Source: a virus
Taxonomy: Duplodnaviria > Caudoviricetes
DNA: 64,000 nucleotides
Virus record (IMG/VR): IMGVR_UViG_3300032220_000132
Coordinates: 207-64,206 of that record
Direction: 5' to 3' (one strand)
Shown here: in pieces, positions 1 to 64,000 of the stretch
How positions within the stretch are numbered: the stretch's first letter is position 1
Layout: each line of letters opens with the position of its first letter
Notes under the pieces: generated by a model
The model's database searches: none
What the model saw: the letters and a program-made list of their open reading frames with translations, nothing else
Told to the model about the DNA's origin: nothing
Made by a program: the position numbers and the translations under genes

Positions 1-2
1 CT

Positions 3-524
3 AACTCTGCCCAGTATTACGGTGGTGACGGTGTACCTTTGTTCTCGACAGCTCACCCACTGGTTTCTGGTGGAACTAACAGCAACACTCAGTCTACCGC
101 TGCTGATTTGAACGAAACTTCCTTGGAAGCTGCCGTTATTCAAATCGCTGCTTGGACAGACGAGCGTAGTTTGTTGATCGCTGCTAAACCACGTAAGTTA
201 ATTGTTCCACCTGCACTACAGTTCGTTGCAACTCGTTTGCTCGAAACCCAATTGCGTGTTGGTACAACTGACAACGACATCAACGCTTTAGTAAACAATG
301 GTTCGATCCCAGAAGGTTATACAGTTAATAACTACCTGACCGATCCAAATGCTTACTTCCTCTGTACTGATGTTCCAAACGGTATGAAGCATTTCGTTCG
401 TACTCGTTTGAGCAACAGCATGGACGGTGACTTCGATACTGGTAACGTACGTTACAAGTCTCGTGAGCGTTACAGCTTCGGCTGGTCTGATCCCCTCGGT
501 ATGTGGGGTTCACAAGGCGCTTAA
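3..524 (+). CDS. Major capsid protein, C-terminal part (5'-truncated by window edge)
   Basis: Frame open from base 3 (NSAQYYGGDGVPLFSTAHP...KLIVPPAL...FDTGNVRYKSRERYSFGWSDPLG); HK97-fold/Mu gpT-like capsid C-terminus; N-terminal half at 63693-64000. Confidence 0.9.
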   Translation, partial: NSAQYYGGDGVPLFSTAHPLVSGGTNSNTQSTAADLNETSLEAAVIQIAAWTDERSLLIAAKPRKLIVPPALQFVATRLLETQLRVGTTDNDINALVNNGSIPEGYTVNNYLTDPNAYFLCTDVPNGMKHFVRTRLSNSMDGDFDTGNVRYKSRERYSFGWSDPLGMWGSQGA

Positions 525-531
525 TTGTGCT

Positions 532-566
532 AAAAAAGGGGAGCCAAAAACTCCCCTTTTTCTTTT
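532..566 (+). terminator. Intrinsic terminator after capsid gene
   Basis: aaaaaggggag-ccaaaaa-ctccccttttt followed by a T-rich tract. Confidence 0.85.
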
Positions 567-590
567 ATTTGTAGTAAGATTCTTTTAAGA

Positions 591-660
591 CTAGGACTAA
601 TTTGTCCATATCAGCCCGCCTAGGGGACGATGCACCGATGATATGGGATTATGTGCATAT
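591..660 (+). ncRNA. Putative structured leader RNA (three interleaved helices)
   Basis: ctagg591-595/cctag619-623; ccatatca606-613/tgatatgg639-646; atgcac630-635/gtgcat653-658; ends 2 nt before SD aaggag. Confidence 0.55.
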
Positions 661-672
661 AAGGAGAACCTC

Positions 673-1137
673 ATGGGTTTCGCTACACATCTAGGTCCTT
701 GGTTATTAGGGACTGTTAAAAACACCACTGGCACTGCTGCTGGTACTATCCGCAACACAGGTTGCACCGTTGTTTCCCAATCAGCTAATGTAGTTTTTGG
801 CACTTTGACTGGTAATCTAGTTACTGTTCCCGCTGGATCACAGATTGTTGATATTAAGGTTGTAACCACCACCGTATTTAGTGCAGCAACTACTGCAAAA
901 CTAAGTATTGGCGGTACTGATTTCACAACGACTGGAACCGTTACTAGCGTTGGAAGCGTAGCTTTGGGCGCCAATGCAACCACCCCAGGTGGCTGGTTAA
1001 ATGTTGGTTCTACTGATGCCACGATTACCTACACATTGGCTGGTACAAGTTTAACGACTGGAGCAGCAACAATCATCGTTACTTACGCAGTCCGTAACTC
1101 TGATGGCGGTCAGTTCCAAACCACGTTTAATAATTAA
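673..1137 (+). CDS. Virion structural protein (capsid decoration-like, beta-rich)
   Basis: SD aaggag 661-666 favours ATG 673; Thr/Gly/Val-rich with VPAGSQIVDI motif; directly after capsid gene. Confidence 0.65.
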   Translation: MGFATHLGPWLLGTVKNTTGTAAGTIRNTGCTVVSQSANVVFGTLTGNLVTVPAGSQIVDIKVVTTTVFSAATTAKLSIGGTDFTTTGTVTSVGSVALGANATTPGGWLNVGSTDATITYTLAGTSLTTGAATIIVTYAVRNSDGGQFQTTFNN

Positions 1138-1144
1138 TCTGGCG

Positions 1145-1164
1145 GACTAGGGAAAACCCTAGTC
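1145..1164. promoter_or_regulatory. Perfect hairpin/palindrome gactaggg-aaaa-ccctagtc
   Basis: 8-bp inverted repeat in intergenic gap; contains AGGGAAAACCCT motif that recurs at 56414 and 56456. Confidence 0.5.
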
Positions 1165-1189
1165 TACTCAACATCTTAGGAGATTAATT

Positions 1190-1705
1190 ATGACAATGCA
1201 ATATGATGTAAAACAAGCGCATTTAAATTCTAGTGGGTATCTTGTAAATTATGGTACACGAGTTAAAGGAATGTCTTTTACAGGTGGAGCTTCTGCTGGA
1301 TATGCAGTTTTATTCGATGCTTCAAGCGTTCCCGTATCATCAAGCGTAACGTATGCTCAAAGCGGCAATACCGTAACAGTAACTAAAGTTGCTCATGGAC
1401 TTACTACTGGCACGAGTATTGGTATTCATTTTGCACCGAATGGTTCTGGTGTTTCGGCTACTGACGGCACATATATCATCACTAGAACGGGCGCAGATAC
1501 CTTTACGCTAACCGATATTAACTCACGTACCATTACAAGTACTGCCGCTGTATATGCAGTTGGTCGGTGGATTCTTACCTACGAAAGCTTTGCTGGCGAT
1601 TATTTTAGTAATACACCAACTATTCCAGGTGAAGGAATACGTGCAAATACATCGGTATATGCAGAAATTTCCAATATGGATTCGATACAAATTTATTATG
1701 GATAA
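1190..1705 (+). CDS. Putative virion structural protein
   Basis: SD aggag; beta-rich, with TVTVTKVAHGL...GTYIITRTGADTFTL segment typical of phage structural proteins. Confidence 0.6.
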   Translation: MTMQYDVKQAHLNSSGYLVNYGTRVKGMSFTGGASAGYAVLFDASSVPVSSSVTYAQSGNTVTVTKVAHGLTTGTSIGIHFAPNGSGVSATDGTYIITRTGADTFTLTDINSRTITSTAAVYAVGRWILTYESFAGDYFSNTPTIPGEGIRANTSVYAEISNMDSIQIYYG

Positions 1706-1708
1706 ATA

Positions 1709-2479
1709 ATGTCAGAAACAGTGCAAGCACAAGGTTCTTTTAATTTAGCTGGTAGGAAGATCATGCTTGGTCTTCCCGCTTACGACTTTAAAGTATCTGT
1801 AAAACTAGCTATTGCAATGGCTCAGTTTGCCGTAGAAGCACCTAAACACGGGGTTGATATTCAGATTTGTAATATCTCTGGATGCTCCGTTGTTTCTCGT
1901 GTTAGAAACCTGATTGCTAAAGATTTCCTAGCCTCAGACTGCACGGACTTAATGTTTATTGATTCGGACATTACCTTTAATCCGCAAGATATTTTCCGTT
2001 TGATGGCGTGGAATATTGACCCTAAAAAAGGTATCGTAGGTGGCGTTCCAGTAGCCCGTAAAAAGGGAAGTGTATACATCTCTACCTTAGAACAAGATGC
2101 TGATGGCGGGATCTATATGAACTCGTATGGTTTAGTTAAAGCTAAACGCATTGCTACTGCCTTTATGTTGATCCGTAAAGACGTATTTGAGACCCTCAGA
2201 GACAACCATCCTGAGTGGAAATACCACGATGACCGAGTAGTAGATGGACATCCAGATAAGTTCTGCTATTCATTCTTTGACTTTAAATCTACACCAGAAG
2301 GCTATGTAGGCGAGGACTATCTTTTCTGTGACCGTGCCACTGCTCATGGTTACGAGGTATGGATTGACCCTACCATTAAGCTAGGTCATTTAGGGATGGA
2401 AGAGTTTGCAGGGTCGTTTGGTGAAGAATATCTCTATCCTCTTATTAGACCTATTGACTCCAAAAAGGATGTTGCATAA
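1709..2479 (+). CDS. GT-A fold glycosyltransferase-like protein
   Basis: RVRNLIAKDFL, DxD motif (FIDSDI), GEDYLFC, WIDPTIKLGH. Confidence 0.75.
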   Translation: MSETVQAQGSFNLAGRKIMLGLPAYDFKVSVKLAIAMAQFAVEAPKHGVDIQICNISGCSVVSRVRNLIAKDFLASDCTDLMFIDSDITFNPQDIFRLMAWNIDPKKGIVGGVPVARKKGSVYISTLEQDADGGIYMNSYGLVKAKRIATAFMLIRKDVFETLRDNHPEWKYHDDRVVDGHPDKFCYSFFDFKSTPEGYVGEDYLFCDRATAHGYEVWIDPTIKLGHLGMEEFAGSFGEEYLYPLIRPIDSKKDVA

Positions 2480-2739
2480 TGGCTACTAAAAAGAAAGGAC
2501 CCTCTCTTGCGATTGGTCGTGGTGAAAAGTTGCCTGTATCTAAGGGCGCTGGGCTTACCGCCAAAGGTCGTGCTAAATATAATAAAGCGACTGGCTCAAA
2601 TCTAAAAGCTCCACAGCCAGAAGGTGGTGCTCGCAAGAAGTCATTCTGCGCTCGCATGTCTGGAATGCCTGGACCAATGAAAGATGAAAAAGGCAGACCT
2701 ACTCGTAAAGCAGCTTCTTTAGCAAGATGGAAGTGCTAA
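2479..2739 (+). CDS. Small basic phage protein (DUF6321-like)
   Basis: GLTAKGRAKYN...NLKAP...RKKSFCARM motif. Confidence 0.65.
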   Translation: MATKKKGPSLAIGRGEKLPVSKGAGLTAKGRAKYNKATGSNLKAPQPEGGARKKSFCARMSGMPGPMKDEKGRPTRKAASLARWKC

Positions 2740-2741
2740 AC

Positions 2742-2993
2742 ATGAGCCAAGAAATGTTATATCTATGGAACGCAGGTCTAACATTAGCAGGAGTTCTTGT
2801 TGGTCTTTGGGCAAGAGAAAAGTCCTCTGAACTGGCACGTCTTAACATCCTATTAAATAAAACCCGTGAGGAGGTAGCTCGTGATAACGTCACTAATGCA
2901 GAAATTGACAAGATTATGGCTCATATTGATCAGCGCTTTAACAAGCTTGAAGTCAAAATTGACCAGCTTATTCAAGGGAAAATAAATGCCTAG
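2742..2993 (+). CDS. Membrane-anchored coiled-coil protein
   Basis: N-terminal hydrophobic helix followed by heptad-rich RFNKLEVKIDQL. Confidence 0.6.
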   Translation: MSQEMLYLWNAGLTLAGVLVGLWAREKSSELARLNILLNKTREEVARDNVTNAEIDKIMAHIDQRFNKLEVKIDQLIQGKINA

Positions 2994-3540
2994 CGTTAGC
3001 AAAAAACAGCACAACCTAATGGCAGCTGTGGCTAATAACCCTAAGTTTGCTAAAAAAGTTGGCATTCCTAAATCTGTTGGAGAGGATTTTATGGAAGCTG
3101 ATAAAGGTAAAAAGTTTAGAACTGGTGGATCTACCAATCCATCCAAAGGTAAATTCAACAAACCACGTTCTAATCATGGGATGATGCAATTACCAAATGT
3201 TAGTTTAGAAAAGTATGTTGGTAAAAAAGAAGGTGGAACCTTGAAAGGAAAAGAAATGAAAGAATCTAAGATGATGGTTAAGAAAGAAATTGGTTTTATG
3301 AAGAAAAAAGGCGCTCCTAAATCCATGATTAAACATGAGATGGCAGAGGCTGGCATGAAAAATGGCGGTATGACATCCATGAAAAAAGTGGCTACCAAGG
3401 CCGTTAAAGGACATGAGAAGCGTATGCATGGCATGGCTAGTGGTGGCAAAGTAGGTCAGCTATCTAAGGCTAATGGCGTTGCTGTAAAAGGCAAAACCAA
3501 AGGCACTATGGTTAAGATGAAATCAGGCGGATACTGCTAA
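2986..3540 (+). CDS. Lys/Met-rich small virion-associated protein with ANGVAVKGKTKG tag
   Basis: MPSVSKKQHNLMAA start; repeated xxGG motifs. Confidence 0.7.
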   Translation: MPSVSKKQHNLMAAVANNPKFAKKVGIPKSVGEDFMEADKGKKFRTGGSTNPSKGKFNKPRSNHGMMQLPNVSLEKYVGKKEGGTLKGKEMKESKMMVKKEIGFMKKKGAPKSMIKHEMAEAGMKNGGMTSMKKVATKAVKGHEKRMHGMASGGKVGQLSKANGVAVKGKTKGTMVKMKSGGYC

Positions 3541-3542
3541 TC

Positions 3543-3851
3543 ATGGCTAATTTCCCAGACCTTAACGATGACGGTAAAGTAACTCGTGCTGACGTCCTTA
3601 AAGGACGTGGCGTTCCAGGCTTTAATAAAGGAACTGTTGTTAAAGACGAGCTCCCACAAGAGATGGTTGATCGCCTCACTCGTGAGGAGAACGAAGCTAA
3701 TCCTATGGTTAAGCTACGGGATAAGATCTTTGGTCCAGAAAAGAAAAAGCCAGAACCAGTTAAAAAAGCCAAAGGTGGAAAAGTTTTCAGTGCTTCTAAG
3801 CGAGCAGATGGCTGTGCTATTCGTGGTAAAACTAGAGGAAAGATGGTGTAA
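3543..3851 (+). CDS. Small protein with C-terminal RADGCAIRGKTR tag
   Basis: EF-hand-like DLNDDGKVTRAD at the N-terminus; conserved C-terminal tag. Confidence 0.7.
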   Translation: MANFPDLNDDGKVTRADVLKGRGVPGFNKGTVVKDELPQEMVDRLTREENEANPMVKLRDKIFGPEKKKPEPVKKAKGGKVFSASKRADGCAIRGKTRGKMV

Positions 3852-3853
3852 CC

Positions 3854-4222
3854 ATGGGATTGAAATTTGGAGATATTAGCCCTGTTGCTGGAATGGTAAC
3901 TGGTGAAGGTATGACGGGTAATCTTATACGTCAAGGTGTTGGTGGGTTTTTGCCTCAAATGATTGCTAAAGATGCTTATGATAGCAAGCAGCAATCAATT
4001 GCCAATAAAGCTCAAGAAGATGAAAAAAATGCACAAGCTGCAGCACAAGAGGCTGCTATGGTGGCTAAGCAACAAAAAGCAGAACAAGCAAAAAATTATA
4101 TTTCTAGAGCAAGAGAAACAGGCGGATTAGAAGGATACAAATCCTATAAAAAAGGCGGTAAAGTTAAGTCTGCGTCAGCTCGTGCAGACGGCTGTGCTAT
4201 CCGTGGAAAGACTAGAGCGTAA
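3854..4222 (+). CDS. Small protein with C-terminal RADGCAIRGKTR tag
   Basis: Tightly packed ORF ending YKKGGKVKSASARADGCAIRGKTRA. Confidence 0.7.
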   Translation: MGLKFGDISPVAGMVTGEGMTGNLIRQGVGGFLPQMIAKDAYDSKQQSIANKAQEDEKNAQAAAQEAAMVAKQQKAEQAKNYISRARETGGLEGYKSYKKGGKVKSASARADGCAIRGKTRA

Positions 4223-4614
4223 TGCCAATAGAGCCTATTGACCCTTCTAAAAAGGTTGGCGGTGACGGGAATGAGAAATATAACCCTCAAAAGGAAAAGT
4301 TCGGCCCTAGCGAATACGACAAAGCAGCAGAAAAAGTAAAGCAGGAGAACGAAAGGGCTAAGGCTGAGGCACATAAAATGGCAGAAGAGCAAAGGGCAAA
4401 AGTTAAAGCTGAAAGCCCACGCACTTATGCGGAAAGACTGCAAGACATGGGTAGACTGTCTAAGCCTAGTGGTGCAGCTGGTTTAAAAATTGACATTGAA
4501 AAAGGCATGATGGGAAGCAGTATGCCAAAGCCTAAATTAAAAGCTGGCGGTATGGTTAAATCAGCGTCATCCAGAGCAGATGGTTGCGCTATTCGGGGAA
4601 AGACAAGAGCATGA
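4222..4614 (+). CDS. Small protein with C-terminal RADGCAIRGKTR tag
   Basis: TAATG coupling; ends LKAGGMVKSASSRADGCAIRGKTRA. Confidence 0.7.
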   Translation: MPIEPIDPSKKVGGDGNEKYNPQKEKFGPSEYDKAAEKVKQENERAKAEAHKMAEEQRAKVKAESPRTYAERLQDMGRLSKPSGAAGLKIDIEKGMMGSSMPKPKLKAGGMVKSASSRADGCAIRGKTRA

Positions 4615-4865
4615 GACCAAGTCGTGGAATGGGCGCTATTATGCCTACTAAAATGGGTAAACCTAAGCGTAAAGCTCGTAGGGACGATACTGACTTTACG
4701 GAATATAAAAAAGGCGGGGAAGTTTGGGATAAGCCAAGACCAAAAGGCTTAGGCAAACCAAAAAAACTATCGACTGCTAAAAAAGCCAGTGCAAAAGCCA
4801 TGGCAAAAGCTGCTGGTAGACCATATCCTAATCTTGTAGACAATATGAGAGCCGCCAAGAAATGA
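4611..4865 (+). CDS. Small basic protein
   Basis: ATGA overlap; MRPSRGMGAI...AGRPYPNLVDNM. Confidence 0.65.
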   Translation: MRPSRGMGAIMPTKMGKPKRKARRDDTDFTEYKKGGEVWDKPRPKGLGKPKKLSTAKKASAKAMAKAAGRPYPNLVDNMRAAKK

Positions 4866-5788
4866 CCACATCTGGAACTACAACCTTCAATCTAGATCTT
4901 AATAACCTTATTGAAGAGGCTTTTGAGCGTTGTGGTACGGAATTGCGTACTGGCTACGATATGCGGACTGCCCGCAGATCATTGAACCTGTTGACTGTAG
5001 AGTGGGCTAATCGTGGTATTAACTTGTGGACTATTGAGCAGGGGCAAGTTGCAATGGTTACTGGGCAAGGGATTTATCCTATTCCAGTCAATACGATTGA
5101 CCTATTAGATCATGTAGTTCGCCAGAATAACGGTGTTACAAGCAATCAGATTGACATCAACATTACCCGTATTTCGGAGTCTACCTACTCTACGATCCCA
5201 AATAAGCTAACAACTGGGCGTCCTATTCAGGTCTGGTTTAATCGTCAGTCAGGGCAGTCTAATACGACCGCTGTGACCTTAAACGGCACAATTAATGCTA
5301 CGACCACATCTATTACCGTTAGTGATGCTAGCGCCCTTCCTATCGGTGGCTTTGTCAAGATTGATAACGAAACAATCAGCTACGCTAACGTCATTGGTAA
5401 TGTCCTAACAAACTGCTACCGTGGTCAGAATGGTACTACTGCCGCAAGTCATACGACAGGTGCAGCAATTTCTATACAGAACCTTCCCTCAATTAATGTA
5501 TGGCCCACACCCGATGCTGGTGGTGGTCCTTATACCTTTGTGTACTGGAGATTGCGTAGGATTCAAGATGCTGGATCTAATGGCACTGTAGAGCCTGATA
5601 TTCCCTTTCGCCTATTACCTTGTATGGTGGCTGGATTGGCTTTCTATATGGCTCAAAAGCTACCAGACGGACAGGCAAGAGTGCAATTTTTAAAGCAAGA
5701 ATACGAGGAGCAGTGGCTCCTGGCTTCTACGGAGGACAGAGAGAAAGCCGCTTCTAGGTTCGTTCCTAGGACGACCTTCTATGCCTAA
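4862..5788 (+). CDS. Head-tail adaptor / tail tubular protein-like
   Basis: TFNLDLNNLIEEAFERCG...ARRSLNLL...WPTPD...LPCMVAGLAFY pattern; inserted beta-domain. Confidence 0.65.
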   Translation: MTTSGTTTFNLDLNNLIEEAFERCGTELRTGYDMRTARRSLNLLTVEWANRGINLWTIEQGQVAMVTGQGIYPIPVNTIDLLDHVVRQNNGVTSNQIDINITRISESTYSTIPNKLTTGRPIQVWFNRQSGQSNTTAVTLNGTINATTTSITVSDASALPIGGFVKIDNETISYANVIGNVLTNCYRGQNGTTAASHTTGAAISIQNLPSINVWPTPDAGGGPYTFVYWRLRRIQDAGSNGTVEPDIPFRLLPCMVAGLAFYMAQKLPDGQARVQFLKQEYEEQWLLASTEDREKAASRFVPRTTFYA

Positions 5789-6203
5789 TAAATTTAGTAG
5801 TGGCAAATTTGCTATTGCCGAATGTGACCGATGTGGTCAGCGGTATAAGTTAAAGGAGCTACGGAAGTTAGTTGTTAAGCAACAGATAAAGAACATTAAG
5901 GTTTGCCCTAGTTGTTGGGATCCAGATCAGCCGCAGTTGTCGTTAGGTATGTATCCAGTGGATGACCCACAGGCTGTACGGGAACCACGCCCTGATGTAA
6001 GCTATACGGTATCTGGAACAAGTGGTTTGCAACTAAATGGATCTAACGACAGTACGTTACAAGGCGTTGGTTATCCAGAGGGCGGTAGTAGAATATTTCA
6101 ATGGGGATGGAACCCTGTTGGTGGTGCTAGAGATGACGGACTAACTCCTAATGATCTTGCCCCAAGCTGTTTGGTAGGAAGTGTAACGGTAACAACAACA
6201 TAA
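5781..6203 (+). CDS. CxxC zinc-binding virion-associated protein
   Basis: CDRC...CPSC, DPQAVREPRPD. Confidence 0.7.
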   Translation: MPNKFSSGKFAIAECDRCGQRYKLKELRKLVVKQQIKNIKVCPSCWDPDQPQLSLGMYPVDDPQAVREPRPDVSYTVSGTSGLQLNGSNDSTLQGVGYPEGGSRIFQWGWNPVGGARDDGLTPNDLAPSCLVGSVTVTTT

Positions 6204-6213
6204 GGAGTTGAAA

Positions 6214-6420
6214 ATGTTTAAGAAAGACGCAGACGGAGTAGCCAAAAAAGGCAAGACTGAAGGCACAAATTTAGGTGACTCAGGTCCTACTGTTCTTGGT
6301 ATGAAAGCCAAACCCAAGATGGGTGGCAAAAGCCAGATGGACATGAAGAAAATGGGACGTAATTTAGCTAAGGTTAAGAACCAAGGCATGATGCGTAAAA
6401 GTGCTGGAAGGGGTCGATAA
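6214..6420 (+). CDS. Small basic protein (ADGVAKKGKTEG motif)
   Basis: SD aaggag 6202-6207, ATG 6214. Confidence 0.65.
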   Translation: MFKKDADGVAKKGKTEGTNLGDSGPTVLGMKAKPKMGGKSQMDMKKMGRNLAKVKNQGMMRKSAGRGR

Positions 6421-6689
6421 TGGCTAATTACTCTAAAAAAGTAATGGGTAAGGAAGTTGGAGACGCTAAAGTCTATGCTCCTCCCCATACCATGAAAGGT
6501 AAAACAATCTCTGCCAAAGGCTTGTCTTCCAAAGGCATGACTGGCGCTCAAGATATGTCAGAAATGAATATCTCTGTTGGCGGTATTAGCAAGACTCATG
6601 GCAAAGGCGTTGATAAGTACGGCAAGATTGAGATGCGTGGTGCTGGTGCAGCAACCAAAGGCAGAATGTCTAGCGGGAAGATGGGATGA
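6420..6689 (+). CDS. Small basic protein
   Basis: TAATG coupling; ends MRGAGAATKG. Confidence 0.65.
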   Translation: MANYSKKVMGKEVGDAKVYAPPHTMKGKTISAKGLSSKGMTGAQDMSEMNISVGGISKTHGKGVDKYGKIEMRGAGAATKGRMSSGKMG

Positions 6690-7345
6690 ACTATACGCAG
6701 TTAACTTCTGCAATTAAAGGTTTTGCTGAGAACGACTTCCCAGCAACCGTAGGCTCATTTACATCTGCCGACCAGATTGCTAGATTTGTCCAGCTTGCAG
6801 AACAAAGGATTTATAACACCGTCCAACTGCCAGCTTTCCGTAAGAATGTTACGGGGAATGTGACTACTGCCAATAAGTATCTAGCCACCCCCGTTGACTG
6901 GCTGGCTACCTTTAGTCTTGCGGTGATTAATGCGGCAAATGAGTACCACTACCTTTTAAACAAAGATGTTAACTTTATCCGTGAATCCTACCCAGATACG
7001 GACGCTGCGTTCTATGCAAAACCTGAGTATTACGCTGTTTTTGACAATAACACCTTTATTCTAGGACCTACCCCAGATGCCAATTACGCTGTGGAGTTGC
7101 ATTATTTTTATTACCCACAATCTATTGTTACTGCCAATACATCTTGGCTTGGCGACAATTTTGATTCTGTACTTTTATATGGTGCGCTTTTAGAAGCAGC
7201 CAATTTTATGAAAACAGACGCTGATACCATGACCATGTACAAAGGTCGGTATGACGCAGCGATGGCAGATTTGAAACAATTAGGCGATGCTAAAGAACGT
7301 CAAGACGCCTATAGAAGTGGACAAGTGAGGTATCCAGTCAGATGA
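6686..7345 (+). CDS. Head-tail adaptor / tail tubular protein A-like
   Basis: MNYTQL...FVQLAEQRI...LGPTPDANYAVELHY...LLYGALLEA. Confidence 0.7.
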   Translation: MNYTQLTSAIKGFAENDFPATVGSFTSADQIARFVQLAEQRIYNTVQLPAFRKNVTGNVTTANKYLATPVDWLATFSLAVINAANEYHYLLNKDVNFIRESYPDTDAAFYAKPEYYAVFDNNTFILGPTPDANYAVELHYFYYPQSIVTANTSWLGDNFDSVLLYGALLEAANFMKTDADTMTMYKGRYDAAMADLKQLGDAKERQDAYRSGQVRYPVR

Positions 7346-7629
7346 TTAGCGTACAAGGGCTAGGCGAGTCTAGCGGTATCCAAGTATTTACAAAAGACCA
7401 CGGTGGCTTTACCCCAGAGGAAGTCGCTGAACGGGCATTAGATAAGATTATTCAGGTAGGGGATCAGTCTCATCCCTTGGTTCGGGAGCAAGCAATTGCT
7501 TTTAGGAATCATATTCGGGAAGTACTAGTCTTTTATATGAATGAAGCGGTAAAATTTGATCGTGTAACACTAGCTCACAAGCTACGGGAAGCTGGTCATC
7601 CTGAATTAATTAAACTTTTAGACGAATAG
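7342..7629 (+). CDS. Hypothetical phage protein
   Basis: ATGA overlap, intact ORF within operon. Confidence 0.65.
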   Translation: MISVQGLGESSGIQVFTKDHGGFTPEEVAERALDKIIQVGDQSHPLVREQAIAFRNHIREVLVFYMNEAVKFDRVTLAHKLREAGHPELIKLLDE

Positions 7630-7638
7630 GAGTCCAAA

Positions 7639-8076
7639 ATGGCTTTTACAGGCAACTTTATGTGTACCAGCTTCAAAGTACAGTTGATGACGGCAACTCA
7701 CAACTTTACGACTGGTACTGGTAATACTTTTAAACTAGCAATGTATGACAATAGTGCGTCCTTTACGGCTGCAACTACTGCTTATACGGCTACTAACGAA
7801 GTAGCAGCTTCTGGCTCATACTCTGCTGGTGGCGGTGCTTTAACCAATGTAACCCCAACTTCTTCGGGTACTACAGCATTTACCGACTTTGCAGACCTAT
7901 CGTTTACTTCTGCGACCATTACAGCTTATGGCGCCATGATCTATAACGATTCCGCTGCTGGTGATCCTTCTGTATGTATTCTAGACTTTGGTGGTGCTAA
8001 GACCTCGACAAGTGGTACGTTTACCATCGTCTTCCCAACAGCAGACGCAAGTAACGCCATTATCCGCATAGCGTGA
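7639..8076 (+). CDS. Putative tail/fibre structural protein
   Basis: SD aggag; MCTSFK...FKLAMY...GAMIYN...LDFGG...FTIVFP pattern. Confidence 0.7.
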   Translation: MAFTGNFMCTSFKVQLMTATHNFTTGTGNTFKLAMYDNSASFTAATTAYTATNEVAASGSYSAGGGALTNVTPTSSGTTAFTDFADLSFTSATITAYGAMIYNDSAAGDPSVCILDFGGAKTSTSGTFTIVFPTADASNAIIRIA

Positions 8077-8083
8077 TTAATAA

Positions 8084-9112
8084 GTGGCAACCTATTCTGG
8101 CTGGGGTAGTGGCGCTTGGGGCAATGGACCTTGGGGCGAGGACTATACAGATGTAGAAGTCCCGCTAGGGGGCTGGGGCTATGGCGGTTGGGGTGAGAAC
8201 CCTTGGGGTCAGAATAGTGGTGGTGTAGTAGCGGCAGGACAGGTAGGTTCAGTTACTGTACAAACTACACAAGATGCGATAGTAAACGTAACAGGTGTTT
8301 CTGGTACGGGGCAGTTAGGTAGTGCAACGGTTACAGGCTCGGCAGTTGTTAATGTAATTGGAGTAAGCGGTACGTGTCAGATAGAAGGTCCAGCTGTCGA
8401 TGCTGGATCGGATGTTGGTGTAACTAGCGTAAACGGAACAGGACAGGTAGGATCAGTATCAATTTTGGCTGGGGCTGGTGTCTCAGTCACAGGCGTAGCT
8501 GGAACGGTATCTGTAGGAACTGTAACGGTAGCCACAGCGATTGATGTAAATGTAACTGGGTTATCAGCAACAGGCAGTATCGGTAGCGTAACGGTTACAG
8601 GAACTGCGGTATTTAATGTAACAGGCGTTGTAGGAACAGTAGTACAGGGTTCAGTTTCTGTAGAAGCAGCAGCAAATGCTCCAGTTACGGGACTCCAAGC
8701 TACAGGAAGCGTTGGCAGTGTAACCGTACAAGAGGGTACGGATGTTGGCGTAACTGGGGTTTCTGGAACGGGTGCGGTAGGAAGTGTAACAGTTGCAGCT
8801 GGTAGTTCTGTAGATTTAACGGGTGTAGTAGGCTCAATGCCTACACCTCAAGTAGGAATAATTACTGGACAAAATATTAGTGTCACGGGATTACAGGCTA
8901 CAGGTAGTGTTGGAAGTGTCTTTGTATCTGTTGGTGCGGTAGTAAGCGTAACAGGCGTACAAGCAGTTGGACAGGTAGGAAGTGTATTAATTTGGCAGGT
9001 AATTGATGATGGTCAAACACCAAATTGGATTGGTATAAATGACTCGCAAACAGGCACTTGGAATGATATTATTGACACACAATCGCCCAATTGGGTTGAG
9101 ATAGCGGCATAA
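8084..9112 (+). CDS. Repetitive beta-strand fibre protein with WG repeats
   Basis: GTG start; GWGxGxWG repeats, then ~12 VTGVxATGxVGSVTV repeats. Confidence 0.7.
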   Translation: MATYSGWGSGAWGNGPWGEDYTDVEVPLGGWGYGGWGENPWGQNSGGVVAAGQVGSVTVQTTQDAIVNVTGVSGTGQLGSATVTGSAVVNVIGVSGTCQIEGPAVDAGSDVGVTSVNGTGQVGSVSILAGAGVSVTGVAGTVSVGTVTVATAIDVNVTGLSATGSIGSVTVTGTAVFNVTGVVGTVVQGSVSVEAAANAPVTGLQATGSVGSVTVQEGTDVGVTGVSGTGAVGSVTVAAGSSVDLTGVVGSMPTPQVGIITGQNISVTGLQATGSVGSVFVSVGAVVSVTGVQAVGQVGSVLIWQVIDDGQTPNWIGINDSQTGTWNDIIDTQSPNWVEIAA

Positions 9113-9122
9113 AGGATAAATT

Positions 9123-10184
9123 ATGGCATCGACTTATTCACCACTAAAAATCGAGCTTATCGGTACAGGCGACCAGTCTGGTACTTGGGGTGCAACAACT
9201 AACACCAATTTAGGGACTGCATTAGAAGAAGCTATCACAGGTTCTGCCGATGTGACTTTTGCTAGTGGAAACGTTACAGTAACCCTTACAGATGTAAATA
9301 CTACTCAAACAGCTCGTAATCTGCGTTTAAACCTTACAGGTACTACTGCTGGCGCAAGACAGTTAATTCTTGGTTCAGGTTGCCAAATTGAGAAACTATA
9401 CCTAGTTAATAACGGTTGTGCAGATGCTATTACTGTTAAAAATACATCAGGTACAGGCATAGCCGTTCCTGCTGGTGCATCAATGTTTGTCTATAACAAC
9501 GGGACTAACGTAGTCGATGCGGTCACATACCTTAGTTCTTTAACTTTAGGAACAGCCCTACCCGTAGCTTCTGGCGGTACTGGAGTAACTTCTAGCGCAG
9601 CAGCGCCTTTTGCTCTTAAGGGTGCAAACTCTGACATTACTTCGCTGACTGGTTTAACCACTCCTTTATCAGTCAATCAAGGTGGTACAGGAGCTTCTAC
9701 TCTGGCTGGTGCAAACATCCCAGTTACCAACGTAGCCAACACATTTACAGGCTTACAGACTTTTGCTGGTACATCTTCTAATGCTGACTTAAAGACCTCT
9801 AATATTATTGAGACCGCTACAGTCTCCGCTACGGCAGCAACAGGCACGATTAACTACGATATTACGACTCAGTCAGTTTTATATTACACATCTAACGCAT
9901 CAGCAAACTGGACAGTAAACTTCCGTGGTTCTAGCGGTACATCGTTAAATACGATTATGGCTACTGGCGAGTCTATGTCTGTTACCTTCTTAGTTACTAA
10001 CGGATCGACCGCATATTACAACTCAGCAGTCCAAGTAGACGGAAGTTCCGTAACCCCTAAATGGCAAGGCGGTACAGCTCCTACTAGCGGAAACGCAAGC
10101 TCAATTGACAGCTACACTTATGTCATTATTAAAACAGGAAGTGCAGCATTTACAGTACTCGCAGCTCAAACTAAATTCGCTTAA
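9123..10184 (+). CDS. Tail fibre protein
   Basis: MASTYS...GTWGATTNTN N-terminus; LPVASGGTG repeats; C-terminal WQGGTAPT domain. Confidence 0.75.
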   Translation: MASTYSPLKIELIGTGDQSGTWGATTNTNLGTALEEAITGSADVTFASGNVTVTLTDVNTTQTARNLRLNLTGTTAGARQLILGSGCQIEKLYLVNNGCADAITVKNTSGTGIAVPAGASMFVYNNGTNVVDAVTYLSSLTLGTALPVASGGTGVTSSAAAPFALKGANSDITSLTGLTTPLSVNQGGTGASTLAGANIPVTNVANTFTGLQTFAGTSSNADLKTSNIIETATVSATAATGTINYDITTQSVLYYTSNASANWTVNFRGSSGTSLNTIMATGESMSVTFLVTNGSTAYYNSAVQVDGSSVTPKWQGGTAPTSGNASSIDSYTYVIIKTGSAAFTVLAAQTKFA

Positions 10185-10195
10185 AGGTTTTATAG

Positions 10196-13100
10196 ATGCC
10201 ACGCTTATCTAAAATTGGTGCAGCAGCCTTAGCAGCCTTTGGTTGGACAGGGTTGTCTTCTGTTACTGCAAGTTACCTTGTTGTTGCTGGTGGTGGTAGT
10301 GGGGGTGGAGGAAATCTTAGTGGTGGTGGCGGTGGTGGCGCTGGTGGATATTTAACTGGGTCTTTATCTTTAAATCCGTCACTTTCTTATACGGTAACTG
10401 TAGGTGCTGGAGGGACTGGTGGTTCAGGAAATGGAACAAATGGTTCAGATACAAGCGTATCTGGAACAGGAATAACAACTGTTACATCAACTGGCGGTGG
10501 TCGTGGTGCTGGTGCTGGTAGTACAACAGGAGCAAGCGGAGGTTCTGGCGGTGGAGGATCGGCTTCTGGTGCTGCTGCTGGCGGTTCTGGAACTAGCGGT
10601 CAAGGTAACGCTGGTGGTTCTGGAGCTAATTCTGGTGGATCAAATTGGGGTTCTGGCGGTGGAGGTGGTGCTTCTGCTGTTGGTGCTAATGGCTCAACTG
10701 GAGGTGGTAATGGAGGTGCTGGTTCTGCTTCTAGTATTTCAGGTTCTTCTGTAACCTATGCTGGAGGTGGCGGGGGTGCTGGAGATGCTGGTGGAAGTGG
10801 CTCTGGTGGCGCTGGAGGAGGAGGAGCTGGAAGCACAGGAACTCCTACCGCTGGTACTGCTAATTTAGGCGGTGGCGGTGGTGGTGGTAATACTGGTGCA
10901 AATGGCGGTTCAGGAATCGTCATCATCTCCTATGTAGGCGCACAACAATTCGGTGGCGGTGTCGTTACCTCAAGCGGTGGCAACACAATTCACACATTCA
11001 ATACATCTGGCACATTAAGCCCATTGTCCTCGTTGACAGCAAGCTATTTAATCGTAGCTGGCGGTGGTGGCGGTGGTGGTAGACGAGGTGGTGGTGGCGG
11101 TGCAGGTGGATTGCTTAGTGGTTCTAACTTAACGCTTGATACAAACTCGATCTATGCCGTTACTGTAGGTGCTGGCGGTGCTGGCGGTGTTGGAACACCA
11201 TCAACAGTTAATATTGGATCAAGTGGAACAAACTCTGCATTTAGCATGGTTTCAACTTCTGCTGTTGGCGGTGGTGGCGGTGCTGGAGATGGCGAAGGTG
11301 CTGGTCTAGCAGGAGGTTCTGGTGGTGGTGGCTCTAGTGGTGCTGGTGCTGCTGGTACATCAGGACAAGGAAATAATGGAGGAAGTGGGTCAAACGATGC
11401 GCCTAATTATGGCGGTGGCGGTGGTGGCGGTGCTTCTGCTGTCGGTTCAAACGGAACATCAACTGTTGGTGGTAATGGTGGCGCAGGAACTGCATCATCT
11501 ATTTCTGGCACATCTACTACCTATGCAGGTGGCGGTGGCGGTGGAACTTACCAAGGTGGAACTGCTGGAACAGGTGGTTCTGGTGGAGGTGGTGGTGGTG
11601 GAACAGGTGGTACTGACAATAACGGAACTGCTGGAACTAATGGTTTAGGCGGTGGCGGTGGTGGCGGTTCTATTCAGGCAGATTCATCTAACAGGGCTGG
11701 CGGCAATGGCGGTAGCGGTGTAGTAATCATCTCCTATCCAGGCTCTACTCAACAAATGGCTGGCGGTACAGTTACCGTAGCTGGCGGTAATGTAATCCAC
11801 ACATTCACATCAAGCGGATACCTAACCCCAATCGTGTTAGTAAATAACTCATTGCGTTTCCGTTCAAGTGCTTCTGCTTATTTAAATCGTACATTTACAC
11901 AAAGCGGTGATACTCAAAAGTTTACTCAATCTGTTTGGTGTAAGCGTGGAACTTTAGGCGCATTCCAAACAATTGGTTATACATTTTTTACAGGTACATA
12001 TAACGGTCAAATGCGTTTTAATTCAAACGATACGCTAGACATTTATGTTTATTACGATGGTTCTTCTTACACTGGTCAATTATCAACCACCCAAGTATTT
12101 CGTGACCCATCTGCTTGGTATCACTTTGTCTTAGCTGTAGATACAACACAAGCTACTGCATCAAACAGAATTAAATTCTATGTTAATGGAGTTCAAGTAA
12201 CTGCATTTGGAACAGCAAACTACCCAAATCAAAACCAAGCATTATTGTGGAATGCGTCTGGCAATACTGGCTATTTTATAAATGCACAGCAAGGAAATCA
12301 AAATTTCTTTGATGGCTACTTAGCCGAATTAAATTATATTGACGGTCAAGCCCTAACACCAAACAGCTTCGGTACATCTAACGGACTCGGTGTCTGGCAA
12401 CCTATCCGCTACGGTGGTAGCTACGGAACAAACGGCTTCTACTTGCCAATGACTGTAAGTAGTTCAACTGTCTCTGCAAACTATTTAGTAGTGGCTGGTG
12501 GAGGCGGTGGCGGTTCACGGTTTGGTGGTGGTGGTGGTGCTGGTGGATTCTTAACTAGTACAACATCACTTAATTCAGCAACTGCGTATGCCGTTACTGT
12601 TGGTGCAGGTGGAGCTGGTTCTCCAGCAAATAATGGTTCAGCAGGTACAGTATCAGCAGCAACTGCTGGTTCTAATTCAGTATTTAATGCAATCACATCT
12701 ACTGGCGGTGGTGCTGGTGGTGCAGGTGACGATAATAACGCAGCAGGTTCTACTGGCGGTTCTGGTGGTGGTTCAGCTGGTCGTTTTGCTTGTTCTGGAT
12801 ACGCTGGTACTAGTGGTCAAGGTAATGCAGGTGGTAGCTCAACTGGAACTTTAATTGCTGGATCAGACACATATCGTGGCTCAGGCGGTGGTGGAGCTGG
12901 CGGTGCAGGGTCTATATCAACAAACTCTAGTCCTTTTGGCGGGCAAGGTGGTGTTGGTTTAACCTCGTCTATATCTGGAACTTCAACATACTATGCAGGT
13001 GGTGGTGGTGGAGCTACTGGAGCTGGTCCTGGTGGAGAAGGTCAACAAAGTCCAGCCACAGGTGGATTAGGTGGTGGCGGCAACGGTGGAAATGCAACAC

Positions 13101-15019
13101 CAACAGCACCTGCATCTGGCACAGCAAATCTTGGTGGCGGTGGCGGGGGTGGTTACTATTCAGGTCCATCCAATCCAAATAACGGAGCAGGTGGCGCTGG
13201 TGGCTCAGGTGTTGTTATTGTTTCTTATGCTGGCACACAGAGGTTTGTTGGCGGTAATGTTGGAAATGCTGGTGGAAATACAATCCACACCTTCACAACA
13301 TCTGGCACATTAACACCTATTGGTCTTGACTATTCCCCACAGGGTAACAACTGGACAGCTAATAACATCAGCCTAACTGCTGGCTCTACTTATGACAGCA
13401 TGACCGATGTTCCTACGCTGACAAGTGCTACGGTGGCTAATTATTGCACTTTGAATCCGCTTGACTATGGTTCACGCAGTACATCAACATTTGGTGGTGG
13501 CAACCTTAATGTAAGCAATGCTAATGGCGGTTCAGCAGATAGTATTTATCGTTCAACTTTTGGTGTTTCTAGCGGTAAATGGTATTTTGAAACTACATTT
13601 ACACAAATGTATAACGATGAAGCATGGGTAGGTATTGCAAGAGGTTCAGATTCTTTTACACTTAAAACATCTTCTAATCCTTTTTATGTAGGTACTTATA
13701 CATACAATTCTTATTATGCAAGTGGAGTTAAACTTGCCAGCGGTTCGTCTAGTTCTTATGGAGCTTCATGGACAGCTAATGATGTTATTGGTGTAGCTTT
13801 AGATTTAGATGCTGGAACACTTACATTTTATAAAAATAACTCAAGTCAAGGCACAGCATTTACTGGTCTTACTGGAACTTGGTTTCCTACAGTTCTAAAT
13901 GGTGGTGGTAATAGTGCAATCGTAGTTAACTTTGGTCAACGCCCATTCGCCTACACCCCACCAACAGGTTTTGTAAGACTAAACACATTTAACTTACCTA
14001 CTCCTACGATTGGTGCTACTGCATCTACAACAGCGAATAAGTATTTTAATGCTGTTCTTTATACTGGAAATGGTGGTACTCAATCGGTAACAGGTGTTGG
14101 ATTTCAACCTGATATGGTTTGGAATAAATCAAGAAGTAGTGCATTTGACCATGGAATAAATGATGCTGTAAGAGGTGCTGGTAATACAGTATTGCCAAAC
14201 ACAACAAACTCTGAACAGGCTTGGCAAATATACTTTACATCTTTTGACTCAGATGGTTTTAGTATGGGAAGTGGCGGTGGGACTTTTAATGCCACATCTG
14301 GTAGCTATGTAGCTTGGAACTGGAAAGCCAACGGAGCAGGCTCAACCAACACAAACGGTTCTATTAACTCTACAGTAAGTGCTAATACAACTGCTGGATT
14401 TAGTGTTGTTACTTATACAGGTAATGGAGCAAACTCAACAGTAGGACATGGGTTAGGTGTAGCACCAGCCATGTATATTGTTAAAAGACGAAATAATGCC
14501 GATGCTTGGTTTGTGTATAGCAATCAATTAGCGGCAACTCAATATTTAAGATTAAATTCAAGTAATGCTGCCGCAACATTTAACTTTTGGCAAAATACTG
14601 CACCAACATCATCTGTGTTTTATATTTCAACCGATGTTAGTGTAAATGCAAGTTCAGACACCTATGTAGCCTACTGCTTTGCACAAGTCGCTGGATACTC
14701 TGCATTTGGCTCATACACAGGTAATGGTTCTAGTGATGGAACTTTTGTGTTTACTGGGTTTAGACCACGCTATATTTTGATTAAATCTACTGGTGTTGAA
14801 GATTGGGCAATTATTGATTCTTCTAGAAGCTCTTACAACATTCAAGGTGCTGATTTATACGCAGACTTATCTATTGCCGAGGGAACTTCTCAGGCAATGG
14901 ACTTTTTAAGTAATGGTGTAAAGATGAGAAACACAGGTGGCTCTTGGAACGCTAATGGAGTAACTTACATATACATGGCATTTGCCGAATCACCTTTTAA
15001 ATACGCTAACGCAAGATAG
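10196..15019 (+). CDS. Large tail fibre/receptor-binding protein: 3 glycine-rich modules + LamG/ConA-like + SPRY-like + C-terminal domain
   Basis: YLVVAGGG...GGSGxVIISY modules; FRDPSAWYHFVLAVDTTQ (LamG); SGKWYFE...DVIGVALDLDAGTLTFYKN (SPRY); YTGNG repeats. Confidence 0.85.
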   Translation: MPRLSKIGAAALAAFGWTGLSSVTASYLVVAGGGSGGGGNLSGGGGGGAGGYLTGSLSLNPSLSYTVTVGAGGTGGSGNGTNGSDTSVSGTGITTVTSTGGGRGAGAGSTTGASGGSGGGGSASGAAAGGSGTSGQGNAGGSGANSGGSNWGSGGGGGASAVGANGSTGGGNGGAGSASSISGSSVTYAGGGGGAGDAGGSGSGGAGGGGAGSTGTPTAGTANLGGGGGGGNTGANGGSGIVIISYVGAQQFGGGVVTSSGGNTIHTFNTSGTLSPLSSLTASYLIVAGGGGGGGRRGGGGGAGGLLSGSNLTLDTNSIYAVTVGAGGAGGVGTPSTVNIGSSGTNSAFSMVSTSAVGGGGGAGDGEGAGLAGGSGGGGSSGAGAAGTSGQGNNGGSGSNDAPNYGGGGGGGASAVGSNGTSTVGGNGGAGTASSISGTSTTYAGGGGGGTYQGGTAGTGGSGGGGGGGTGGTDNNGTAGTNGLGGGGGGGSIQADSSNRAGGNGGSGVVIISYPGSTQQMAGGTVTVAGGNVIHTFTSSGYLTPIVLVNNSLRFRSSASAYLNRTFTQSGDTQKFTQSVWCKRGTLGAFQTIGYTFFTGTYNGQMRFNSNDTLDIYVYYDGSSYTGQLSTTQVFRDPSAWYHFVLAVDTTQATASNRIKFYVNGVQVTAFGTANYPNQNQALLWNASGNTGYFINAQQGNQNFFDGYLAELNYIDGQALTPNSFGTSNGLGVWQPIRYGGSYGTNGFYLPMTVSSSTVSANYLVVAGGGGGGSRFGGGGGAGGFLTSTTSLNSATAYAVTVGAGGAGSPANNGSAGTVSAATAGSNSVFNAITSTGGGAGGAGDDNNAAGSTGGSGGGSAGRFACSGYAGTSGQGNAGGSSTGTLIAGSDTYRGSGGGGAGGAGSISTNSSPFGGQGGVGLTSSISGTSTYYAGGGGGATGAGPGGEGQQSPATGGLGGGGNGGNATPTAPASGTANLGGGGGGGYYSGPSNPNNGAGGAGGSGVVIVSYAGTQRFVGGNVGNAGGNTIHTFTTSGTLTPIGLDYSPQGNNWTANNISLTAGSTYDSMTDVPTLTSATVANYCTLNPLDYGSRSTSTFGGGNLNVSNANGGSADSIYRSTFGVSSGKWYFETTFTQMYNDEAWVGIARGSDSFTLKTSSNPFYVGTYTYNSYYASGVKLASGSSSSYGASWTANDVIGVALDLDAGTLTFYKNNSSQGTAFTGLTGTWFPTVLNGGGNSAIVVNFGQRPFAYTPPTGFVRLNTFNLPTPTIGATASTTANKYFNAVLYTGNGGTQSVTGVGFQPDMVWNKSRSSAFDHGINDAVRGAGNTVLPNTTNSEQAWQIYFTSFDSDGFSMGSGGGTFNATSGSYVAWNWKANGAGSTNTNGSINSTVSANTTAGFSVVTYTGNGANSTVGHGLGVAPAMYIVKRRNNADAWFVYSNQLAATQYLRLNSSNAAATFNFWQNTAPTSSVFYISTDVSVNASSDTYVAYCFAQVAGYSAFGSYTGNGSSDGTFVFTGFRPRYILIKSTGVEDWAIIDSSRSSYNIQGADLYADLSIAEGTSQAMDFLSNGVKMRNTGGSWNANGVTYIYMAFAESPFKYANAR

Positions 15020-15027
15020 GAACTAAT

Positions 15028-15465
15028 ATGTTTATTAGACAAGACGAAATCAGACCAGATGACCGCTACTACTGGGTAACGGCAAACGAGAACGGCTCAT
15101 ATACTGCCACGCCAAAGGCACTGGAAGACCGTGAAGAAGTTGACAAAGACGGCAACCCAATGTTTGTAAAGGTCTTGGGCGAGGTTGATGGTAAGCCAGC
15201 AATGGTGGATTCTACCAAACGACTCGTCACCAAAGGTCTCAAATCAAACCACATTGCACAGGTCAAGCAGACAGCCAACTCCATCCTATCCCAAACCGAT
15301 TGGATGGTAATCCGCAAAGCCGAGCGCAATGTAGACATCCCAGCCGATACCGTAGTGTATCGTGCTGCTGTAGTAGCTAAGGCATCCGAACTAGAAACCG
15401 CTATCTCTGCCGTAACTAGCGTAGAAGAACTTATTGCTTTAAACCTATCATTTCCAACGGAGTAA
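15028..15465 (+). CDS. Tail fibre assembly chaperone-like protein
   Basis: LSQTDWMVIRKAE...YRAAV motif; directly after fibre gene. Confidence 0.6.
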   Translation: MFIRQDEIRPDDRYYWVTANENGSYTATPKALEDREEVDKDGNPMFVKVLGEVDGKPAMVDSTKRLVTKGLKSNHIAQVKQTANSILSQTDWMVIRKAERNVDIPADTVVYRAAVVAKASELETAISAVTSVEELIALNLSFPTE

Positions 15466-15468
15466 TCA

Positions 15469-15834
15469 ATGGCACACTTTGCAAAAATAGAAAATGGCGT
15501 AGTTGTACAAGTAGTTGTAGCTGAAGAGGCGTTTATCGCTACTGGTGCGTTGGGCGATCCAGCAAACTGGGTACAGACATCCTACAACACCCGTGGTGGA
15601 GTTCACTATAACCAAGACGGCACACCTAGCGGTCGTGAGCCACTACATAAAAACTATGCAGGTATCGGTTATACATGGGACGGCACAGGATTTGCTGCTC
15701 CACAACCATTCCCAAGCTGGTCAATGAACCAAGATTCTTATCTATGGGAGTCCCCAGTACCGTATCCAAACGATGACAAACGCTACTCGTGGGACGAGGC
15801 TACAACCTCATGGGTTGAGTTAGAAACCGTATGA
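15469..15834 (+). CDS. Tail-associated hypothetical protein
   Basis: MAHFAK...WVQTSYN...KNYAGIGYTWD...PQPFPSW, commonly adjacent to Gly-rich fibres. Confidence 0.7.
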   Translation: MAHFAKIENGVVVQVVVAEEAFIATGALGDPANWVQTSYNTRGGVHYNQDGTPSGREPLHKNYAGIGYTWDGTGFAAPQPFPSWSMNQDSYLWESPVPYPNDDKRYSWDEATTSWVELETV

Positions 15835-16040
15835 AAGCCGTATACGAAGCTCAACTAGTTGATGGGCAAGTACAGCCTAAACACGAAGTTGAGATTGTGT
15901 GTGCTGCGTGTGGGTATGACCTAGATACATCTGAGTTAGAGGCAGATACTTGTGCCGATTGCAGTGCGCCCTTGAACCTAAAGCAGCATATATCTATCCA
16001 TGCAACTTCAGTCCCTGCCGCTGGCGGAGAGGTATTTTAA
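15831..16040 (+). CDS. Zn-ribbon small protein
   Basis: CAAC...CADC. Confidence 0.6.
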   Translation: MKAVYEAQLVDGQVQPKHEVEIVCAACGYDLDTSELEADTCADCSAPLNLKQHISIHATSVPAAGGEVF

Positions 16041-16048
16041 ATTGAATC

Positions 16049-16501
16049 ATGGCAGACGAACTGGGGTTATCGGCTGGTGCTAAAGGCATTAGTGAAGGGA
16101 TAAAAACTGGACGGGAAGCTGGTCGAGAGATTGGCAAAAACATCGAGGAAGTACAGAAGGAAGCAGTAGATGTTGCAAAGCAGCAAGCAAACGCAAGGAT
16201 TCGTGAGCGTAGAGAAGCAGAGTTAAAGAAAGAACGGGCGATATTTAAAGCCCTTGAGGAGTACAAACACCGCAAAAAGATAAGCGATGAAGAGTACAAA
16301 TTAAGGGTGGACTTTATAAAGCAGCACGGCACCAAAGAGTGGCAAAAGGTGCTAGACATCAAGACCGAGATTGAACGGCTTGAGAAGGAAGACAAGAAGT
16401 ATTTTGATGCCGAGTTATCAAAGGTTAAATGGGTGCAGTTCTGGTGCTTTTTGGTAGCTGCTTGGATTGCTTATTACATAGTATGGGGGTCTAAAAGATG
16501 A
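16049..16501 (+). CDS. Coiled-coil protein with C-terminal TM helix
   Basis: Charged helical body; hydrophobic C-terminus. Confidence 0.65.
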   Translation: MADELGLSAGAKGISEGIKTGREAGREIGKNIEEVQKEAVDVAKQQANARIRERREAELKKERAIFKALEEYKHRKKISDEEYKLRVDFIKQHGTKEWQKVLDIKTEIERLEKEDKKYFDAELSKVKWVQFWCFLVAAWIAYYIVWGSKR

Positions 16502-16758
16502 ATATGCAAGACGTACTAAAGGCGGTTATTCCGATCTTGGTAGCCTGTATAGCGTGGCTACTCGGTCAAGTATCCTCATTCCAAACCCGCCTAACTCAAA
16601 TCGAGGGCAAGATGCCCGCCCTAATTACTTCGGAAGGCATCCCAACGGACAGCCCTATTTCAGCCGAGCGCAGGGCAAAGATGCGTGAGGAACTGTACAA
16701 AGAACTCCATGACCTCCATGTGCGGGTCAAACTCTTAGAAGAAAGAGGAAAGAAATGA
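16498..16758 (+). CDS. Membrane protein (holin-like)
   Basis: N-terminal TM helix plus coiled coil, in lysis cluster. Confidence 0.55.
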   Translation: MNMQDVLKAVIPILVACIAWLLGQVSSFQTRLTQIEGKMPALITSEGIPTDSPISAERRAKMREELYKELHDLHVRVKLLEERGKK

Positions 16759-17240
16759 TTACCCTATTTACTACCCTTATATCGTTCCTGTCAGGCGGAC
16801 TACCTAGCCTACTGGGATTTTTTCAAGACAAGTCCGACAAGAGGCATGAGATGGAAATGGCTCGTTTGCAGACCGAACGGGAACTCCAGATGATAGAGCG
16901 TGGTTTCCAAGCACAAGCCCATGTAGAAGAGATTAAGACCCAGCAGATTGAGATGCAGACCCAAGCCCAAGAAAGGGCGTCTTTGTATGCCCACGACATC
17001 GAGATTGGCAAGGGAGCTTCCCAGTGGGTTACAAATTCACGGGCAATGGTTAGACCTGCCATTACCTACGGTATGTTCTTGATGTTCATGTTTGTAGAAC
17101 TGTTTGGGTTCTGGTTTGCCTTCCATCGGGAAGTGCCATTTGACGTGGCGTTAAACCTCCTATGGGATGATGAGACCCAGATTATCTGGGCAAGTATTGT
17201 TTCTTTCTGGTTTGGAACACAGGCATTTTCTAAGAAATGA
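16755..17240 (+). CDS. Holin-like membrane protein
   Basis: RAMVRPAITY and IVSFWFG motifs, multiple TM helices, upstream of lysozyme. Confidence 0.65.
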   Translation: MITLFTTLISFLSGGLPSLLGFFQDKSDKRHEMEMARLQTERELQMIERGFQAQAHVEEIKTQQIEMQTQAQERASLYAHDIEIGKGASQWVTNSRAMVRPAITYGMFLMFMFVELFGFWFAFHREVPFDVALNLLWDDETQIIWASIVSFWFGTQAFSKK

Positions 17241-17713
17241 AAGTAAGCGATAAAGCCATCAAGATGATAAAACATCATGAAGGTTGCAAACAACGTCCCT
17301 ACCGCTGTCCCGCAAAATTGTGGACGATTGGTGTCGGGCATGTACTCTACCCACGGCAAGGAGCTTTAAAGATAGAAGAACGGGATGCCTACCCACTGGA
17401 GTACAAGGATGACCGTACCTTTTCAATGGAGGAAGTAGATGACATTCTTAGAGACGATCTTAATCGCTTTGAGCGAGGTGTTGAACGCTTCTGTCCTGTC
17501 AAGCTCACTCAAGGTCAATTCGATGCTCTTGTATCTTTTAGCTTTAATGTTGGTCTGGGAACACTACAGCGCAGCACCCTCCGTCAGAAGGTTATTCGGG
17601 GCGAAATGGAAGAAGCGGCAGAAGAGTTCTTGAAATATACGCTGGCTGGGGGTAAAGTACTGAAAGGTCTAGTAACCCGCAGGAACGATGAACGTGCCTT
17701 ATTCTTGAGTTAA
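17237..17713 (+). CDS. Endolysin, GH24 phage lysozyme
   Basis: IKHHEG...PYRCPA...WTIGVGH, QFDALVSFSFNVG, GLVTRRNDE. Confidence 0.92.
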   Translation: MKVSDKAIKMIKHHEGCKQRPYRCPAKLWTIGVGHVLYPRQGALKIEERDAYPLEYKDDRTFSMEEVDDILRDDLNRFERGVERFCPVKLTQGQFDALVSFSFNVGLGTLQRSTLRQKVIRGEMEEAAEEFLKYTLAGGKVLKGLVTRRNDERALFLS

Positions 17714-17714
17714 T

Positions 17715-19586
17715 ATGCCACTACAGAAACTACAATTTAAGCCAGGGGTCAACCGAGATCAGACCAACTACACTAACGAAGGTGGCTGGTTTCAATGTGA
17801 CAAAATTCGTTTCCGTTCTGGCTATCCTCAAAAAATAGGCGGTTGGCTACGCTACGGCACATTTACCATTATTGGTATTTGCCGTCAGATGTTTAACTGG
17901 GTCACTACCCAAAGCGATAACTACCTTGCGATGGGGACTAGCAAAAAGGTCTACCTAGAGGCTGGAACGGAGGTCTATGACATTACCCCCTTACAGCATA
18001 CTTCTACTACCCTAGGGGCTGCTGCTGGTCCGTTTACGGCTACTTCAGGCTCTTCTACTCTTACAGTATCTTATTCTACCGATACCGCCTACAACCCAGA
18101 GGTAGGCAACTATGTGACTTATTCTGGTGTTGTTAGCTTAGGCGGGAACATTACTGCTTTAGTCTTAAATGCTGAGTTTGGCTACGAAATTCTAACCGTC
18201 AATACGGCTGCAAAAACCTACACCATATCCGTTACAGCTACGGCAAACGGCTCTGATACAGGCAAAGGCGGAGCAACCGTTACAGCCGAGTACGACATTG
18301 ATGTCGGTTATGACGTAGATACTTACGGCTATGGCTGGGGCGCTGGTGCTTGGAGTCGTTTGGGTTGGGGTTCTGGCGCAGTGACTCCTGTTGTTTTACA
18401 GCAAAGGGATTGGTTCTTCAATAACTTTGACAACGACCTAGTAATGAATATTCGCAATGGTCCAATCTATTACTGGCAACGTTCTGCTGGTATTACATCC
18501 CGTGCAGCCCTGTTATCCGCTACTACCCTTAATGGCATAGCCCCAGCAGATGTACCAACAGAAGCTACCGAGATTCTGGTATCTCAAAACGACAAACATC
18601 TTATTTGTTTTGGTGCTACCCCTTATGGTGGTGGAGACTTTGACCCTCTATTAATCCGTTGGGCTACCCAAGATCAGCCCAATGTTTGGACTCCGTTAGT
18701 GACTAACTCGGCAGGGTTCCTACGCTTATCCCGTGGGTCTAAGATTGTTTGTGCCGTTACAACCCGTCAGGAGATCCTAGTCTATACCGAGGGAACGCTT
18801 AATTCCTTCCAGTTTTTAGGCACTACAGACGTATTCGGTGTTCAAGAACTTGCCGACAACATATCTATTATTAGCCCAAGAGCCGTATCCGTGGTTAATA
18901 ACGTAGCCTACTGGATGGGAAAAGATAAGTTCTATGCGTATTCTGGACGGGTAGAAACACTTCCATCTACTTTAAGAAATCATGTCTTTACCAACCTCAA
19001 CTTTGCTCAGGCAGATCAGATTATTACTGGTACTAATGAAGGCTGGAATGAGATTTGGTGGTTCTATCCTACCGCCAATAGTCAGGTTAACGATGCCTAT
19101 GTGGTCTATAACCATCTAGAAAAGATCTGGTACTACGGCACAATTAACCGCACTGCATGGCTAGATTCTCCTGTTAGAGAATACCCTCAAGCGGTTGGCG
19201 ATAATAAGCTTTATAACCACGAGCTGGGTTCTAATGATGACACCCTACCGTTACTTGCCAATATCGCCTCCTCAGACTTTGACCTTGTGGACGGGGATCA
19301 GTTCATCCTGACCAAACGGATCATCCCTGATATTAACTTTAGTGGCTCTACGGCTGCTACCCCAACCGCTACTATGTACATTAAGCCAAGGAACTTCCCT
19401 GGCAACGCTTATACCAACACAGAATCCCAGAACGTTATTGAGACCTCCGTAGACGTATATACCGAGCAGATCTTTATGCGGGCTAGGGCTAGACAGATGG
19501 CAATTGAGATTGCTTCTACAGACTTAAATGTCCAGTGGCAGTTGGGTAGTCCTAGATTAGACGGTAGACCAGATGGGCGCAGATAA
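17715..19586 (+). CDS. Tail nozzle / DNA-stabilisation protein (P22 gp10 / tubular B-like)
   Basis: FKPGVNR...DKIRFR..PQKIGGW; LIRWATQD; EIWWFYP; ends PDGRR. Confidence 0.75.
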   Translation: MPLQKLQFKPGVNRDQTNYTNEGGWFQCDKIRFRSGYPQKIGGWLRYGTFTIIGICRQMFNWVTTQSDNYLAMGTSKKVYLEAGTEVYDITPLQHTSTTLGAAAGPFTATSGSSTLTVSYSTDTAYNPEVGNYVTYSGVVSLGGNITALVLNAEFGYEILTVNTAAKTYTISVTATANGSDTGKGGATVTAEYDIDVGYDVDTYGYGWGAGAWSRLGWGSGAVTPVVLQQRDWFFNNFDNDLVMNIRNGPIYYWQRSAGITSRAALLSATTLNGIAPADVPTEATEILVSQNDKHLICFGATPYGGGDFDPLLIRWATQDQPNVWTPLVTNSAGFLRLSRGSKIVCAVTTRQEILVYTEGTLNSFQFLGTTDVFGVQELADNISIISPRAVSVVNNVAYWMGKDKFYAYSGRVETLPSTLRNHVFTNLNFAQADQIITGTNEGWNEIWWFYPTANSQVNDAYVVYNHLEKIWYYGTINRTAWLDSPVREYPQAVGDNKLYNHELGSNDDTLPLLANIASSDFDLVDGDQFILTKRIIPDINFSGSTAATPTATMYIKPRNFPGNAYTNTESQNVIETSVDVYTEQIFMRARARQMAIEIASTDLNVQWQLGSPRLDGRPDGRR

Positions 19587-19885
19587 TGGGAATGCAAAAG
19601 TTCCGTGCGCCAGCCCTACCGCTTGCGACACCAGAATACGATCAACAGCAGTTATCCCAGCTTATTGGGGTTTTAAGGCTTTATTTTGGTCAATTGGACT
19701 CAACCACCCCTTTACAAGTGGACGGAATCAGGCTATTAAATCTACCAACATCAGGGTACAATTTGCCAGAAGGCACTGTATTTCAAGTTGGCGAAGACTT
19801 GCGGATTGTTGTACCTTATATTTCTTATCTATTTGGAGTATCTGCCACAGCTAGTGTGGGGACTGTAACTGTTACTATTACATGA
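19586..19885 (+). CDS. Small virion protein
   Basis: APALPLATPEYD...LRLYF; ends ATASVGTVTV. Confidence 0.65.
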   Translation: MGMQKFRAPALPLATPEYDQQQLSQLIGVLRLYFGQLDSTTPLQVDGIRLLNLPTSGYNLPEGTVFQVGEDLRIVVPYISYLFGVSATASVGTVTVTIT

Positions 19886-19919
19886 TGAACTTTAATAAAT
19901 TTAACCCTGTGAGGCCCAT

Positions 19920-20447
19920 ATGAGCTTCTTTGACAGTTTAATAGACACGCCTACCTATCAATCTCAAATAATGTCGAGACCAGCTGGCGCTCCTCAAACT
20001 GCATTGCCACAGCAACCAATGCCTCAAATGCCAGCACAAGGCATGGCAAAAGGTGGACTAACCGCTGCTAATGAGAATATTAAGCAAATCCAAATAATGA
20101 AAGTAATTGCTAATTACTTTAAGAATAAGGGTTTACCCGTAGATAAAGCAATGGCTGGAGTACAAAAGGAGATTGAAAATGGTCTCCAGTTAATTCCATT
20201 TGAGAGCTCAGTTATGGGCTTTAAACCATTAGGAAAAGACACTGCGCAGATTCATTTTTTTACAGTCGGGACAATGAAAGATCTTGCTGATGATATGCAG
20301 TATTTCTATAAGTACTTGAAAAATAAAGGTATTACTACAGTCTACGACTCTATCCCAGCACCAATAACAATCCAAATGTTCCAGCAATTAGGAGCAAAGG
20401 TAATGCGGTCTGATAATCCCAAGTACAAGTTCAAGGCTACTATATGA
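19920..20447 (+). CDS. Hypothetical protein with MAKGG motif
   Basis: Intact ORF in ejection-protein cluster. Confidence 0.6.
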   Translation: MSFFDSLIDTPTYQSQIMSRPAGAPQTALPQQPMPQMPAQGMAKGGLTAANENIKQIQIMKVIANYFKNKGLPVDKAMAGVQKEIENGLQLIPFESSVMGFKPLGKDTAQIHFFTVGTMKDLADDMQYFYKYLKNKGITTVYDSIPAPITIQMFQQLGAKVMRSDNPKYKFKATI

Positions 20448-20863
20448 CAATAGTCGCACTAAAGCCTAAAGAGCCTTCTCTCCTAGAGCAGAAAGTCAAT
20501 ACGCTTTATGAGGCAGCTATTGCTCAGCCTCAGATTAAGTGCGAAGAGAAGCATCATTTTGGACCCAATATCTATATCAAAGAAGTAACCATGCCAGCGG
20601 GTGCTTTGATTATTGGCAAGCACCATCGCATGGAGCATCTTTGCAATATGGTCTCTGGTCGGATGAGAATCCTATTAGAAGACGGCACAACCCAAGAGCT
20701 GGTAGCTCCGATGACCTTTATGGCTAAGCCAGGTCGCAAAGTGGCTTACATCATAGAAACAGTAGTCTTTCAGAACATCTATTCCACACCTGAGACGGAT
20801 ATAGAAAAGCTGGAAAATATGTGTGTAGATAACTCAAAACCTCTATTAGAGGGAGGGAAATAA
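20444..20863 (+). CDS. Cupin-fold protein
   Basis: HHFGPNIYIKEVTMPAGALIIGKHH...H motif. Confidence 0.65.
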   Translation: MTIVALKPKEPSLLEQKVNTLYEAAIAQPQIKCEEKHHFGPNIYIKEVTMPAGALIIGKHHRMEHLCNMVSGRMRILLEDGTTQELVAPMTFMAKPGRKVAYIIETVVFQNIYSTPETDIEKLENMCVDNSKPLLEGGK

Positions 20864-20864
20864 T

Positions 20865-22100
20865 ATGGCATTCGTTGCGGTAGCAGCTACAGTAGGCACA
20901 ACAATAGGACTAGGTGGCACAGCAGCCATTATTGGCGGTGGCGCACTTATTGGTGCTGGTGTTGGTGGTTTATACAGTGCCGTTACTGGTGACGGAAATA
21001 TTCTGAACAGTATGCTTACTGGCGGTCTTATTGGCGGTGCTGGGGCATTTGGATTAGGTTCATTTGGACTTGGTGGTGCAGAAGCTCAAGCATTAATGGC
21101 TGGACCATTCTGGGGAGGAGCTCCTGGAACAGTGCCGATGGTTACACCTGGGGCAGCAACTACAGTATCTACTCCAACTCCAGCATTAGAAGCTGCAAAA
21201 GGTTTAACAGCTTCTTCAAGTCCAGCAGCGTTTGAGGCGGCAGCTGCCGCTCAAGGCGTTTATCCAGAAGGAGCTGCTGCGCTTAGAGGCGCTGGCATGA
21301 CAGTTGCTCCTGATGTAGTAACACCGCAAATGATTGCTCAAGGAGCAGCACCAGTTGCTGGATCTGGACCAAGTGGGATGAAAATGCTCGGATATGGTTT
21401 AGCTGGAACTACAGCCCTGTCATTATTAGGTGGCAAACAAAAAGGACCAGGGGCAGGAACAATGCCTGATCCTGGCAGTATTCGACCATTTGAATATACC
21501 TCAACCCCAACGACACCCACAGGTGATTATCCAGCGCCATACGCTACAGCAAGATATGAGTCATCAGGTAATCCAATTCTAGATACTAGAGAACGGAATT
21601 ACTTTGATCAGGGCTTTGCTGCAATGCAACCATACTCAGCAAAAATTGGTGCAGCAAACCCAAATATACCTTTGCCATCTAGTAGCCCAATTGCTGCCGC
21701 TAGTGGTGGCATTATGAGGAACTATGACGATGAGCTAGGCGGTGATTACTCCGCTATGGGCATGGATCAAGGAAACCTACAAAAAGGTTTATTTAATATG
21801 GGATATGCCGCTGGTGGTATGACTAGCTTAGGAGGGTACTCAGATGGAGGAAGGATGCTTAAAGGTCCTGGTGATGGTATGTCTGATTCTATTCCTGGCG
21901 TTATCGGTAGCAAACAGCCAGCTCGATTGGCTGATGGGGAGTTCGTTGTTCCAGCGGATGTAGTAAGTCACTTAGGTAACGGCTCTACTGATGCTGGTGC
22001 TAAGCGCCTGTATGCCATGATGGATAAGGTTCGTAAAGCTAGAACAGGTAATAAGAAGCAAGGTAAGCAGATTAAAGCTGAGAAGTATCTTCCTGCATAA
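20865..22100 (+). CDS. Internal virion / ejection protein
   Basis: Gly/Ala-rich hydrophobic N-terminus; GPGDGMSDSIP...LADGEFVVPADVV motif. Confidence 0.7.
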   Translation: MAFVAVAATVGTTIGLGGTAAIIGGGALIGAGVGGLYSAVTGDGNILNSMLTGGLIGGAGAFGLGSFGLGGAEAQALMAGPFWGGAPGTVPMVTPGAATTVSTPTPALEAAKGLTASSSPAAFEAAAAAQGVYPEGAAALRGAGMTVAPDVVTPQMIAQGAAPVAGSGPSGMKMLGYGLAGTTALSLLGGKQKGPGAGTMPDPGSIRPFEYTSTPTTPTGDYPAPYATARYESSGNPILDTRERNYFDQGFAAMQPYSAKIGAANPNIPLPSSSPIAAASGGIMRNYDDELGGDYSAMGMDQGNLQKGLFNMGYAAGGMTSLGGYSDGGRMLKGPGDGMSDSIPGVIGSKQPARLADGEFVVPADVVSHLGNGSTDAGAKRLYAMMDKVRKARTGNKKQGKQIKAEKYLPA

Positions 22101-22553
22101 ATGCTACAGAGCGCCCAGTCATATGAAGCCAAGCAAAAAGCAGCAGAGATATTGCTTGAACATGTTGGGGTGCAACCTTGCGGTGATTTAGAAGCATTGT
22201 TTTGGGTAGATGAAGAGAATAAAATTGAATGGGTAGTAGGGTTTACGGCTTTTATAGGAAAGACTTGCCAGATGCACGTTATAAACCTAGTAGATTCGTA
22301 TACCCCAAAAGGGTTGTTATTTGGAGCATTTGATTTTCCATTTAACTATCTAGGCGTAGAGAAAATAATTGCCATAGTTAATAGTCTTAATACTAGGGCT
22401 ATGAACTATGACAAGAAATTAGGCTTTACCGAGGTTGTGCGTTTAGAAGGTATGCACGATGATGGTGGAGATTTGGTAGTTTTAGAAATGAATAAAGCTG
22501 ACTGTCGCTGGATTAGGGAGCGTGTAAAACATGAAACAGAATTGGTCTCGTAG
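22101..22553 (+). CDS. GNAT-fold acetyltransferase-like protein (T7 gp13 position)
   Basis: FDFPFNYLGVEKI...NTRAMNYDKKLGFTE GNAT motif. Confidence 0.7.
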   Translation: MLQSAQSYEAKQKAAEILLEHVGVQPCGDLEALFWVDEENKIEWVVGFTAFIGKTCQMHVINLVDSYTPKGLLFGAFDFPFNYLGVEKIIAIVNSLNTRAMNYDKKLGFTEVVRLEGMHDDGGDLVVLEMNKADCRWIRERVKHETELVS

Positions 22554-24675
22554 AGAGTTAGAAGCCTTTGGTGAGCCCCTAGGCGATAGCGTCACCCAGC
22601 GTAAGCTCGGTGGTGGATACATTTGCGGTGGCGGTGGTAAGGGCGGTGGCGGTGGTGGTGGTAGTCCTCCCCCAGCCAGCCAGACTGTGACTCAAACCTC
22701 AATCCCTGAGTATGCCCGCCCATATGTGGAGACCATGCTTGGCAAGTCCGAGGCTCTCACAGATATTAACCAGAATCCTTATCAAGCCTACGGTGGTCAG
22801 CGGATTGCTGGGTTTAATCCAATACAAGAACAAGCGTTTCAAAACATTACCAACCAGCAAGTAGCTGGTCAGGTTGGCGCTGGAACTGCCATGGCTGGAG
22901 CAGCTGGCTTAGGCTCATTAGGCGCAGGGGCAGACTATCGCAACATGGCTACCAACCCTAATGCGACTGCTGCTTATATGTCTCCTTACATGCAGAATGT
23001 CGTAGACGTTCAGAAGAATGAGGCGTTTCGTGACGCCCAGATGCGTAACATTGGTGCAAATCTTGGCGCTGCCCGTCAAGGAACCTATGGTGGTGCTAGA
23101 CAACTATTGGCTGAGCAGGAAAGAAATCGCAACCTTCAACAGCAGATGGCAAACATTCAAGCCACTGGAACGCAGAACGCTTTCCAAGCGGCTCAACAAG
23201 CTCAACAGTTTGGCACAACCGCTGGTTTACAAGGTTACGGACAGGCTCTTCAAGGCGCTGGCGCTTTGGGTCAGCTTGGTCAAACTCAATTTGGTCAGCA
23301 ACAGGCTATTAATCAGGGACTACAAAACGTAGGCGCTGTGCAACAAGCTCAGGCTCAGCAAGGTCTAGACTTGGCATATCAGGATTTCCTCAAACAGCGT
23401 AACTACCCATATCAGCAATTGGCATTTATGTCGGATATGACCCGTGGTATTCCTTTATCTCAGGCTGCCCAACAGGTATATACAGCACCTCCAAGTGCAG
23501 CATCCCAGCTTGGCGGTCTAGGTATGTCAGCCCTAGGTATCTACGGCATGTCAGGCGGATTTAAGGCTAAAGGCGGTCAGATTAAAGAGATGGCTAAGGG
23601 TGGTCTAGCCTATGCTACTGGCGGTGACATTAAGACAATGACTACTGATCAGTTAGAAGCTCTTCTAGAAAATCCAGGCCTAACTCCGCTAGAAGTAGAC
23701 ATGGTTGAAAAGCAGTTAATGGTTCGTAGACGCATGGCAATGAACCCTGAATCGGATCAAATCATGGCTCCTGCCTTGCGTTCTGGTATTGCCAGCATCG
23801 CTACAGGCGATATGGTTCCAGAGGAAATGGCTGGTGGCGGTATCGTAGCGTTTGCCACGGGCAATAAGGTTCAAGACAAGTTTGCTGCTTACGAAGACAT
23901 GATGTTAGAAGACATCAAGAGACGGCAAAAGGCCTTAGAGCAAGGTGATCCGTATGCAAAAGCAGAGGCTGAAGAAGCTAATATTAGGAAAAGCCTACAG
24001 AAAAACAGAGAAACTGCACCATACCGAGCACTAGCCATGGCTGGTCTTGGAACAATGGCTGGCACATCTCAAAACGCCTTATCTAACCTAGGACTAGGTG
24101 GTATTGAAGGATTGAAGAGCTACGCCCAAGCTATGCGTGAACAGGATGAAGGTCAGAAACTACTCTTGCAACAGGCTGGTGATCGTGAGAAGTCTAAGTT
24201 TGCTCGTGAGACTGCGTTGCTTGGATCTCAGCAGACTGCCCTTGGTCAGATGCTTGGTCGCAGGGCTTCGGCTGAGGCATCGGCTGCTGCCCGTGCAGAA
24301 ACTGCATCTAGAAACAAGCAGTTAGATTTTACAAGAGCGCAGACTGCCTATAACAGCTTATATAACAATGCCTTAGACAATCTAAAGGATACGGCTAAGC
24401 CTGGTGGCGTTAATTACAGGAAGTACAAAGACGATCCTACCGCAATGAACAGGGATGCCCGTGCTGCTGCAATGAACGAACTATCACCACAACTGCGTGA
24501 TACTCTTGGCTTCCAAGCTCCAACAGCCACAGGTACTCTTCCTCCAGCAGCACCTGTAAAAGCACCTCCAAAAGCAGCTGTTCAGCAGTTAAAAAATATG
24601 GATACTCCTGAAACAAGAAAGCAATTTGATGCTATATTTGGTCCTGGTGCAGCGCAAAGAGCGCTAGGCAAATAA
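22531..24675 (+). CDS. Internal virion / ejection (DNA pilot) protein
   Basis: GGGGKGG N-terminus, YMSPYMQNVV, Gln/Gly-rich, QRNYPYQQL. Confidence 0.75.
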   Translation: MKQNWSRRELEAFGEPLGDSVTQRKLGGGYICGGGGKGGGGGGGSPPPASQTVTQTSIPEYARPYVETMLGKSEALTDINQNPYQAYGGQRIAGFNPIQEQAFQNITNQQVAGQVGAGTAMAGAAGLGSLGAGADYRNMATNPNATAAYMSPYMQNVVDVQKNEAFRDAQMRNIGANLGAARQGTYGGARQLLAEQERNRNLQQQMANIQATGTQNAFQAAQQAQQFGTTAGLQGYGQALQGAGALGQLGQTQFGQQQAINQGLQNVGAVQQAQAQQGLDLAYQDFLKQRNYPYQQLAFMSDMTRGIPLSQAAQQVYTAPPSAASQLGGLGMSALGIYGMSGGFKAKGGQIKEMAKGGLAYATGGDIKTMTTDQLEALLENPGLTPLEVDMVEKQLMVRRRMAMNPESDQIMAPALRSGIASIATGDMVPEEMAGGGIVAFATGNKVQDKFAAYEDMMLEDIKRRQKALEQGDPYAKAEAEEANIRKSLQKNRETAPYRALAMAGLGTMAGTSQNALSNLGLGGIEGLKSYAQAMREQDEGQKLLLQQAGDREKSKFARETALLGSQQTALGQMLGRRASAEASAAARAETASRNKQLDFTRAQTAYNSLYNNALDNLKDTAKPGGVNYRKYKDDPTAMNRDARAAAMNELSPQLRDTLGFQAPTATGTLPPAAPVKAPPKAAVQQLKNMDTPETRKQFDAIFGPGAAQRALGK

Positions 24676-24690
24676 TTCGAGGATTAAACC

Positions 24691-27600
24691 ATGGCGATTA
24701 AGCCTGAGAACGTCAACCCGTTTGCAAAATACGTTGAAGAACCAGCTGAAGCGCCTCCCGAAAACCCGTTTGCCAAGTATCTTCAGATATCCCAACTAGA
24801 AGAAGCAACCAAGAAGTACGAAGAAGAAGTACCTTTTTTACAACGTGTTACTGATCCATTACAAGCTGGAATTGCAAGAATTCCTGGGATACTGCCAGGA
24901 TTAGAAGTATCAGCTATTCAGAAACAAATCAACGCCATACGAGAAGGTAAGGGCGGTCCCCGTGATCCTATTACAGGCGAGTCGCTACCTTTTCAGCCAG
25001 AAGAAGCTGATGCAGCAATTAAGATGTTGCAAGCCCAGCAATCAGAGGCACAGAAGAAAGTCATGGCTGCTCAGGCAGAGGCTGGTAAATACCAAACTAG
25101 ACCAGCAGTAGCTGCGCTTGGCAATGCAAAAACAGCAAGAGAGGCGTTTGATTTATTCCAAGTAGACCCATTAGGGGTAATGTCTAGCGTATCCCTAGAA
25201 AGTCTCCCACAAATGGGTCCAGCCCTTATCTTGGGTGCGGTTACTAGAAACCCCACGGTAGGTGCTTTAGCAATGGGTAGCACCAGCTTTGCTGGAGAGT
25301 TGTCCTCTGGAATTACTGAGTACTTTCAAGATAAGGGTGTAGATGTTAAAAACCCAGTAGCGGTCAATAAAGCCTTAAATGATCCAGTTTTGTTTGCAGA
25401 GGCATATAACCACGCTCTAACACGGGCATCTATCATTGCTCCATTAGATGCGGCATCTGCTGGTTTAGCCAGCAAAATGCTGGTTCCCAAGCAAGTTATA
25501 AAAAATCAGTTCGCTAAGGAAGCTCTTAATATTGGCGTAGCCCAGCCTGTTGCTCAGATGATTAGTGGTGCTGGCGGTGAGGCATTAGCCCAGTTAGCCA
25601 CAGAAGGTGAGATAACCAAGCCTGGTCAAGTATTAATGGAGGCAGCTGGAGAAGGACCATCTAGCGTTCTTGAGACGGCAGCCTTTGGCGGTAAAGAAGC
25701 ATATGATCGTTTAAAAGCTAGTCAGCCACCTGCACCACCAGTTCCACCAGCTCCAACTGTAACAGGTGCTCCACCAGCAGTTCCTCCAGCTGCACCAACT
25801 GATTTAGCTCCAACAGTTGAAGAGGATGACTTAGCTCCATCAGCCATAGTTCCTCCTAGCGTAGTAGCTCCATTGGCTGGTATGGTATCTACAGAAGGCT
25901 TAGACCCAGCAATTGCACAGCAAGTAGAAAGTCTTAAAGCCGAACTCCTAATGATTGAAAATAGGAGAACAGACCCTACTCGCAACGTCAGCGAAATGGA
26001 ATTAGAATTTTTGGCACAAAGAGAAGCCGAAGTTGCCAAAGAAATTACTGCCTTATTAACTCCTAAAGCACCAGAAACTTTAGTAACTCCAGTAACTCCA
26101 GAAGCTCCTGTTACGCCTCCTGTTACACCTCCTGTTGCACAACTAGATTTAATTGGCAGATTGCAAGAGTTTGGCGAGGTTATTGAGTCACGGCAAGATG
26201 CAGAGACTCGTTTCTCTAACGGGGAACAAATATACGCCTTCTCAGAACAAGACGAGCAGCCATTCCTTATTCGCAATATAGATGAAATATCGGCTTATAC
26301 GCCAGATAGACTGTTGGCTTTGCCTGCTGCAGTAGCGGAGGAAGTAACTACTGAGCCAGAGGTTGCTACTACAAACCAAGTATTTTCAAATGATGGTTTG
26401 CAAATTTTTGCTGGTAAAAATAAAGAAGGAACTTTTGTAGCAACAAAAGGTAACCTTGGTGATGGCACTGAAAAGACTTTATTACTTGATAAAGACGGAA
26501 ACACCTTTTGGGGCGATAGAAAAGAAAGTATTAACCCAACAACTGGTGAACGCACAATTGTTGGCGCTGATAAAGATGCAACTCCAGCAACATTTGCTAC
26601 AGCAAAAGAAGCTCGTTCTGCTGGTGAAAGAACTTTAGAGGCTGTTCCAGCTGTAGAGGAAACGCCAGCAGAGCCTACCAAAGAAGAGCAGATTGCTATT
26701 AACAAAGCTCGTCAGGAAGAGCAAAGAGCTGCTGCAGAAGCTGAGAAAGCTGAAAAGGAAAAAGCTGAAAAGGAAAAAGCGCCTACTGAGGAAGAGATAG
26801 CCAAACCTACTGGTGGGCCAGCTATTGGAGGACCAGCTGCCCCTACTGGTGGACCAGCTGCGCCTAAAAAGGTAGCTCCAACGGAGGAAGAGAAGAAAGA
26901 AAAAGAAGAGGAAAAGAAAGCTAAAGAGGAAGAGAAGAAGGCTAGAGAAGAAGAGAAGAAAGCCAAAGAAGAAGAGAAGGCTCAAAAAGAAGAGCAAAAA
27001 AAGAAGATAGCTGAATTAAACACAAACCCAATGAAGGTTGCCATGGAAACTGGCAATGCGGATGCGGTTGCAACACTCCTATACGGACATGCTGTTGATG
27101 AAAATTTACATCCAGTTATCTTCCCAGAAGAGATGCTGTTGCGTATTCCAGTCGAAACAACTCTTCTAAGTCAGATAGAAGACCAATTAGTTAAAAACAA
27201 ATTCCGCATTACTGACAGAGCAGTTCCAGCAAAAACAGACGATCCGTCCTATGTAGGTCCTGAAAGAATTACTATATCTGCGTTATATAACCCAGAAAAA
27301 GTAAGCATACAGGGTGGTGGTGCTGAATTTTTTAACAACCGTAAAGGACAAATTACTGCTGCTCCATTACCAAAAGATGCCACAGAAAAACAAAAAGATG
27401 CGCTGGTAACTGAATTGTTAGATTTGGCAAACCCCAAAAAATTATTAGACATTCAATCGAATCCAAAAAACACATTTGGCGCATTGATGTTTAAAGAGGG
27501 GTTGGTATCTAAGATAAAGTCACCTGGAGACTATCTCTTTGAGTTAATTAACTTGAATGCAAGAGCTGGCGGACAGTTCAATACTTACATTCCTTCTAAA

Positions 27601-30600
27601 GCAGGAAATCGCCAAGCAATCAAATTAGTCATAGATGATGGCAAAGAACAGTTAGTTAGAAAACTATTAGTAGATTATGTAACGTCTTTACAGACCCTAC
27701 AAGCTGTAATTAACGAGCATTCTAATGTTACCCCTTTATACGATGCATTGGTGGCAAAGTATGTAAAGGATGAGAATGCAGACCGCATACCTGACATATA
27801 TACACCAGAGGGTGTAGATTTAAGAAATAAAATTGAAGATGTTAGGCTGTATCAATACATTCCAAGATTGTTTCTTTTGTTTAGCCTTGATGAAAACTCT
27901 ACTGATCAAACAAACCGAATTGTAAAGAAAGACGCAGAGACTCCACCAGAGTTAGGTAACATCATTCGCCGTGGTATGCGTGATCATCGGCAAGGTCGAG
28001 ATGTAGATGTACAAGACTTTTTGCAAACATTTAAATTTTTACCAGGCGGTATTGACTTTGGTAATTGGGTTAATCAGTCAGAACGTGCAGCCCATCTAAA
28101 CGCTATTTACGATGCGATGTATGACTTAGCAGATATTGCTGGTATAGCGCCAGAGATGCTAGGCTTGAATGAAAAGTTAAAACTAGCTGTAGGTGCACAG
28201 GGTCGTGGTGGCAAAACTGCGGCTTGGTTCGTTCCTCAATACAACGAAATCAACTTAACAAAAACAAAGGGAGACGGAACACTAGGGCATGAATGGCAAC
28301 ACGCATTAGATTGGAATTTAAGAACATCTGCCAACGGAAAAGTCTTAATGGCTGATACGGCACATACTCTACAAAATATGATTACTGTAGAAAGAGTAGA
28401 AAATAATTTACGGTCAATCTTAACCAATACAGCCAATAGTGAAAATAACCGTAATACGCCACCTAAAAAAGCATTTTTTAATGCTATTTCAAATAGTCGA
28501 TATGGTGAAGCAGACATCTATCGTAGCTCTTTTACTGATACACAATTTTACAAAGATGCTTTGGAATTAGACAGAGGTAGAGATAAACCCTATTGGAGCA
28601 CTCCAGTAGAATTGTTGTCTAGGTCTTTTGAATCTTTAATATATGATCTATCAAAAGGTGGATCTCCATATCTAGTTGGACCAACAGTAGCCGATGGATA
28701 TGTATCTAAAAAGAATGGTTATCTTGGCACTACTTATCCAGCTGGTAAAGAGCGCCCTGTAATCAATCAAATATATCAACAGATGTTGGATCAAATTGAT
28801 CCTAAGACTTTAGAGATAAAAACATACAAAATAGAAAATCAAATTATTGCGGTTGAAGAGTTAGGTTATGCAGTAGTTGATCAGTATTACCTTGATCGTG
28901 GTCGACTAGGTGGTTTAAATTGGTTTAAAACAAAAGAAGAAGCAAAAGAAGCTAAAGAACAACGTGACGGCACAGAAGCAATATTAACGCCACGGCTAAT
29001 GCAAATTAGCAAGGTTAATCAAAGCATCATTAACATGGCACAACGTATTGATGCCATTATGGATGAGATGGGCTTGTTTAAGTGGCCTGAAATCAAAAAT
29101 GGCTCAATGGCTGAATCCATGTTCTACCATATGCGTCAAGGCTGGTGGCCCAAGAACAACCGTGAACTAGCTGAGTATGGCATCAAAGCGTATTTGCAAG
29201 CTCCTGAGCTATTGGGATTTAACCCTGCTAAAAACCAAAGGGAAATAGACAACTACAAAATTGCTGATTTTGAAGGTGATCGAGTTAAGTTAAAACAAAC
29301 TCAAGAAGACTTTGAGGCAGCAGCGGTTCGGTTTATTAGCCAAGTCATTACAGATATGCGATCAGAAGGTTCTGATACCAAAGCTATCTATGACCATATT
29401 GTTGGCTTATACCAAAATCAACCTACATTAGATGTTAAGTCAGTATTAAGCGTATCCAATAATGCTTACTCTACGCCTTTGCCGATTGCATACCTTGCTG
29501 GCATGTTATCTCGTGTTAAATCGACTACAACAGTATTAGATCCAACTGGCGGTAATGGAATGCTGGTTGTTACGGCTAATCCTAAAAACGTAACAACAAT
29601 AGAGATAGACCCACATCGTGTTAACAATTTAGAGTTAATGCAAATAGGAGATGTGATTGAAGGTGATGCATTAGTAAAAATAAAAGACATACAAGACCAA
29701 AAGGTAGACGTAGTTCTTACAAACCCTCCATTTGGATCACTTCCAACGCCTGTAGATGTTAAGTCTTGGACAGGACAAAATTACAAGATTGGTGCAATAG
29801 ATCAACTGATTGCTGCAGAATCATTGCGAACAATGGCAAATGACGGTAGAGCAGTTTTAATACTCGGATCTCATGTCAAGCCAAACACTATTACATCAAC
29901 AGATAGAGTGTTTTTAAATTGGTTATACGGCAATTACAATGTTGCTGACCACTTTGAAATTGCTGGAAATTTATATCGTAAACAAGGTGCGTCTTTTCCG
30001 TTGCGTGTCTTGGTTATTGCTGGAAGAAATCAAACGGACAATGTTTTCCCAAATGATTTTGTTGTCAATAGAATAAATTCATTTGATGAATTGTGGAGCA
30101 GATATGTTCAAGCCAGTGATCGTAGCGAACAAGTCGTGGTGGGTACCAGAAAATTACGGGGACCTGCTGGCGGTGCAGATAGAACAACCAGAACAGTACC
30201 AACAGGCGATAATCTCCAAGATGGCGAAACTAGCGGAGGAATGGGGAGGACTGGAGAGGGCGCTGGCATCGGCGAACAATTACCTCCGACAGGAGGGGTC
30301 AACGTACCTCCCAGTGCCAGTGGACGTGGAACAGCTGGTGGAGTTCGTGATACAGAACAACAGCAGGATAGCGGAGAAGATCAACGAGGGAGACCCAGAG
30401 GTGGCGAACCCAGCACCGCAGAAAGAAGCGATATATCTGGTGAAGAATCAAGCACTGAACTGGGAGGACTTTCTGACCTAGAGCTAGACGATATATTTAA
30501 TAGCTTAGGCAAAAAACCAAAAACAGGAACAACGACACCAAAAGGAGAGCCTAAAGGTGTTAGAGGTCCAAGAGCTCCTAAAGGAGCAGCTAAAACTAAA

Positions 30601-33600
30601 ACAGTCATTCCTAAAGAGTTAGAAGGTTTAGGACTTGAAAGTTTGCTTGATGAATTAGATGCAGCATTAAATGGTAAAGCTCCAGAGGTAACAATTACAG
30701 AGCCGACCCCAGAAAACAGCGATGCTCGACTAGACAAGCAATCTCAAGAAGCAATGGATCGTATAGCGCAAAATGCAAAAAATACTAGCGATGATCCTAA
30801 CAGTGGACTGTATTCTAGAAAAGACGACCAAGAGTATGCCAATGTAAAACCAATTATTCAAAAAGTTTGGGAAGCTGTCGGACAAAAAATTACAGATACC
30901 AAACAACGTATTCAACAAGTTTATGATTTATTGGTTAAAAAATTTGGTGATTTAATTAAAGGTCATTTAAGAACCTATGTTAATGAACTAAGAAATACAG
31001 TACAAAGAAGACCTAAAAATCAAACTCCAGTACAGAGTGAGCCAATTGATACAGAATCAAGAGTTGTTTATTTAGGCAAGTCAAGGTTTTCAAGCGATGG
31101 CATTTACTTACCTCGTGCTCAATCACAGCATGCGTATACGGCTTTAGAAAACCTAGAGGCACAAGTTGGCAATATAGATGAATTTGTTGCCAAAGAATTA
31201 GGATACTCATCTATTGATCAAATGGCAAAGGGACTTGCTGGTTATCAAATCGATGCACTAGGTTTAGCAATTCAAGCTAACAAACTTGGAAAAGGTTTTA
31301 TTATTGGAGACGATACTGGCGTAGGTAAAGGCAGAACAGCTGCAGCCATGATTGTCTGGGCAAAGAAGCAAGGCAAAGTTCCAATCTTTGTTACCCTGAG
31401 TGATTCTTTATACACTGCAATGTATGCCGACTTAATTGCCATTGGTCATGGCGATATTCAAGTGGCAATGACTAATTCTGATTCCAAAATAATTAAGGAC
31501 GTTGGAGAAGGCAAAACTGAATTAGTTTTTGAAAACAAAAAAGGTGATAACGACAAGTTAATTAAATACATTACACAAAATAGAAAATTGCCTCCTGGCA
31601 AAGATGTTTTATTTACTGCATATTCTCAGTTAAATGGTGGCGTAGGATCTCCAGCAAGACAATCAGCAATAGCATCTCTAGTTGCAAGTGGAGATGCTGT
31701 ATTAATTATGGATGAAGCCCATAATGCCGCTGGTACGCCAAGCGACAAAGACTCAATGGGTCAAAATGCCTTCTTTATGTCTTTGCTAACGGGTGAAAAC
31801 TTATTGGGCAAAGGCGAGGAAGTGCCTGAAAGTTGGAAGCCACCGCCCACTGTTTACTTATCTGCTACGTTTGCAAAACGTCCAGATAACATGCCTTTGT
31901 ATATCCATACAAACTTACGTTATGCCGCAGACACTCCAGAAGATTTAACAGCCTTGTTTGGTAAAGGCGTTAAAACAGATGTGTTGCAACAAGTGTCTTC
32001 AGAGATGTTGGTAGAGTCTGGCTCAATGATACGCAGAGAAAGATCGTATGAAGGCGTAACGATGGAATTCGTTATTGATGACAAGAATACCGCAAGAGAT
32101 ACTAGAGAAGTTGACAAGGTTACAGAAATACTAAGATCTTTGGTTAATGCAGACCGAGCTTTTAAAGAGTGGATAAAAACTGAGGGCGGAAAGGACGCAG
32201 TAGTTAAGTTAGGTCCTCCAGGCTCGTATATGGGTAAAGTTGGACCAACAGCATTTAATGATACAAAATCTAATCCATTTACCTCTGTAGTGCATAACTA
32301 CATAGGATCGTTGCTGCTTTCAACTAAAACTCAAACTGCTGTAGACATGGTTGTTGACAAACTTAACAACAATGAAAAAGTAGTTGTTGGATTACAAAAC
32401 ACCAATGGCAGCGCATTAGAAGATTTTGTTGCACAAAACAACATTAAAAAAGGCGATGACATCCCTGACTTTGGATGGCAAACATTAATTAAACGTGCCG
32501 TAAAATCCACTACAAAAGTAACTTTAAAATCCGCTAGTGGCAATAAAGACATGGATCAGGTTGTATATGTTCCTTATGAACTAATGCCACCGAATATCCG
32601 AGCTGGATATGAGAACGTTGAAAATGCTTTAGAAAATTTCCAATCTGATTTACCAGCCGCACCAATTGATTTCATACGCACAGAGTTAGAACAGAAATAT
32701 GTATGGACTATTGATGGCAAAACCCACGTTGGAGACACACCGCCTAAAGGGGTAAAAGCAAGACACTTAGTTGTAAAAGAAATTACAGGCAGAAAGAACG
32801 GAATAGATTACTCTGGAGACGTACCAAAGTATGTAACGCTAGATAATCCTAGTCGTACAAGTATGATTTCGTCATATCAAAATGGCGAAGAATCTAAAAA
32901 TGGACCAATAGATGTACTGATAATTAACTCCGCAGGCGCAACTGGAATCTCGTTGCATGCCTCAGTAGATGCATTTGACCAGCGTCCACGGCACATGATT
33001 GTCTTACAGCCACATGGGGATATTAGCGTCTTCATTCAGTTGTTAGGAAGAATACATAGAACGGGTCAGGTTGAATGGCCTTCATTCACTATGTTAGCAA
33101 CTGGAATACCAGCTGAGAGACGAATCTTAGCCATGTTGCGTAAGAAATTGTCTAGCTTGAAGTCCAATACTTCTGGCGGATCTAGCAGTACAAAGGTTGA
33201 AGGCGTAGATTTTATTAATATGTATGGCGATGTAGCAACAGCCGAATACTTGAATGAACATCCAGACATACAAGCCTTTTTAAGTGTGCCTCAGTATTCA
33301 GATCCTGCCGAAGCCGCTGGTTCTGACTTGGCTCACAAAGCGTCAGGCACAGCAGGATTGCTATCTTCGGCAGACCAAAAAGAGTTCTTTGACTCTATTG
33401 AAGCCAGTTATATAGCGGAAATAGATTTAAGGAATGCTACAGGAACTAATGCATTAGAAAGAAGGGTATTGCCATTAGAAGCTGAAATTATCAAAGAAAA
33501 CTTAATCGAAGAGGGTTTAGATAGTTCCAATCCATTCTTAACTGATGTAGTAATGGCACAGTTTAACGTGGATATTATTGGCTCAATACCTACTGTACAA

Positions 33601-36600
33601 AACATAAAAGATGACATCAGTTTTGCATTAAACGGCAAGACAGCGCAGGACGTTGTTAATGAAATAGAGACAGATTTAAACAGCGTCTATATTGAAGTAA
33701 GAAATCAAATTGTTCTTAAACAGCAAGCGCTTGATGAAGCTATAAAAAATCCAACAGCTACTGAAAAAGATATAGCAGAGTTAAATAAGCAAAAAATAGC
33801 GTTAGACAATCAATTTGCCACATTAAATGAACGTAAAGATAAAACGCTACAGGCACTAAGCAACACCTTTGCAATTGGAACTGGCTTTGAATCTTTTATA
33901 GTTAACAGTGTTCCATCCGCTGCTGTAGTTATAGGAATAAAGGTAGATAAAGCACGGATAGGTAAATCCAAAACTGGTAATCCTTATTCACCATCAAACT
34001 TCCAAGTTATTATCAAACGAAATATTCCTGAAGGTAGGATATCTCCAACCTTGGCAACATTGGAAGGTACATCAATTGAGCGATCTAGTCCTTGGACAAA
34101 CCCTCCTCTAGAAGATTGGTTTGCCTTAAAGTCGGTTACTGGTGGAAGAACAACTAGATATATAGCCTTAGGAAACATACTAAAAGCTGCTCAATTGTTT
34201 GGTCCTAGTGGCGGTGAAATTGCTAAATTTACTTTGCAAAATAGCAAAGAAGCAATATCTGGCGTAGTCATGCCATCTAAGTATGTGCCAGTGGCAATTA
34301 GCGAACAAGCGGTTCGGTTAAGAAACCCAGAAGCAGCAGTTCAATATTTGCTGGCTATGTGGGACAGCATAGTACAGAAAAAATATAACGATACTCAAAT
34401 TGAATCATATAAAGAATTAAGTGATACCTTAAAACCTTTAATGATTCCTAATTTGCCAAACCCTTTTGATGGAGAAAAGACTAGTACAAATGCTGTTATA
34501 TTGCGTGGCTCAGCACAAACATGGCAGTTGCGGATTGATCCGTATCGACCAAATAACTTTAAAGTAATTATTGCAGGAGATGTTCCAAAGAAATTAATAA
34601 CTGCACCAATACTTAAAACGTTAATTCCAGGTGGCCTTGCCAAAAAAGGTAACAAAGCATATGAGATGTCTGGCGGTGATTCATTAACAGATCCACAAAA
34701 AATAATATTGTTAGTCAAGTTCTTACATAAAAATTACCCAGCGACAGTAGAAGCAGATAGCGCTAAGTTTGCTCGTGAAGTAATGAAAGTGGAGTTTGAC
34801 TATAGTGAAAGTAAGAAAGGTTTAGCATCACGGGGTCCTGCAGAGGGCGGTCAAACGGTTGAAGCTGTTCAAGCACAGATTGTTCCTATAAAAGGAATTA
34901 CAGTTAACGTTCTTCAATCAGTTGATGAATTGCCAGACAATACTGCGCCAGCTGACGTAGAAGGTATGTGGCTTTCGGGCAGAACTGTTTACTTAATTGC
35001 AGATAACCTACCAAATGCAAAAAGAGTACAGGAAGTATTAGCGCATGAGGCTGTTGGTCACGCTCTTTTAGAAGAGATGTTGGGACCAAAGCTGATGGCA
35101 GAATTGGTTAGAAATGTCCAAAACTTAGAAAAGACTTCTAGCCTTGTTAAGGAAATAGCCGCCAAAGTAGATCGTACACAGCCTGGCTTATCGCCAGAGC
35201 GAAGAGCCAAAGAAATCGTAGCAAACATGGCAGAGCGTGGCATGTACAAAATAGGTCTAGTACAGCGTGTTATTCAAGCCATTCGCAATTGGTTGAGAAG
35301 CCAAGGGTATACGATTAGCTTCTCTGATAGGGATATTGTTGAACTATTAAACTTTGCCGAAAACTACTTTGATCGTAAAGAAGCAGTCCGCTTTCCATCT
35401 TTACAACCTGCACCAGCAAAGACTCAAGCAGAGATCAATAGAGAGCGTCAACAACAAAAGCGGGAAAAGGCTGCTGGGTACTTCAGTAGAGAAGGCGAAG
35501 GCAAGAACACTGAAGACTTTGACAAGCAATTTGCTGAAGATGGCTTTAACAACACTCCAATTAGGTCTTCATCTACAGTAAAGGACACTTTACTTGGCGG
35601 TGCAAAACAGGCAAAGCAGGCTTACGACAACACTATAGATGCTCCAGCCATGGCATATAAAGCCATGAGTGGCAAGCTCTTGCGTGGCATTACCTATGTC
35701 CGTAATAAGAACATCTGGTATGGTGCTGGTTTGGAATTGGCTGAGAAAATCAACCAAAAGGCAGCTGGTTTATCTGGCAAGCTGCGTGATGGTCAAGGTA
35801 GAGCCATGGCTTCTATTGCCATTACCAATGCCTTACACGCTGGCAATATTGCCGTAGATGTTATTAGACAGGGCTCATTGGCGTTTAATAGAGATAGCCA
35901 GATGTTCCAAGCAATTAAACGACCATTCTCTATGGCTAACGTAATCATTGAAAAATCAAAGTTGATAGCTAGAGTTGGTGAACAACGTGCCCACGACATG
36001 ATTCAAATGTACTTTGAAGCCAAGCGCTCCAAGAGCATTAATGACGAATTCCAGAAAATAGAAGAGGAAATTGCTCGTTTAGATAAAGAGCGCCTTTCAC
36101 CAGGACTAGACAACGATCAGCTCAATCAAATTCTTAATGACCTTTTAAATGCCAAGCAGGACTTGAAGCAGATTGGTATTGCGAAAAAGAAGGTTCGCAT
36201 GACCGAAAAGCAGATAGATTTTTACAGAAAACTAGATGAAAAGCATCCAGAACTAGGCAAGATGATGGAGAACTGGACCAAAGTCAATCAAAACATGATT
36301 GACATGATGTTGTTTAGCAAAATCATCAGCAGTAAACGTGCAGAACGGCTTAAGAGCATTGAGGATTATGTTCCTTGGTATCGTATCCAAGATGATATGG
36401 AAGACGTTCACGATACAAGCACCATGGGTAGTGTGCGTAGCAATACTAATATTGCCAAAGAAAAGAAATTCAAGGATACCGAAGTAAATAAGGATATTGA
36501 TGACATTGTGGATAACATGCTCCACAACGTTATGACTATTACCCGTAACTCTATGCGTAACTACGCTGCCAACCGTGTAGTTGATTCTTTTGCAACCCGT

Positions 36601-38343
36601 GTTAAAGGAAAAATAGCAGTCTTTCCAAAAGAAGGACCCACAACAAATGGCGCAGTTCGATTAAACATCTTACGCAATGGTCGCAGAATCATCGTTGAAA
36701 TCAAGGATCCATTGATTGCCGAGTCCGTAACAGGTATGGAAGATGTTGCTATTCCTGGCATGGATGTCCTCGGTATGGCTGCAAACGGATTACGCAGAGG
36801 TATTACGTTATGGCCTGCGTTCCAAATAAGACAGCTATTTATGGATGCCCCAACAGCTGCTCTGGTTTCTGGAGTAAAGAACCCAACTAAGCTCTGGGGA
36901 GAAGTATTTGGTGGTTTTATAAAGTCAGTAAAAAAGGATGATCCTATAGTTGAGCTCTTACGGTCCTATGGAATAGGTGGATATCAGTCCTATACCAGAA
37001 CTGCAGAAATGGAACTGAAACAAAGGATTGGCTTAATTGAAAAGAACAAGTTTGATTGGTTGATGAGTAAATTAGATCAAATTGGAGATGCCTCAGATAT
37101 GGCGCAGCGTGTGGCTATATACAATCGTGTTTTGGCTGAGACTAAATCTGACGAATTTCCTAATGGCGATCAGATGCAAGCCCTTATATCTGCCAACAAC
37201 ATTATTGACTTCAAAAAACGTGGCTCAGGTCGTTTAGCCCAGTTCCTAACCAGAACTGTATCCTTTATGAACGCCTATGCCCAGCAGATTGACGTGCTGG
37301 CATTGACAATCGCTGGTTCTGGGTACACTGGCAAGAGCAAATCAGACGCCTATGTGCAGTTAGCCAAGACAGCAGTGCTGTTCTCTTTCTACGTCATGCT
37401 CTATTCATGGGCAGTTGGTGGAGAAGATGACTACGAAGAACTAGATGATCAGACAAAACTGCGTAATCTTTATATTCCAAAGGCGCTGACCAAACAAATT
37501 GGCATGGACAACGGTTTATTAATTCCAATGCACACATCGGCTAGTTTCTTCTTTAAGTCAATTCCAGAGCTAACCTATAACACAGTAATGAAAGAGGGAA
37601 CAGAAAATGAAATTGATGGCGCTCGTCTTCGTAAAGCCCTTGCCGAAGCTGCTATAGACTCATTATTAGGTCCTAACCCAGTGCCAACTGGTATCAAACC
37701 AGGTTTTGAGATTTTGCTCAATAGAAACTTCTTTACTGGTGGCACAGTAACTCCTAAAGGTATGGAAGACCTAGATGCTGTTGAGCAATACACCGCATCA
37801 ACCTCTGAGCTTGGCAAGATTCTTAGCGCTATAACTAACATCCCATTCACCGATAAGCGTATTCTTAACCCAATTGAGGCAGATCACCTAGTTCGTGGTT
37901 TATTTGGAACTACTGGTGCAGCTGTCCAGTGGGGTAGCAATATATTCTCTGGTGATCGCCCAACCGCTACAGCTAGACAGAATCCGCTGTATGGCTCGTT
38001 TATTGCCCCTGATGTAGCCCGTGGTAATGAGGAACTGTTCTATGACTTTAAGAGTAAGGTTGATAACAAGTACGAAACCTATATGAAGCTCTTAGAGCGT
38101 GATAAGGCAGATGAGGCTGATAGGTACTACAACAAGCATGCTGACCTGATCTCAGCCCGTGACTATGTGACTGGCATGGAAGTAGCCTTGCGTGACTTAA
38201 ACCGCCAGATTCGTAACACTGGTGAGGTAAAGGACAAGAGTTTCACGCCTGATCAACGTAGACAGGAGATCACTGATCTACAGCGCTCTAAGCAGGAGCT
38301 GCTAGAAGGGATTATCCAGATGCGCTTGGACTCTGGACTGTAA
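24691..38343 (+). CDS. Giant (4550 aa) polyvalent ejection protein: LPD1-like/zincin, N6-adenine methyltransferase, strawberry-notch SF2 helicase, metallopeptidase, LPD38-like C-terminus
   Basis: FGNWV...GHEWQHALD (~28290), YWSTPVELLSRSFE; VLDPTGGNG + NPPF (~29530-29735); GDDTGVGKG, DEAH, AGATGISLHA (~31300-32960); LAHEAVGH (~35040). Confidence 0.85.
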   Translation: MAIKPENVNPFAKYVEEPAEAPPENPFAKYLQISQLEEATKKYEEEVPFLQRVTDPLQAGIARIPGILPGLEVSAIQKQINAIREGKGGPRDPITGESLPFQPEEADAAIKMLQAQQSEAQKKVMAAQAEAGKYQTRPAVAALGNAKTAREAFDLFQVDPLGVMSSVSLESLPQMGPALILGAVTRNPTVGALAMGSTSFAGELSSGITEYFQDKGVDVKNPVAVNKALNDPVLFAEAYNHALTRASIIAPLDAASAGLASKMLVPKQVIKNQFAKEALNIGVAQPVAQMISGAGGEALAQLATEGEITKPGQVLMEAAGEGPSSVLETAAFGGKEAYDRLKASQPPAPPVPPAPTVTGAPPAVPPAAPTDLAPTVEEDDLAPSAIVPPSVVAPLAGMVSTEGLDPAIAQQVESLKAELLMIENRRTDPTRNVSEMELEFLAQREAEVAKEITALLTPKAPETLVTPVTPEAPVTPPVTPPVAQLDLIGRLQEFGEVIESRQDAETRFSNGEQIYAFSEQDEQPFLIRNIDEISAYTPDRLLALPAAVAEEVTTEPEVATTNQVFSNDGLQIFAGKNKEGTFVATKGNLGDGTEKTLLLDKDGNTFWGDRKESINPTTGERTIVGADKDATPATFATAKEARSAGERTLEAVPAVEETPAEPTKEEQIAINKARQEEQRAAAEAEKAEKEKAEKEKAPTEEEIAKPTGGPAIGGPAAPTGGPAAPKKVAPTEEEKKEKEEEKKAKEEEKKAREEEKKAKEEEKAQKEEQKKKIAELNTNPMKVAMETGNADAVATLLYGHAVDENLHPVIFPEEMLLRIPVETTLLSQIEDQLVKNKFRITDRAVPAKTDDPSYVGPERITISALYNPEKVSIQGGGAEFFNNRKGQITAAPLPKDATEKQKDALVTELLDLANPKKLLDIQSNPKNTFGALMFKEGLVSKIKSPGDYLFELINLNARAGGQFNTYIPSKAGNRQAIKLVIDDGKEQLVRKLLVDYVTSLQTLQAVINEHSNVTPLYDALVAKYVKDENADRIPDIYTPEGVDLRNKIEDVRLYQYIPRLFLLFSLDENSTDQTNRIVKKDAETPPELGNIIRRGMRDHRQGRDVDVQDFLQTFKFLPGGIDFGNWVNQSERAAHLNAIYDAMYDLADIAGIAPEMLGLNEKLKLAVGAQGRGGKTAAWFVPQYNEINLTKTKGDGTLGHEWQHALDWNLRTSANGKVLMADTAHTLQNMITVERVENNLRSILTNTANSENNRNTPPKKAFFNAISNSRYGEADIYRSSFTDTQFYKDALELDRGRDKPYWSTPVELLSRSFESLIYDLSKGGSPYLVGPTVADGYVSKKNGYLGTTYPAGKERPVINQIYQQMLDQIDPKTLEIKTYKIENQIIAVEELGYAVVDQYYLDRGRLGGLNWFKTKEEAKEAKEQRDGTEAILTPRLMQISKVNQSIINMAQRIDAIMDEMGLFKWPEIKNGSMAESMFYHMRQGWWPKNNRELAEYGIKAYLQAPELLGFNPAKNQREIDNYKIADFEGDRVKLKQTQEDFEAAAVRFISQVITDMRSEGSDTKAIYDHIVGLYQNQPTLDVKSVLSVSNNAYSTPLPIAYLAGMLSRVKSTTTVLDPTGGNGMLVVTANPKNVTTIEIDPHRVNNLELMQIGDVIEGDALVKIKDIQDQKVDVVLTNPPFGSLPTPVDVKSWTGQNYKIGAIDQLIAAESLRTMANDGRAVLILGSHVKPNTITSTDRVFLNWLYGNYNVADHFEIAGNLYRKQGASFPLRVLVIAGRNQTDNVFPNDFVVNRINSFDELWSRYVQASDRSEQVVVGTRKLRGPAGGADRTTRTVPTGDNLQDGETSGGMGRTGEGAGIGEQLPPTGGVNVPPSASGRGTAGGVRDTEQQQDSGEDQRGRPRGGEPSTAERSDISGEESSTELGGLSDLELDDIFNSLGKKPKTGTTTPKGEPKGVRGPRAPKGAAKTKTVIPKELEGLGLESLLDELDAALNGKAPEVTITEPTPENSDARLDKQSQEAMDRIAQNAKNTSDDPNSGLYSRKDDQEYANVKPIIQKVWEAVGQKITDTKQRIQQVYDLLVKKFGDLIKGHLRTYVNELRNTVQRRPKNQTPVQSEPIDTESRVVYLGKSRFSSDGIYLPRAQSQHAYTALENLEAQVGNIDEFVAKELGYSSIDQMAKGLAGYQIDALGLAIQANKLGKGFIIGDDTGVGKGRTAAAMIVWAKKQGKVPIFVTLSDSLYTAMYADLIAIGHGDIQVAMTNSDSKIIKDVGEGKTELVFENKKGDNDKLIKYITQNRKLPPGKDVLFTAYSQLNGGVGSPARQSAIASLVASGDAVLIMDEAHNAAGTPSDKDSMGQNAFFMSLLTGENLLGKGEEVPESWKPPPTVYLSATFAKRPDNMPLYIHTNLRYAADTPEDLTALFGKGVKTDVLQQVSSEMLVESGSMIRRERSYEGVTMEFVIDDKNTARDTREVDKVTEILRSLVNADRAFKEWIKTEGGKDAVVKLGPPGSYMGKVGPTAFNDTKSNPFTSVVHNYIGSLLLSTKTQTAVDMVVDKLNNNEKVVVGLQNTNGSALEDFVAQNNIKKGDDIPDFGWQTLIKRAVKSTTKVTLKSASGNKDMDQVVYVPYELMPPNIRAGYENVENALENFQSDLPAAPIDFIRTELEQKYVWTIDGKTHVGDTPPKGVKARHLVVKEITGRKNGIDYSGDVPKYVTLDNPSRTSMISSYQNGEESKNGPIDVLIINSAGATGISLHASVDAFDQRPRHMIVLQPHGDISVFIQLLGRIHRTGQVEWPSFTMLATGIPAERRILAMLRKKLSSLKSNTSGGSSSTKVEGVDFINMYGDVATAEYLNEHPDIQAFLSVPQYSDPAEAAGSDLAHKASGTAGLLSSADQKEFFDSIEASYIAEIDLRNATGTNALERRVLPLEAEIIKENLIEEGLDSSNPFLTDVVMAQFNVDIIGSIPTVQNIKDDISFALNGKTAQDVVNEIETDLNSVYIEVRNQIVLKQQALDEAIKNPTATEKDIAELNKQKIALDNQFATLNERKDKTLQALSNTFAIGTGFESFIVNSVPSAAVVIGIKVDKARIGKSKTGNPYSPSNFQVIIKRNIPEGRISPTLATLEGTSIERSSPWTNPPLEDWFALKSVTGGRTTRYIALGNILKAAQLFGPSGGEIAKFTLQNSKEAISGVVMPSKYVPVAISEQAVRLRNPEAAVQYLLAMWDSIVQKKYNDTQIESYKELSDTLKPLMIPNLPNPFDGEKTSTNAVILRGSAQTWQLRIDPYRPNNFKVIIAGDVPKKLITAPILKTLIPGGLAKKGNKAYEMSGGDSLTDPQKIILLVKFLHKNYPATVEADSAKFAREVMKVEFDYSESKKGLASRGPAEGGQTVEAVQAQIVPIKGITVNVLQSVDELPDNTAPADVEGMWLSGRTVYLIADNLPNAKRVQEVLAHEAVGHALLEEMLGPKLMAELVRNVQNLEKTSSLVKEIAAKVDRTQPGLSPERRAKEIVANMAERGMYKIGLVQRVIQAIRNWLRSQGYTISFSDRDIVELLNFAENYFDRKEAVRFPSLQPAPAKTQAEINRERQQQKREKAAGYFSREGEGKNTEDFDKQFAEDGFNNTPIRSSSTVKDTLLGGAKQAKQAYDNTIDAPAMAYKAMSGKLLRGITYVRNKNIWYGAGLELAEKINQKAAGLSGKLRDGQGRAMASIAITNALHAGNIAVDVIRQGSLAFNRDSQMFQAIKRPFSMANVIIEKSKLIARVGEQRAHDMIQMYFEAKRSKSINDEFQKIEEEIARLDKERLSPGLDNDQLNQILNDLLNAKQDLKQIGIAKKKVRMTEKQIDFYRKLDEKHPELGKMMENWTKVNQNMIDMMLFSKIISSKRAERLKSIEDYVPWYRIQDDMEDVHDTSTMGSVRSNTNIAKEKKFKDTEVNKDIDDIVDNMLHNVMTITRNSMRNYAANRVVDSFATRVKGKIAVFPKEGPTTNGAVRLNILRNGRRIIVEIKDPLIAESVTGMEDVAIPGMDVLGMAANGLRRGITLWPAFQIRQLFMDAPTAALVSGVKNPTKLWGEVFGGFIKSVKKDDPIVELLRSYGIGGYQSYTRTAEMELKQRIGLIEKNKFDWLMSKLDQIGDASDMAQRVAIYNRVLAETKSDEFPNGDQMQALISANNIIDFKKRGSGRLAQFLTRTVSFMNAYAQQIDVLALTIAGSGYTGKSKSDAYVQLAKTAVLFSFYVMLYSWAVGGEDDYEELDDQTKLRNLYIPKALTKQIGMDNGLLIPMHTSASFFFKSIPELTYNTVMKEGTENEIDGARLRKALAEAAIDSLLGPNPVPTGIKPGFEILLNRNFFTGGTVTPKGMEDLDAVEQYTASTSELGKILSAITNIPFTDKRILNPIEADHLVRGLFGTTGAAVQWGSNIFSGDRPTATARQNPLYGSFIAPDVARGNEELFYDFKSKVDNKYETYMKLLERDKADEADRYYNKHADLISARDYVTGMEVALRDLNRQIRNTGEVKDKSFTPDQRRQEITDLQRSKQELLEGIIQMRLDSGL
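30104..30481 (+). CDS. Nested out-of-frame gene (125 aa) inside giant protein
   Basis: GGAG 30095-30098, 5 nt, then ATG 30104; globular-looking product, while the host frame is a low-complexity G/R/T/E linker. Confidence 0.65.
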   Translation: MFKPVIVANKSWWVPENYGDLLAVQIEQPEQYQQAIISKMAKLAEEWGGLERALASANNYLRQEGSTYLPVPVDVEQLVEFVIQNNSRIAEKINEGDPEVANPAPQKEAIYLVKNQALNWEDFLT

Positions 38344-38371
38344 AAAAAAGGGGGGTGTTCTAAGCCCCCCA
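38342..38371 (-). terminator. Terminator between convergent genes
   Basis: gggggg...cccccc stem with an A8 tract on the left (U tract on - strand). Confidence 0.65.
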
Positions 38372-38403
38372 AAACGTGAAGAAGCCACATTGCTGCGGCA
38401 TCT

Positions 38404-38742
38404 TCATTTTATCTCGACTACTATCTTTCCGAGTGGCTCATCGCTAAATTTAAAGGTGGGTAGGAAGCGTTTATCGTTGACCTTTAGGGCATCGGCTACC
38501 CCATCCAAGCCAGCCTTTATAGAAGCCACCATATTGTCTGCATCCCTATGCCGTCTATCTGGGGGGTAGAAGGTTATGTGGATGTCAATCTTGCCCTCCC
38601 CTGAGGGCGCTGTTAGCTTTTGAGACAGCGCTAAAGCCCAGCAAGTCTGCCGATAGGACTTCTTAAACTTCATCTTCTTAGCCCAGTGCAACGTGGCGTT
38701 AGGAGATAGTTCTTTTGGCGGGTATGGTAATTCTATTTTCAT
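38404..38742 (-). CDS. rusA: RusA-like Holliday junction resolvase
   Basis: LPYPP..LSPN; ITFYPPDRRHRDADN...KAGLDGVAD...NDK. Confidence 0.8.
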   Translation of the reverse strand: MKIELPYPPKELSPNATLHWAKKMKFKKSYRQTCWALALSQKLTAPSGEGKIDIHITFYPPDRRHRDADNMVASIKAGLDGVADALKVNDKRFLPTFKFSDEPLGKIVVEIK

Positions 38743-38760
38743 CTAAGTGTTTTCCCTATG

Positions 38761-38783
38761 TCACTATAACACTGTTATAGTGA
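38761..38783. promoter_or_regulatory. 23-bp palindrome (operator-like)
   Basis: tcactataaca-c-tgttatagtga, lying over the predicted start of the leftward rusA promoter (ttgtac-18-tatatt). Confidence 0.6.
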
Positions 38784-38818
38784 GAATATAGCACATGAAT
38801 TATATTGGGTACAACCTA

Positions 38819-38847
38819 TTGACATACCCAAAACTCTGATACATACT
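38819..38847 (+). promoter_or_regulatory. Sigma70 promoter of recombination operon
   Basis: TTGACA-17-CATACT. Confidence 0.7.
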
Positions 38848-38877
38848 TGAGTCTAGTTTAACTGCTAGGAGAACTAA

Positions 38878-39105
38878 ATGAAAACAATTCCGTACACCAC
38901 TTCCAAAGGCATTCAGATTGGCTGTCGCTATAACGAATCCCCAAAGCCCATGCCCATCGATGATGAGGACATGATCTATATCCAAAGCCTGTTTATATTT
39001 CCCCCAGAGTGGCATCGCCAACGCAATCTAGAGCGTTTAGTGCTGCTCTCTTGTACTGGGTTTGTCATGCTTCTTGGCATTGTTTTATTGATGACAAGCA
39101 AATGA
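38878..39105 (+). CDS. Hypothetical membrane-anchored protein
   Basis: Leader aactgctaggag; TTSKGIQIGCRY motif; C-terminal TM helix. Confidence 0.7.
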   Translation: MKTIPYTTSKGIQIGCRYNESPKPMPIDDEDMIYIQSLFIFPPEWHRQRNLERLVLLSCTGFVMLLGIVLLMTSK

Positions 39106-39263
39106 GAAAGGGATGGAAGACTCGCATGGATGAGCGCAGATACTTTGAGGAAAAGAAAGAAGAAAGAGACCAGAAGCTCCAGTTCTTTCGCATGATGCGC
39201 CAACATATGTACGAACAAATGCAAGCTGAATTAGCTACAAGGAAAAAACATGAAATTAACTAA
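39102..39263 (+). CDS. Hypothetical protein
   Basis: ATGA overlap, fills operon gap. Confidence 0.5.
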   Translation: MRKGWKTRMDERRYFEEKKEERDQKLQFFRMMRQHMYEQMQAELATRKKHEIN

Positions 39264-40128
39264 CGAATACGGCATCCCACAGACCTTTATCAATGTCTTG
39301 GAACGCCCTACCTATAACAAGGGCAAGGCTCACCTGTCTGCTACCCAGTTGCTCAATAGCCCAAAGATCGTGGCTTTGACCCGTAAGTTTGAGGAAGAGA
39401 TCGAGCAAGATGCCTCGGAGATGGTATGGTCAATAGTCGGATCAGCCATCCATAACTTCTTGGAACAGGGCAAGGATGAGAACCACATTGTCGAGCAACG
39501 CATCCATGTCGAGCATGATGGCTGGCATATCACTGGGGCGATTGACCTACAGGAAGTAGCCACCGATGGAATCCATGTAAAGGACTATAAGTTCACATCC
39601 GTATGGGCTGCTATGAACGAGAAGCCTGAATGGGAGAACCAGTTAAATATCTACGCATGGCTAGTCGAGAAGGTTAAGAAAGTGCCTGTCCAGTCAGTCA
39701 CCATTGTTGCTATGTTGCGTGACTGGAGTAGGCGGGATCGAGAGAAAGAGGGCTACCCTAAAGCCCCTATCCTAGAGATACCCATGAAGTTGTGGACGAT
39801 GCAGGAGCGTGAAGCCTATGTTGCCAAACGAATCTCTTTACACAGTGCCTGCGAGTTCTCGATTGAGACCGATGGCGATCTACCAGACTGTACCCCAGAA
39901 GAGATGTGGGAGAAGCCCACTGTATGGGCGGTGCGTAAGAAAGGAAATGTTAGGGCGAAAGCCTTATATGAATCAGAAGCCCTTGCTACAGTTGCCTTAG
40001 AGCAATACGGCAAGGACTATGAGATCGAAGTGCGTCAGGGCGAGCGTACTCGGTGTGCAAACTTTTGCCCAGTCTCCCAGTACTGCCAACAGTATCGGGA
40101 TTATTTATCAACTAAGGAGAATGTATGA
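39250..40128 (+). CDS. PD-(D/E)xK exonuclease (RecB/Cas4-like)
   Basis: LSATQL, GSAIH, GAID...DYK, QLNIY, C-terminal Cys cluster. Confidence 0.8.
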   Translation: MKLTNEYGIPQTFINVLERPTYNKGKAHLSATQLLNSPKIVALTRKFEEEIEQDASEMVWSIVGSAIHNFLEQGKDENHIVEQRIHVEHDGWHITGAIDLQEVATDGIHVKDYKFTSVWAAMNEKPEWENQLNIYAWLVEKVKKVPVQSVTIVAMLRDWSRRDREKEGYPKAPILEIPMKLWTMQEREAYVAKRISLHSACEFSIETDGDLPDCTPEEMWEKPTVWAVRKKGNVRAKALYESEALATVALEQYGKDYEIEVRQGERTRCANFCPVSQYCQQYRDYLSTKENV

Positions 40129-40268
40129 AGAAGCTAATTGCTGTGGCGTTTATCGCCATGATGTCCACTGGTGTTATGGCTCAAGTTAAGTGCGAGTCTG
40201 ATGGTCGTGGCGGTATGTGCTGTTGGGATACCAAAGTCAATGGTCCATGGAAACCAATCGGCTGTTGA
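40125..40268 (+). CDS. Small secreted Cys-rich peptide (47 aa; not in ORF track)
   Basis: SD aaggag 40114-40119; MKKLIAVAFIAMMSTGVMA signal peptide + QVKCESDGRGGMCCWDTKVNGPWKPIGC. Confidence 0.7.
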   Translation: MKKLIAVAFIAMMSTGVMAQVKCESDGRGGMCCWDTKVNGPWKPIGC

Positions 40269-40269
40269 T

Positions 40270-40476
40270 ATGGGCTACGGCTATGTAATTTGGGATACTG
40301 CCACGGGCATTTATGACGGGGCATATGCCCAAAAAGAAATGGCGATGGAAAGATACTTTTCCATGTTGGAAGAGGATCCAAAAAGAGGCTGGGTGTTGGT
40401 TGAAATAATCTACCCTGAGCATTACAAACTAAGAGACGAAAGGTTTCACGCAATAGTGAAAAAGGACCAATTATGA
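40270..40476 (+). CDS. Hypothetical protein
   Basis: ATG 1 nt after peptide stop (MGYGYVIWDTATG...). Confidence 0.6.
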   Translation: MGYGYVIWDTATGIYDGAYAQKEMAMERYFSMLEEDPKRGWVLVEIIYPEHYKLRDERFHAIVKKDQL

Positions 40477-41177
40477 GTGTGTATAAAAAACTGCAACAGG
40501 CTAGGATGTTGCTACAAGGTACAAAGTTATCCAAATCAGGTAAGAATAAGTTTGCTGGCTATGAGTACTTTGAGTTGGGCGATTTTCTTCCAGCAATTCA
40601 GAAGATATGCCATGACGTAGGGCTGTGTGGTGCTGTATCGTTTACTGAGCATATGGCATACCTTCAGATTAACGATGTAGAGGATGGCACATCCATTATG
40701 TTTACATCGCCCATGAGTTCAGCAGCCCTCAAAGGTTGCCATGATGTACAGAACCTTGGTGCGGTGCAGACATATCTGCGTAGGTATCTGTGGACTAATG
40801 CCTTTGAGATCGTGGAGCATGATGCCTTGGATGCCACCATGGGAGCATCTGAGCCAGTGGCTAAGACTGCTCCAAAGGCAGAACCAAAGCCTGAACCTAA
40901 GAAGCCTGACCCCAAGCCAATCACTGGTGAGAAGGGTGAGTGGCAGATCGTAGCACCAGGAAAACCAGGCGATAACGCAGAGGACTGGCTTGAGTTAATC
41001 AAGACTACCTCGCACCAGTTGCTCGATCTTACTGAGAACGAGGAAGATGTCATGTTGATTTTCAAGAAGAACAAGGTGTTGTTTGACACTGTCAAAGCTA
41101 CCGATGCCACATTCTTCAAGGAAATGATGGGCAAGTTTACTGCCAAGAAAAACGAATTTACTAAGGAGGAAGCGTAA
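40473..41177 (+). CDS. erf: ERF-family ssDNA annealing recombinase
   Basis: VYKKLQQAR...GKNKFAGYEYFELGDF...GAVQTYLRRY. Confidence 0.8.
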   Translation: MSVYKKLQQARMLLQGTKLSKSGKNKFAGYEYFELGDFLPAIQKICHDVGLCGAVSFTEHMAYLQINDVEDGTSIMFTSPMSSAALKGCHDVQNLGAVQTYLRRYLWTNAFEIVEHDALDATMGASEPVAKTAPKAEPKPEPKKPDPKPITGEKGEWQIVAPGKPGDNAEDWLELIKTTSHQLLDLTENEEDVMLIFKKNKVLFDTVKATDATFFKEMMGKFTAKKNEFTKEEA

Positions 41178-41431
41178 TGGCATTTGTACCAAAACCCAAT
41201 ACAGGCACACTGTGGCCTAACGATAAGAAGAAGACCGATAGCCACCCTGATGTACGGGGTGACTTAAATCTTGATCGGTCTTTCCTAAAAGATATGCTTG
41301 CCAAAACGGATGATGACCTTATCAAGGTCTCAATAGCGGGATGGAAGAAAGAGATCAATGGCAAGAAGACTTTGTCAATCTCTGCTTCTGAGCCATATGT
41401 CAAGCCTGTTGATAACGACTTACCTTACTAG
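41177..41431 (+). CDS. Putative ssDNA-binding protein
   Basis: GTLWPNDKK...HPDVRG...IAGWKK, acidic DLPY tail. Confidence 0.65.
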   Translation: MAFVPKPNTGTLWPNDKKKTDSHPDVRGDLNLDRSFLKDMLAKTDDDLIKVSIAGWKKEINGKKTLSISASEPYVKPVDNDLPY

Positions 41432-41439
41432 GAGCAGTC

Positions 41440-41673
41440 ATGGGACGAACTAAAAAGATATACACCTTTGATGATATCAACGCTGAATCTGAGCGATTTG
41501 CAAACTCTGCCAAACAGAAAATTAGTCTGTACAAAGAGTCTCAGCTTCAATCTTTACATGACACCATTGATGTTAAAGATGTTCAGATTGCGGAGTTAAA
41601 CCACCAAATCGTTGGTTACAAGGCGGTGATTTCTTATCTTGAACACCAGTTAGGACTTGGAAAGAGTCAATGA
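41440..41673 (+). CDS. Hypothetical protein
   Basis: SD ctaggag. Confidence 0.6.
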   Translation: MGRTKKIYTFDDINAESERFANSAKQKISLYKESQLQSLHDTIDVKDVQIAELNHQIVGYKAVISYLEHQLGLGKSQ

Positions 41674-42092
41674 AAACGCTTAACTTTGAGGGGGTAAAAG
41701 TTGCCCTCAAACAAGATAAGACGGGTTATGTTCTAACCCTATCCATGCACCCAGACGACATCCCAGAAGACCTTCTTCGGGATTTTGTCGGGGCTAGGTA
41801 TCAGGTAGTTATGGTTAGGATAGGCGGGGATGAAAGCCCGATGGATCGACAGGCTGAGTTTGAAGGCGATAAGTCTATCCGTATGGCTGGCTTACTCTGC
41901 CGAGACCCTAAGTTCTGGAAGTTCTTGTTTGATGATTCTCAGATCTTTGAAGAGGATGAGGAGTCATGCACCGAGTGGTTGCGTGATTACCTAGCCGTTC
42001 AGTCTAGGTCTGAGCTAAAAACCAATGAAGAAGCACGTAAACGATTAGACAAAATATATAGGGAATATAAAGAATGGGCGCAAAAAACTTAG
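41670..42092 (+). CDS. Hypothetical protein
   Basis: ATGA overlap; AGLLCRDPKF...SRSEL motif. Confidence 0.65.
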   Translation: MKTLNFEGVKVALKQDKTGYVLTLSMHPDDIPEDLLRDFVGARYQVVMVRIGGDESPMDRQAEFEGDKSIRMAGLLCRDPKFWKFLFDDSQIFEEDEESCTEWLRDYLAVQSRSELKTNEEARKRLDKIYREYKEWAQKT

Positions 42093-42358
42093 TGCCATAC
42101 TCGGTATACATTCCAGTAGAGATGCATGCAAAGCTGAAAGAGGCAGCCAGAACCCGCAAGGCTTCTGTGCTAATTCGGGATGCCATAACCATGATTATTG
42201 AAGGCAATGAAGCGTACACCAGTGGGTATAACAAAGCCCTTAAGGATGCATCGCAATTAGTCTACGACTGTGAAGAAGCCCAGATGGTAGCCATAAAAGG
42301 GAAAGACCTTGGCTCGATCTTGACTGACAGGATTGAATCGCTGGAGATTAAGAAATGA
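42074..42358 (+). CDS. Ribbon-helix-helix-like DNA-binding protein
   Basis: YSVYIPVEMHAKLK...ASVLIRDAI. Confidence 0.55.
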   Translation: MGAKNLVPYSVYIPVEMHAKLKEAARTRKASVLIRDAITMIIEGNEAYTSGYNKALKDASQLVYDCEEAQMVAIKGKDLGSILTDRIESLEIKK

Positions 42359-42540
42359 CCGATCAAGATAAAGAATACCTAGAGTCTCTCTATGCAGGAT
42401 TTGCCATGATTGGCTTTTTAATGAATGGGAATTATTCTGTAGAGGAAATACCCAGCAGATCTAAATCTCTGGCAAAAGCTATGATTGAACCAGAGGTTAC
42501 TGTTGGGTTGCCAGCCATTAAAAGGAAGCGTACAAAATGA
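42355..42540 (+). CDS. Hypothetical protein
   Basis: ATGA overlap. Confidence 0.6.
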   Translation: MTDQDKEYLESLYAGFAMIGFLMNGNYSVEEIPSRSKSLAKAMIEPEVTVGLPAIKRKRTK

Positions 42541-42710
42541 TAGTCACTGTTCTTAATATGTTTGCCCTGTTTGTGGCTACCTGTGCGGTGCTGATCTTTG
42601 CCGTAGTCTTTGCGTTTTTCCTGTTCATTATGTATGCCTGTATACACATTGGCTGGAGAGAGATCAAAGGGATGCCGTTGTCTGAGTTGTGGGAGAGGAT
42701 TCAAAAATGA
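42537..42710 (+). CDS. Small membrane protein (57 aa; not in ORF track)
   Basis: MIVTVLNMFALFVATCAVLIFAVVFAFFLFIMYAC...; ATGA overlaps at both ends. Confidence 0.65.
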   Translation: MIVTVLNMFALFVATCAVLIFAVVFAFFLFIMYACIHIGWREIKGMPLSELWERIQK

Positions 42711-42997
42711 ACAATGAACCAGTAGCGTGGATGTCAAACGGAAAAGAGTTTTATGTTCAGAAGAATTACTGCCCTGACTTTATTCCACTCTATAACCATC
42801 CAGTATCCAAAGCAAAAGATAGATTTCCTAACTATGAATCAATCTGCCTTCAATGTGGCACAACAATTTATAAGCCAGCGTTTAAGACACTAACAGATGA
42901 GGAAATAGAAGAAATTTATTACAAAGACTTTAACCATGATGGTGAAGATATGCTTGAGTTTGCTAGAGCAATACTAAGAAAGGCACAAGAGAAATGA
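42707..42997 (+). CDS. Hypothetical protein ending ILRKAQEK
   Basis: MNNEPVAW...LTDEEI...FARAILRKAQEK. Confidence 0.65.
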   Translation: MNNEPVAWMSNGKEFYVQKNYCPDFIPLYNHPVSKAKDRFPNYESICLQCGTTIYKPAFKTLTDEEIEEIYYKDFNHDGEDMLEFARAILRKAQEK

Positions 42998-43191
42998 ACG
43001 CATACGAATTAGCAGACCAAGTTGAAATGTGGGGAGAGGACTTGCTTGCCTTGAACATGAAAGGGGGCATTCCTGTTATAGAAGGTGCAAAGATGCTCCG
43101 CCACCAAGCAGACTACATTGCCCAGCTAGAAAAGGGGCTGGAGTCGAGCATAGCGATGAATAAGGCACAGGCAGAACGGCAAGAAAAATGA
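42994..43191 (+). CDS. Hypothetical protein
   Basis: MNAYELAD...MLRHQAD; ends RQEK. Confidence 0.65.
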   Translation: MNAYELADQVEMWGEDLLALNMKGGIPVIEGAKMLRHQADYIAQLEKGLESSIAMNKAQAERQEK

Positions 43192-43346
43192 GAAAGGTGA
43201 GCATACGAACAGTTGAAAATACTATTGGGCTGGCACGTAGTGTTGCTAATGGAACAACCAAGTTCCCGTTTATGGGCTATTGCGCAGACCTGATGGAAAA
43301 GATGTTAGAAGAGATTAAACAAGCAAGAAAGGCACAAGAGAAATGA
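43188..43346 (+). CDS. Hypothetical protein (52 aa; not in ORF track)
   Basis: MRKVSIRTVE...QARKAQEK; ATGA overlaps. Confidence 0.6.
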   Translation: MRKVSIRTVENTIGLARSVANGTTKFPFMGYCADLMEKMLEEIKQARKAQEK

Positions 43347-43579
43347 AAACTATAATTCATGTAAATCAACATGAAGTTAAGGCTAATTCTAAAAACGGGA
43401 CTGACAACCCTGTGCTTACTATAAAAACGTACAAGAGTAATACTTATGCCCACGAGGTAGCAATTAAAGGTGAAAGCAAGGTAGTGTATTCGCCTGATAA
43501 ACCATTACCTTGTGGTGCTAAAGTATGGATAGAAACTAACTCACCAGTGGAGATACTAAGAAAGGCACAAGAGAAATGA
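43343..43579 (+). CDS. Conserved phage hypothetical protein
   Basis: IIHVNQH...PVLTIK...YSPDKPLPCGAKVWIET. Confidence 0.7.
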   Translation: MKTIIHVNQHEVKANSKNGTDNPVLTIKTYKSNTYAHEVAIKGESKVVYSPDKPLPCGAKVWIETNSPVEILRKAQEK

Positions 43580-43788
43580 CCACTTTTACCACTGAAGATC
43601 GTGAAAATGCCTCACCCCCACATATTGTGGACACAGGCGCTAGTTATGAACCTATCCCATTTGCTGGTCTGGTAGCCTTACAGGACAAAGAAGATACCGA
43701 ACAGATGCTCCGAGAGCAACTGCATGTTGTTCAGGCTGAGTGCCAAAGACTCCAAGCCATATTAAGACAAGCTGGGATCCCGTATTAA
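43576..43788 (+). CDS. Hypothetical protein
   Basis: MTTFTTEDR; ATGA overlap. Confidence 0.6.
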   Translation: MTTFTTEDRENASPPHIVDTGASYEPIPFAGLVALQDKEDTEQMLREQLHVVQAECQRLQAILRQAGIPY

Positions 43789-43940
43789 TATGAACAGAAT
43801 GGAAGAAGAGTTTAACCAATGGGCTATAAATAATATAGAGCCATGGCCTCATCCCCAAAAGATCCTGCAAAATTATTGGATCGTCTGGCAAGCAGGGTGG
43901 AATCGGGCATACAATGTATCCTCTAGTGTGAGGGTCAGCG

Positions 43941-44126
43941 ATGAAGACGATGGTAGATGTTAATAAAACAACTGGGTTTGAAGCAGAATTAACCCATGAA
44001 GAGATAGCCAAGGAGATGGGCATATCTCGTGCTTATGTATCCCATTTGGAGAAGATTGCCTTAGATAAGATTAGACGAGCTTTAAGAGCTCGCTATGACG
44101 TTTATGCCCCAGATGATCTTATATGA
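43941..44126 (+). CDS. Sigma70 region-4-like HTH protein
   Basis: LTHEEIAKEMGISRAYVSHLEKIALDKIR. Confidence 0.7.
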   Translation: MKTMVDVNKTTGFEAELTHEEIAKEMGISRAYVSHLEKIALDKIRRALRARYDVYAPDDLI

Positions 44127-44416
44127 CCATCTACCGCAATAAGAAGCTCCTAGAGTCCGTTAGAACCAGCCCATGCCAGAACTGTGGCAAACAAGACGGG
44201 ACAGTCTGCGCTGCACATTCAAACCAGCTCCGTGACGGAAAAGGGAGATCCCTCAAGTCCCACGATTACCGCATCGCAGCATTATGTTTTCGGTGTCATT
44301 CCAATCTGGATCAGGGCTACCAGATGAGCAAAGAAGAACGTACCGAGCTTTGGGAAGAGGCGCACCGCAAGACGATTGGCTGGCTCTTTGAGAACGGAAT
44401 AATTGATATAAAATAA
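44123..44416 (+). CDS. HNH-like Zn-binding nuclease (DUF968/DUF1364-like)
   Basis: PCQNCG...AAHSN...ALCFRCH. Confidence 0.65.
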   Translation: MTIYRNKKLLESVRTSPCQNCGKQDGTVCAAHSNQLRDGKGRSLKSHDYRIAALCFRCHSNLDQGYQMSKEERTELWEEAHRKTIGWLFENGIIDIK

Positions 44417-44420
44417 AATC

Positions 44421-44541
44421 GTATGCTTGGTGTCTTTCAATAAGGCTGACCCCTAACCCCATGTTAGGGGGGTTTGAATACCAAGTAGTTGGTGTTGAGC
44501 CCCAATAGACTACACGAAAAGCTCCTTAGACCCAAGCATAC
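44421..44541 (+). ncRNA. Putative structured ncRNA 1
   Basis: Closing stem gtatgcttgg(t)gtct/agacccaagcatac; inner cccctaac/gttagggg and gtagt/actac stems; strand uncertain. Confidence 0.45.
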
Positions 44542-44553
44542 AACTACTAAATA

Positions 44554-44583
44554 TTGACACTTTTTTTTGATTTGTGCTATATT
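44554..44583 (+). promoter_or_regulatory. Sigma70 promoter of small RNA
   Basis: TTGACA-18-TATATT with extended -10 TG. Confidence 0.75.
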
Positions 44584-44588
44584 TAGTG

Positions 44589-44712
44589 CACCAGCCCACA
44601 CTGGTATCGCACGTTCTCCACTCCTAGCAGATTGGTTTTGTGCAAAGCAAGCCCTCGGTGAACACACTCACCTCAAAACCCCCAGGCTCACACTCCTGGG
44701 GGTTTTTCTTTT
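44589..44712 (+). ncRNA. Putative antisense small RNA (seed CUCCUAGCAG)
   Basis: Promoter upstream, four hairpins, intrinsic terminator aaaacccccagg/cctgggggtttt 44675-44706, no credible ORF. Confidence 0.65.
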
Positions 44713-44726
44713 GTGAAAAAAAATTG

Positions 44727-44755
44727 TTGCAAATTTATTTCTGTTGGTTTAATCT
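44727..44755 (+). promoter_or_regulatory. Putative sigma70 promoter of replication operon
   Basis: TTGCAA-17-TAATCT, A-tract upstream. Confidence 0.5.
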
Positions 44756-44760
44756 AGTCG

Positions 44761-45005
44761 TGCTAGGAGAATTACGAGAACGTGTGAAAGGCATAACTGC
44801 CTCTTCACTCTTCGTAACTCTCCACAGCTACACCATATAGGTCGGACATAACAACAGCTATATGGGAAGACCCCCTACTGTGGGATTAGATCTGAAACAG
44901 GGGAAAGGATGGCGAAGCCAGAGTCCTAGATCGAACGTCTGGCGGGTGCAGTGGCTCCGAAAAGCAACTGTTGAAGGCACACCTAGGAGAGGCTAGGTGC
45001 GTCCA
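44761..45005 (+). ncRNA. Long structured 5' leader of replication operon
   Basis: Long hairpin 44766-44823; ccatatag/ctatatgg; tggc-gaa-gcca; cacctag/ctaggtg. Confidence 0.5.
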
Positions 45006-45049
45006 CCAAAAAGCAACTCTTCTTACTTGACTGTATTACTTACTTAACT

Positions 45050-45208
45050 ATGACCAAATATGAGATAAGAGATGAGACAGGCGACCTGATGCGAATAGTC
45101 GGGCGCTTAGAAGAAGCCAAGAGTTTAATCGCTGTGCGTAAGGGCTGGTCGTACAAGCGAGTGAAGGACCATAAACCAGCCTTTGTGTTTGAAGAAGCCC
45201 CATTTTAA
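45050..45208 (+). CDS. Hypothetical protein (52 aa; not in ORF track)
   Basis: MTKYEIRDETGDLMRIV...FEEAPF. Confidence 0.55.
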   Translation: MTKYEIRDETGDLMRIVGRLEEAKSLIAVRKGWSYKRVKDHKPAFVFEEAPF

Positions 45209-45218
45209 GGAGAGTGTT

Positions 45219-45623
45219 ATGAAAATGACTGTAGAGTTCAATAGTATTGCGGACATGGCAAACTTTTCTGCCTTTGTCAATCAGCGTTTAGAAGAAGATG
45301 CAAAAGTCAGAGAGTTAAATCAATTGCGAGGACAACTGGATTTAGCCAAGCAACAACTGGAACGTGCCTATGCCCGCTTGCGTTTTAAGGATGACAAGGA
45401 CAACGAGAAGACTTATGCGATCTCGCTTGATGATCTGCCACTAAAAGTCCGAACCTACAACTGTTTGATAGCAGAAGGATGCCAAAATGTTGGTGATGTT
45501 GTGGCATTGTTCCAAAAAAACCAATTGCGTAAAATCCCAAACTTTGGCAACGGCAGTTTCAGTAATCTCAAAAGAGTCTTTGCCGAACAATTAAAAATAA
45601 CCCTTGATCGGAAACAAGCATGA
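45219..45623 (+). CDS. Protein with RNA polymerase alpha-CTD-like domain
   Basis: SD aaggag; LDDLPLKVRTYNCL...GDV...LRKIPNFGNGS. Confidence 0.75.
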   Translation: MKMTVEFNSIADMANFSAFVNQRLEEDAKVRELNQLRGQLDLAKQQLERAYARLRFKDDKDNEKTYAISLDDLPLKVRTYNCLIAEGCQNVGDVVALFQKNQLRKIPNFGNGSFSNLKRVFAEQLKITLDRKQA

Positions 45624-46489
45624 AGAAACTAAATATACTCAACATCCGCACTGATGGGGGCACTCAGCCCCGTGTCCAACTGGATCAAGACCTAGTCAAA
45701 GAATATGCCGAGGTCATGCGTGAGGGAGTCGTTTTCCCACCAGTAGAAGTATTCCATGATGGCTCAGAATACTGGCTAGTCGATGGATTCCATCGCTACT
45801 TTGGTTATAAAGCTAATGGTTTAACCAGTATCGAAGCGATTGTCCATACTGGCACACTGCGTGAAGCCCAGTTTTACGCATGGAAAGCCAACAACAAGCA
45901 TGGCAACCGCCTTAAAGCCGAAGATATCCGTGCCATTCTCCGCATCATGCTTGTCGATGAGGTATATAGCAAATGGTCAAACAACCATATTGCTAAGGAA
46001 CTAGGTATTTCCAGCATGACTGTTGGGCGTGTGCGGGTAGCAATGCAAGAAGAAGCTAAAACCCCAGCCCAAACTTCTGTTACTTATGTCGATAAGCATG
46101 GCAACACAACCACCATGAAGACCGATAAAAAGAAGAAAAAGGCTACAACCAAAGCTCCAACTACTAAACCTGATGTCACCACCGAAAGCCCAACCGCAGA
46201 ACTAGAGCAAAAGGTAAACGAATTAACCGATACAGTGAACTCACTGGCAGACGAAAACACCCTACTGCGGGATAAGATTGCCATCGGACAGTGGGATGCC
46301 TCAGAAATTGAGAAGATCGATGCTGAGCAGACCATCAAAGACTTGCGTGAGCAGATCCGAGTATTGGAAATTGAGAACAAATCATTGCGTGAAGGCAGAG
46401 ATATGTATCAGAACCGCAACTCCGAGTTAATGAAGACTGTTAAATCATTAACCAGCAGGCTAAAGAAATTTGAAAAGGAGACTGCATGA
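45620..46489 (+). CDS. ParB N-terminal-domain protein with HTH and coiled coil
   Basis: GTQPR...FPPVEVF...LVDGFHRY; WSNNHIAKELGISSMTVGRVR. Confidence 0.75.
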   Translation: MKKLNILNIRTDGGTQPRVQLDQDLVKEYAEVMREGVVFPPVEVFHDGSEYWLVDGFHRYFGYKANGLTSIEAIVHTGTLREAQFYAWKANNKHGNRLKAEDIRAILRIMLVDEVYSKWSNNHIAKELGISSMTVGRVRVAMQEEAKTPAQTSVTYVDKHGNTTTMKTDKKKKKATTKAPTTKPDVTTESPTAELEQKVNELTDTVNSLADENTLLRDKIAIGQWDASEIEKIDAEQTIKDLREQIRVLEIENKSLREGRDMYQNRNSELMKTVKSLTSRLKKFEKETA

Positions 46490-46650
46490 CCGACTACTCC
46501 GATGTATGCACAGCGATCAAGCATACGATCCGCACCGCATACGAACTAGCCAATGAAAGGAAGATAAAAGAGGCTTTGGAAGAAGCCCGATTCCTTTCTG
46601 CGTTGGCAACACAGTTAGAAGAAGCACTTAAAAAAGAACTGGGCAAATAA
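46486..46650 (+). CDS. Hypothetical protein (54 aa; not in ORF track)
   Basis: SD aaggag, ATGA overlap; MTDYSDVCTAIK... Confidence 0.6.
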   Translation: MTDYSDVCTAIKHTIRTAYELANERKIKEALEEARFLSALATQLEEALKKELGK

Positions 46651-46697
46651 CTGCCCAAGCCCAAGTTAGGGGGGAATCCTAACAGTTAGGAGTATTT

Positions 46698-48179
46698 ATG
46701 CAGTCTTTAGAATTGCGTGAGCATCAACTCAACGTGGTCGATGCTCTACGAGATGGATTTAAACGTGGTCATAGATCGCAATTGCTTTATGCACCAACAG
46801 GATTTGGAAAGACTGAGGTAGCCATCTACCTTATGAAAGCCACATCTGATAACTACAAACGAACATCCATGGTCCTAGATCGGGTGGTGCTGGTCGATCA
46901 AACCAGTATGCGCCTGACCAAGTATGGCATCAAGCATGGTGTATTCCAAGCTGACCATTGGATGTTTGACCGCCACAACCGCATTCAGGTATGTTCTGCC
47001 CAAACCCTAGAACGCAGATCTGACTTCCCAGAGGTCGATTTGATGATCGTGGACGAGTGCCATATCGCTAGGAAGCAGACATCTGACTTTATCCTGAACA
47101 ATCCCAACATCAAAGTCATAGGGCTCACCGCAACCCCATTTACCAAAGGATTGGGGGATCTCTATACCAATGTGGTGTGTGGCGCAACCACCGAAGATCT
47201 AGTCAATAAGAAGTGGCTGACCCCCTTGAAAGTCTATATCGCCAAAGAGATAGACATGACTGGGGTAAAGAAGGTCGCTGGTGAGTGGTCGGCAGATCAA
47301 GTAACAGAACGAGGGATGCGTATTACTGGCGATATTGTGGATGAATGGATCAAAAAGACCCATGAAATCTATGGCAAACCCATGAAGACCATCGTTTTTT
47401 GTTCAGGTGTAGCCCATGGCGCAGACCTTGTAGAGCAGTTTGCTATCAAGGGATACAACTTTGTCTCAATATCCTACAAGGATAATGACGATTTTAAAAA
47501 GGCAGCGATTGAGGATTTTGCCAAGCCCGATACCCAGATCAACGGGCTGATCGCCACCGACATCCTGACCCGTGGCTTTGATGTCTCGGATGTAATGATC
47601 GGAGTTTCTGCCCGACCCTTTTCCAAATCCCTGTCATCCCACATCCAACAGATGGGGCGTGTAATGCGAACCCACGAAGGCAAGGAGTTTGCCCTGTGGC
47701 TTGATCATTCGGGCAACTACATTCGTTTTCGAGAGGATTGGGATGAAATATACGAAGATGGGGTGCGTTCTTTGCGTGGCAAACAGGAAAAAGCCAAGAA
47801 AGAACCCACTGAGAAGATCAAAAATGAGTCCAAATGCCCATCCTGTGGGTATTTATGGCCCAAAAACAGCGATACCTGCCCTGCCTGTGGTCATGTCCGT
47901 AAGAGACGCAACCATGTTGATGCTGTGGCAGGTGAGTTAATCGAACTGGTAGCGGGCGTAAAAGCAAGAAAAGATGATAAGCAGATCTTTTACTCTGAAC
48001 TTTTGTATATCGCACAGCAAAGAAGTTACAACCCCAACTGGGCAAGTCATAAGTATCGGGAGAAGTTTGGGGTATGGCCTAAAGGATTAGCGGATACCAC
48101 CATTCCCCCATCCATCAATACCCAAAAGTGGATCAGGAGTAAAGACATTCAATGGGCAAAAAGGAGAGATAGGGCATGA
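46698..48179 (+). CDS. SF2 DExH helicase with C-terminal Zn finger (RadD/YejH-like)
   Basis: APTGFGKT, DECH, LTATP, QMGRVMR, CPSC...CPAC. Confidence 0.9.
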   Translation: MQSLELREHQLNVVDALRDGFKRGHRSQLLYAPTGFGKTEVAIYLMKATSDNYKRTSMVLDRVVLVDQTSMRLTKYGIKHGVFQADHWMFDRHNRIQVCSAQTLERRSDFPEVDLMIVDECHIARKQTSDFILNNPNIKVIGLTATPFTKGLGDLYTNVVCGATTEDLVNKKWLTPLKVYIAKEIDMTGVKKVAGEWSADQVTERGMRITGDIVDEWIKKTHEIYGKPMKTIVFCSGVAHGADLVEQFAIKGYNFVSISYKDNDDFKKAAIEDFAKPDTQINGLIATDILTRGFDVSDVMIGVSARPFSKSLSSHIQQMGRVMRTHEGKEFALWLDHSGNYIRFREDWDEIYEDGVRSLRGKQEKAKKEPTEKIKNESKCPSCGYLWPKNSDTCPACGHVRKRRNHVDAVAGELIELVAGVKARKDDKQIFYSELLYIAQQRSYNPNWASHKYREKFGVWPKGLADTTIPPSINTQKWIRSKDIQWAKRRDRA

Positions 48180-48952
48180 GAAGAAACTATCCAGCACGAA
48201 TACATTTGAAATGTGAAGTTTGTGAAACAGAATTTACAAGACCGCCAAGCCTTGTTAAAAAGGTTAAACGATCCTTTTGTAGCAAAACCTGTGCAGATAT
48301 AGCGCAAACTACCGCACCAAGATTTGATTTTAAGTGCGAGGTATGCAAGAAAGTTTTTAGAGATACCAAAGATCATGGTGCTGACAGGCGTTTTTGTAGC
48401 CGTGAATGTTTTTGTGCTAACGCACCAGACCTATCTGAAAGAGACTGCCCTCAGTGTGGTGTTTTATTTAAGCCACATAAATCATCACATACAGAAGAAA
48501 GGGCAAGTAAATATTGTTCTAAAAAGTGCTACACAGAAAGCCAAAAGACTGGTGAAGAAGTGTCATGCTTAAATTGTGGAAAACTTTTTTATACCAATCC
48601 AAGCCATTCAAACACTTGCTGTTCCATAAAATGCAGTAGCGAGCATTACAGAGGGTCAACTTCTCATATGTGGAAAGGTGGGAAATATGTCGCTGAAACC
48701 ACAGGGCATAAGTTTGTGGCATTAGAACGACCTGACAGGGTAGGGAAGTATGTTGCAGAACACAGAATGGTAGCCATGCGACAGATTGGAAGATTGCTAG
48801 AGCAATACGAAAAGGTAATTCACCTTAACAATTTGCCTGACGATAACAGACCTGAAAATCTATACATATGTGGCACAAATAGTCATATGAGAAAACTATT
48901 TAATGGCACTCTGCCATGGCCTAAGAAAAGCAACTTAAAGGAATACAAGTAA
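48176..48952 (+). CDS. HNH homing endonuclease-like protein with tandem CxxC...CS..C repeats
   Basis: Four Zn-finger repeats; AEHRMV...IHLN..PDDNRPENL. Confidence 0.75.
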   Translation: MRRNYPARIHLKCEVCETEFTRPPSLVKKVKRSFCSKTCADIAQTTAPRFDFKCEVCKKVFRDTKDHGADRRFCSRECFCANAPDLSERDCPQCGVLFKPHKSSHTEERASKYCSKKCYTESQKTGEEVSCLNCGKLFYTNPSHSNTCCSIKCSSEHYRGSTSHMWKGGKYVAETTGHKFVALERPDRVGKYVAEHRMVAMRQIGRLLEQYEKVIHLNNLPDDNRPENLYICGTNSHMRKLFNGTLPWPKKSNLKEYK

Positions 48953-49758
48953 TGAGGTTTGAAGACTTTGCCCGATCCCATGGGCTGATTATCAACAGTG
49001 TTGTTCCTTTTAAATGGGTAGCAACCCCAACAGATGACCATCCACATAAGCGTAATGGGCGCTATAAATTCATGGGTGATGTTGGCTGGGTGCAAAACTG
49101 GGCAACCATGGATAAGCCAAGTATGTGGCGCAATAATGGAAATTATGCGACAACCCCACAGTTTCTAAAACTGCGAGACCAAGAAGACCAAAAACGCAAG
49201 GCTTTGGCTGATCGTGCTTGTGCAAAAGCAGGCTGGATCATGCACCAGACTGAAGTTATGCACCATCCATATCTGTTAAAAAAAGGTTTTCCAGACGAGA
49301 AAATGCCCGTGCATGACGGCAAATTAGTAGTGGCGATGCGGAAAGATGGAAAAATAGTAGGATGCCAACTCATCAATGACGAGGGGGATAAGAAGTTTCT
49401 CTATGGTCAGCAGACGAAGGGGGCAACTTTCACCTTTGATGCAAAAGGTGTCCCGATCTTCTGCGAGGGTTTGGCTACGGGCTTGTCTATTCAGGCGGTA
49501 ATGAGAGCCAATAAAATGCGATACACAATCCATGTTTGCTTTAGTGCAGGCAACCTCAAGGAAGTAGCAAGGCTTATCCCCAATGGGATAGTCGTGGCTG
49601 ACAATGACCCCAGTGGTGTCGGAGAAAGAATCGCCAAAGAGACAGGCAAACCTTATTGGATCAGCGACACAATCGGGCATGATTTCAATGATGACTATGT
49701 TGCTCATGGTCTATTTAGGATGTCCCAATCCCTCAAAAAGGTGTTGATAGGCAGATAA
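48952..49758 (+). CDS. Toprim-domain DNA primase
   Basis: HPYLLKKG, CQLI...GDKKF, CEGLATG, FSAGNL, ADND, DFND. Confidence 0.85.
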   Translation: MRFEDFARSHGLIINSVVPFKWVATPTDDHPHKRNGRYKFMGDVGWVQNWATMDKPSMWRNNGNYATTPQFLKLRDQEDQKRKALADRACAKAGWIMHQTEVMHHPYLLKKGFPDEKMPVHDGKLVVAMRKDGKIVGCQLINDEGDKKFLYGQQTKGATFTFDAKGVPIFCEGLATGLSIQAVMRANKMRYTIHVCFSAGNLKEVARLIPNGIVVADNDPSGVGERIAKETGKPYWISDTIGHDFNDDYVAHGLFRMSQSLKKVLIGR

Positions 49759-49761
49759 TAT

Positions 49762-49793
49762 AGAAAAACCCCCAGTCTTACGGCACTGGGGGT
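49762..49793 (-). terminator. Intrinsic terminator of leftward early operon (possibly bidirectional)
   Basis: acccccagt/actgggggt stem with U tract on - strand. Confidence 0.8.
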
Positions 49794-49815
49794 ATCTATT
49801 TACTGCTAGGTAAAT

Positions 49816-49962
49816 CTAATTAGGTTTTGGATCTTTCTTTTCCTCTAACTCCTCAACCCGCTTAATTAGGGTATCAACTCGGTCATTCCACAACTGGGAA
49901 TCCACCGACTGAGGCCATGTAATTAAGTGTTCTTTTATAAGTTCTAAGATACTTTTAGGCAT
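49816..49962 (-). CDS. Early hypothetical protein (48 aa; not in ORF track)
   Basis: MPKSILELIKEHL...; ATGCCTAA overlap. Confidence 0.55.
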   Translation of the reverse strand: MPKSILELIKEHLITWPQSVDSQLWNDRVDTLIKRVEELEEKKDPKPN

Positions 49963-50128
49963 TCGGATCTACCTCATCTAATCCGTAAACCTCAACAATT
50001 TCCCAGTTATCTACATCCTTGGGATTAGCCACATCCATCCCATATTCTTCAGGATCTTCCCCATTTGGCACATCCACCTCAACATAGGTAGTCCCAATAA
50101 ATTTGACACTCATTCCATATCTACGCAT
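49955..50128 (-). CDS. Early acidic hypothetical protein
   Basis: YVEVD motif; start approximate. Confidence 0.55.
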   Translation of the reverse strand: MRRYGMSVKFIGTTYVEVDVPNGEDPEEYGMDVANPKDVDNWEIVEVYGLDEVDPNA

Positions 50129-50304
50129 GATTCTTCCTTTATTCCACATACACACAAATAAACACCTTTACAGTCAGGATCAAACCCAAAACTCTTGGCA
50201 AGATCATCCCAATCCCTTGGCACTATCTCAGGATCAACATACATCCACCCACCCTTGGGTAAAACTGTATATCCCGCTTGTTCTACCTCTTGTTGGTTAA
50301 GCAT
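50110..50304 (-). CDS. Early hypothetical protein
   Basis: MLNQQEVEQAG; ATGCTTAA overlap with SD gaggag. Confidence 0.6.
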   Translation of the reverse strand: MLNQQEVEQAGYTVLPKGGWMYVDPEIVPRDWDDLAKSFGFDPDCKGVYLCVCGIKEESCVDME

Positions 50305-50452
50305 CTTGCATCTCCTCAACTCTGACATACTCAGGTGTCTCAAAATGATCCCATGTAGATTGCTCGTATGCTTTACTAATCGCACTATCTTGATCTTTAG
50401 CATCAACTTCTACATACCCATACGATACAAACACAACTGTATATTTAGGCAT
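50297..50452 (-). CDS. Early hypothetical protein (51 aa; not in ORF track)
   Basis: MPKYTVVFVSYGYVEVDAKDQDSAI...; SD gaggag. Confidence 0.65.
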   Translation of the reverse strand: MPKYTVVFVSYGYVEVDAKDQDSAISKAYEQSTWDHFETPEYVRVEEMQDA

Positions 50453-51086
50453 CTTCCATCTCCTCAAGTTCTTTCTTCTTGGCGATCAACTGGGCAGAAA
50501 GTTCAGCATCATCCTTTTCTTTCAAGGTTTCTTCCAGTTCCTCGATCTCATCAGCAAGTTCTTGCATAGCCCATTCTTTCATGCTCTCGGTGATGCCAAA
50601 CTCAAGGTCAATGTTATCGGGGATATTGTTTTTGACATCCAACCAATTACCGCTAATGTCATAGGTCTCATCTGAACCATCCACATATTGACCGCAAAAG
50701 CAACAACCGCCCTCATAGTAAAGAGCATTCACCCCATAACCTTGATCTACCAGTTTGTCAAAGATTCCAGTAGGCGGAGACCACGCAGTGGCGAATGATG
50801 CTCTGATCTCATTTTCCTGAATATCAATGTAGGCTTCATCCGTAGTAATCTCCCACTTTGTTCCCCAGTTCTGAACCCGCCAATCCCACCATGCTGATTC
50901 AGGATTAACTGGATCGTCATTACCCTTGATACTGGGGAATGTCGGCTTGACCTTTACCTTGGTGTAATCAGGCTCAGGATGGATAGTTCCAAAGAATTTG
51001 TTTGCTTTCCACGCATCCACAAGAACCTGAATCTTCTTGGGATCATCATGGGTTATATATACAGTGTTATCGCACCAATTAGGCAT
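50445..51086 (-). CDS. DUF1281/YubB-like ferredoxin-fold protein
   Basis: MPNWCDN...WWDWRVQNWGTKW...FATAWSPP...YYEGGCCFCG. Confidence 0.8.
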   Translation of the reverse strand: MPNWCDNTVYITHDDPKKIQVLVDAWKANKFFGTIHPEPDYTKVKVKPTFPSIKGNDDPVNPESAWWDWRVQNWGTKWEITTDEAYIDIQENEIRASFATAWSPPTGIFDKLVDQGYGVNALYYEGGCCFCGQYVDGSDETYDISGNWLDVKNNIPDNIDLEFGITESMKEWAMQELADEIEELEETLKEKDDAELSAQLIAKKKELEEMEDA

Positions 51087-51264
51087 TTTGATTCTCCTTA
51101 TGTTGTTGTTCAGCCAGTCTTCTTTGCTTCATAGCCATCAGCCGACCATAGTGCATCTTGTCTTCTAATCGCCATTCGTAATATTCGATCTTGCATCTTT
51201 TCGTTAAATCGAAAAACATACTATTCATTTCCAATTCAATTTCTTCAAGTGATTTTTTAGGCAT
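51079..51264 (-). CDS. Early hypothetical protein
   Basis: MPKKSLEE; SD gaggag. Confidence 0.6.
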   Translation of the reverse strand: MPKKSLEEIELEMNSMFFDLTKRCKIEYYEWRLEDKMHYGRLMAMKQRRLAEQQHKENQNA

Positions 51265-51436
51265 TTGCTTTCTCCTCTTCAGAAATAACAAAGTAATAGG
51301 TGCTATAACATTTTGGGCAAACTACCTCGGCTTCTTCCTGCCCTTCAATCTCATGCTCGGCATGGGTAAACCCAATGTGATGGCAGTCCAAGCAAATGTT
51401 CTGCACATCATCTTCTACTTCAAAGTATTTAGGCAT
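51257..51436 (-). CDS. Early Zn-ribbon protein
   Basis: CLDC...CPKC. Confidence 0.65.
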   Translation of the reverse strand: MPKYFEVEDDVQNICLDCHHIGFTHAEHEIEGQEEAEVVCPKCYSTYYFVISEEEKANA

Positions 51437-51608
51437 CTTCACACTCCCCTGCATAAACTTCTTCGTAGATTGATTTGATAACCTCACCCTCATGCTCATC
51501 AGCACAGTATTCAATGACATCCTGAACTGTCCAATGTCCTACATGGATTGTTCTGCCTGATGCAAACTCAACCATGTAAGCCTTTTCGTAATCTGAGTCA
51601 TAACTCAT
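51429..51608 (-). CDS. Early acidic hypothetical protein
   Basis: SD gaggag; MSYDSDYEKAY. Confidence 0.65.
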   Translation of the reverse strand: MSYDSDYEKAYMVEFASGRTIHVGHWTVQDVIEYCADEHEGEVIKSIYEEVYAGECEDA

Positions 51609-51903
51609 CTTCACACTCCTCATCAGTGCTAACGCATACCTCTAACCCATCACCCTCATAAGGCACTTCGGTAATGTAATAGTAGATACGATTGACCAAG
51701 TGATAACCATCCACCACATAAGTCCCGCCATCCCCATCCACATAAGTCCATACCCGCTTTGGCTGAGTATCTGCAATACCCAAGACATAACCCAGTTCAA
51801 TGTCGTATGTCTCAAAGTAATCCCTTGTGCATTCCCGATTCTCACCTCTTGCGAGGTGATTTTGAATCGGTTTGTATTTGTCATACCATTCATCAAAATC
51901 CAT
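51598..51903 (-). CDS. Early conserved hypothetical protein
   Basis: FDEWYDKYKPIQN...FETY...VWT...GYHLVNRIYY. Confidence 0.7.
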   Translation of the reverse strand: MDFDEWYDKYKPIQNHLARGENRECTRDYFETYDIELGYVLGIADTQPKRVWTYVDGDGGTYVVDGYHLVNRIYYYITEVPYEGDGLEVCVSTDEECEDEL

Positions 51904-51912
51904 ATAGCCCCC

Positions 51913-52392
51913 TTACCAACTGGCTTGATAGTAAAACTCATACTGATCTTCGGGCAGTGATTCCAACGCACTGGTAATGCCCTCGACAGTATTCTTTAGG
52001 TCTTGCCAATACCATTCATCCTTTTCGTATGAACCAAAAAAGAATCCCTCTACTGGATCTAAATCATCATCCCTTATGCCATCAGGATCATTCAGGATTG
52101 ACTGGCACAAGTCCCGCAACTCCACCAGTTTTTCCCTTGGCACATAGGATTGCTGACACTCATCCACCCCACCCTGACAGTTTTCCACGAACCACCCATG
52201 GATAGCGTTAGCCTTTCTCCAATACATGGCATCAATGGATACTTCCTTGACCACAAGGCTCGATCCCCCAAATCGTTTCTCAGGATTACCATCAACCCCA
52301 ATCATTTGATTGACCTTTTGAGATATTTCCTTGTCCTCGTCTCGGTGAGACGAAAGATATCTCTTGGCAGTTAAATACATATCTAAACCCAT
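51913..52392 (-). CDS. Early conserved phage protein
   Basis: MGLDMYL...YWRKANAIHGWFV...GFFFGS...YQASW; leader aactgctaggag. Confidence 0.8.
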   Translation of the reverse strand: MGLDMYLTAKRYLSSHRDEDKEISQKVNQMIGVDGNPEKRFGGSSLVVKEVSIDAMYWRKANAIHGWFVENCQGGVDECQQSYVPREKLVELRDLCQSILNDPDGIRDDDLDPVEGFFFGSYEKDEWYWQDLKNTVEGITSALESLPEDQYEFYYQASW

Positions 52393-52408
52393 AACATTCT
52401 CCTAGCAG

Positions 52409-52473
52409 TTAAAGTTATGATTGCCGAATGACAATCCCTATGCCCTCACACAAAGGCATAGAAGTATCACTCA
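52409..52473 (-). promoter_or_regulatory. RNase III-like processing hairpin, copy A
   Basis: ugagugaua/ugucauucg plus cuaugcc/ggcauag; homologous to 55063-55129. Confidence 0.6.
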
Positions 52474-52722
52474 GGGCATCACTGGCAAACAGGATTGCTT
52501 ATCATCACTGGTAAACAATGCACCACCACCATTCCCCTCATCATCCCGACTGGGGAAGAACCACAGACCATCATGGGTTTGAAAAGCGATTGACCTTTCA
52601 TACCAACCCATCTCCCCCATTTCTTCCTTGGTCATGTATCGAACATTGACAATGCGTTTATGCAACAACAGTTTTTTGGCTTCATCATTCCAATACTTGT
52701 CGTAATCCTTAATTTCTTTCAT
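52471..52722 (-). CDS. Early hypothetical protein
   Basis: VRYMTKEE...PSRDDEGNGGGALF. Confidence 0.7.
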   Translation of the reverse strand: MKEIKDYDKYWNDEAKKLLLHKRIVNVRYMTKEEMGEMGWYERSIAFQTHDGLWFFPSRDDEGNGGGALFTSDDKQSCLPVMP

Positions 52723-52731
52723 CACACTCTC

Positions 52732-52809
52732 CTAGTTAAAAGTAACGATTGCAGACCACACCACATACGCAGTGTAGGCTACTGCTATTGGCACAATCCA
52801 GTCCCACAT
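52732..52809 (-). CDS. 25-aa single-TM peptide (not in ORF track)
   Basis: MWDWIVPIAVAYTAYVVWSAIVTFN; TAATG coupling. Confidence 0.5.
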   Translation of the reverse strand: MWDWIVPIAVAYTAYVVWSAIVTFN

Positions 52810-53093
52810 TACTGCACCCCCTCTAATTCGTAATCAACTTCAAAAATAGTGAGATTGTCCTTATCAATCTCAACAATGGTGAAGTCCTCACCATCATTAA
52901 GAACATCTCCCGCTTTCAACGATTCCATTTCCTGCCCAGTCAAAAAGAAGTAAATCTTTTCATCTGCCCAACTATCAAAATACGCATCTTCAGGATGACC
53001 ATCTTCTGCAACTCCCAGTAATACATTTGCACCATCACCTAACCAGTCGCAACTAATGACTGCGTCATAGGCTTTAATCTTCATTGTCGGCAT
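52809..53093 (-). CDS. Early acidic hypothetical protein
   Basis: Leader aactgctaggag, 6 nt to ATG 53093. Confidence 0.7.
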   Translation of the reverse strand: MPTMKIKAYDAVISCDWLGDGANVLLGVAEDGHPEDAYFDSWADEKIYFFLTGQEMESLKAGDVLNDGEDFTIVEIDKDNLTIFEVDYELEGVQ

Positions 53094-53112
53094 ATCCATC
53101 TCCTAGCAGTTT

Positions 53113-53218
53113 GACAAAGACCCCCCGACTGCTTCGTTTACTCATACAGGCATATTGCGTCATATACTCAGTAAGGTAATTAGGGGGGTTTCGACTATTC
53201 AAGTCTCTTCAGTTTGCC
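53113..53218 (-). ncRNA. Type I hammerhead ribozyme
   Basis: GGCAAA CUGAAGA GACU-ugaau-AGUC GAAA CCCCCC...GGGGGG UC^ UUUGUC; all core residues and GUC cleavage triplet present. Confidence 0.88.
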
Positions 53219-53403
53219 TAGTAATCCTCGTTTTCTTCCCACAGGCAAGGATCAACTAACCTTTGCCCGAAAGCATTGAACAACTGCCCACAATCACAAG
53301 CAACATCCTCGCCTGAACCATCCGAGCAGACCTTTTTATTGCACTGGCACTTCCATTCCCGCCACAGAATTCGACCAGTATCTTGGCATTCAACGATTCT
53401 CAT
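53218..53403 (-). CDS. Early Cys-rich (Zn-binding) protein
   Basis: CQC...CDCGQLFNAFGQRL. Confidence 0.65.
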   Translation of the reverse strand: MRIVECQDTGRILWREWKCQCNKKVCSDGSGEDVACDCGQLFNAFGQRLVDPCLWEENEDY

Positions 53404-53711
53404 TATTCAAACTCCTTTGGCACGATCACATCAAACTTACGCAACAGGGCTATTGCCTTGTCAGACAGGCACATCACTCCGTCATATTCATCCAAGGTGC
53501 GGACTCCAAACTGGTCAATGGTGAACCACAGACCAATGTATTCAAAACCCACATCCTCGATATCCCACTCAATGAACCCAGTAGCATCATCCCTAAAATA
53601 CAACTCCATGGTGGATTCGTGAGTCCCGATATCCTTCTCGCCCCAACTGCCTTCCATAATCAAAGGGCAGTTAAAGGTCTCTTTGCCGATAAAGTAGTGA
53701 GTCATAATCAA
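53403..53711 (-). CDS. Early hypothetical protein
   Basis: Coupled ORF; IGLWF...EYDGVMCL. Confidence 0.65.
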   Translation of the reverse strand: MIMTHYFIGKETFNCPLIMEGSWGEKDIGTHESTMELYFRDDATGFIEWDIEDVGFEYIGLWFTIDQFGVRTLDEYDGVMCLSDKAIALLRKFDVIVPKEFE

Positions 53712-54070
53712 TACTCCGAACTAAGCATAAGAACATTGTCGGTCAGGAAGAACTGATACTCCCCATCAGGGCAGTCAGTATGCTCAATATGCTTTTGTTT
53801 GAAAGTCCTGTAATCACCATCTTCAATACTGATATCGGCACTGCCATTGGCAACTGCCAATTTGATAGCCAAAAATGGCTCTTTCTTGAGCAGTGGAAAT
53901 GCTTCAGTGGCGATAATGTCCAAGAACCAGTAAGCACCATTTCCCGCATTGTCAGCAAAGTATTTAACTCCGTCAGTGTGAACCATGTCCTTAGCAAAAA
54001 TAGGATTGGTGCGATAGTAATTCTCAGTCCCATAAAACTGGGATAAATCTAATTTGGTAGTCGATTCCAT
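53708..54070 (-). CDS. DUF6876-like protein
   Basis: LSQFYGTENYY...TDGVKY...AYWFLDII...VLMLSSEY. Confidence 0.75.
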   Translation of the reverse strand: MESTTKLDLSQFYGTENYYRTNPIFAKDMVHTDGVKYFADNAGNGAYWFLDIIATEAFPLLKKEPFLAIKLAVANGSADISIEDGDYRTFKQKHIEHTDCPDGEYQFFLTDNVLMLSSEY

Positions 54071-54265
54071 TTAATTCTCTCCCTTAATTGAGGTAGGTTT
54101 TAACGATTTAACAAAAGCAACTGCGTGGTGATGAAAAGCAAATGTAGCAAGCCAGTATTTCCTAACATGGATATCAGGCTTGCTTGACACAGGACTGGCA
54201 TCATATTCGTCAAGTCTGACAACCTTAAAAGTAAAATCAGGTGTTTTTTCTATTTCATAATTCAT
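54071..54265 (-). CDS. Early hypothetical protein
   Basis: MNYEIEKTPDF; start approximate. Confidence 0.5.
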   Translation of the reverse strand: MNYEIEKTPDFTFKVVRLDEYDASPVSSKPDIHVRKYWLATFAFHHHAVAFVKSLKPTSIKGEN

Positions 54266-54653
54266 CTTCTTCATCCTCTGCACCAAGCACAGTATCGACA
54301 ATGTAATCACCAAACTTCAGAACCCCATCATCATTGGTGCATAAGGTGGCAGTCTCAAACACTACAAGCGTTGAATCCTTGCGATCATCAGTAGCGTAAG
54401 CAACAGGCACAAGACCAATCAAACCCGCATCAACTGGGTAAGTATTGCCTTTGTTATCGGGATAGCAACCATCACCCCATTTAGTGCCAAAAGCAAGAAC
54501 TTCAAAGTCCCCAACTTTGCCAACAGGGGCATTGAAGTAATTGCATGATGCAAGCAGATCGCCCCAATCCTTATCAGGCACTACATAGCAGGGATCGCCA
54601 AGGATGTAAGCACCCTTTGGAACTACGACAGATATAGAACTTAATGTAAGCAT
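54255..54653 (-). CDS. Early conserved protein (GDPCY / GDGxY / VDAGLIG family)
   Basis: Named motifs present in translation. Confidence 0.7.
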   Translation of the reverse strand: MLTLSSISVVVPKGAYILGDPCYVVPDKDWGDLLASCNYFNAPVGKVGDFEVLAFGTKWGDGCYPDNKGNTYPVDAGLIGLVPVAYATDDRKDSTLVVFETATLCTNDDGVLKFGDYIVDTVLGAEDEEDEL

Positions 54654-54655
54654 GA

Positions 54656-55045
54656 TTAGATTCCTCTGTAATTGTCAGGGTTATATTCCCGTTGATGCCC
54701 CGCATAATCAACGGCTTTGTAGTCAGCAATCTCAACATTCAAAGGGATCACCTGCAACCCAGTTAATTGCTCGATACGGCAAGCAGTCAGGATGCTAACA
54801 ATCATGGTGTAAAGATTATCATCATCAGACCTAACATCCAGTAGAAGCGAGGTGTGGCGGTCAGTAGTGCTAATCAATCTGCCAATCTCGCCAGTCCAAA
54901 CAAGCAGACCATCCTCTGTGGAAGATGGATCATTCAGGTTAGCGATGCTATGGTCAGCAAGGGCAACAGTGTTGTTGTCCTCATTGTGGAACAGGTAATG
55001 CGAGAAGCATTTCTTGGCTTCAATTTTATTAACCAATTCAAACAT
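54656..55045 (-). CDS. Early hypothetical protein
   Basis: Leader aactgctaggag. Confidence 0.7.
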   Translation of the reverse strand: MFELVNKIEAKKCFSHYLFHNEDNNTVALADHSIANLNDPSSTEDGLLVWTGEIGRLISTTDRHTSLLLDVRSDDDNLYTMIVSILTACRIEQLTGLQVIPLNVEIADYKAVDYAGHQREYNPDNYRGI

Positions 55046-55062
55046 ATTAAATCTCCTAGCAG

Positions 55063-55129
55063 TTAGTCGAATGATTGTTGAATAACAATCCCTAAACCCA
55101 TTGGGTAATGGGCTTAGAGGTATTACTCA
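55063..55129 (-). promoter_or_regulatory. RNase III-like processing hairpin, copy B
   Basis: ugaguaaua/uguuauuca plus cucuaagcccauu/aauggguuuaggg. Confidence 0.6.
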
Positions 55130-55351
55130 ATAACTGGCTCTCGCTTCTGCTTGATGCTCAGCCATCATATCGGCACGAACATCAACCATGGCTTGCAGGG
55201 ATTGGATTGTCTTAACGACATCCATATCGTTTAGGGCTAATTCTTCCAGTAATTGGCTATCATCATAGGCTTCTACTACGACATCCCAACCCATGTTGTA
55301 TAAGGCTTCAGCGTATGCTTTGATTGCTTGAATCTTGTCTTGCTCAGTCAT
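55127..55351 (-). CDS. First early gene, hypothetical
   Basis: Leader ctactaggag; YNMGWDVVVEAY. Confidence 0.7.
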   Translation of the reverse strand: MTEQDKIQAIKAYAEALYNMGWDVVVEAYDDSQLLEELALNDMDVVKTIQSLQAMVDVRADMMAEHQAEARASY

Positions 55352-55395
55352 TATTTTCTCCTAGTAGTCGAATCGGTGTTTAAGCACCTACCGAC

Positions 55396-55424
55396 AGTTT
55401 TACAAAGTAGCAATACCATGTCAA
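55396..55424 (-). promoter_or_regulatory. Sigma70 promoter of leftward early operon
   Basis: TTGACA at 55424-55419, -10 region tgTAAAACT, AT-rich upstream element. Confidence 0.6.
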
Positions 55425-55636
55425 TACCTTTTTGAAAATATTTTTAGGGCTTACTGGATAAGGGTTTGCGGGGCATGGAGTCTGGGCAAATAGACCTAAA
55501 AGCGGGCAAAGGTGCGAAGCACAACAGTCCAGTAGCAAAGACACTAGAGAGAGATATAGGAGAGATAGAAGATAGTAGTAGCAGAATCATCCTGATTGCC
55601 CTAGAATCAGGCTATGACGATTCTCAAGAGATACCT

Positions 55637-56437
55637 ATGAAAAGGCTAACAAGGAAAGAGATAGAGCAAGGCTTACAGGCTATGCCAGTGGATACTCTTT
55701 TACTGGGGGTTAGCACTGCCAAAGAAAAGCGATTAACCCACAAACAAATCGAATTTGCCAAGCAGGTAGCACTGGGAGAAAGCAAGGCAGGGGCTTATCG
55801 GAAGTCGCATAACAGTAAGGGAAAGCCAAGCACACAGAGCAAGAATGGGCAGGCTCTCGCAAAAAACAAGGCTATCCAAACCCAAATAGATGCGTTTAAG
55901 GTGGCACTTGAGGCACAGAAATATCAAACTCCTGCTCATTTAAGGGCATTGGCAATCCATCGGATCACTGAAAAGGCTCTCGATCCTGCTTGCCCGCCTG
56001 CTCAGCAACTCAAGGCACTGGAACTATTGGGGAAGATAACCGAGGTCGCACTCTTTACCGAGAGACGAGAGGTAATTAAGGTCAGTGATCCCAGTGAGAT
56101 GCGGGAGAAACTCATGGCGAGTATCAGACTGGCAATCGAGAACAGTCAGGCAATCGACATTGAGGCACGATCCGCAGACGATCTACTGGCAGAACTCGTG
56201 GGAACTAACAATCAAGATGATGATGTGGCGGGAAATGATGCAGAACTAGATGATGTGGATGCAGAGACATCCTTAAAAGAGGTGGCAGACCCTTCGCAAA
56301 AGGCAGATCTCGAAGACCCACAGACCCCCGACAGCCAAATTTTGGCATTGGCTCGTGAGCCAGACTTGCATAGTATTCCACACAATGAATCCCCTCCTAA
56401 ATCCACTGAACCTAGGGAAAACCCTGCCTCACTATAA
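55637..56437 (+). CDS. terS: Terminase small subunit
   Basis: LTHKQIEFAKQVALGESKAGAYRK HTH; QLKALELLGK; upstream of TerL; start reassigned to ATG 55637. Confidence 0.7.
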   Translation: MKRLTRKEIEQGLQAMPVDTLLLGVSTAKEKRLTHKQIEFAKQVALGESKAGAYRKSHNSKGKPSTQSKNGQALAKNKAIQTQIDAFKVALEAQKYQTPAHLRALAIHRITEKALDPACPPAQQLKALELLGKITEVALFTERREVIKVSDPSEMREKLMASIRLAIENSQAIDIEARSADDLLAELVGTNNQDDDVAGNDAELDDVDAETSLKEVADPSQKADLEDPQTPDSQILALAREPDLHSIPHNESPPKSTEPRENPASL

Positions 56438-56467
56438 CAGCTGTTATAGTGACACAGGGTAAACCCT
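56414..56467. repeat. 24-bp perfect palindrome flanked by two AGGGWAAACCCT boxes
   Basis: tcactataacagctgttatagtga 56429-56452; boxes at 56414-56425 and 56456-56467. Confidence 0.8.
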
Positions 56468-56502
56468 AACTCTTATACAAGACCCCCCACCCCCTCATAA
56501 AT

Positions 56503-56691
56503 ATGTCAGACGATAAAAAAATTGTTCCACGTGAAACACCCCCCGTCAGTGATTTGGGTCCCATCCTAACGCTAGACCCAGATGTATTAGAAGATCGGCT
56601 AAAGAGGTTAAGTGTCAAAGACCAAAAGAAATTATTGGATATGATTAATAAATATCAGGCAGTAATGTTAAGTAAGGACTCACAACCATGA
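56503..56691 (+). CDS. Hypothetical protein
   Basis: ORF coupled to next gene; weak SD. Confidence 0.45.
   Translation: MSDDKKIVPRETPPVSDLGPILTLDPDVLEDRLKRLSVKDQKKLLDMINKYQAVMLSKDSQP
56523..56538. promoter_or_regulatory. parS: Canonical parS centromere site
   Basis: tgttccacgtgaaaca = TGTTNCACGTGAAACA consensus. Confidence 0.8.
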
Positions 56692-56870
56692 ACGCACCAA
56701 AAATTACGGCAGTACAAAAAGAACAGCTCGTCTTGGATTATTTGGAAGAGTTATTACATAAAGACAAGGGTCGGTTGTTACGGATGATGAGTTATTTGAA
56801 AGAAAGAATATTGGAAGAGGAAGCAATGGCACGGGCTCAAGATGTCATTGAACGTGTCAAACATGGGTAG
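56688..56870 (+). CDS. Hypothetical protein
   Basis: SD aagga, ATGA overlap. Confidence 0.55.
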   Translation: MNAPKITAVQKEQLVLDYLEELLHKDKGRLLRMMSYLKERILEEEAMARAQDVIERVKHG

Positions 56871-57111
56871 AAAAAAGGAGAGAGAATTGACTCCCGCACA
56901 AAAAGAGATCTTCTTGGTCATAGACGAGTTTTGGAAGAAGTATGGATTTGCTCCGAGTATTGAGGATGTGATGTATATCACTGGCGAAAAGGGGCGGGGT
57001 AATGTGAGTAGGAAGATGTGGCGCTTAGTCGAGCTTGGGATCTGTAAAGGGATTAAAGGAAAAATGAGGAGTATTCGTCCTTCATACATAAAGGTAAGAC
57101 ACATTGAGTGA
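56863..57111 (+). CDS. LexA-like winged-helix DNA-binding protein (no peptidase domain)
   Basis: LTPAQKEIF..IDEFWKKYGFAPSIEDV...LVELG....RSIR. Confidence 0.75.
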   Translation: MGRKKERELTPAQKEIFLVIDEFWKKYGFAPSIEDVMYITGEKGRGNVSRKMWRLVELGICKGIKGKMRSIRPSYIKVRHIE

Positions 57112-58603
57112 TCAATTACAACGGTTTTTAGAGAGCCTTCCAGAAGGTGATCGGGAGAACCTGTTTGCCATGGCTGAGGATTATAAGAACTCGGTCATTC
57201 GGAAAACGGCTGAAAAGTCGTTTATGGCGTTTGTTAAACAGATGTGGCCTGGGTTTATATTGGGTAGACACCACGCTTTGATGGCTAAAAAATTTGAGGA
57301 GATTGCCGATGGTAAAGTTAGACGCCTTATTATTAATATGCCTCCTCGTCATACTAAATCTGAGTTTGCGTCATATCTTCTCCCTGCATGGTTTCTAGGC
57401 AGATATCCGCATAAGAAAGTTATTCAGTGTTCCAATACTGCCGAACTAGCGGTAGGCTTTGGACGTAAAGTTAGAAACTTAGTCGATGGAGAAGCCTATG
57501 CCAAGATATTCCCAAATGTCGCTTTGCGAACTGATTCCAAGGCTGCTGGTCGTTGGGCTACTAACGCCAACGGTGATTATTTTGCTATTGGTGTGGGCGG
57601 TACCGTTACTGGTAAAGGAGCAGATTTGCTCATTATTGATGACCCCCACTCGGAACAAGAGGCAGCTTTAGCCGCCTCCGATCCAAGTGTCTACGACAAA
57701 GTCCATGAATGGTTTACCTCTGGTCCACGTCAGCGTCTCCAACCTGGAGGCTCAATCGTGATCGTGATGACCCGCTGGGGTAAACGAGATTTGACTGGCA
57801 GAGTCCTCCAGTCCATGATCGAGCGTGACGGAGATGAATGGGAAGTCATTAATCTCCCAGCGATCATGCCCACGGGAAAACCGTTATGGCCTGAGTTCTG
57901 GTCGTTAGACGAATTAGAAAAACTAAGAAACGAACTCCCGATCTCCAAATGGTCAGCCCAGTACCAACAAGATCCGTCAGCTGAGGAAGGCGCCCTAGTT
58001 AAACGAGAATGGTGGCAAGTCTGGGAAAAGGATAATCCTCCGATTTGTGACTTTATTATTCAGTCTTGGGATACCGCCTTTACGAAAAATGAACGCTCAG
58101 ACTATTCCGCATGCACGACTTGGGGTGTCTTTCGTAAAGACGAAGACCCCAGTGACGTGCATATCATTCTCTTAGACGCCCTAAAAGAACGGTTAGAGTT
58201 CCCCGAATTAAAGATCCGAGCCATGGAAATGTATAAGGAATGGGAGCCAGATGCGTTTATAGTAGAGGCTAAGGCTTCGGGTGCTCCGTTAGTTTTTGAG
58301 CTACGAAGAATGGGTATCCCTGTACAAGAATTTACGCCAACCCGTGGTAATGACAAGATCACCCGTGTAAACTCTGTAGCAGACATCTTTGCATCAGGAA
58401 AAGTATGGGCGCCAAGAAAGCGCTGGGCTGAGGAAGTGATAGAAGAAATGGCAGCATTTCCCAATTCAGACCATGACGACTTGGTAGACTCCGCAACACA
58501 AGCGTTGATACGATTTAGAAAAGGCGGTTTTATCCGATTACAAACAGACGAGGAAGACGAGATTAAGTACTTCAAGTCTAAGCGAGCAGTCAGTTATTAC
58601 TAA
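57104..58603 (+). CDS. terL: Terminase large subunit
   Basis: MPPRHTKS, LLIIDDP, YQQDP, SWDTA, IVEAKASG, HDDLVD. Confidence 0.95.
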   Translation: MSDQLQRFLESLPEGDRENLFAMAEDYKNSVIRKTAEKSFMAFVKQMWPGFILGRHHALMAKKFEEIADGKVRRLIINMPPRHTKSEFASYLLPAWFLGRYPHKKVIQCSNTAELAVGFGRKVRNLVDGEAYAKIFPNVALRTDSKAAGRWATNANGDYFAIGVGGTVTGKGADLLIIDDPHSEQEAALAASDPSVYDKVHEWFTSGPRQRLQPGGSIVIVMTRWGKRDLTGRVLQSMIERDGDEWEVINLPAIMPTGKPLWPEFWSLDELEKLRNELPISKWSAQYQQDPSAEEGALVKREWWQVWEKDNPPICDFIIQSWDTAFTKNERSDYSACTTWGVFRKDEDPSDVHIILLDALKERLEFPELKIRAMEMYKEWEPDAFIVEAKASGAPLVFELRRMGIPVQEFTPTRGNDKITRVNSVADIFASGKVWAPRKRWAEEVIEEMAAFPNSDHDDLVDSATQALIRFRKGGFIRLQTDEEDEIKYFKSKRAVSYY

Positions 58604-58611
58604 GGAACGAT

Positions 58612-61041
58612 ATGTCTATTGAAAAATCACTCTATGAATTACCTAAAGGTCTTGAAGCAGCTGTGCAAGAACCAATTGAAATCGAAATCGAAGATCCAGA
58701 ATCCGTCAAGATTGGTATCGATGGCTTAGAGATTGAGATCGAACCAAAAGAGGAAAGCGCAGACGACTTTGACGCTAACCTTGCCGAATACCTTAGTGAC
58801 GGTGAATTAAATGAAATCGCTGGCGACTTATTAGGAGATGTTGACTCCGATATTGGCGCCCGTAAGGAATGGATGCAGACCTATACAGACGGCATCGAGC
58901 TTTTGGGAATGAAGATCGAGGAACGCACCGAACCTTGGGAAGGCGCCTGTGGTGTCTATCACCCCCTTCTCTCCGAAGCCCTTGTTAAGTTCCAAGCCGA
59001 AACCGTAATGGAGACCTTGCCTCCAGCTGGACCCGTAAAGACTGTGATTATCGGTAAAGAAACTGCTGAGAAAATGGCAGCTGCTGATCGTGTTCAAAAG
59101 GACATGAACTACCAGATCACCGAAGAAATGCCTGAATACCGCCCAGAGCACGAGAGAATGTGCTGGGGACTAGGACTCTCAGGTAATGCCTTTAAGAAAG
59201 TCTACTTTGATCCATCCTTAGATCGGCAAGTGTCCTTATTTGTTCCCGCAGAAGACTTGATCGTTCCCTATGGCGCATCTGATCTACAGACCGCAGAGCG
59301 TGTCACCCACGTCATGCGTAAGACCGAGAATGAATTACGTAAACTTCAGGTAGCAGGATTTTATAAAGACGTAGACCTAGGCACTCCTAGCACCGCCTTT
59401 GATGAGGTAGAAAAAAAGATTGCCCAGAAAATGGGCTTTCAGGCTACCTCAGATGACCGCTATAAGATCCTTGAAATCCAAGTTAACTTAGATATTGAAG
59501 GGTTTGAAGACAAAGATAAAGACGGCAAACCCACAGGAATCGCCTTACCTTATATTGTGACCATTGAAAAGGGAACGCAACAGGTATTAGCGATCCGTAG
59601 AAATTGGAGACCCGAAGATGAAACTAAGCAAAAACGTCAACATTTCGTCCATTATGGCTATGTTCCAGGCTTTGGCTTTTATTGTTTTGGGCTTATTCAC
59701 CTTGTCGGTGCTTTTGCTAAGTCTGGTACTAGTCTTATTCGGCAGCTCGTGGATGCTGGAACCCTCTCGAACTTGCCAGGTGGCTTTAAGACCCGTGGCA
59801 TGCGAGTCAAAGGTGACGACACCCCGATCTCCCCAGGAGAGTTTAGGGACGTGGACGTTCCTTCTGGGGCGCTAAAAGATAACATCCTCCCACTTCCATA
59901 CAAAGAACCCAGCCAAGTTTTATATACCTTACTAGGTACTATCGTAGAAGAAGGAAGACGCTTTGCCTCGGCATCCGATATGAAGATTGCCGATATGTCA
60001 GCCAATACTCCAGTAGGCACTACTCTGGCGATCCTAGAGCGCACTCTTAAAGTCATGTCGGCAGTCCAAGCCCGTGTTCATTACTCAATGAAACAAGAGC
60101 TCAAACTCCTAAAAGACATCATCCGTGACTACACGCCTGACGAATACAGCTACCAACCTGATATTGGCAACCGCTTTGCTAAGCAGTCGGACTACGATAA
60201 CTGCGATGTAATCCCAGTATCCGATCCAAATGCAGCGACCATGAGTCAGAAGGTTGTTCAGTATCAAGCCGTATTGCAATTAGCTCAACAGGCTCCACAG
60301 CTCTATGACTTAGGACAGCTGCACCGCCAGATGTTAGAAGTCTTGGGGATTAAGAACGCTAAGAAGCTGGTCAAGATTGAAGACGACCAGATGCCAGAAG
60401 ACCCGATTACAGAGAACATGAACATCCTAAACATGAAGCCTGTGAAGGCGTTTATGTATCAGGACCATCAGGCACACATTACGATTCATATGAATGCCAT
60501 GAAAGACCCCAAGATTGCCGCATTAATGGGTCAAAACCCACAGGCTCAAGCAATTGCCTCGGCTGCAATGGCACATATTCAACAGCATTTAGCCTTTGAA
60601 TATAAGAAACAAATGCAAGAAATGATGGGAATGCCTCTGCCAACAGGCGAAGAGGACGAAGCAATCCCACGAGATTTGGAAGTTCAGATCTCACAAATGG
60701 CGGTCGATGCTTCCAATGCCTTGTTACAGCGAAATCAGACCGAAATCGCTGCCCAACAAGCGCAACAGGCAGCCCAAGACCCAGTAATTCAAATGCAAGC
60801 GAAGGAACTCGAACTCAAACAGGCCGAGGAACAACGCAAAGCATTGAAAGACCAAGCCGATGCAGCAGAAGCAGCTGCTCGCTTGGAAGTAGAAAGAGAA
60901 AGAATTGCCTCTCAAGAACGTATTGCTGGCGCTCAGCTTCTGGCAAAAACAGAAAAAGACGCTATGGAAGTCGAAATCAAGAGAATGCAAGAACTTTCCA
61001 AGATGCAACAACTAACTAAACCTCAAACAGGGAAAAGATAG
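58612..61041 (+). CDS. Portal protein
   Basis: 809 aa after TerL; HPLLSEALVKFQA, GNAFKKVYFD, RQLVDAGTLSNLP; coiled-coil C-terminus (P22-like). Confidence 0.9.
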   Translation: MSIEKSLYELPKGLEAAVQEPIEIEIEDPESVKIGIDGLEIEIEPKEESADDFDANLAEYLSDGELNEIAGDLLGDVDSDIGARKEWMQTYTDGIELLGMKIEERTEPWEGACGVYHPLLSEALVKFQAETVMETLPPAGPVKTVIIGKETAEKMAAADRVQKDMNYQITEEMPEYRPEHERMCWGLGLSGNAFKKVYFDPSLDRQVSLFVPAEDLIVPYGASDLQTAERVTHVMRKTENELRKLQVAGFYKDVDLGTPSTAFDEVEKKIAQKMGFQATSDDRYKILEIQVNLDIEGFEDKDKDGKPTGIALPYIVTIEKGTQQVLAIRRNWRPEDETKQKRQHFVHYGYVPGFGFYCFGLIHLVGAFAKSGTSLIRQLVDAGTLSNLPGGFKTRGMRVKGDDTPISPGEFRDVDVPSGALKDNILPLPYKEPSQVLYTLLGTIVEEGRRFASASDMKIADMSANTPVGTTLAILERTLKVMSAVQARVHYSMKQELKLLKDIIRDYTPDEYSYQPDIGNRFAKQSDYDNCDVIPVSDPNAATMSQKVVQYQAVLQLAQQAPQLYDLGQLHRQMLEVLGIKNAKKLVKIEDDQMPEDPITENMNILNMKPVKAFMYQDHQAHITIHMNAMKDPKIAALMGQNPQAQAIASAAMAHIQQHLAFEYKKQMQEMMGMPLPTGEEDEAIPRDLEVQISQMAVDASNALLQRNQTEIAAQQAQQAAQDPVIQMQAKELELKQAEEQRKALKDQADAAEAAARLEVERERIASQERIAGAQLLAKTEKDAMEVEIKRMQELSKMQQLTKPQTGKR

Positions 61042-61232
61042 TGGATAAAAACTTGGATTACCTCTTAAATGAGTACCGTGACCGCATAAATATGCTCCAA
61101 AACGCTATTTCTGCGGGAAATTGTGCAAATTACGAGGAGTATAAGTACGCTTGTGGACAAATACGAGGTCTTGAGTCCGCTTGTTTAGGAATAACAGACC
61201 TCAAACAACGAATGGAGAAATCTAATGACTGA
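61041..61232 (+). CDS. Hypothetical protein
   Basis: YEEYKYACGQIRGL motif. Confidence 0.65.
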   Translation: MDKNLDYLLNEYRDRINMLQNAISAGNCANYEEYKYACGQIRGLESACLGITDLKQRMEKSND

Positions 61233-61635
61233 AATACTAATCGGCTCAAATCCCGATGACGTATCCGCAGTAACAACTCTGCCTCAAACAGCAGAGGAAA
61301 AAGCAAAACAACTACCCGAACCCTCTGGATATCGCATTTTGTGCGCTATTCCAGATGTTGATGAGACTTACGAAAGCGGCATCCTCAAATCGGATACCAC
61401 ACTGCGTCACGAAGAAGTCCTATCAACGGTGTTTTTTGTTGTCAAAATGGGTCCTGATTGTTACAAGGACGCAAGCCGTTTCCCTACTGGGCCATGGTGC
61501 AAAGTTGGTGACTTTATCCTAGCCAGACCAAACTCTGGCACACGATTAAAGATCCACGGACGTGAATTTAGGATCATCAATGACGATTCTGTAGAAGGAA
61601 TAGTCGAAGATCCTCGTGGCATAACCAGACCTTAA
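61225..61635 (+). CDS. GroES-like co-chaperonin
   Basis: LPEPSGYRIL...SGIL...MGPDCY...PWCKVGD...FRIINDD. Confidence 0.8.
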   Translation: MTEILIGSNPDDVSAVTTLPQTAEEKAKQLPEPSGYRILCAIPDVDETYESGILKSDTTLRHEEVLSTVFFVVKMGPDCYKDASRFPTGPWCKVGDFILARPNSGTRLKIHGREFRIINDDSVEGIVEDPRGITRP

Positions 61636-61645
61636 GGAGAAAATC

Positions 61646-62605
61646 ATGCCTGAATTAGAATTGGAAGAATTTAAGTTTCCTGATGAAAAGAAGGAAGAAG
61701 AAGAGCTTGAAATAGTCATCGAAGACGATACCCCAGAGGAAGACCGTGTTAATGCAACACCAATGCCTAAAGATATCGTTGAAGAACTTGATACCGATGA
61801 CCTAGAAGCCTTTACTGGCAAAGCTAAGGAAAAACTCTTACAGCTTAAGAAGGTTTGGAACGATGAACGCAGAGCAAGGGAAGACTCGACTAAAGAAGCA
61901 AAAGAGGCTGCCCGTGTAGCACAGCAATTGCTTGCGGAAAATCAAAAACTAAAGACCAAATTAAGCGCTGGCGAGCAAACCTTGCACACCAAGTACAAGG
62001 AAAACATAGCCCATGAATTAGAAAAGGCTAAGTCAGAATACAAGAACGCATATGACTCTGGCGATTCAGATCGTCTTGTAGAAGCTCAAGAAAAACTCAC
62101 CAAAGTACAGCTCGAATCCCAACAGGTGGAGCAGTACAAACCAGAATTTGCAGAAGACACTTTACAAAATGAAGAAACTCCTGTACAAATACAACAACAA
62201 CCTCAAAGATTGGACTCAAAAACCCAATCTTGGCTGGACAAAAACCAGTGGTACGGGGTTGATGAAGACATGAGCTACCTAGCGATGGGTGTTCATAGAC
62301 GCTTGGAAAGAGAAGGAGTTCCGATAGGATCTGACCACTATTTCAAGGTCATTGACACAGAAATGCGTCAAAGATTCCCAGAGAAATTTGGGGTCGCAGA
62401 AGAGACCAAATACTCTTCGGAGACGGAGGCCAAAACCTCTGTGAAAACTAGTAAACCGAGCACGGTAGTTGCGCCAGCGACTAGGTCTACCTCTCCAAAA
62501 AGAGTCAAACTTACGCCAACGCAAGTACAACTGGCTAAGAAATTTAATCTAACACCAGAGCAATACGCTCGTGAACTTACTAAACTGGAGTCCCAAAATG
62601 GCTGA
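61646..62605 (+). CDS. Capsid scaffolding protein
   Basis: Acidic coiled coil; WLDKNQWYG; VKLTPTQVQLAKKF. Confidence 0.7.
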   Translation: MPELELEEFKFPDEKKEEEELEIVIEDDTPEEDRVNATPMPKDIVEELDTDDLEAFTGKAKEKLLQLKKVWNDERRAREDSTKEAKEAARVAQQLLAENQKLKTKLSAGEQTLHTKYKENIAHELEKAKSEYKNAYDSGDSDRLVEAQEKLTKVQLESQQVEQYKPEFAEDTLQNEETPVQIQQQPQRLDSKTQSWLDKNQWYGVDEDMSYLAMGVHRRLEREGVPIGSDHYFKVIDTEMRQRFPEKFGVAEETKYSSETEAKTSVKTSKPSTVVAPATRSTSPKRVKLTPTQVQLAKKFNLTPEQYARELTKLESQNG

Positions 62606-63044
62606 AAACAGAAAACCTCGTGAAGTAGAAACCCGTCAACAAGACATGCGTCCCCAGCAGTGGAAACCGCCTGAATTGTTGCCAGAACCAGACAAGCAAG
62701 CAGGATTTGCTTACCGCTGGATCAGAACTTCTACTTTAGGTACTGCGGACCCCCGCAATCTCTCTGCCAAACTCAGAGAAGGATGGGAACCTGTACGAAT
62801 AGAGGAGCAACCGAAGTTCCAACTGCTAGTTGATCCCAATAGTCGTTTTAAGGACAACATTGAGATTGGCGGTTTATTGTTATGCAAAACTCCAGATGAG
62901 TTTGTTGGACAACGTAATCAACATTACCGAATCCAAGCAGAAAGTCAGATGGACGCTGTAGACAATAATCTTATGCGCCAGAATGACCCAAGGATGCCTC
63001 TCTTTAATGAGAAAAAATCCACGGTGACTTTTGGAAAAGGTTAA
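62598..63044 (+). CDS. Conserved head-associated protein
   Basis: YRWIR...KLREGWEPV...IGGLLLCK. Confidence 0.7.
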   Translation: MAENRKPREVETRQQDMRPQQWKPPELLPEPDKQAGFAYRWIRTSTLGTADPRNLSAKLREGWEPVRIEEQPKFQLLVDPNSRFKDNIEIGGLLLCKTPDEFVGQRNQHYRIQAESQMDAVDNNLMRQNDPRMPLFNEKKSTVTFGKG

Positions 63045-63066
63045 TTTTTTAATTTAGGAGTTTTAA

Positions 63067-63681
63067 ATGGCTTATCCTACCGTAGACGGACCCTATGGGT
63101 TCAGACCGATCAATTTGATCGGTGGTCAGGTATTTGCTGGTCAAACTCGTTCAATTCCCATCGCTTCAGGTTCTACAACCGCCATTTTCTTTGGTGACGT
63201 TGTACGTCTGAACACAGGTGGTACTTTGAGCCGTGTTTCAACCACAACTACTGCAACCGATGCTGTTGGTATTTTCATGGGCTGTCAGTTCACAAACCCA
63301 ACTACCAAACAGTTGTTACAACAACAGTTCTATCCAGGCGCTATTACCGCTTCGGATATTACTGCGTTCGTAGCTGATGATCCAGATGGCCTCTTCAAAG
63401 TGGCTGTATTGTCGAACAGCACCACCATTGGTGGCTTAACTCAGACTGACGTTGGCAACAACGTATCAATTCTGACTACCGCTGGTTCAACAACTTCTGG
63501 CGACTCAAATATGGGTGTTTTAAACAGCACCAGCGATTCAACAACCACTCTTCCATTCCGTATTATTGCGGGTGTGCCAGAGACTGTTAATGCGTCTGGA
63601 TCTTTCACTGAGGTTATCGTTAAATTTAACTTTGGCGTACATACCTATTACAGTGCAACCCCTGTTGCAACTGCAGCTTAA
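63067..63681 (+). CDS. Capsid cement/decoration protein
   Basis: PYGFRPI...IFFGDVV...GIFMGC...DDP; precedes capsid gene. Confidence 0.7.
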   Translation: MAYPTVDGPYGFRPINLIGGQVFAGQTRSIPIASGSTTAIFFGDVVRLNTGGTLSRVSTTTTATDAVGIFMGCQFTNPTTKQLLQQQFYPGAITASDITAFVADDPDGLFKVAVLSNSTTIGGLTQTDVGNNVSILTTAGSTTSGDSNMGVLNSTSDSTTTLPFRIIAGVPETVNASGSFTEVIVKFNFGVHTYYSATPVATAA

Positions 63682-63692
63682 GGAGCAATTAA

Positions 63693-64000
63693 ATGGCTAT
63701 TTCTCGTGCCCAACTACTTAAAGAGTTGCTCCCTGGATTAAACGCATTGTTTGGTCTTGAGTACGCAACATATGGTGAACAACACAAAGAGATCTACGAA
63801 ACTGAGACCTCTGAGCGTTCGTTTGAAGAAGAAACAAAACTGTCAGGCTTCTCCGCTGCACCAGTCAAAAACGAAGGCTCTGCCATCGCTTATGACAATG
63901 CACAAGAGGCATTCACAGCACGTTATAACCACGAAACCATTGCTCTCGGCTTCTCCCTAACGGAAGAGGCAATCGAGGACAACTTGTATGACAGCTTATC
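63693..64000 (+). CDS. Major capsid protein, N-terminal part (3'-truncated)
   Basis: SD aaggag; MAISRAQLLKELLPGLNALFGLEY...SERSFEEE...TEEAIEDNLYD. Confidence 0.9.
   Translation, partial: MAISRAQLLKELLPGLNALFGLEYATYGEQHKEIYETETSERSFEEETKLSGFSAAPVKNEGSAIAYDNAQEAFTARYNHETIALGFSLTEEAIEDNLYDSL

Follow-up and report, generated by a model that had tools for sequence, protein, structure and literature searches.

A family of two-state hairpins that trades places with hammerheads between phage genes, and its likely part in mRNA processing

Two hairpins lying between early genes in an operon of an uncultured phage represent a family of two-state structures that is new and has no entry in Rfam, and most likely they are cutting sites which split a long mRNA into separately protected pieces. 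Both are encoded on the minus strand of the window, by which we mean the whole 64,000-nt stretch of caudoviral DNA that was analysed, hairpin A with its leader at 52399-52474 and hairpin B with its leader at 55053-55130, as assigned by fold and homology. Members of the family have a long helix of constant length, an alternative hairpin which covaries as the long helix does and the stop codon of the upstream gene within their 5' strand, and at orthologous positions in related phages they are exchanged for hammerheads.

The original prediction held that the two hairpins are homologous, and this is borne out by their common fold on the minus strand and by a repeat search (D6) in which 52398-52445 pairs with 55052-55099 (48 nt, 79% identity). 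As had also been predicted, the minimum free energy fold of the 65-67 nt element is in both copies a single long hairpin with a small internal loop (1x2), with an energy of -25.8 kcal/mol (z = -4.24) for A and -25.5 kcal/mol (z = -6.29) for B; none of 200 shuffles folded as well as A or B. The long helix measures 22 bp in A and 23 bp in B. Hairpin A opens with the P1 5' strand (CUGAGUGAUA, 52465-52474; sequence, fold and stop-in-element check), inside which lies the UGA stop of an 84-aa ORF (52471-52473), and continues with the upper stem-loop P2 (UUCUAUGCC, loop, GGCAUAGGG; 52436-52463; fold and homologue alignment) and the P1 3' strand (UGUCAUUCGG, 52424-52433; fold and alignment). The latter overlaps the 5' arm, the loop and the first 2 nt of the 3' arm of the alternative hairpin P3 (GAUUGUC AUUC GGCAAUC, 52419-52436), which was assigned from pairing across homologues. 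The shared leader AACUGCUAGGAG with its Shine-Dalgarno region follows at 52399-52410, ahead of a 159-aa gene that starts at 52392. Hairpin B is built in the same order on the same strand, with the P1 5' strand (UUGAGUAAUA, 55121-55130; sequence, fold and stop-in-element check) enclosing the UGA stop of a 74-aa ORF (55127-55129), P2 at 55090-55119 (fold and homologue alignment), the P1 3' strand at 55078-55087 (UGUUAUUCAA; fold and alignment), P3 at 55073-55090 (GAUUGUU AUUC AACAAUC; homologue alignment) and the leader AACUGCUAGGAG at 55053-55064, ahead of a 129-aa gene that starts at 55045. The compensatory pairs claimed for the long hairpin (UGAGUGAUA/UGUCAUUCG versus UGAGUAAUA/UGUUAUUCA) and for the second one (GAUUGUC/GGCAAUC versus GAUUGUU/AACAAUC) are present in the sequence. 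Copies A and B alone amount to few independent changes, and the main support comes from the 43 distinct homologues in viral contigs.

These homologues were collected with model R1. At E <= 2.8e-7 it matched 77 copies, which reduce to 43 distinct sequences and come from the window and 42 of the 124 viral loci searched. Many of the sequences are close relatives, and the cell counts given below therefore overstate the number of independent events in evolution. Matches of R1 at E > 1e-6, among them 44621-44715(-) of the window, fell on terminator-plus-leader or hammerhead regions and were dropped, as were chance matches within coding sequence in L013, L014 and L016. In all 43 distinct elements the upstream ORF terminates within the 5' strand, the element beginning on the stop codon, and 5-15 nt separate the end of the element from the leader AACUGCUAGGAG, after which the start codon follows. 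The terminal loops are variable and the conserved nucleotides are almost all base-paired. Types A, B and 3 have the 1x2 internal loop, whereas in type 4 this region is fully paired and the copies adopt a 20-pair fold with a varying outermost pair (AU:4 UG:3 GC:2 GU:1), and type 5 copies are unrelated in primary sequence with the architecture unchanged.

A search of the whole window at the Rfam gathering thresholds matched only Betaproteobacteria-1; at E <= 10 the regions 50000-58000 and 52385-52490 gave chance-level matches only, and at E <= 0.1 eight related loci gave Betaproteobacteria-1 alone, hammerheads being also missed at that scale. None of the known ribozyme classes in Rfam 15 (hammerhead, twister, twister-sister, pistol, hatchet, HDV-like, hairpin) was found at E <= 10 in 50000-58000 or 52385-52490, a negative result to be weighed against the failure of the 8-kb search to pick up the hammerhead-like element at 53113-53218 as well. 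The RAGATH models of Rfam, which describe RNAs near genes associated with twister and hammerhead, do not match the hairpins either, though these occupy the hammerhead niche. Furthermore, blastn of 88 nt against cultured phages and two exact patterns run against cellular genomes gave no match, and the 8-kb region matched only terminase genes of Pelagibacter-type phages (~64-68% identity). We found no description in the literature of a hairpin substituting for phage hammerheads, and supplementary lists may hold a related unnamed motif.

The helix parse took 40 elements, three of the 43 distinct ones with variant leaders falling outside the P3 finder, and in 34 of the 40 the length of P1+P2 is 19-23 bp. 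This agrees with the two turns (~20-22 bp) of an RNase III site and with the ~22 bp that RNase III accommodates, as stated in an excerpt of PMC6212723, and the resemblance to RNase III sites proposed earlier is supported as regards size. The remaining six elements gave only 14-15 bp, the constrained fold having preferred other pairings of the 5' flank. Among 25 aligned sequences 90.8% of the long-helix cells are paired as compared to 82.4% in shuffles, a level reached by none of 500 shuffles, and slid controls gave 26-51%; double changes occur at 8 of the 20 pairs. Within P2, 99.6% of cells are paired and three pairs show double changes, and the outer five pairs of P1 are unpaired in 2-15 of the 25 sequences (alignment A4), mainly in type 3. 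A duplex test gave -6.29 kcal/mol for native, -3.6 for swapped and -2.79 for shuffled strands, which is moderate evidence only, because the subtypes share UGAUAC.

P3, a hairpin of 5-7 bp, is 100% paired in 25 of 25 aligned sequences with double changes at three of its seven pairs, so that the alternative fold of the 3' arm covaries, and covariation across the homologues supports both folds, as the original prediction had anticipated. The two folds, P1+P2 and P2+P3, are mutually exclusive and each shows compensatory changes; the long helix cannot account for P3, because the distal part of the P3 3' arm lies outside it, and G-U pairs indicate that the sense RNA is the strand that folds. The P3 loop in turn covaries with the strand that carries the stop codon (UGAGUG/CAUUCG, UAAGUG/CAUUUG, UAGUG/CAUUA, UAGAG/CUUUA). 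In the 34 elements of 19-23 bp P3 starts 10-13 nt from the helix base, that is, near mid-helix. RNAalifold on the 25 sequences picks P2+P3 and not the long helix, and type 3 copies either show little difference in energy between the two states or favour P2+P3. The Shine-Dalgarno region and the start codon are free in both states, and the conserved P3 lies upstream of the ribosome binding site without occluding it, as a stabilising stem-loop would.

By eye, the operon has a promoter on the minus strand (TTGACA 55419-55424, 16-nt spacer, TAAAAC 55397-55402; 55373-55424 with the 5' hairpin), which the consensus scan does not list because its -10 hexamer ends in C. The transcript from this promoter, at about 55424(-), opens with a hairpin (UCGGU..ACCGA, 55373-55394) followed by the near-variant leader ACUACUAGGAG, and the leader AACUGCUAGGAG itself also follows a promoter at about 38820(+). 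Promoter leaders of the orthologous first genes in relatives likewise open with a hairpin, in four different sequences, followed by the same spacer and Shine-Dalgarno region. The operon ends in a terminator with a U run (49768-49793, consensus scan), and judging from this promoter and this terminator the genes that flank the elements are probably co-transcribed. The elements would thus lie within a transcript between cistrons, where RNase III sites are expected, with the upstream stop inside the element and the leader and start codon after it. RNA data came from five RNA runs as assembled Logan contigs, of which sets X1-X4 were compared with the window. Contigs span both hairpins (X1 record 1, 52183-52740; record 7, 54961-55280), yet contigs cannot show ends and may derive from unprocessed RNA or from DNA. 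No contig is listed for 53097-53131, where contigs could again not show processing ends, and set X4 gave no match to the window. A loose end of set X2 is a relative with a type 4 hairpin before the 159-aa gene.

Between the two hairpins the same operon carries a type I hammerhead-like element (53113-53218 (-), recognised from sequence) with stem I GGCAAA/UUUGUC, the core CUGAAGA ... GAAA and a long insert in stem III. Its GUC triplet predicts cleavage between 53119 and 53118, and the leader AACUGCUAGGAG follows at 53100-53111. This element has no Rfam match, and the hammerhead copy of a relative matched RAGATH-1-hammerhead (RF03152) at 29 bits, below the gathering score of 56.3 bits. A consensus hammerhead parse succeeded in 32 of 39 distinct upstream strings of relatives, and in 24 of these 32 the predicted cut lies 9 nt before CUGCUAGGAG. 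We counted the elements upstream of orthologous genes as rows by regex label, the hairpin rows of four clusters being verified by eye and the 'prom?' label being a loose pattern and not promoter evidence. The 159-aa gene (51913-52392) was thus preceded by a hairpin in 20 cases and a hammerhead in 10, the MESTT gene by 26 hairpins, 9 hammerheads and 1 promoter, the gene at 52809-53099 by 9 hammerheads and 3 hairpins, and the MANWKQE gene by 4 hammerheads, 2 hairpins, 1 promoter and 1 other element. Six 'HP' rows of the first-gene cluster were promoter regions with GGATTATC by chance and were left out of the counts. Three loci (L017, L021, L052) were caught mid-swap, with a remnant of the hairpin 5' arm fused to a hammerhead-plus-gene insertion; relatives do exchange hairpin and hammerhead at one position, as had been suspected. 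Identical elements also stand before different genes, hairpin B being found ahead of MFELVN in the window and of MANWKQ in L007 and L018. Tandem hammerheads occur in prophage and phage polycistronic RNAs, as an excerpt of Perreault et al. 2011 (PMC3088659) describes, and together with RAGATH-1-hammerhead they share with our hairpins the niche between small phage genes on one transcript. On the other hand, the hairpins have no CUGANGA, GAAA junction or three-way junction and would need a protein nuclease. A 2019 review (PMC6765202) in one of its passages calls the roles of phage and bacterial hammerheads "largely elusive", with processing of polycistronic transcripts only suggested.

We propose that the element is a two-state intercistronic mRNA processing module. 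In state 1 the ~22 bp P1+P2 helix, which starts from the upstream stop codon, would be the substrate of a double-strand-specific endonuclease, most likely the host RNase III (a search for an RNase III encoded by the phage found none), and the cut would fall near mid-helix, where P3 begins. In state 2 the P1 3' strand and the next 5-7 nt of the released downstream mRNA would refold into P3, so that a 5'-monophosphate end closed by base pairing would lie 5-15 nt before the shared leader; P2 would remain at the 3' end of the upstream mRNA as a hairpin. In this way the module would do the job of a hammerhead, turning a polycistronic early transcript into separately protected mRNAs. To this sequence of events, in which the nuclease, probably RNase III, cuts the long helix and P3 then forms as a protective 5' hairpin, we give about an even chance. 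According to excerpts of the respective papers, 5'-monophosphate ends attract RNase E (PMC8565310, PMC11194081), RNase III leaves a 5'-phosphate (PMC6212723) and hammerheads leave a 5'-OH (PMC6765202), a difference which would explain why P3 is found in hairpin modules and not in hammerhead modules. RNase III cuts its sites at defined phosphodiester bonds, double cuts giving 2-nt 3' overhangs, and favours certain base pairs in the proximal and distal boxes around the cut, where antideterminant pairs should be absent.

A ribosome that terminates must open P1, since the stop codon is part of this helix. Processing could be gated by ribosomes, the helix being cuttable only when no ribosome is terminating on the built-in stop, so that separation of the mRNAs is coupled to upstream translation; we regard this form as a real if minor possibility. 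The switch could also serve translation and not cleavage, with termination opening the long helix, P3 forming and upstream translation tuning downstream translation, re-initiation or stability, an option we hold to be unlikely. The stop codon in the 5' strand of all 43 distinct elements, the covariation in both states and their closeness in energy in type 3 copies agree with it, but neither fold sequesters the Shine-Dalgarno region or the start codon, the replacement at orthologous sites is a hammerhead, whose only known activity is cleavage, and the constant length of ~22 bp would have no role.

Recognition might instead depend on the conserved GGAUUG junction and not on helix length, through another nuclease or a phage-encoded RNA-binding protein. 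GGAUU is the same in 35 of 35 aligned sequences, even though subtypes pair it with different partners, so that sequence conservation exceeds the needs of pairing; against this, type 5 copies lack GGAUUG, having GGGGCUA or GGGGCUG instead, and keep the architecture, and no candidate protein was found, a Pfam search of ten neighbouring proteins placing only DUF6876 above the cut-off and returning nothing on most of the small ones, which makes this reading doubtful. The identical elements before different genes and the three loci caught mid-swap could also mean that hairpin-plus-leader is mainly a DNA-level homology patch for swapping gene cassettes between phages, with RNA structure secondary. 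The compensatory changes and the sense-strand-specific G-U pairs show selection on RNA pairing, and we consider a mere cassette boundary improbable; such a boundary is compatible with processing by a nuclease. We think it very improbable that the element is a new, very small class of self-cleaving ribozyme with an active fold that uses the P1/P3 exchange: its genomic niche is exactly that of hammerheads, twister was recognised as a ribozyme via shared gene association (an excerpt of PMC6765202) and no Rfam family matches, but nearly all conserved nucleotides are paired, the terminal loops vary and type 4 pairs the whole of the internal loop, which leaves no unpaired core that is conserved. Least probable of all is a weak intrinsic terminator or attenuator formed by P2 and a U-rich tail, for although both P2 stems, with tails AUUGUCAUUC and AUUGUUAUUC, were picked up as terminator-like in the loose consensus scan, these tails are no U run such as would directly follow the GC-rich stem of an intrinsic terminator (at this place type 5 copies read GCUAAUG or GCUGAGG), the same operon has its proper U-run terminator at 49768-49793, the downstream genes must still be expressed and a hammerhead cannot substitute for a terminator.

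Several known systems come close to the element. The early mRNA of phage T7 carries RNase III processing signals of the R1.1 type between its genes, and our elements resemble these sites in being hairpins that measure about two turns of helix and lie between cistrons of a polycistronic phage mRNA. In subtypes A, B and 3 they share a small asymmetric internal loop in the middle of the helix, and after the proposed cut the upper stem would likewise stay as a 3' hairpin on the upstream mRNA. They differ in having no sequence similarity to the T7 sites, in a covarying P3 that overlaps the lower stem, in a stop codon within the helix and in their replacement by ribozymes in relatives, and cleavage of the element is only proposed. 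Stem-loops at the 5' terminus, of the ompA type, stabilise bacterial mRNAs; P3 is similarly short, lies 5-15 nt upstream of the leader and leaves the Shine-Dalgarno region free, and the promoter-derived leaders of these phages open with such a hairpin, whereas P3 would arise only after processing, by refolding of a strand of the cleaved helix. In the lambda cIII mRNA alternative structures are linked to RNase III and the switch exposes the start codon. The element likewise has two mutually exclusive folds in a phage mRNA, with the RNase III link only proposed, but neither of its states covers the ribosome binding site. The synthetic insulator RiboJ consists of a self-cleaving ribozyme and then a hairpin ahead of the ribosome binding site, and follows the same design logic of cutting away the upstream context to leave a short defined leader. 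The element, on the other hand, is natural, the hairpin modules have a helix proposed to be cut by a nuclease where RiboJ has a ribozyme, and in the natural hammerhead modules of these phages no hairpin follows the cut.

Thus, besides adding to RNA families a hairpin motif that is new to Rfam, this group of phages amounts to a natural substitution experiment, in which a promoter with its 5' hairpin, a hammerhead or a two-state helix stands before the same gene, followed by a common leader. Should the helix be a nuclease site, what the three have in common would be the making of a 5' end that is defined and protected and lies directly before the ribosome binding site. This, if true, would give phage hammerheads a concrete and testable function, and the hairpin modules would then be nature's equivalent of engineered mRNA insulators and a compact building block for operon construction.

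Both hairpins, A at 52399-52474(-) and B at 55053-55130(-), lie within a minus-strand operon of small genes. We read its promoter by eye as TTGACA at 55419-55424 and TAAAAC at 55397-55402 with a 16-nt spacer; it is absent from the consensus scan list because its -10 hexamer ends in C, while the scan placed a terminator with a U run at the operon end (49768-49793). A crude ORF map together with reading of the sequence gave three non-coding gaps between 55352 and 51913, which contain hairpin B (55046-55126), a hammerhead-like element (53100-53217) and hairpin A (52393-52470). A further gap, 52726-52808, is occupied by a hydrophobic-looking 25-codon ORF, MWDWIVPIAVAYTAYVVWSAIVTFN, at 52737-52811(-), which is served by a GAGGGGG ribosome binding site of its own and whose stop overlaps the leader-like UAACUAGGAG before the next gene. 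The viral record is 64,206 bp long with direct terminal repeats, and the window covers nearly all of it. No close cultured phage was found, only the terminase region giving matches, to Pelagibacter-type phages at 64-68% identity. Elsewhere in the window a single ORF of 4550 codons occupies 24691-38343(+), and about 10200-14900 (~4.7 kb) the ORFs in the crude map measure just 35-108 codons and leave large gaps. Near-perfect palindromes at 56413-56468 and 38763-38790, with the common core CACTATAACAG/CTGTTATAGTG, adjoin divergent promoter regions at either end of the early regions and resemble operators of a dimeric regulator. The Rfam Betaproteobacteria-1 RNA was matched strongly at 44831-44947(+) (98.3 bits) and also in the related contig L128 at 986-1100(+) (88.9 bits), which may hint at the host group.

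The original prediction held that the two hairpins align, that each is long with a small internal loop, and that the 3' strand can refold. A repeat finder indeed paired 52398-52445 with 55052-55099 (48 nt, 79% identity), and on folding each element formed a single long hairpin interrupted by a 1x2 internal loop (C on the 5' side facing AU on the 3' side), with energies of -25.8 and -25.5 kcal/mol and z-scores of -4.24 and -6.29; 0/200 shuffles folded as well. The long helix, P1+P2 (state 1), of which P2 is the upper stem-loop, begins at the upstream stop codon (UGA 52471-52473 and UGA 55127-55129). With the next bases its 3' strand can form the alternative hairpin P3 (state 2), GAUUGUC-AUUC-GGCAAUC in A and GAUUGUU-AUUC-AACAAUC in B. 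Downstream of both hairpins, of the hammerhead-like element and of a promoter at ~38820(+) lies the 12-nt leader AACUGCUAGGAG.

Searching viral contigs for exact matches to a degenerate 20-mer of P3 yielded 17 loci, 14 of them real; the other three, L013, L014 and L016, were chance matches within coding sequence. Scanning with a 14-nt leader returned at least 119 stretches. Using a covariance model made from 25 distinct copies we obtained 77 matches at E <= 2.8e-7 (43 distinct), in the window and 42 loci among the loci listed, and weaker matches were discarded upon inspection. A weak match (25.6 bits) at 44621-44715(-), seen also in contigs L012 and L021, has a different arrangement from the hairpin element, with a U-run terminator hairpin, two small hairpins, the leader variant CUGCUAGGAG and then a GUG-start gene. 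The subtypes of the element diverge widely. Besides A and B, the two window copies, there are type 3, with GAUUAUC..GAUAAUC as P3; type 4, with GUGCUGUAAUCC as 5' strand and a 2-nt bulge replacing the internal loop; a UUUA-loop type (L015, L045); and type 5 (L068, L015, L128), with GGCUA..UAGCC as P3 and an unrelated P2 sequence. No subtype had an Rfam match, the element was not found in GenBank phages, and two exact patterns found none in cellular genomes.

That both folds covary was borne out on an alignment of 25 element sequences, with compensatory changes in P3 and in P1+P2. In these sequences, which are related, so that independent events are fewer than the cell counts, the share of paired cells was 99.6% for P2 and 100% for P3, with double-sided changes in three pairs of each (e.g. 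G-C:12 vs A-U:12). The P2/P3 covariation score was 0.402 against 0.194 in shuffles, with 0/500 reaching 0.402, and a control in which the partner was slid by 1-3 columns gave 33-45% pairing. For the long helix 90.8% of cells were paired against 82.4% in shuffles (0/500 reached this), with double changes at 8 of the 20 pairs; the inner five P1 pairs are well conserved and the outer five are unpaired in 2-15 of the 25 sequences, mainly type 3. RNAalifold itself predicted the long helix for type 4, the outermost pair being AU:4, UG:3, GC:2 and GU:1, and type 5 forms a helix of 22-23 bp despite its different letters, its 3' strand spanning the 5' arm of P3, the loop and the first part of the 3' arm. 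Covariation is also seen between the P3 loop and the stop-codon strand (UGAGUG/CAUUCG, UAAGUG/CAUUUG or CAUUUU, UAGUG/CAUUA or CAUUG, UAGAG/CUUUA), which P3 alone cannot explain, and P3's distal 3' arm, which is no part of the long helix, still covaries. Since G-U pairs are frequent, both folds were assigned to the sense RNA. We conclude that both structures, P2+P3 and the long helix, are under selection. Besides the relatedness of the sequences, two results speak against this: on the 25 sequences RNAalifold favours P2+P3 over the long helix, and the states of type 3 differ little in energy.

Helix length, measured with P3 blocked in 40 parsed elements, was 22 bp in 13, 21 in 9, 23 in 8, 20 in 3 and 19 in 1, a total of 34/40; in the remaining six, extra 5' flank pairs elsewhere and leaves 14-15 bp, and several of these gave 20-23 bp once that flank was omitted. 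The helix ends 10-13 nt past the first P3 base in the 34 elements, and P3 therefore starts near mid-helix. In 43/43 distinct elements an ORF of 40 codons or more terminates inside the 5' strand (one such ORF being truncated by the contig end at 25 codons), at UGA in 26, UAA in 10 and UAG in 7, so that a terminating ribosome must open P1. We describe the element as bistable, delimited by stop codon and leader, with a helix of ~22 bp. We propose that a double-strand-specific nuclease would cut the long helix near its middle, and that the downstream fragment, with its 5'-phosphate, would refold into P3. Host RNase III would be the obvious candidate; we found no phage-encoded RNase III. The argument draws on established knowledge. 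RNase III fits ~22 bp, prefers to cut within-transcript intergenic regions and 5' UTRs and leaves 5'-phosphate products (PMC6212723), 5'-monophosphate ends favour attack by RNase E (PMC8565310, PMC11194081), and hammerhead products carry 5'-OH (PMC6765202). The RNA runs, all in contig form, showed no transcript ends. We give this mechanism, nuclease cutting followed by P3 refolding, an even chance.

The element and a self-cleaving ribozyme are interchangeable in position. We clustered the proteins and read the upstream sequences of 203 leader occurrences with a downstream ORF of 30 codons or more, among the matches listed, and the anticipated swap at the same position was seen upstream of orthologous genes. 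Again among the matches listed, orthologues of the window 159-aa gene (51913-52392) were preceded by a hairpin in 20 rows (12 distinct), a hammerhead in 10 (6 distinct) and nothing else; those of the 96-aa gene (52809-53099) by a hairpin in 3, a hammerhead in 9 and nothing else; and, of two genes named by their protein start, MESTT by a hairpin in 26, a hammerhead in 9 and a promoter in 1, and MANWKQE by a hairpin in 2, a hammerhead in 4, a promoter with 5' hairpin in 1 and another sequence in 1. A full type I hammerhead, with covarying stem I and with stem II, GAAA and stem III present, could be parsed in 32 of the 39 distinct hammerhead-type upstream strings among the matches listed; in these 32 the core is CUGAUGA (27), CUGACGA (3) or CUGAAGA (2), the cleavage triplet is GUC in 31, and the predicted cut falls 9 nt 5' of CUGCUAGGAG in 24 and 8-11 nt otherwise. 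One relative's hammerhead scored 29 bits against Rfam RAGATH-1-hammerhead, short of the gathering score of 56.3. The type I hammerhead-like window copy, 53113-53218(-), with a stem III insert of ~56 nt, had no match in Rfam searches; in several relatives (e.g. L018, L026, L087) the insert contains a motif like AUGAGUCCGCAAAUUGC twice in tandem. At hybrid junctions in L017 (about 5005-5091(-)), L021 (1992-2078(+)) and L052 (5085-5171(+)), what remains of the 5' arm of a type 3 hairpin (UUGAUACCUGUAA) is fused to a hammerhead and the extra gene MANWKQE, 3' of which the complete hairpin is retained. Judged from its sequence, this junction is a hairpin/hammerhead swap caught mid-course, and it suggests cassette insertion via recombination inside the element.

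The stop-codon overlap is also consistent with a ribosome-gated switch without cleavage, which we consider unlikely, since it leaves helix length and ribozyme swap without a role and the ribosome binding site is hidden in neither state. Recognition of the invariant GGAUUG by another nuclease or a phage protein is a poorer prospect, as type 5 lacks that sequence. Mosaic junctions coincide with the elements, as for a DNA-level recombination patch; however, the pairing is selected at the RNA level, and this reading, compatible with the mechanism proposed, is very doubtful. A new ribozyme is highly improbable, the conserved unpaired core being absent, and a weak terminator even more so, as a U run is lacking, in type 5 completely.

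The closest known systems are T7-type RNase III signals, tandem prophage hammerheads (PMC3088659), 5' stabiliser hairpins and engineered ribozyme insulators. The novelty lies in the motif, in the refolding strand built into it, in how it is fused to the stop codon, and in its exchange with ribozymes over evolution; our literature search found no description of such an element, and an unnamed related motif may exist in supplementary material.

Ahead of the operon's first gene, relatives carry four unrelated hairpin sequences opening the leader, followed by the same spacer and Shine-Dalgarno region. The plus-strand leader 38833-38871 is without such a hairpin, and hence a 5'-hairpin rule for promoter leaders is not universal. 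Primary transcripts can be converted to the monophosphate form. If nuclease cutting followed by P3 refolding is true, it would account for the presence of a hairpin in nuclease-type modules and in many promoter-derived leaders, and for hammerhead modules without one.

What the first reader, a model, noticed from the sequence alone, without database searches (positions are those of the whole stretch)
53113..53218. Type I hammerhead ribozyme between two early genes
Seen on the - strand: stem I GGCAAA/UUUGUC, core CUGAAGA, stem II GACU/AGUC with the G10.1-C11.1 pair, GAAA, stem III CCCCCC/GGGGGG with a 56-nt insert, and a GUC cleavage triplet. The predicted cut lies between 53119 and 53118. It fills the whole intergenic gap and would leave a 5'-OH mRNA beginning UUUGUCAAACUGCUAGGAG, 25 nt before the ATG. 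Established: this is the canonical hammerhead consensus, and phage hammerheads are known but their roles are mostly not. Inference: host-independent mRNA processing.
Basis: partly seen in the sequence, partly recalled or inferred. Interest (0 to 1): 0.85.

Follow-up and report, generated by a model that had tools for sequence, protein, structure and literature searches.

The report
Hammerhead ribozyme before a phage gene
A real, evolutionarily conserved self-cutting RNA (hammerhead ribozyme) sits between two small genes of a phage and most likely cuts the long messenger RNA so that the next gene starts with a short standard leader; such phage hammerheads are known, but this family shows unusually clearly where and why they cut.

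Summary
On the minus strand, 53218..53113 reads GGCAAA / CUGAAGA / GACU-UGAAU-AGUC / GAAA / CCCCCC-[56 nt]-GGGGGG / UC^UUUGUC. It is the only such motif in the 64.2-kb phage genome. None of 400 shuffles gave one as good.

A covariance model built only from relatives finds it at 53.3 bits, E 1.4e-12. The model finds 144 hammerheads in 85 of 93 sources searched. All lie on the gene-sense strand where orientation is known. 99.4-99.8% of pair cells are paired, and 12 of 13 pairs have compensatory changes. The core is invariant, with N7 free and H17 never G.

Rfam's own hammerhead models do not reach threshold.

The ribozyme is locked to the downstream ribosome-binding leader AACUGCUAGGAG. The cut lies 22-30 nt (mode 25) before the start codon.

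At the same gene junction, relatives carry either a hammerhead or an unnamed two-hairpin RNA, called E2 here.

Clustered phage hammerheads were described in 2011, so this is a new member of a known kind. Cleavage itself is untested.

The parts
53218..53403 (-). Upstream gene, 61 aa, Cys-rich, unknown function. Its stop codon TAG is 53220-53218.
   Evidence: ORF list. PHROG phrog_3207, unknown function. 24 related loci.
53113..53218 (-). Complete type I hammerhead ribozyme, 106 nt.
   Evidence: Sequence. Only descriptor hit in the genome. Model R1, built from relatives: 53.3 bits, E 1.4e-12.
53213..53218 (-). Stem I, 5' strand GGCAAA. The first G is the last base of the stop codon.
   Evidence: Stem I pairs covary in relatives.
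53206..53212 (-). Core C3 U4 G5 A6 A7 G8 A9.
   Evidence: C3, G5, A6, G8 and A9 are invariant in 41/41 and 35/35 distinct relatives. U4 is invariant in 41/41 and 32/35. N7 varies.
53193..53205 (-). Stem II hairpin GACU-UGAAU-AGUC, with G10.1-C11.1.
53189..53192 (-). Core G12 A13 A14 A15.1.
   Evidence: Invariant in relatives.
53183..53188 (-). Stem III, 5' strand CCCCCC.
   Evidence: Stem III covaries strongly.
53127..53182 (-). 56-nt insert in stem III ('type C' module): a three-way junction with a UUAC..GUAA hairpin and an AC-GAAGCA-GU mini-hairpin.
   Evidence: A shorter 31-nt version with compensatory changes occurs in other hammerheads of the group.
53121..53126 (-). Stem III, 3' strand GGGGGG.
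53119..53120 (-). U16.1 and C17. The predicted cut follows C53119, between 53119 and 53118.
   Evidence: U16.1 invariant. H17 is C or A and never G in relatives. The cut position follows from the hammerhead rule (established knowledge) and was not measured.
53113..53118 (-). Stem I, 3' strand UUUGUC. This is the 5' end of the predicted 5'-OH product.
53100..53111 (-). Conserved leader AACUGCUAGGAG. The Shine-Dalgarno AGGAG is 53104-53100.
52809..53093 (-). Downstream gene, 94 aa from the ATG at 53093, unknown function.
55053..55136 (-). E2 two-hairpin element plus leader, copy 1. It fills the same kind of gene junction.
   Evidence: Model R2: 79.7 bits. Sequence.
52399..52480 (-). E2 two-hairpin element plus leader, copy 2, before the 159-aa gene at 52392. 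Relatives carry a hammerhead here.
   Evidence: Model R2: 74.8 bits..
55397..55424 (-). Likely sigma-70-type promoter of the minus-strand operon (TTGACA, 16 nt, TAAAAC), read by eye.
   Evidence: Sequence. A similar stretch sits in relatives. Not listed by the consensus scan, whose rule needs T at position 6.
49768..49793 (.). Bidirectional terminator-like hairpin that ends the minus-strand operon.

Best explanation
It is a genuine type I hammerhead ribozyme. It is embedded in a roughly 5.6-kb operon of about 15-17 small phage genes, transcribed from the minus strand.

Proposed mechanism:
- As the polycistronic RNA is made, the 106-nt element folds into three helices around the canonical core.
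- It cuts itself after C53119.
- The upstream mRNA is left ending in the folded ribozyme with a 2',3'-cyclic phosphate.
- The downstream mRNA begins with a 5'-OH and the 25-nt leader UUUGUC-AAACUGCUAGGAG-N6 before its AUG.
- Stem I is held at exactly 6 mostly A-U pairs, so the 3' product can fall off and the leader is then single-stranded.

The purpose is intercistronic processing without a host nuclease. It uncouples the downstream gene from what lies upstream and gives it a standard 5' end and ribosome-binding leader.

What is shown: the motif, its conservation, its covariation, and its fixed position relative to the ribosome-binding site.
What is inferred: the cleavage itself, the end chemistry, and the effect on stability or translation.

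My odds: about 0.9 that it is a cleavage-competent hammerhead, and about 0.65 that mRNA segmentation and leader definition is its function.
For: 1. All hammerhead elements are at the stated bases. It is the only descriptor hit in the genome. 0 of 400 shuffles gave a motif as good.

2. Model R1 was built from 21 compact relatives without the window copy. It scores the window element 53.3 bits, E 1.4e-12. The next window hit is 9.6 bits.

3. R1 finds 74 matches in 54 of 61 sources (window plus L001-L060), all on the gene-sense strand. It finds 70 more in 31 of 32 further contigs.

4. Covariation:
- Set 1 (41 distinct rows): 99.4% of cells paired, 12 of 13 pairs with changes on both sides, 0 of 500 shuffles reach the covariation score, slid controls at most 50% paired.
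- Set 2 (35 distinct rows): 99.8% paired and 12 of 13 pairs.

5. Core pattern is exactly that of hammerheads:
- C3, G5, A6, G8, A9, G12, A13, A14, A15.1 and U16.1 are invariant in both sets.
- N7 is U28 A8 C4 G1, then U27 C6 A2.
- H17 is C39 A2, then C34 A1, and never G.

6. Position, over 93 distinct contexts:
- 83 have CUGCUAGGAG within 32 nt downstream.
- The distance from the end of stem I to RGGAG is 8 nt in 55, 9 in 20 and 7 in 8.
- The cut lies 22-30 nt before the start codon, mode 25 (36 cases).
- 25 share the last base of the upstream stop codon with stem I.

7. Stem I is 6 bp in all 36 distinct descriptor hits. The seventh position is A.A, U.U or C.U.

8. The same leader follows promoter-like sites, so it sits near mRNA 5' ends generally.

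9. Before one conserved gene, 22 distinct contexts carry E2 (13), a hammerhead (7) or neither (2). That suggests interchangeable junction elements.

10. Literature. Multiple hammerheads flank genes in prophages, cleaved in vitro and in E. coli, and were proposed to process polycistronic RNAs. HHphage lies 13 nt before an early helicase gene, with a mapped 5' end within 3 nt of the site (PMC3088659, passages).
Against: - No cleavage data exist for this element.
- Rfam's curated hammerhead models find nothing in the window, at gathering score or at E<=10 on 52950-53400. They find nothing at gathering score in 20 related loci. The best sub-threshold hits on a compact relative are RAGATH-1-hammerhead at 26.3 bits (cut-off 56.3) and Hammerhead_3 at 24.9 bits (cut-off 48.5).
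- No stem I / loop II tertiary contact could be identified, so speed at physiological Mg is unknown.
- The window copy has a 56-nt insert in stem III.
- With coding flanks, the predicted MFE pairs the 5' strand of stem I elsewhere.
- 3 of 35 distinct relatives in set 2 have C at U4, normally a damaging change.
- 34 of 93 contexts have no ORF of 30 codons or more ending within -15..+8 of the ribozyme.
- The covariation alignments were fitted to the model, and my descriptor requires pairing. Both lean towards the structure.
- The window itself has only one hammerhead, so it does not 'flank' a gene here.
Confidence: 0.75

Rival explanations
1. Conditional (gated) ribozyme. The conserved module inserted in stem III binds a protein, metabolite or ion and decides whether stem III forms. 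Cleavage, and hence release of the downstream message, would then be regulated rather than constitutive.
For: - Stem III is either capped by a GNRA tetraloop or 10-nt loop, or carries one of several conserved modules shared by hammerheads at different gene junctions.
- The window's module (type C) recurs in a 31-nt form with compensatory changes: UCAC/GUGA to UUAC/GUAA, and AC..GU to AG..CU.
- True copies of types A and C were found only inside hammerhead stem III.
- Perreault et al. raised regulated cleavage for phage hammerheads as a possibility (PMC3088659, passages).
Against: - No ligand or binding protein is identified.
- Most hammerheads of the family lack any module. By stem III loop or insert length, 13 of the 41 distinct rows of set 1 carry a long insert. 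Only 1 of the 70 matches in set 2 is longer than 54 nt.
- Modules could simply be tolerated insertions or stabilising extensions, because stem III closes with 5-10 strong pairs in every case.
- No Rfam family matches.
Confidence: 0.12
2. The primary selected role is at the DNA level. The conserved block of hammerhead (or E2) plus leader would be a mobile regulatory cassette. It serves as a homology patch for swapping gene cassettes between phages, with RNA cleavage secondary.
For: - Downstream of the orthologous hammerhead, after the 61-aa gene, relatives carry at least four different genes: starts MPTMK, MSKF, MRVAE and MKFKLE.
- The same gene can be preceded by a hammerhead or by E2.
- The E2 5' flank carries stop codons in more than one frame.
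- Stem I and leader sequences are nearly identical across junctions.
Against: - A pure DNA role does not explain strict strand specificity, G.U pairs, compensatory changes in all three stems, or an invariant catalytic core with free N7.
- The two roles are not exclusive.
Confidence: 0.08
3. Ligation or circular-RNA route. Cleavage at successive hammerheads releases gene-length RNAs with 5'-OH and 2',3'-cyclic-phosphate ends. These are re-joined, by the ribozyme or by RtcB, into circular or spliced RNAs.
For: - Relatives have up to 4 hammerheads per locus, at spacings of about 350-800 nt.
- Their stem I sequences are very similar, so ends could pair.
Against: - The window has a single hammerhead.
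- Perreault et al. state that they could not detect spliced or circular products (PMC3088659, passage).
- No joints at the site appear in the laid contigs.
Confidence: 0.03
4. Chance motif or inactive relic with no function in this phage.
For: - Rfam models are silent.
- The stem III insert is long.
- The overall fold is not unusually stable (z -0.38).
Against: - 0 of 400 shuffles match it.
- The identical insert-bearing ribozyme is kept in diverged relatives (L002, L006, L009) that differ at N7 and loop II.
- The family-wide core invariance and covariation argue against a relic.
Confidence: 0.02

Closest known systems
Clustered hammerheads of prophages and phages (Perreault et al. 2011, PMC3088659; passages read)
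   Same: Canonical-core hammerheads in intergenic regions of phage operons, in gene sense, several per operon and flanking single genes of varied identity. They were proposed to cut polycistronic RNA into gene-length mRNAs. Some were shown to cleave in vitro and in E. coli.
   Different: - Here the ribozyme is tied at a fixed distance (cut 22-30 nt before the start codon) to one conserved leader, AACUGCUAGGAG.
- It often begins on the upstream stop codon.
- It alternates with a second structured RNA (E2) at the same junction.
- It can carry conserved stem III modules.
- I could not see that paper's supplementary alignments, so I cannot say whether members of this family are already in them.
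HHphage of haloviruses HF1/HF2 (described in PMC3088659; passage read)
   Same: A hammerhead a few nucleotides (13) upstream of the start codon of a gene in the early region of a lytic dsDNA virus. A mapped transcript 5' end lies within 3 nt of the cut.
   Different: HHphage has a variant core with insertions and a salt requirement, and infects archaea. The present one has a fully canonical core, and its likely host is bacterial (inference from the Shine-Dalgarno leader and the Betaproteobacteria-1 RNA hit).
RAGATH-1 hammerhead, Rfam RF03152
   Same: Best Rfam match to a compact relative. It shares the type I topology, a short stem I, and a CUGAUGAGACUUG...CGAAAC core and stem II sequence.
   Different: The score is 26.3 bits against a cut-off of 56.3. 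The upstream hairpin of the RAGATH-1 model is not present, because that stretch here is coding sequence. Not a member.
[quoted passage not shown]
   Same: A type I hammerhead just upstream of a viral ORF. Self-cleavage there enables translation initiation of the downstream ORF.
   Different: Those are eukaryotic RNA viruses using cap-independent translation. Here it is a DNA phage with a Shine-Dalgarno leader, and no translation data exist.
Host RNase III processing sites between phage T7 early genes, and the engineered ribozyme insulator RiboJ (both recalled from general knowledge, not from any call)
   Same: Intercistronic cleavage that leaves a structured 3' end on the upstream message and a defined 5' leader on the downstream one. 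This insulates a gene from its upstream context.
   Different: T7 depends on a host enzyme. RiboJ is synthetic. Here the cut would be made by the natural RNA itself.

Membership tests
Hammerhead ribozyme (type I) | Three helices (I, II, III) meeting at the catalytic core, supported by covariation. | tested here: met
   Stems of 6, 4 and 6 bp in the window. In relatives, 99.4% and 99.8% of pair cells are paired, 12 of 13 pairs have changes on both sides, and 0 of 500 shuffles reach the covariation score.
Hammerhead ribozyme (type I) | Conserved core: C3 U4 G5 A6 N7 G8 A9, G12 A13 A14, the A15.1-U16.1 pair, and H17 (not G) before the cut. | tested here: met
   The window has CUGAAGA, GAAA and UC. 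In relatives all fixed positions are invariant in 41/41 rows. In the second set they are invariant in 35/35, except U4, which is C in 3 of 35. N7 varies and H17 is C or A only.
Hammerhead ribozyme (type I) | Type I topology: stem I open, stems II and III closed by loops. | tested here: met
   Order on the RNA strand: stem I 5' strand, CUGANGA, stem II hairpin, GAAA, stem III hairpin, UH, stem I 3' strand.
Hammerhead ribozyme (type I) | Match to a curated Rfam hammerhead covariance model at its gathering score. | tested here: not met
   No hammerhead hit in the window at gathering score, or at E<=10 on 52950-53400. 0 hits at gathering score in 20 related loci. Best sub-threshold hits: RF03152 at 26.3/56.3 bits and RF00008 at 24.9/48.5 bits. 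Likely causes are the 56-nt insert and the minimal 6-bp open stem I (inference).
Hammerhead ribozyme (type I) | Tertiary contact between stem I (or its tails) and loop II, which gives fast cleavage at physiological Mg. | tested here: inconclusive
   Stem I is always exactly 6 bp with a mismatched seventh position. This puts the tails where loop I would lie. By eye I found no conserved pairing between loop II and the flanks, and ran no formal test.
Hammerhead ribozyme (type I) | Mg-dependent, site-specific self-cleavage giving 2',3'-cyclic phosphate and 5'-OH ends. | not testable with these tools
   The only RNA data found are assembled contigs of one metatranscriptome, which cannot show ends.
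RAGATH-1 hammerhead (RF03152) | Hammerhead core plus the family's upstream hairpin, scoring at or above 56.3 bits. | tested here: not met
   26.3 and 17.8 bits on two relatives' hammerheads. The upstream hairpin columns do not pair. No hit at all on the window copy.
Clustered phage/prophage hammerheads flanking genes (Perreault 2011) | Several same-sense hammerheads in intergenic gaps of one phage transcription unit. | tested here: met
   Relatives have 2-4 per locus: 17 of 54 hit-bearing sources in set 1 and 25 of 31 in set 2 have two or more. The window itself has one.

The most novel reading that the evidence does not exclude
The gene junctions of this phage group are served by interchangeable RNA processing modules, and two of them would be new.

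(a) The conserved inserts in hammerhead stem III, including the window's 56-nt three-way-junction module, would be sensor or protein-binding domains. That would make these the first natural gated (allosteric) hammerheads.

(b) The two-hairpin element E2 replaces the hammerhead before the same gene in relatives and matches no Rfam family. It would be an undescribed self-cleaving RNA or a dedicated nuclease-recruiting signal.
Probability: 0.15. Interest if true: 0.85.

Novelty: new member of a known kind. Interest (0 to 1): 0.5.

Why it matters
The biological role of the many hammerheads in phage genomes is still called unresolved in the 2019 review I read in passages (PMC6765202).

This family makes the question directly testable:
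- The cut site sits at a fixed distance before a conserved ribosome-binding leader.
- The same leader also follows promoters.
- The ribozyme is swapped for a different structured RNA at the same junction in close relatives.

Together these point to one job: making a defined mRNA 5' end without a host nuclease. They also supply natural controls (hammerhead against E2 against promoter, and with or without a stem III module) for reporter and end-mapping experiments.

Compact natural insulators of this kind are also of practical use in synthetic operons.

Tried and rejected
- **Rfam.** No hammerhead hit in the window at gathering score. None on 52950-53400 at E<=10. None at gathering score in 20 relatives. 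Only sub-threshold hits on L007. No family for E2 or for the stem III twin-loop module.
- **Phage GenBank collection.** Megablast of 52000-54500 and blastn of 52700-53800 both gave no match, so no annotated relative was available.
- **Expression.** One wastewater metatranscriptome (X1) holds 34% of the sampled words of 49700-55500. Two freshwater runs hold next to none. All are kept as assembled contigs. No listed contig covers 53097-53131: one piece ends at 53096 and another starts at 53132. Contigs are short and thin everywhere, so this says nothing about cleavage. One contig (52183-52740) bridges E2 copy 2.
- **Host.** The genome-contig scan for the hammerhead 3' end plus leader gave one stretch, in an uncultured alphaproteobacterial MAG. 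It has no R1 hit, so I treat it as uninformative.
- **Twin-loop module.** The pattern scan gave 82 stretches. Of the 79 pattern matches examined in loci L110-L186, most are chance or coding repeats. Only those with both loop copies and a long outer helix are real, and all of these lie in hammerhead stem III.
- **Type C module.** The scan gave 18 stretches, of which 7 are real and all lie in this phage group. Two further motif hits, in L014 and L034, are coding sequence.
- **Pseudoknot.** I looked by eye for a loop II / flank pseudoknot of the kind described by Perreault et al. and found none conserved.
- **Alternative pairing.** The alternative pairing of the 5' strand of stem I with upstream coding sequence is not conserved in relatives with other stem I sequences (by eye). 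I do not propose a switch.
- **Literature.** Two searches for a hammerhead/Shine-Dalgarno coupling in phages, and for natural stem III insertions or allosteric hammerheads, turned up nothing specific. The library holds only open-licence papers and supplements were closed, so this is weak evidence of absence.
Full report
**What is there**

On the minus strand the sequence reads as follows:
- TAG, the stop codon of a 61-aa gene, whose G is the first base of stem I;
- GGCAAA (stem I, 53218-53213);
- CUGAAGA (core, 53212-53206);
- GACU-UGAAU-AGUC (stem II hairpin, 53205-53193);
- GAAA (53192-53189);
- CCCCCC (53188-53183), a 56-nt insert (53182-53127), GGGGGG (53126-53121);
- U C (53120-53119);
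- UUUGUC (stem I, 53118-53113);
- AAACUGCUAGGAG, six bases, then the ATG at 53093.

That includes the cut between 53119 and 53118 and the 25 nt to the ATG. An earlier in-frame ATG at 53099 abuts the AGGAG and is unlikely to be used.

**Is it more than chance?**

A descriptor scan of my own asked for CUGANGA, a stem II of at least 3 bp, GAAA, a stem III of at least 3 bp with a loop up to 120 nt, UH, and a stem I of at least 4 bp. It finds exactly this one site in the 64,206-nt genome on both strands.

In 400 dinucleotide-preserving shuffles of the genome, the loose descriptor gave 10 hits in 8 shuffles. A motif with stems as long as observed appeared in 0 of 400.

The 106 nt alone fold into the hammerhead secondary structure as their minimum-free-energy fold, -26.9 kcal/mol.

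Two points count against:
- The wider 131 nt are not unusually stable (z -0.38).
- With 30-60 nt of coding flank, the predicted MFE pairs the 5' strand of stem I with upstream coding sequence (-37.5 against -31.6 kcal/mol). Translating ribosomes would be expected to open that pairing (inference).

- Rfam 15 at gathering thresholds finds only a Betaproteobacteria-1 RNA elsewhere in the window.
- At E<=10 on 52950-53400 it finds nothing.
- It finds no hammerhead at gathering score in 20 related loci.
- On compact relatives it gives only sub-threshold matches: RAGATH-1-hammerhead at 26.3 bits against 56.3, and Hammerhead_3 at 24.9 against 48.5, in a permuted alignment.

I attribute this to the 56-nt insert and to the minimal architecture, an open 6-bp stem I without the extra features those models expect. 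That attribution is an inference.

**Comparative evidence**

The two flanking proteins retrieved 36 and 24 loci from IMG/VR viral contigs. Many of these come from the same contigs. My descriptor found a hammerhead right after the homologue of the 61-aa gene in most of them. Stem III differs completely between them but always pairs: CCCCCC/GGGGGG, CCGAAUC/GGUUCGG, CCAAACC/GGUUUGG, CCAGUGCAU/AUGCACUGG, CAGUC/GACUG and CAAGUAAGUA/UACUUACUUG. Further hammerheads lie in the same sense in the same loci.

I then built a covariance model (R1) from 21 compact relatives, leaving the window copy out.
- It scores the window element 53.3 bits, E 1.4e-12. The next window hit is 9.6 bits.
- Over the window plus L001-L060 it finds 74 matches in 54 of 61 sources, all on the gene-sense strand. 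There are none in L014, L016, L018, L021, L031, L033 and L036.
- A pattern scan for the 3' half of a compact hammerhead plus the leader gave 48 stretches of viral contigs. In 32 loci not seen before (31 of them from that scan, plus the MAG locus L109), R1 finds 70 more matches in 31 sources, up to four per locus.

*Covariation*

| Set | Distinct rows | Pair cells paired | Pairs with changes on both sides | Shuffles reaching the covariation score | Slid controls |
|---|---|---|---|---|---|
| 1 | 41 | 99.4% | 12 of 13 | 0 of 500 | at most 50% paired |
| 2 | 35 | 99.8% | 12 of 13 | 0 of 500 | at most 50% paired |

These alignments were fitted to the model, which leans towards the structure. The slid controls and the wholly different helix sequences make the result robust.

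*Core*

C3, G5, A6, G8, A9, G12, A13, A14, A15.1 and U16.1 are invariant in both sets. U4 is invariant in 41/41 rows of set 1 and is C in 3 of 35 rows of set 2.

| Position | Set 1 | Set 2 |
|---|---|---|
| N7 | U28 A8 C4 G1 | U27 C6 A2 |
| H17 | C39 A2 | C34 A1 (never G in either set) |

That is the signature of a hammerhead under selection for catalysis. Some relatives have an extra U between A9 and stem II.

**Context**

The genome is a tailed phage.
- It has a large terminase, a portal and virion proteins.
- It has a DNA-ejection protein followed by a 4550-aa polyvalent protein with LPD1, LPD38 and Sbno-type helicase domains.
- It has an ERF recombinase, an exonuclease and a helicase.
- No phage RNA polymerase appeared among the 16 large ORFs scanned.

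The hammerhead lies in a minus-strand unit.
- The unit starts at a promoter-like site around 55424-55397. I read this by eye. It is not listed by the consensus scan.
- It ends at a bidirectional terminator-like hairpin at 49768-49793.
- It holds some 15-17 small ORFs. Ten were scanned against PHROGs and Pfam. None has a known function: DUF6876, three weak sub-threshold Pfam hits and four unnamed PHROGs.

'Early' is therefore plausible but not shown.

**The position is the most telling feature**

Over 93 distinct hammerhead contexts:
- 83 have CUGCUAGGAG within 32 nt downstream.
- The distance from the end of stem I to the RGGAG is 8 nt in 55, 9 in 20 and 7 in 8.
- The predicted cut lies 22-30 nt before the start codon, with 25 nt in 36 cases, as in the window.
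- On the upstream side the tie is looser. 59 of 93 have an ORF of at least 30 codons ending within -15..+8 of the ribozyme. 25 share the last base of the stop codon with stem I, as here. 34 have none in that range.

The leader CUGCUAGGAG occurs 174 times on the gene strand of L001-L060 and never on the other strand. It also follows promoter-like sites. It is therefore a general 5'-proximal translation leader, not part of the ribozyme.

Stem I is exactly 6 bp in all 36 distinct descriptor hits. The next position is A.A, U.U or C.U. This fits a helix kept short enough for the 3' product to leave (inference).

**Mechanism proposed**

The ribozyme folds co-transcriptionally and cuts after C53119.
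- The upstream message keeps the folded ribozyme and a 2',3'-cyclic phosphate at its 3' end.
- The downstream message starts with a 5'-OH and a 25-nt single-stranded leader.

The end chemistry follows from established hammerhead chemistry. The likely benefits are inferred, not shown:
- insulation from upstream translation and structure;
- a uniform leader;
- altered susceptibility to 5'-end-dependent decay.

The arrangement and the idea match what Perreault et al. proposed in 2011 for clustered prophage hammerheads. They showed cleavage in vitro and in E. coli for three clusters. They also described HHphage, 13 nt before an early helicase gene, with a mapped 5' end (PMC3088659, passages). A 2019 review still calls the purpose undefined (PMC6765202, passages). 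A 2026 paper reports that type I hammerheads in 5' UTRs of fungal RNA viruses enable translation initiation (PMC13725137, abstract).

**Two things found on the way**

*The E2 element.* Two other junctions of the window's operon (55136-55053 and 52480-52399) carry no hammerhead. Instead they carry a conserved two-hairpin element that I call E2:
- (U)GAGUGAUACCU;
- P1, about 10 bp with a variable loop;
- directly stacked P2, GAUUNNN-loop-NNNAAUC;
- CAU, a short spacer, and then the same leader.

A model of it (R2) finds 90 copies in 39 of 61 sources, all in gene sense. Over 28 distinct rows, 97.5% of cells are paired, 6 of 16 pairs have changes on both sides, G.U pairs are present, and 0 of 500 shuffles reach the covariation score. 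It matches no Rfam family.

Before one conserved gene (the window's 159-aa gene at 52392), 22 distinct upstream contexts carry E2 in 13, a hammerhead in 7 and neither in 2. Loci without E2 tend to have more hammerheads. So E2 and the hammerhead are alternative occupants of one slot. E2 may be a host-nuclease site with 3' stabiliser hairpins, or something new. I did not resolve this.

*The stem III modules.* Hammerhead stem III is either capped by a GNRA tetraloop or 10-nt loop, or carries a conserved module.
- **Type A** is a symmetric internal loop with UGAG(U/A)CCGCAAAU on both strands.
- **Type B** has UUAGAAGCAAA on both strands.
- **Type C**, the window's, is a three-way junction. Its 31-nt form occurs in other hammerheads of the group with compensatory changes.

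Real copies of A and C were found only inside hammerhead stem III. These include two more distant hammerheads, in L114 and L175. Most raw pattern hits were chance.

**Verdict**

The interpretation as a type I hammerhead is supported by strong comparative evidence, though not by Rfam's thresholds or by any experiment.

The kind is known, so this is a new member. The family gives an unusually clean handle on the function of phage hammerheads. It also raises two more novel possibilities: gated hammerheads, and E2 as a new processing RNA. I rate those together at about 0.15.

**Limits**
- There are no cleavage or end-mapping data.
- The RNA data were contigs only.
- Supplementary files of papers were closed, so I cannot tell whether these sequences already sit in published hammerhead alignments.

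Noticed in passing
window 55053-55136 (-) and 52399-52480 (-); 88 further copies in L001-L060: E2 is a conserved two-hairpin RNA (flank GAGUGAUACCU, P1, stacked P2 GAUUNNN..NNNAAUC, CAU) lying between a stop codon and the AACUGCUAGGAG leader. It has covariation support and no Rfam match. It alternates with hammerheads before the same gene (13 E2, 7 hammerhead, 2 neither). It is a candidate processing signal or a new ribozyme class.
   Followed up: partly
window 53127-53182 (-); L055:3186-3279, L054:3186-3279, L010:2886-2979, L015:2151-2241, L027:2117-2210, L005:2673-2792, L023:2614-2691, L025:840-919, L026:1730-1810, L024:1498-1613, L114, L175: Conserved modules are inserted in hammerhead stem III. 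Type A has twin loops UGAG(U/A)CCGCAAAU on both strands. Type B has UUAGAAGCAAA on both strands. Type C (the window's) is a three-way junction. Real copies were seen only inside hammerheads. Function unknown.
   Followed up: partly
window 53100-53111 (-), 52399-52410 (-), 55053-55064 (-), 38860-38871 (+): The exact 12-mer leader AACUGCUAGGAG occurs four times in the window. It follows a hammerhead, two E2 elements, and a sigma-70-like promoter (TTGACA, 17 nt, CATACT, near 38821-38850). In relatives it occurs 174 times on the gene strand and 0 times on the other. It is a shared 5'-proximal translation leader.
   Followed up: partly
window 44831-44947 (+): Strong Rfam match to Betaproteobacteria-1 RNA (RF02932): 98.3 bits against a cut-off of 49.4. 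It lies inside this phage genome and hints at a betaproteobacterial host.
   Followed up: no
window 24691-38343 (+): A single 4550-aa ORF follows a DNA-ejection protein gene. It has LPD1, LPD38, Strawberry-notch-type helicase and ResIII domains. It is a giant polyvalent protein, probably injected with the DNA (inference).
   Followed up: no
L080, L078, L108 and L095/L096 (for example L080:1328-2969): Some relatives carry four hammerheads within about 1.6 kb, one before nearly every small gene. Three of the 35 distinct sequences in that set have C instead of U at core position 4.
   Followed up: partly
junction after the 61-aa gene in L001-L060: The orthologous hammerhead plus leader is followed by at least four unrelated genes in different relatives (starts MPTMK, MSKF, MRVAE, MKFKLE). 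The junction therefore also marks a gene-cassette swap point.
   Followed up: partly
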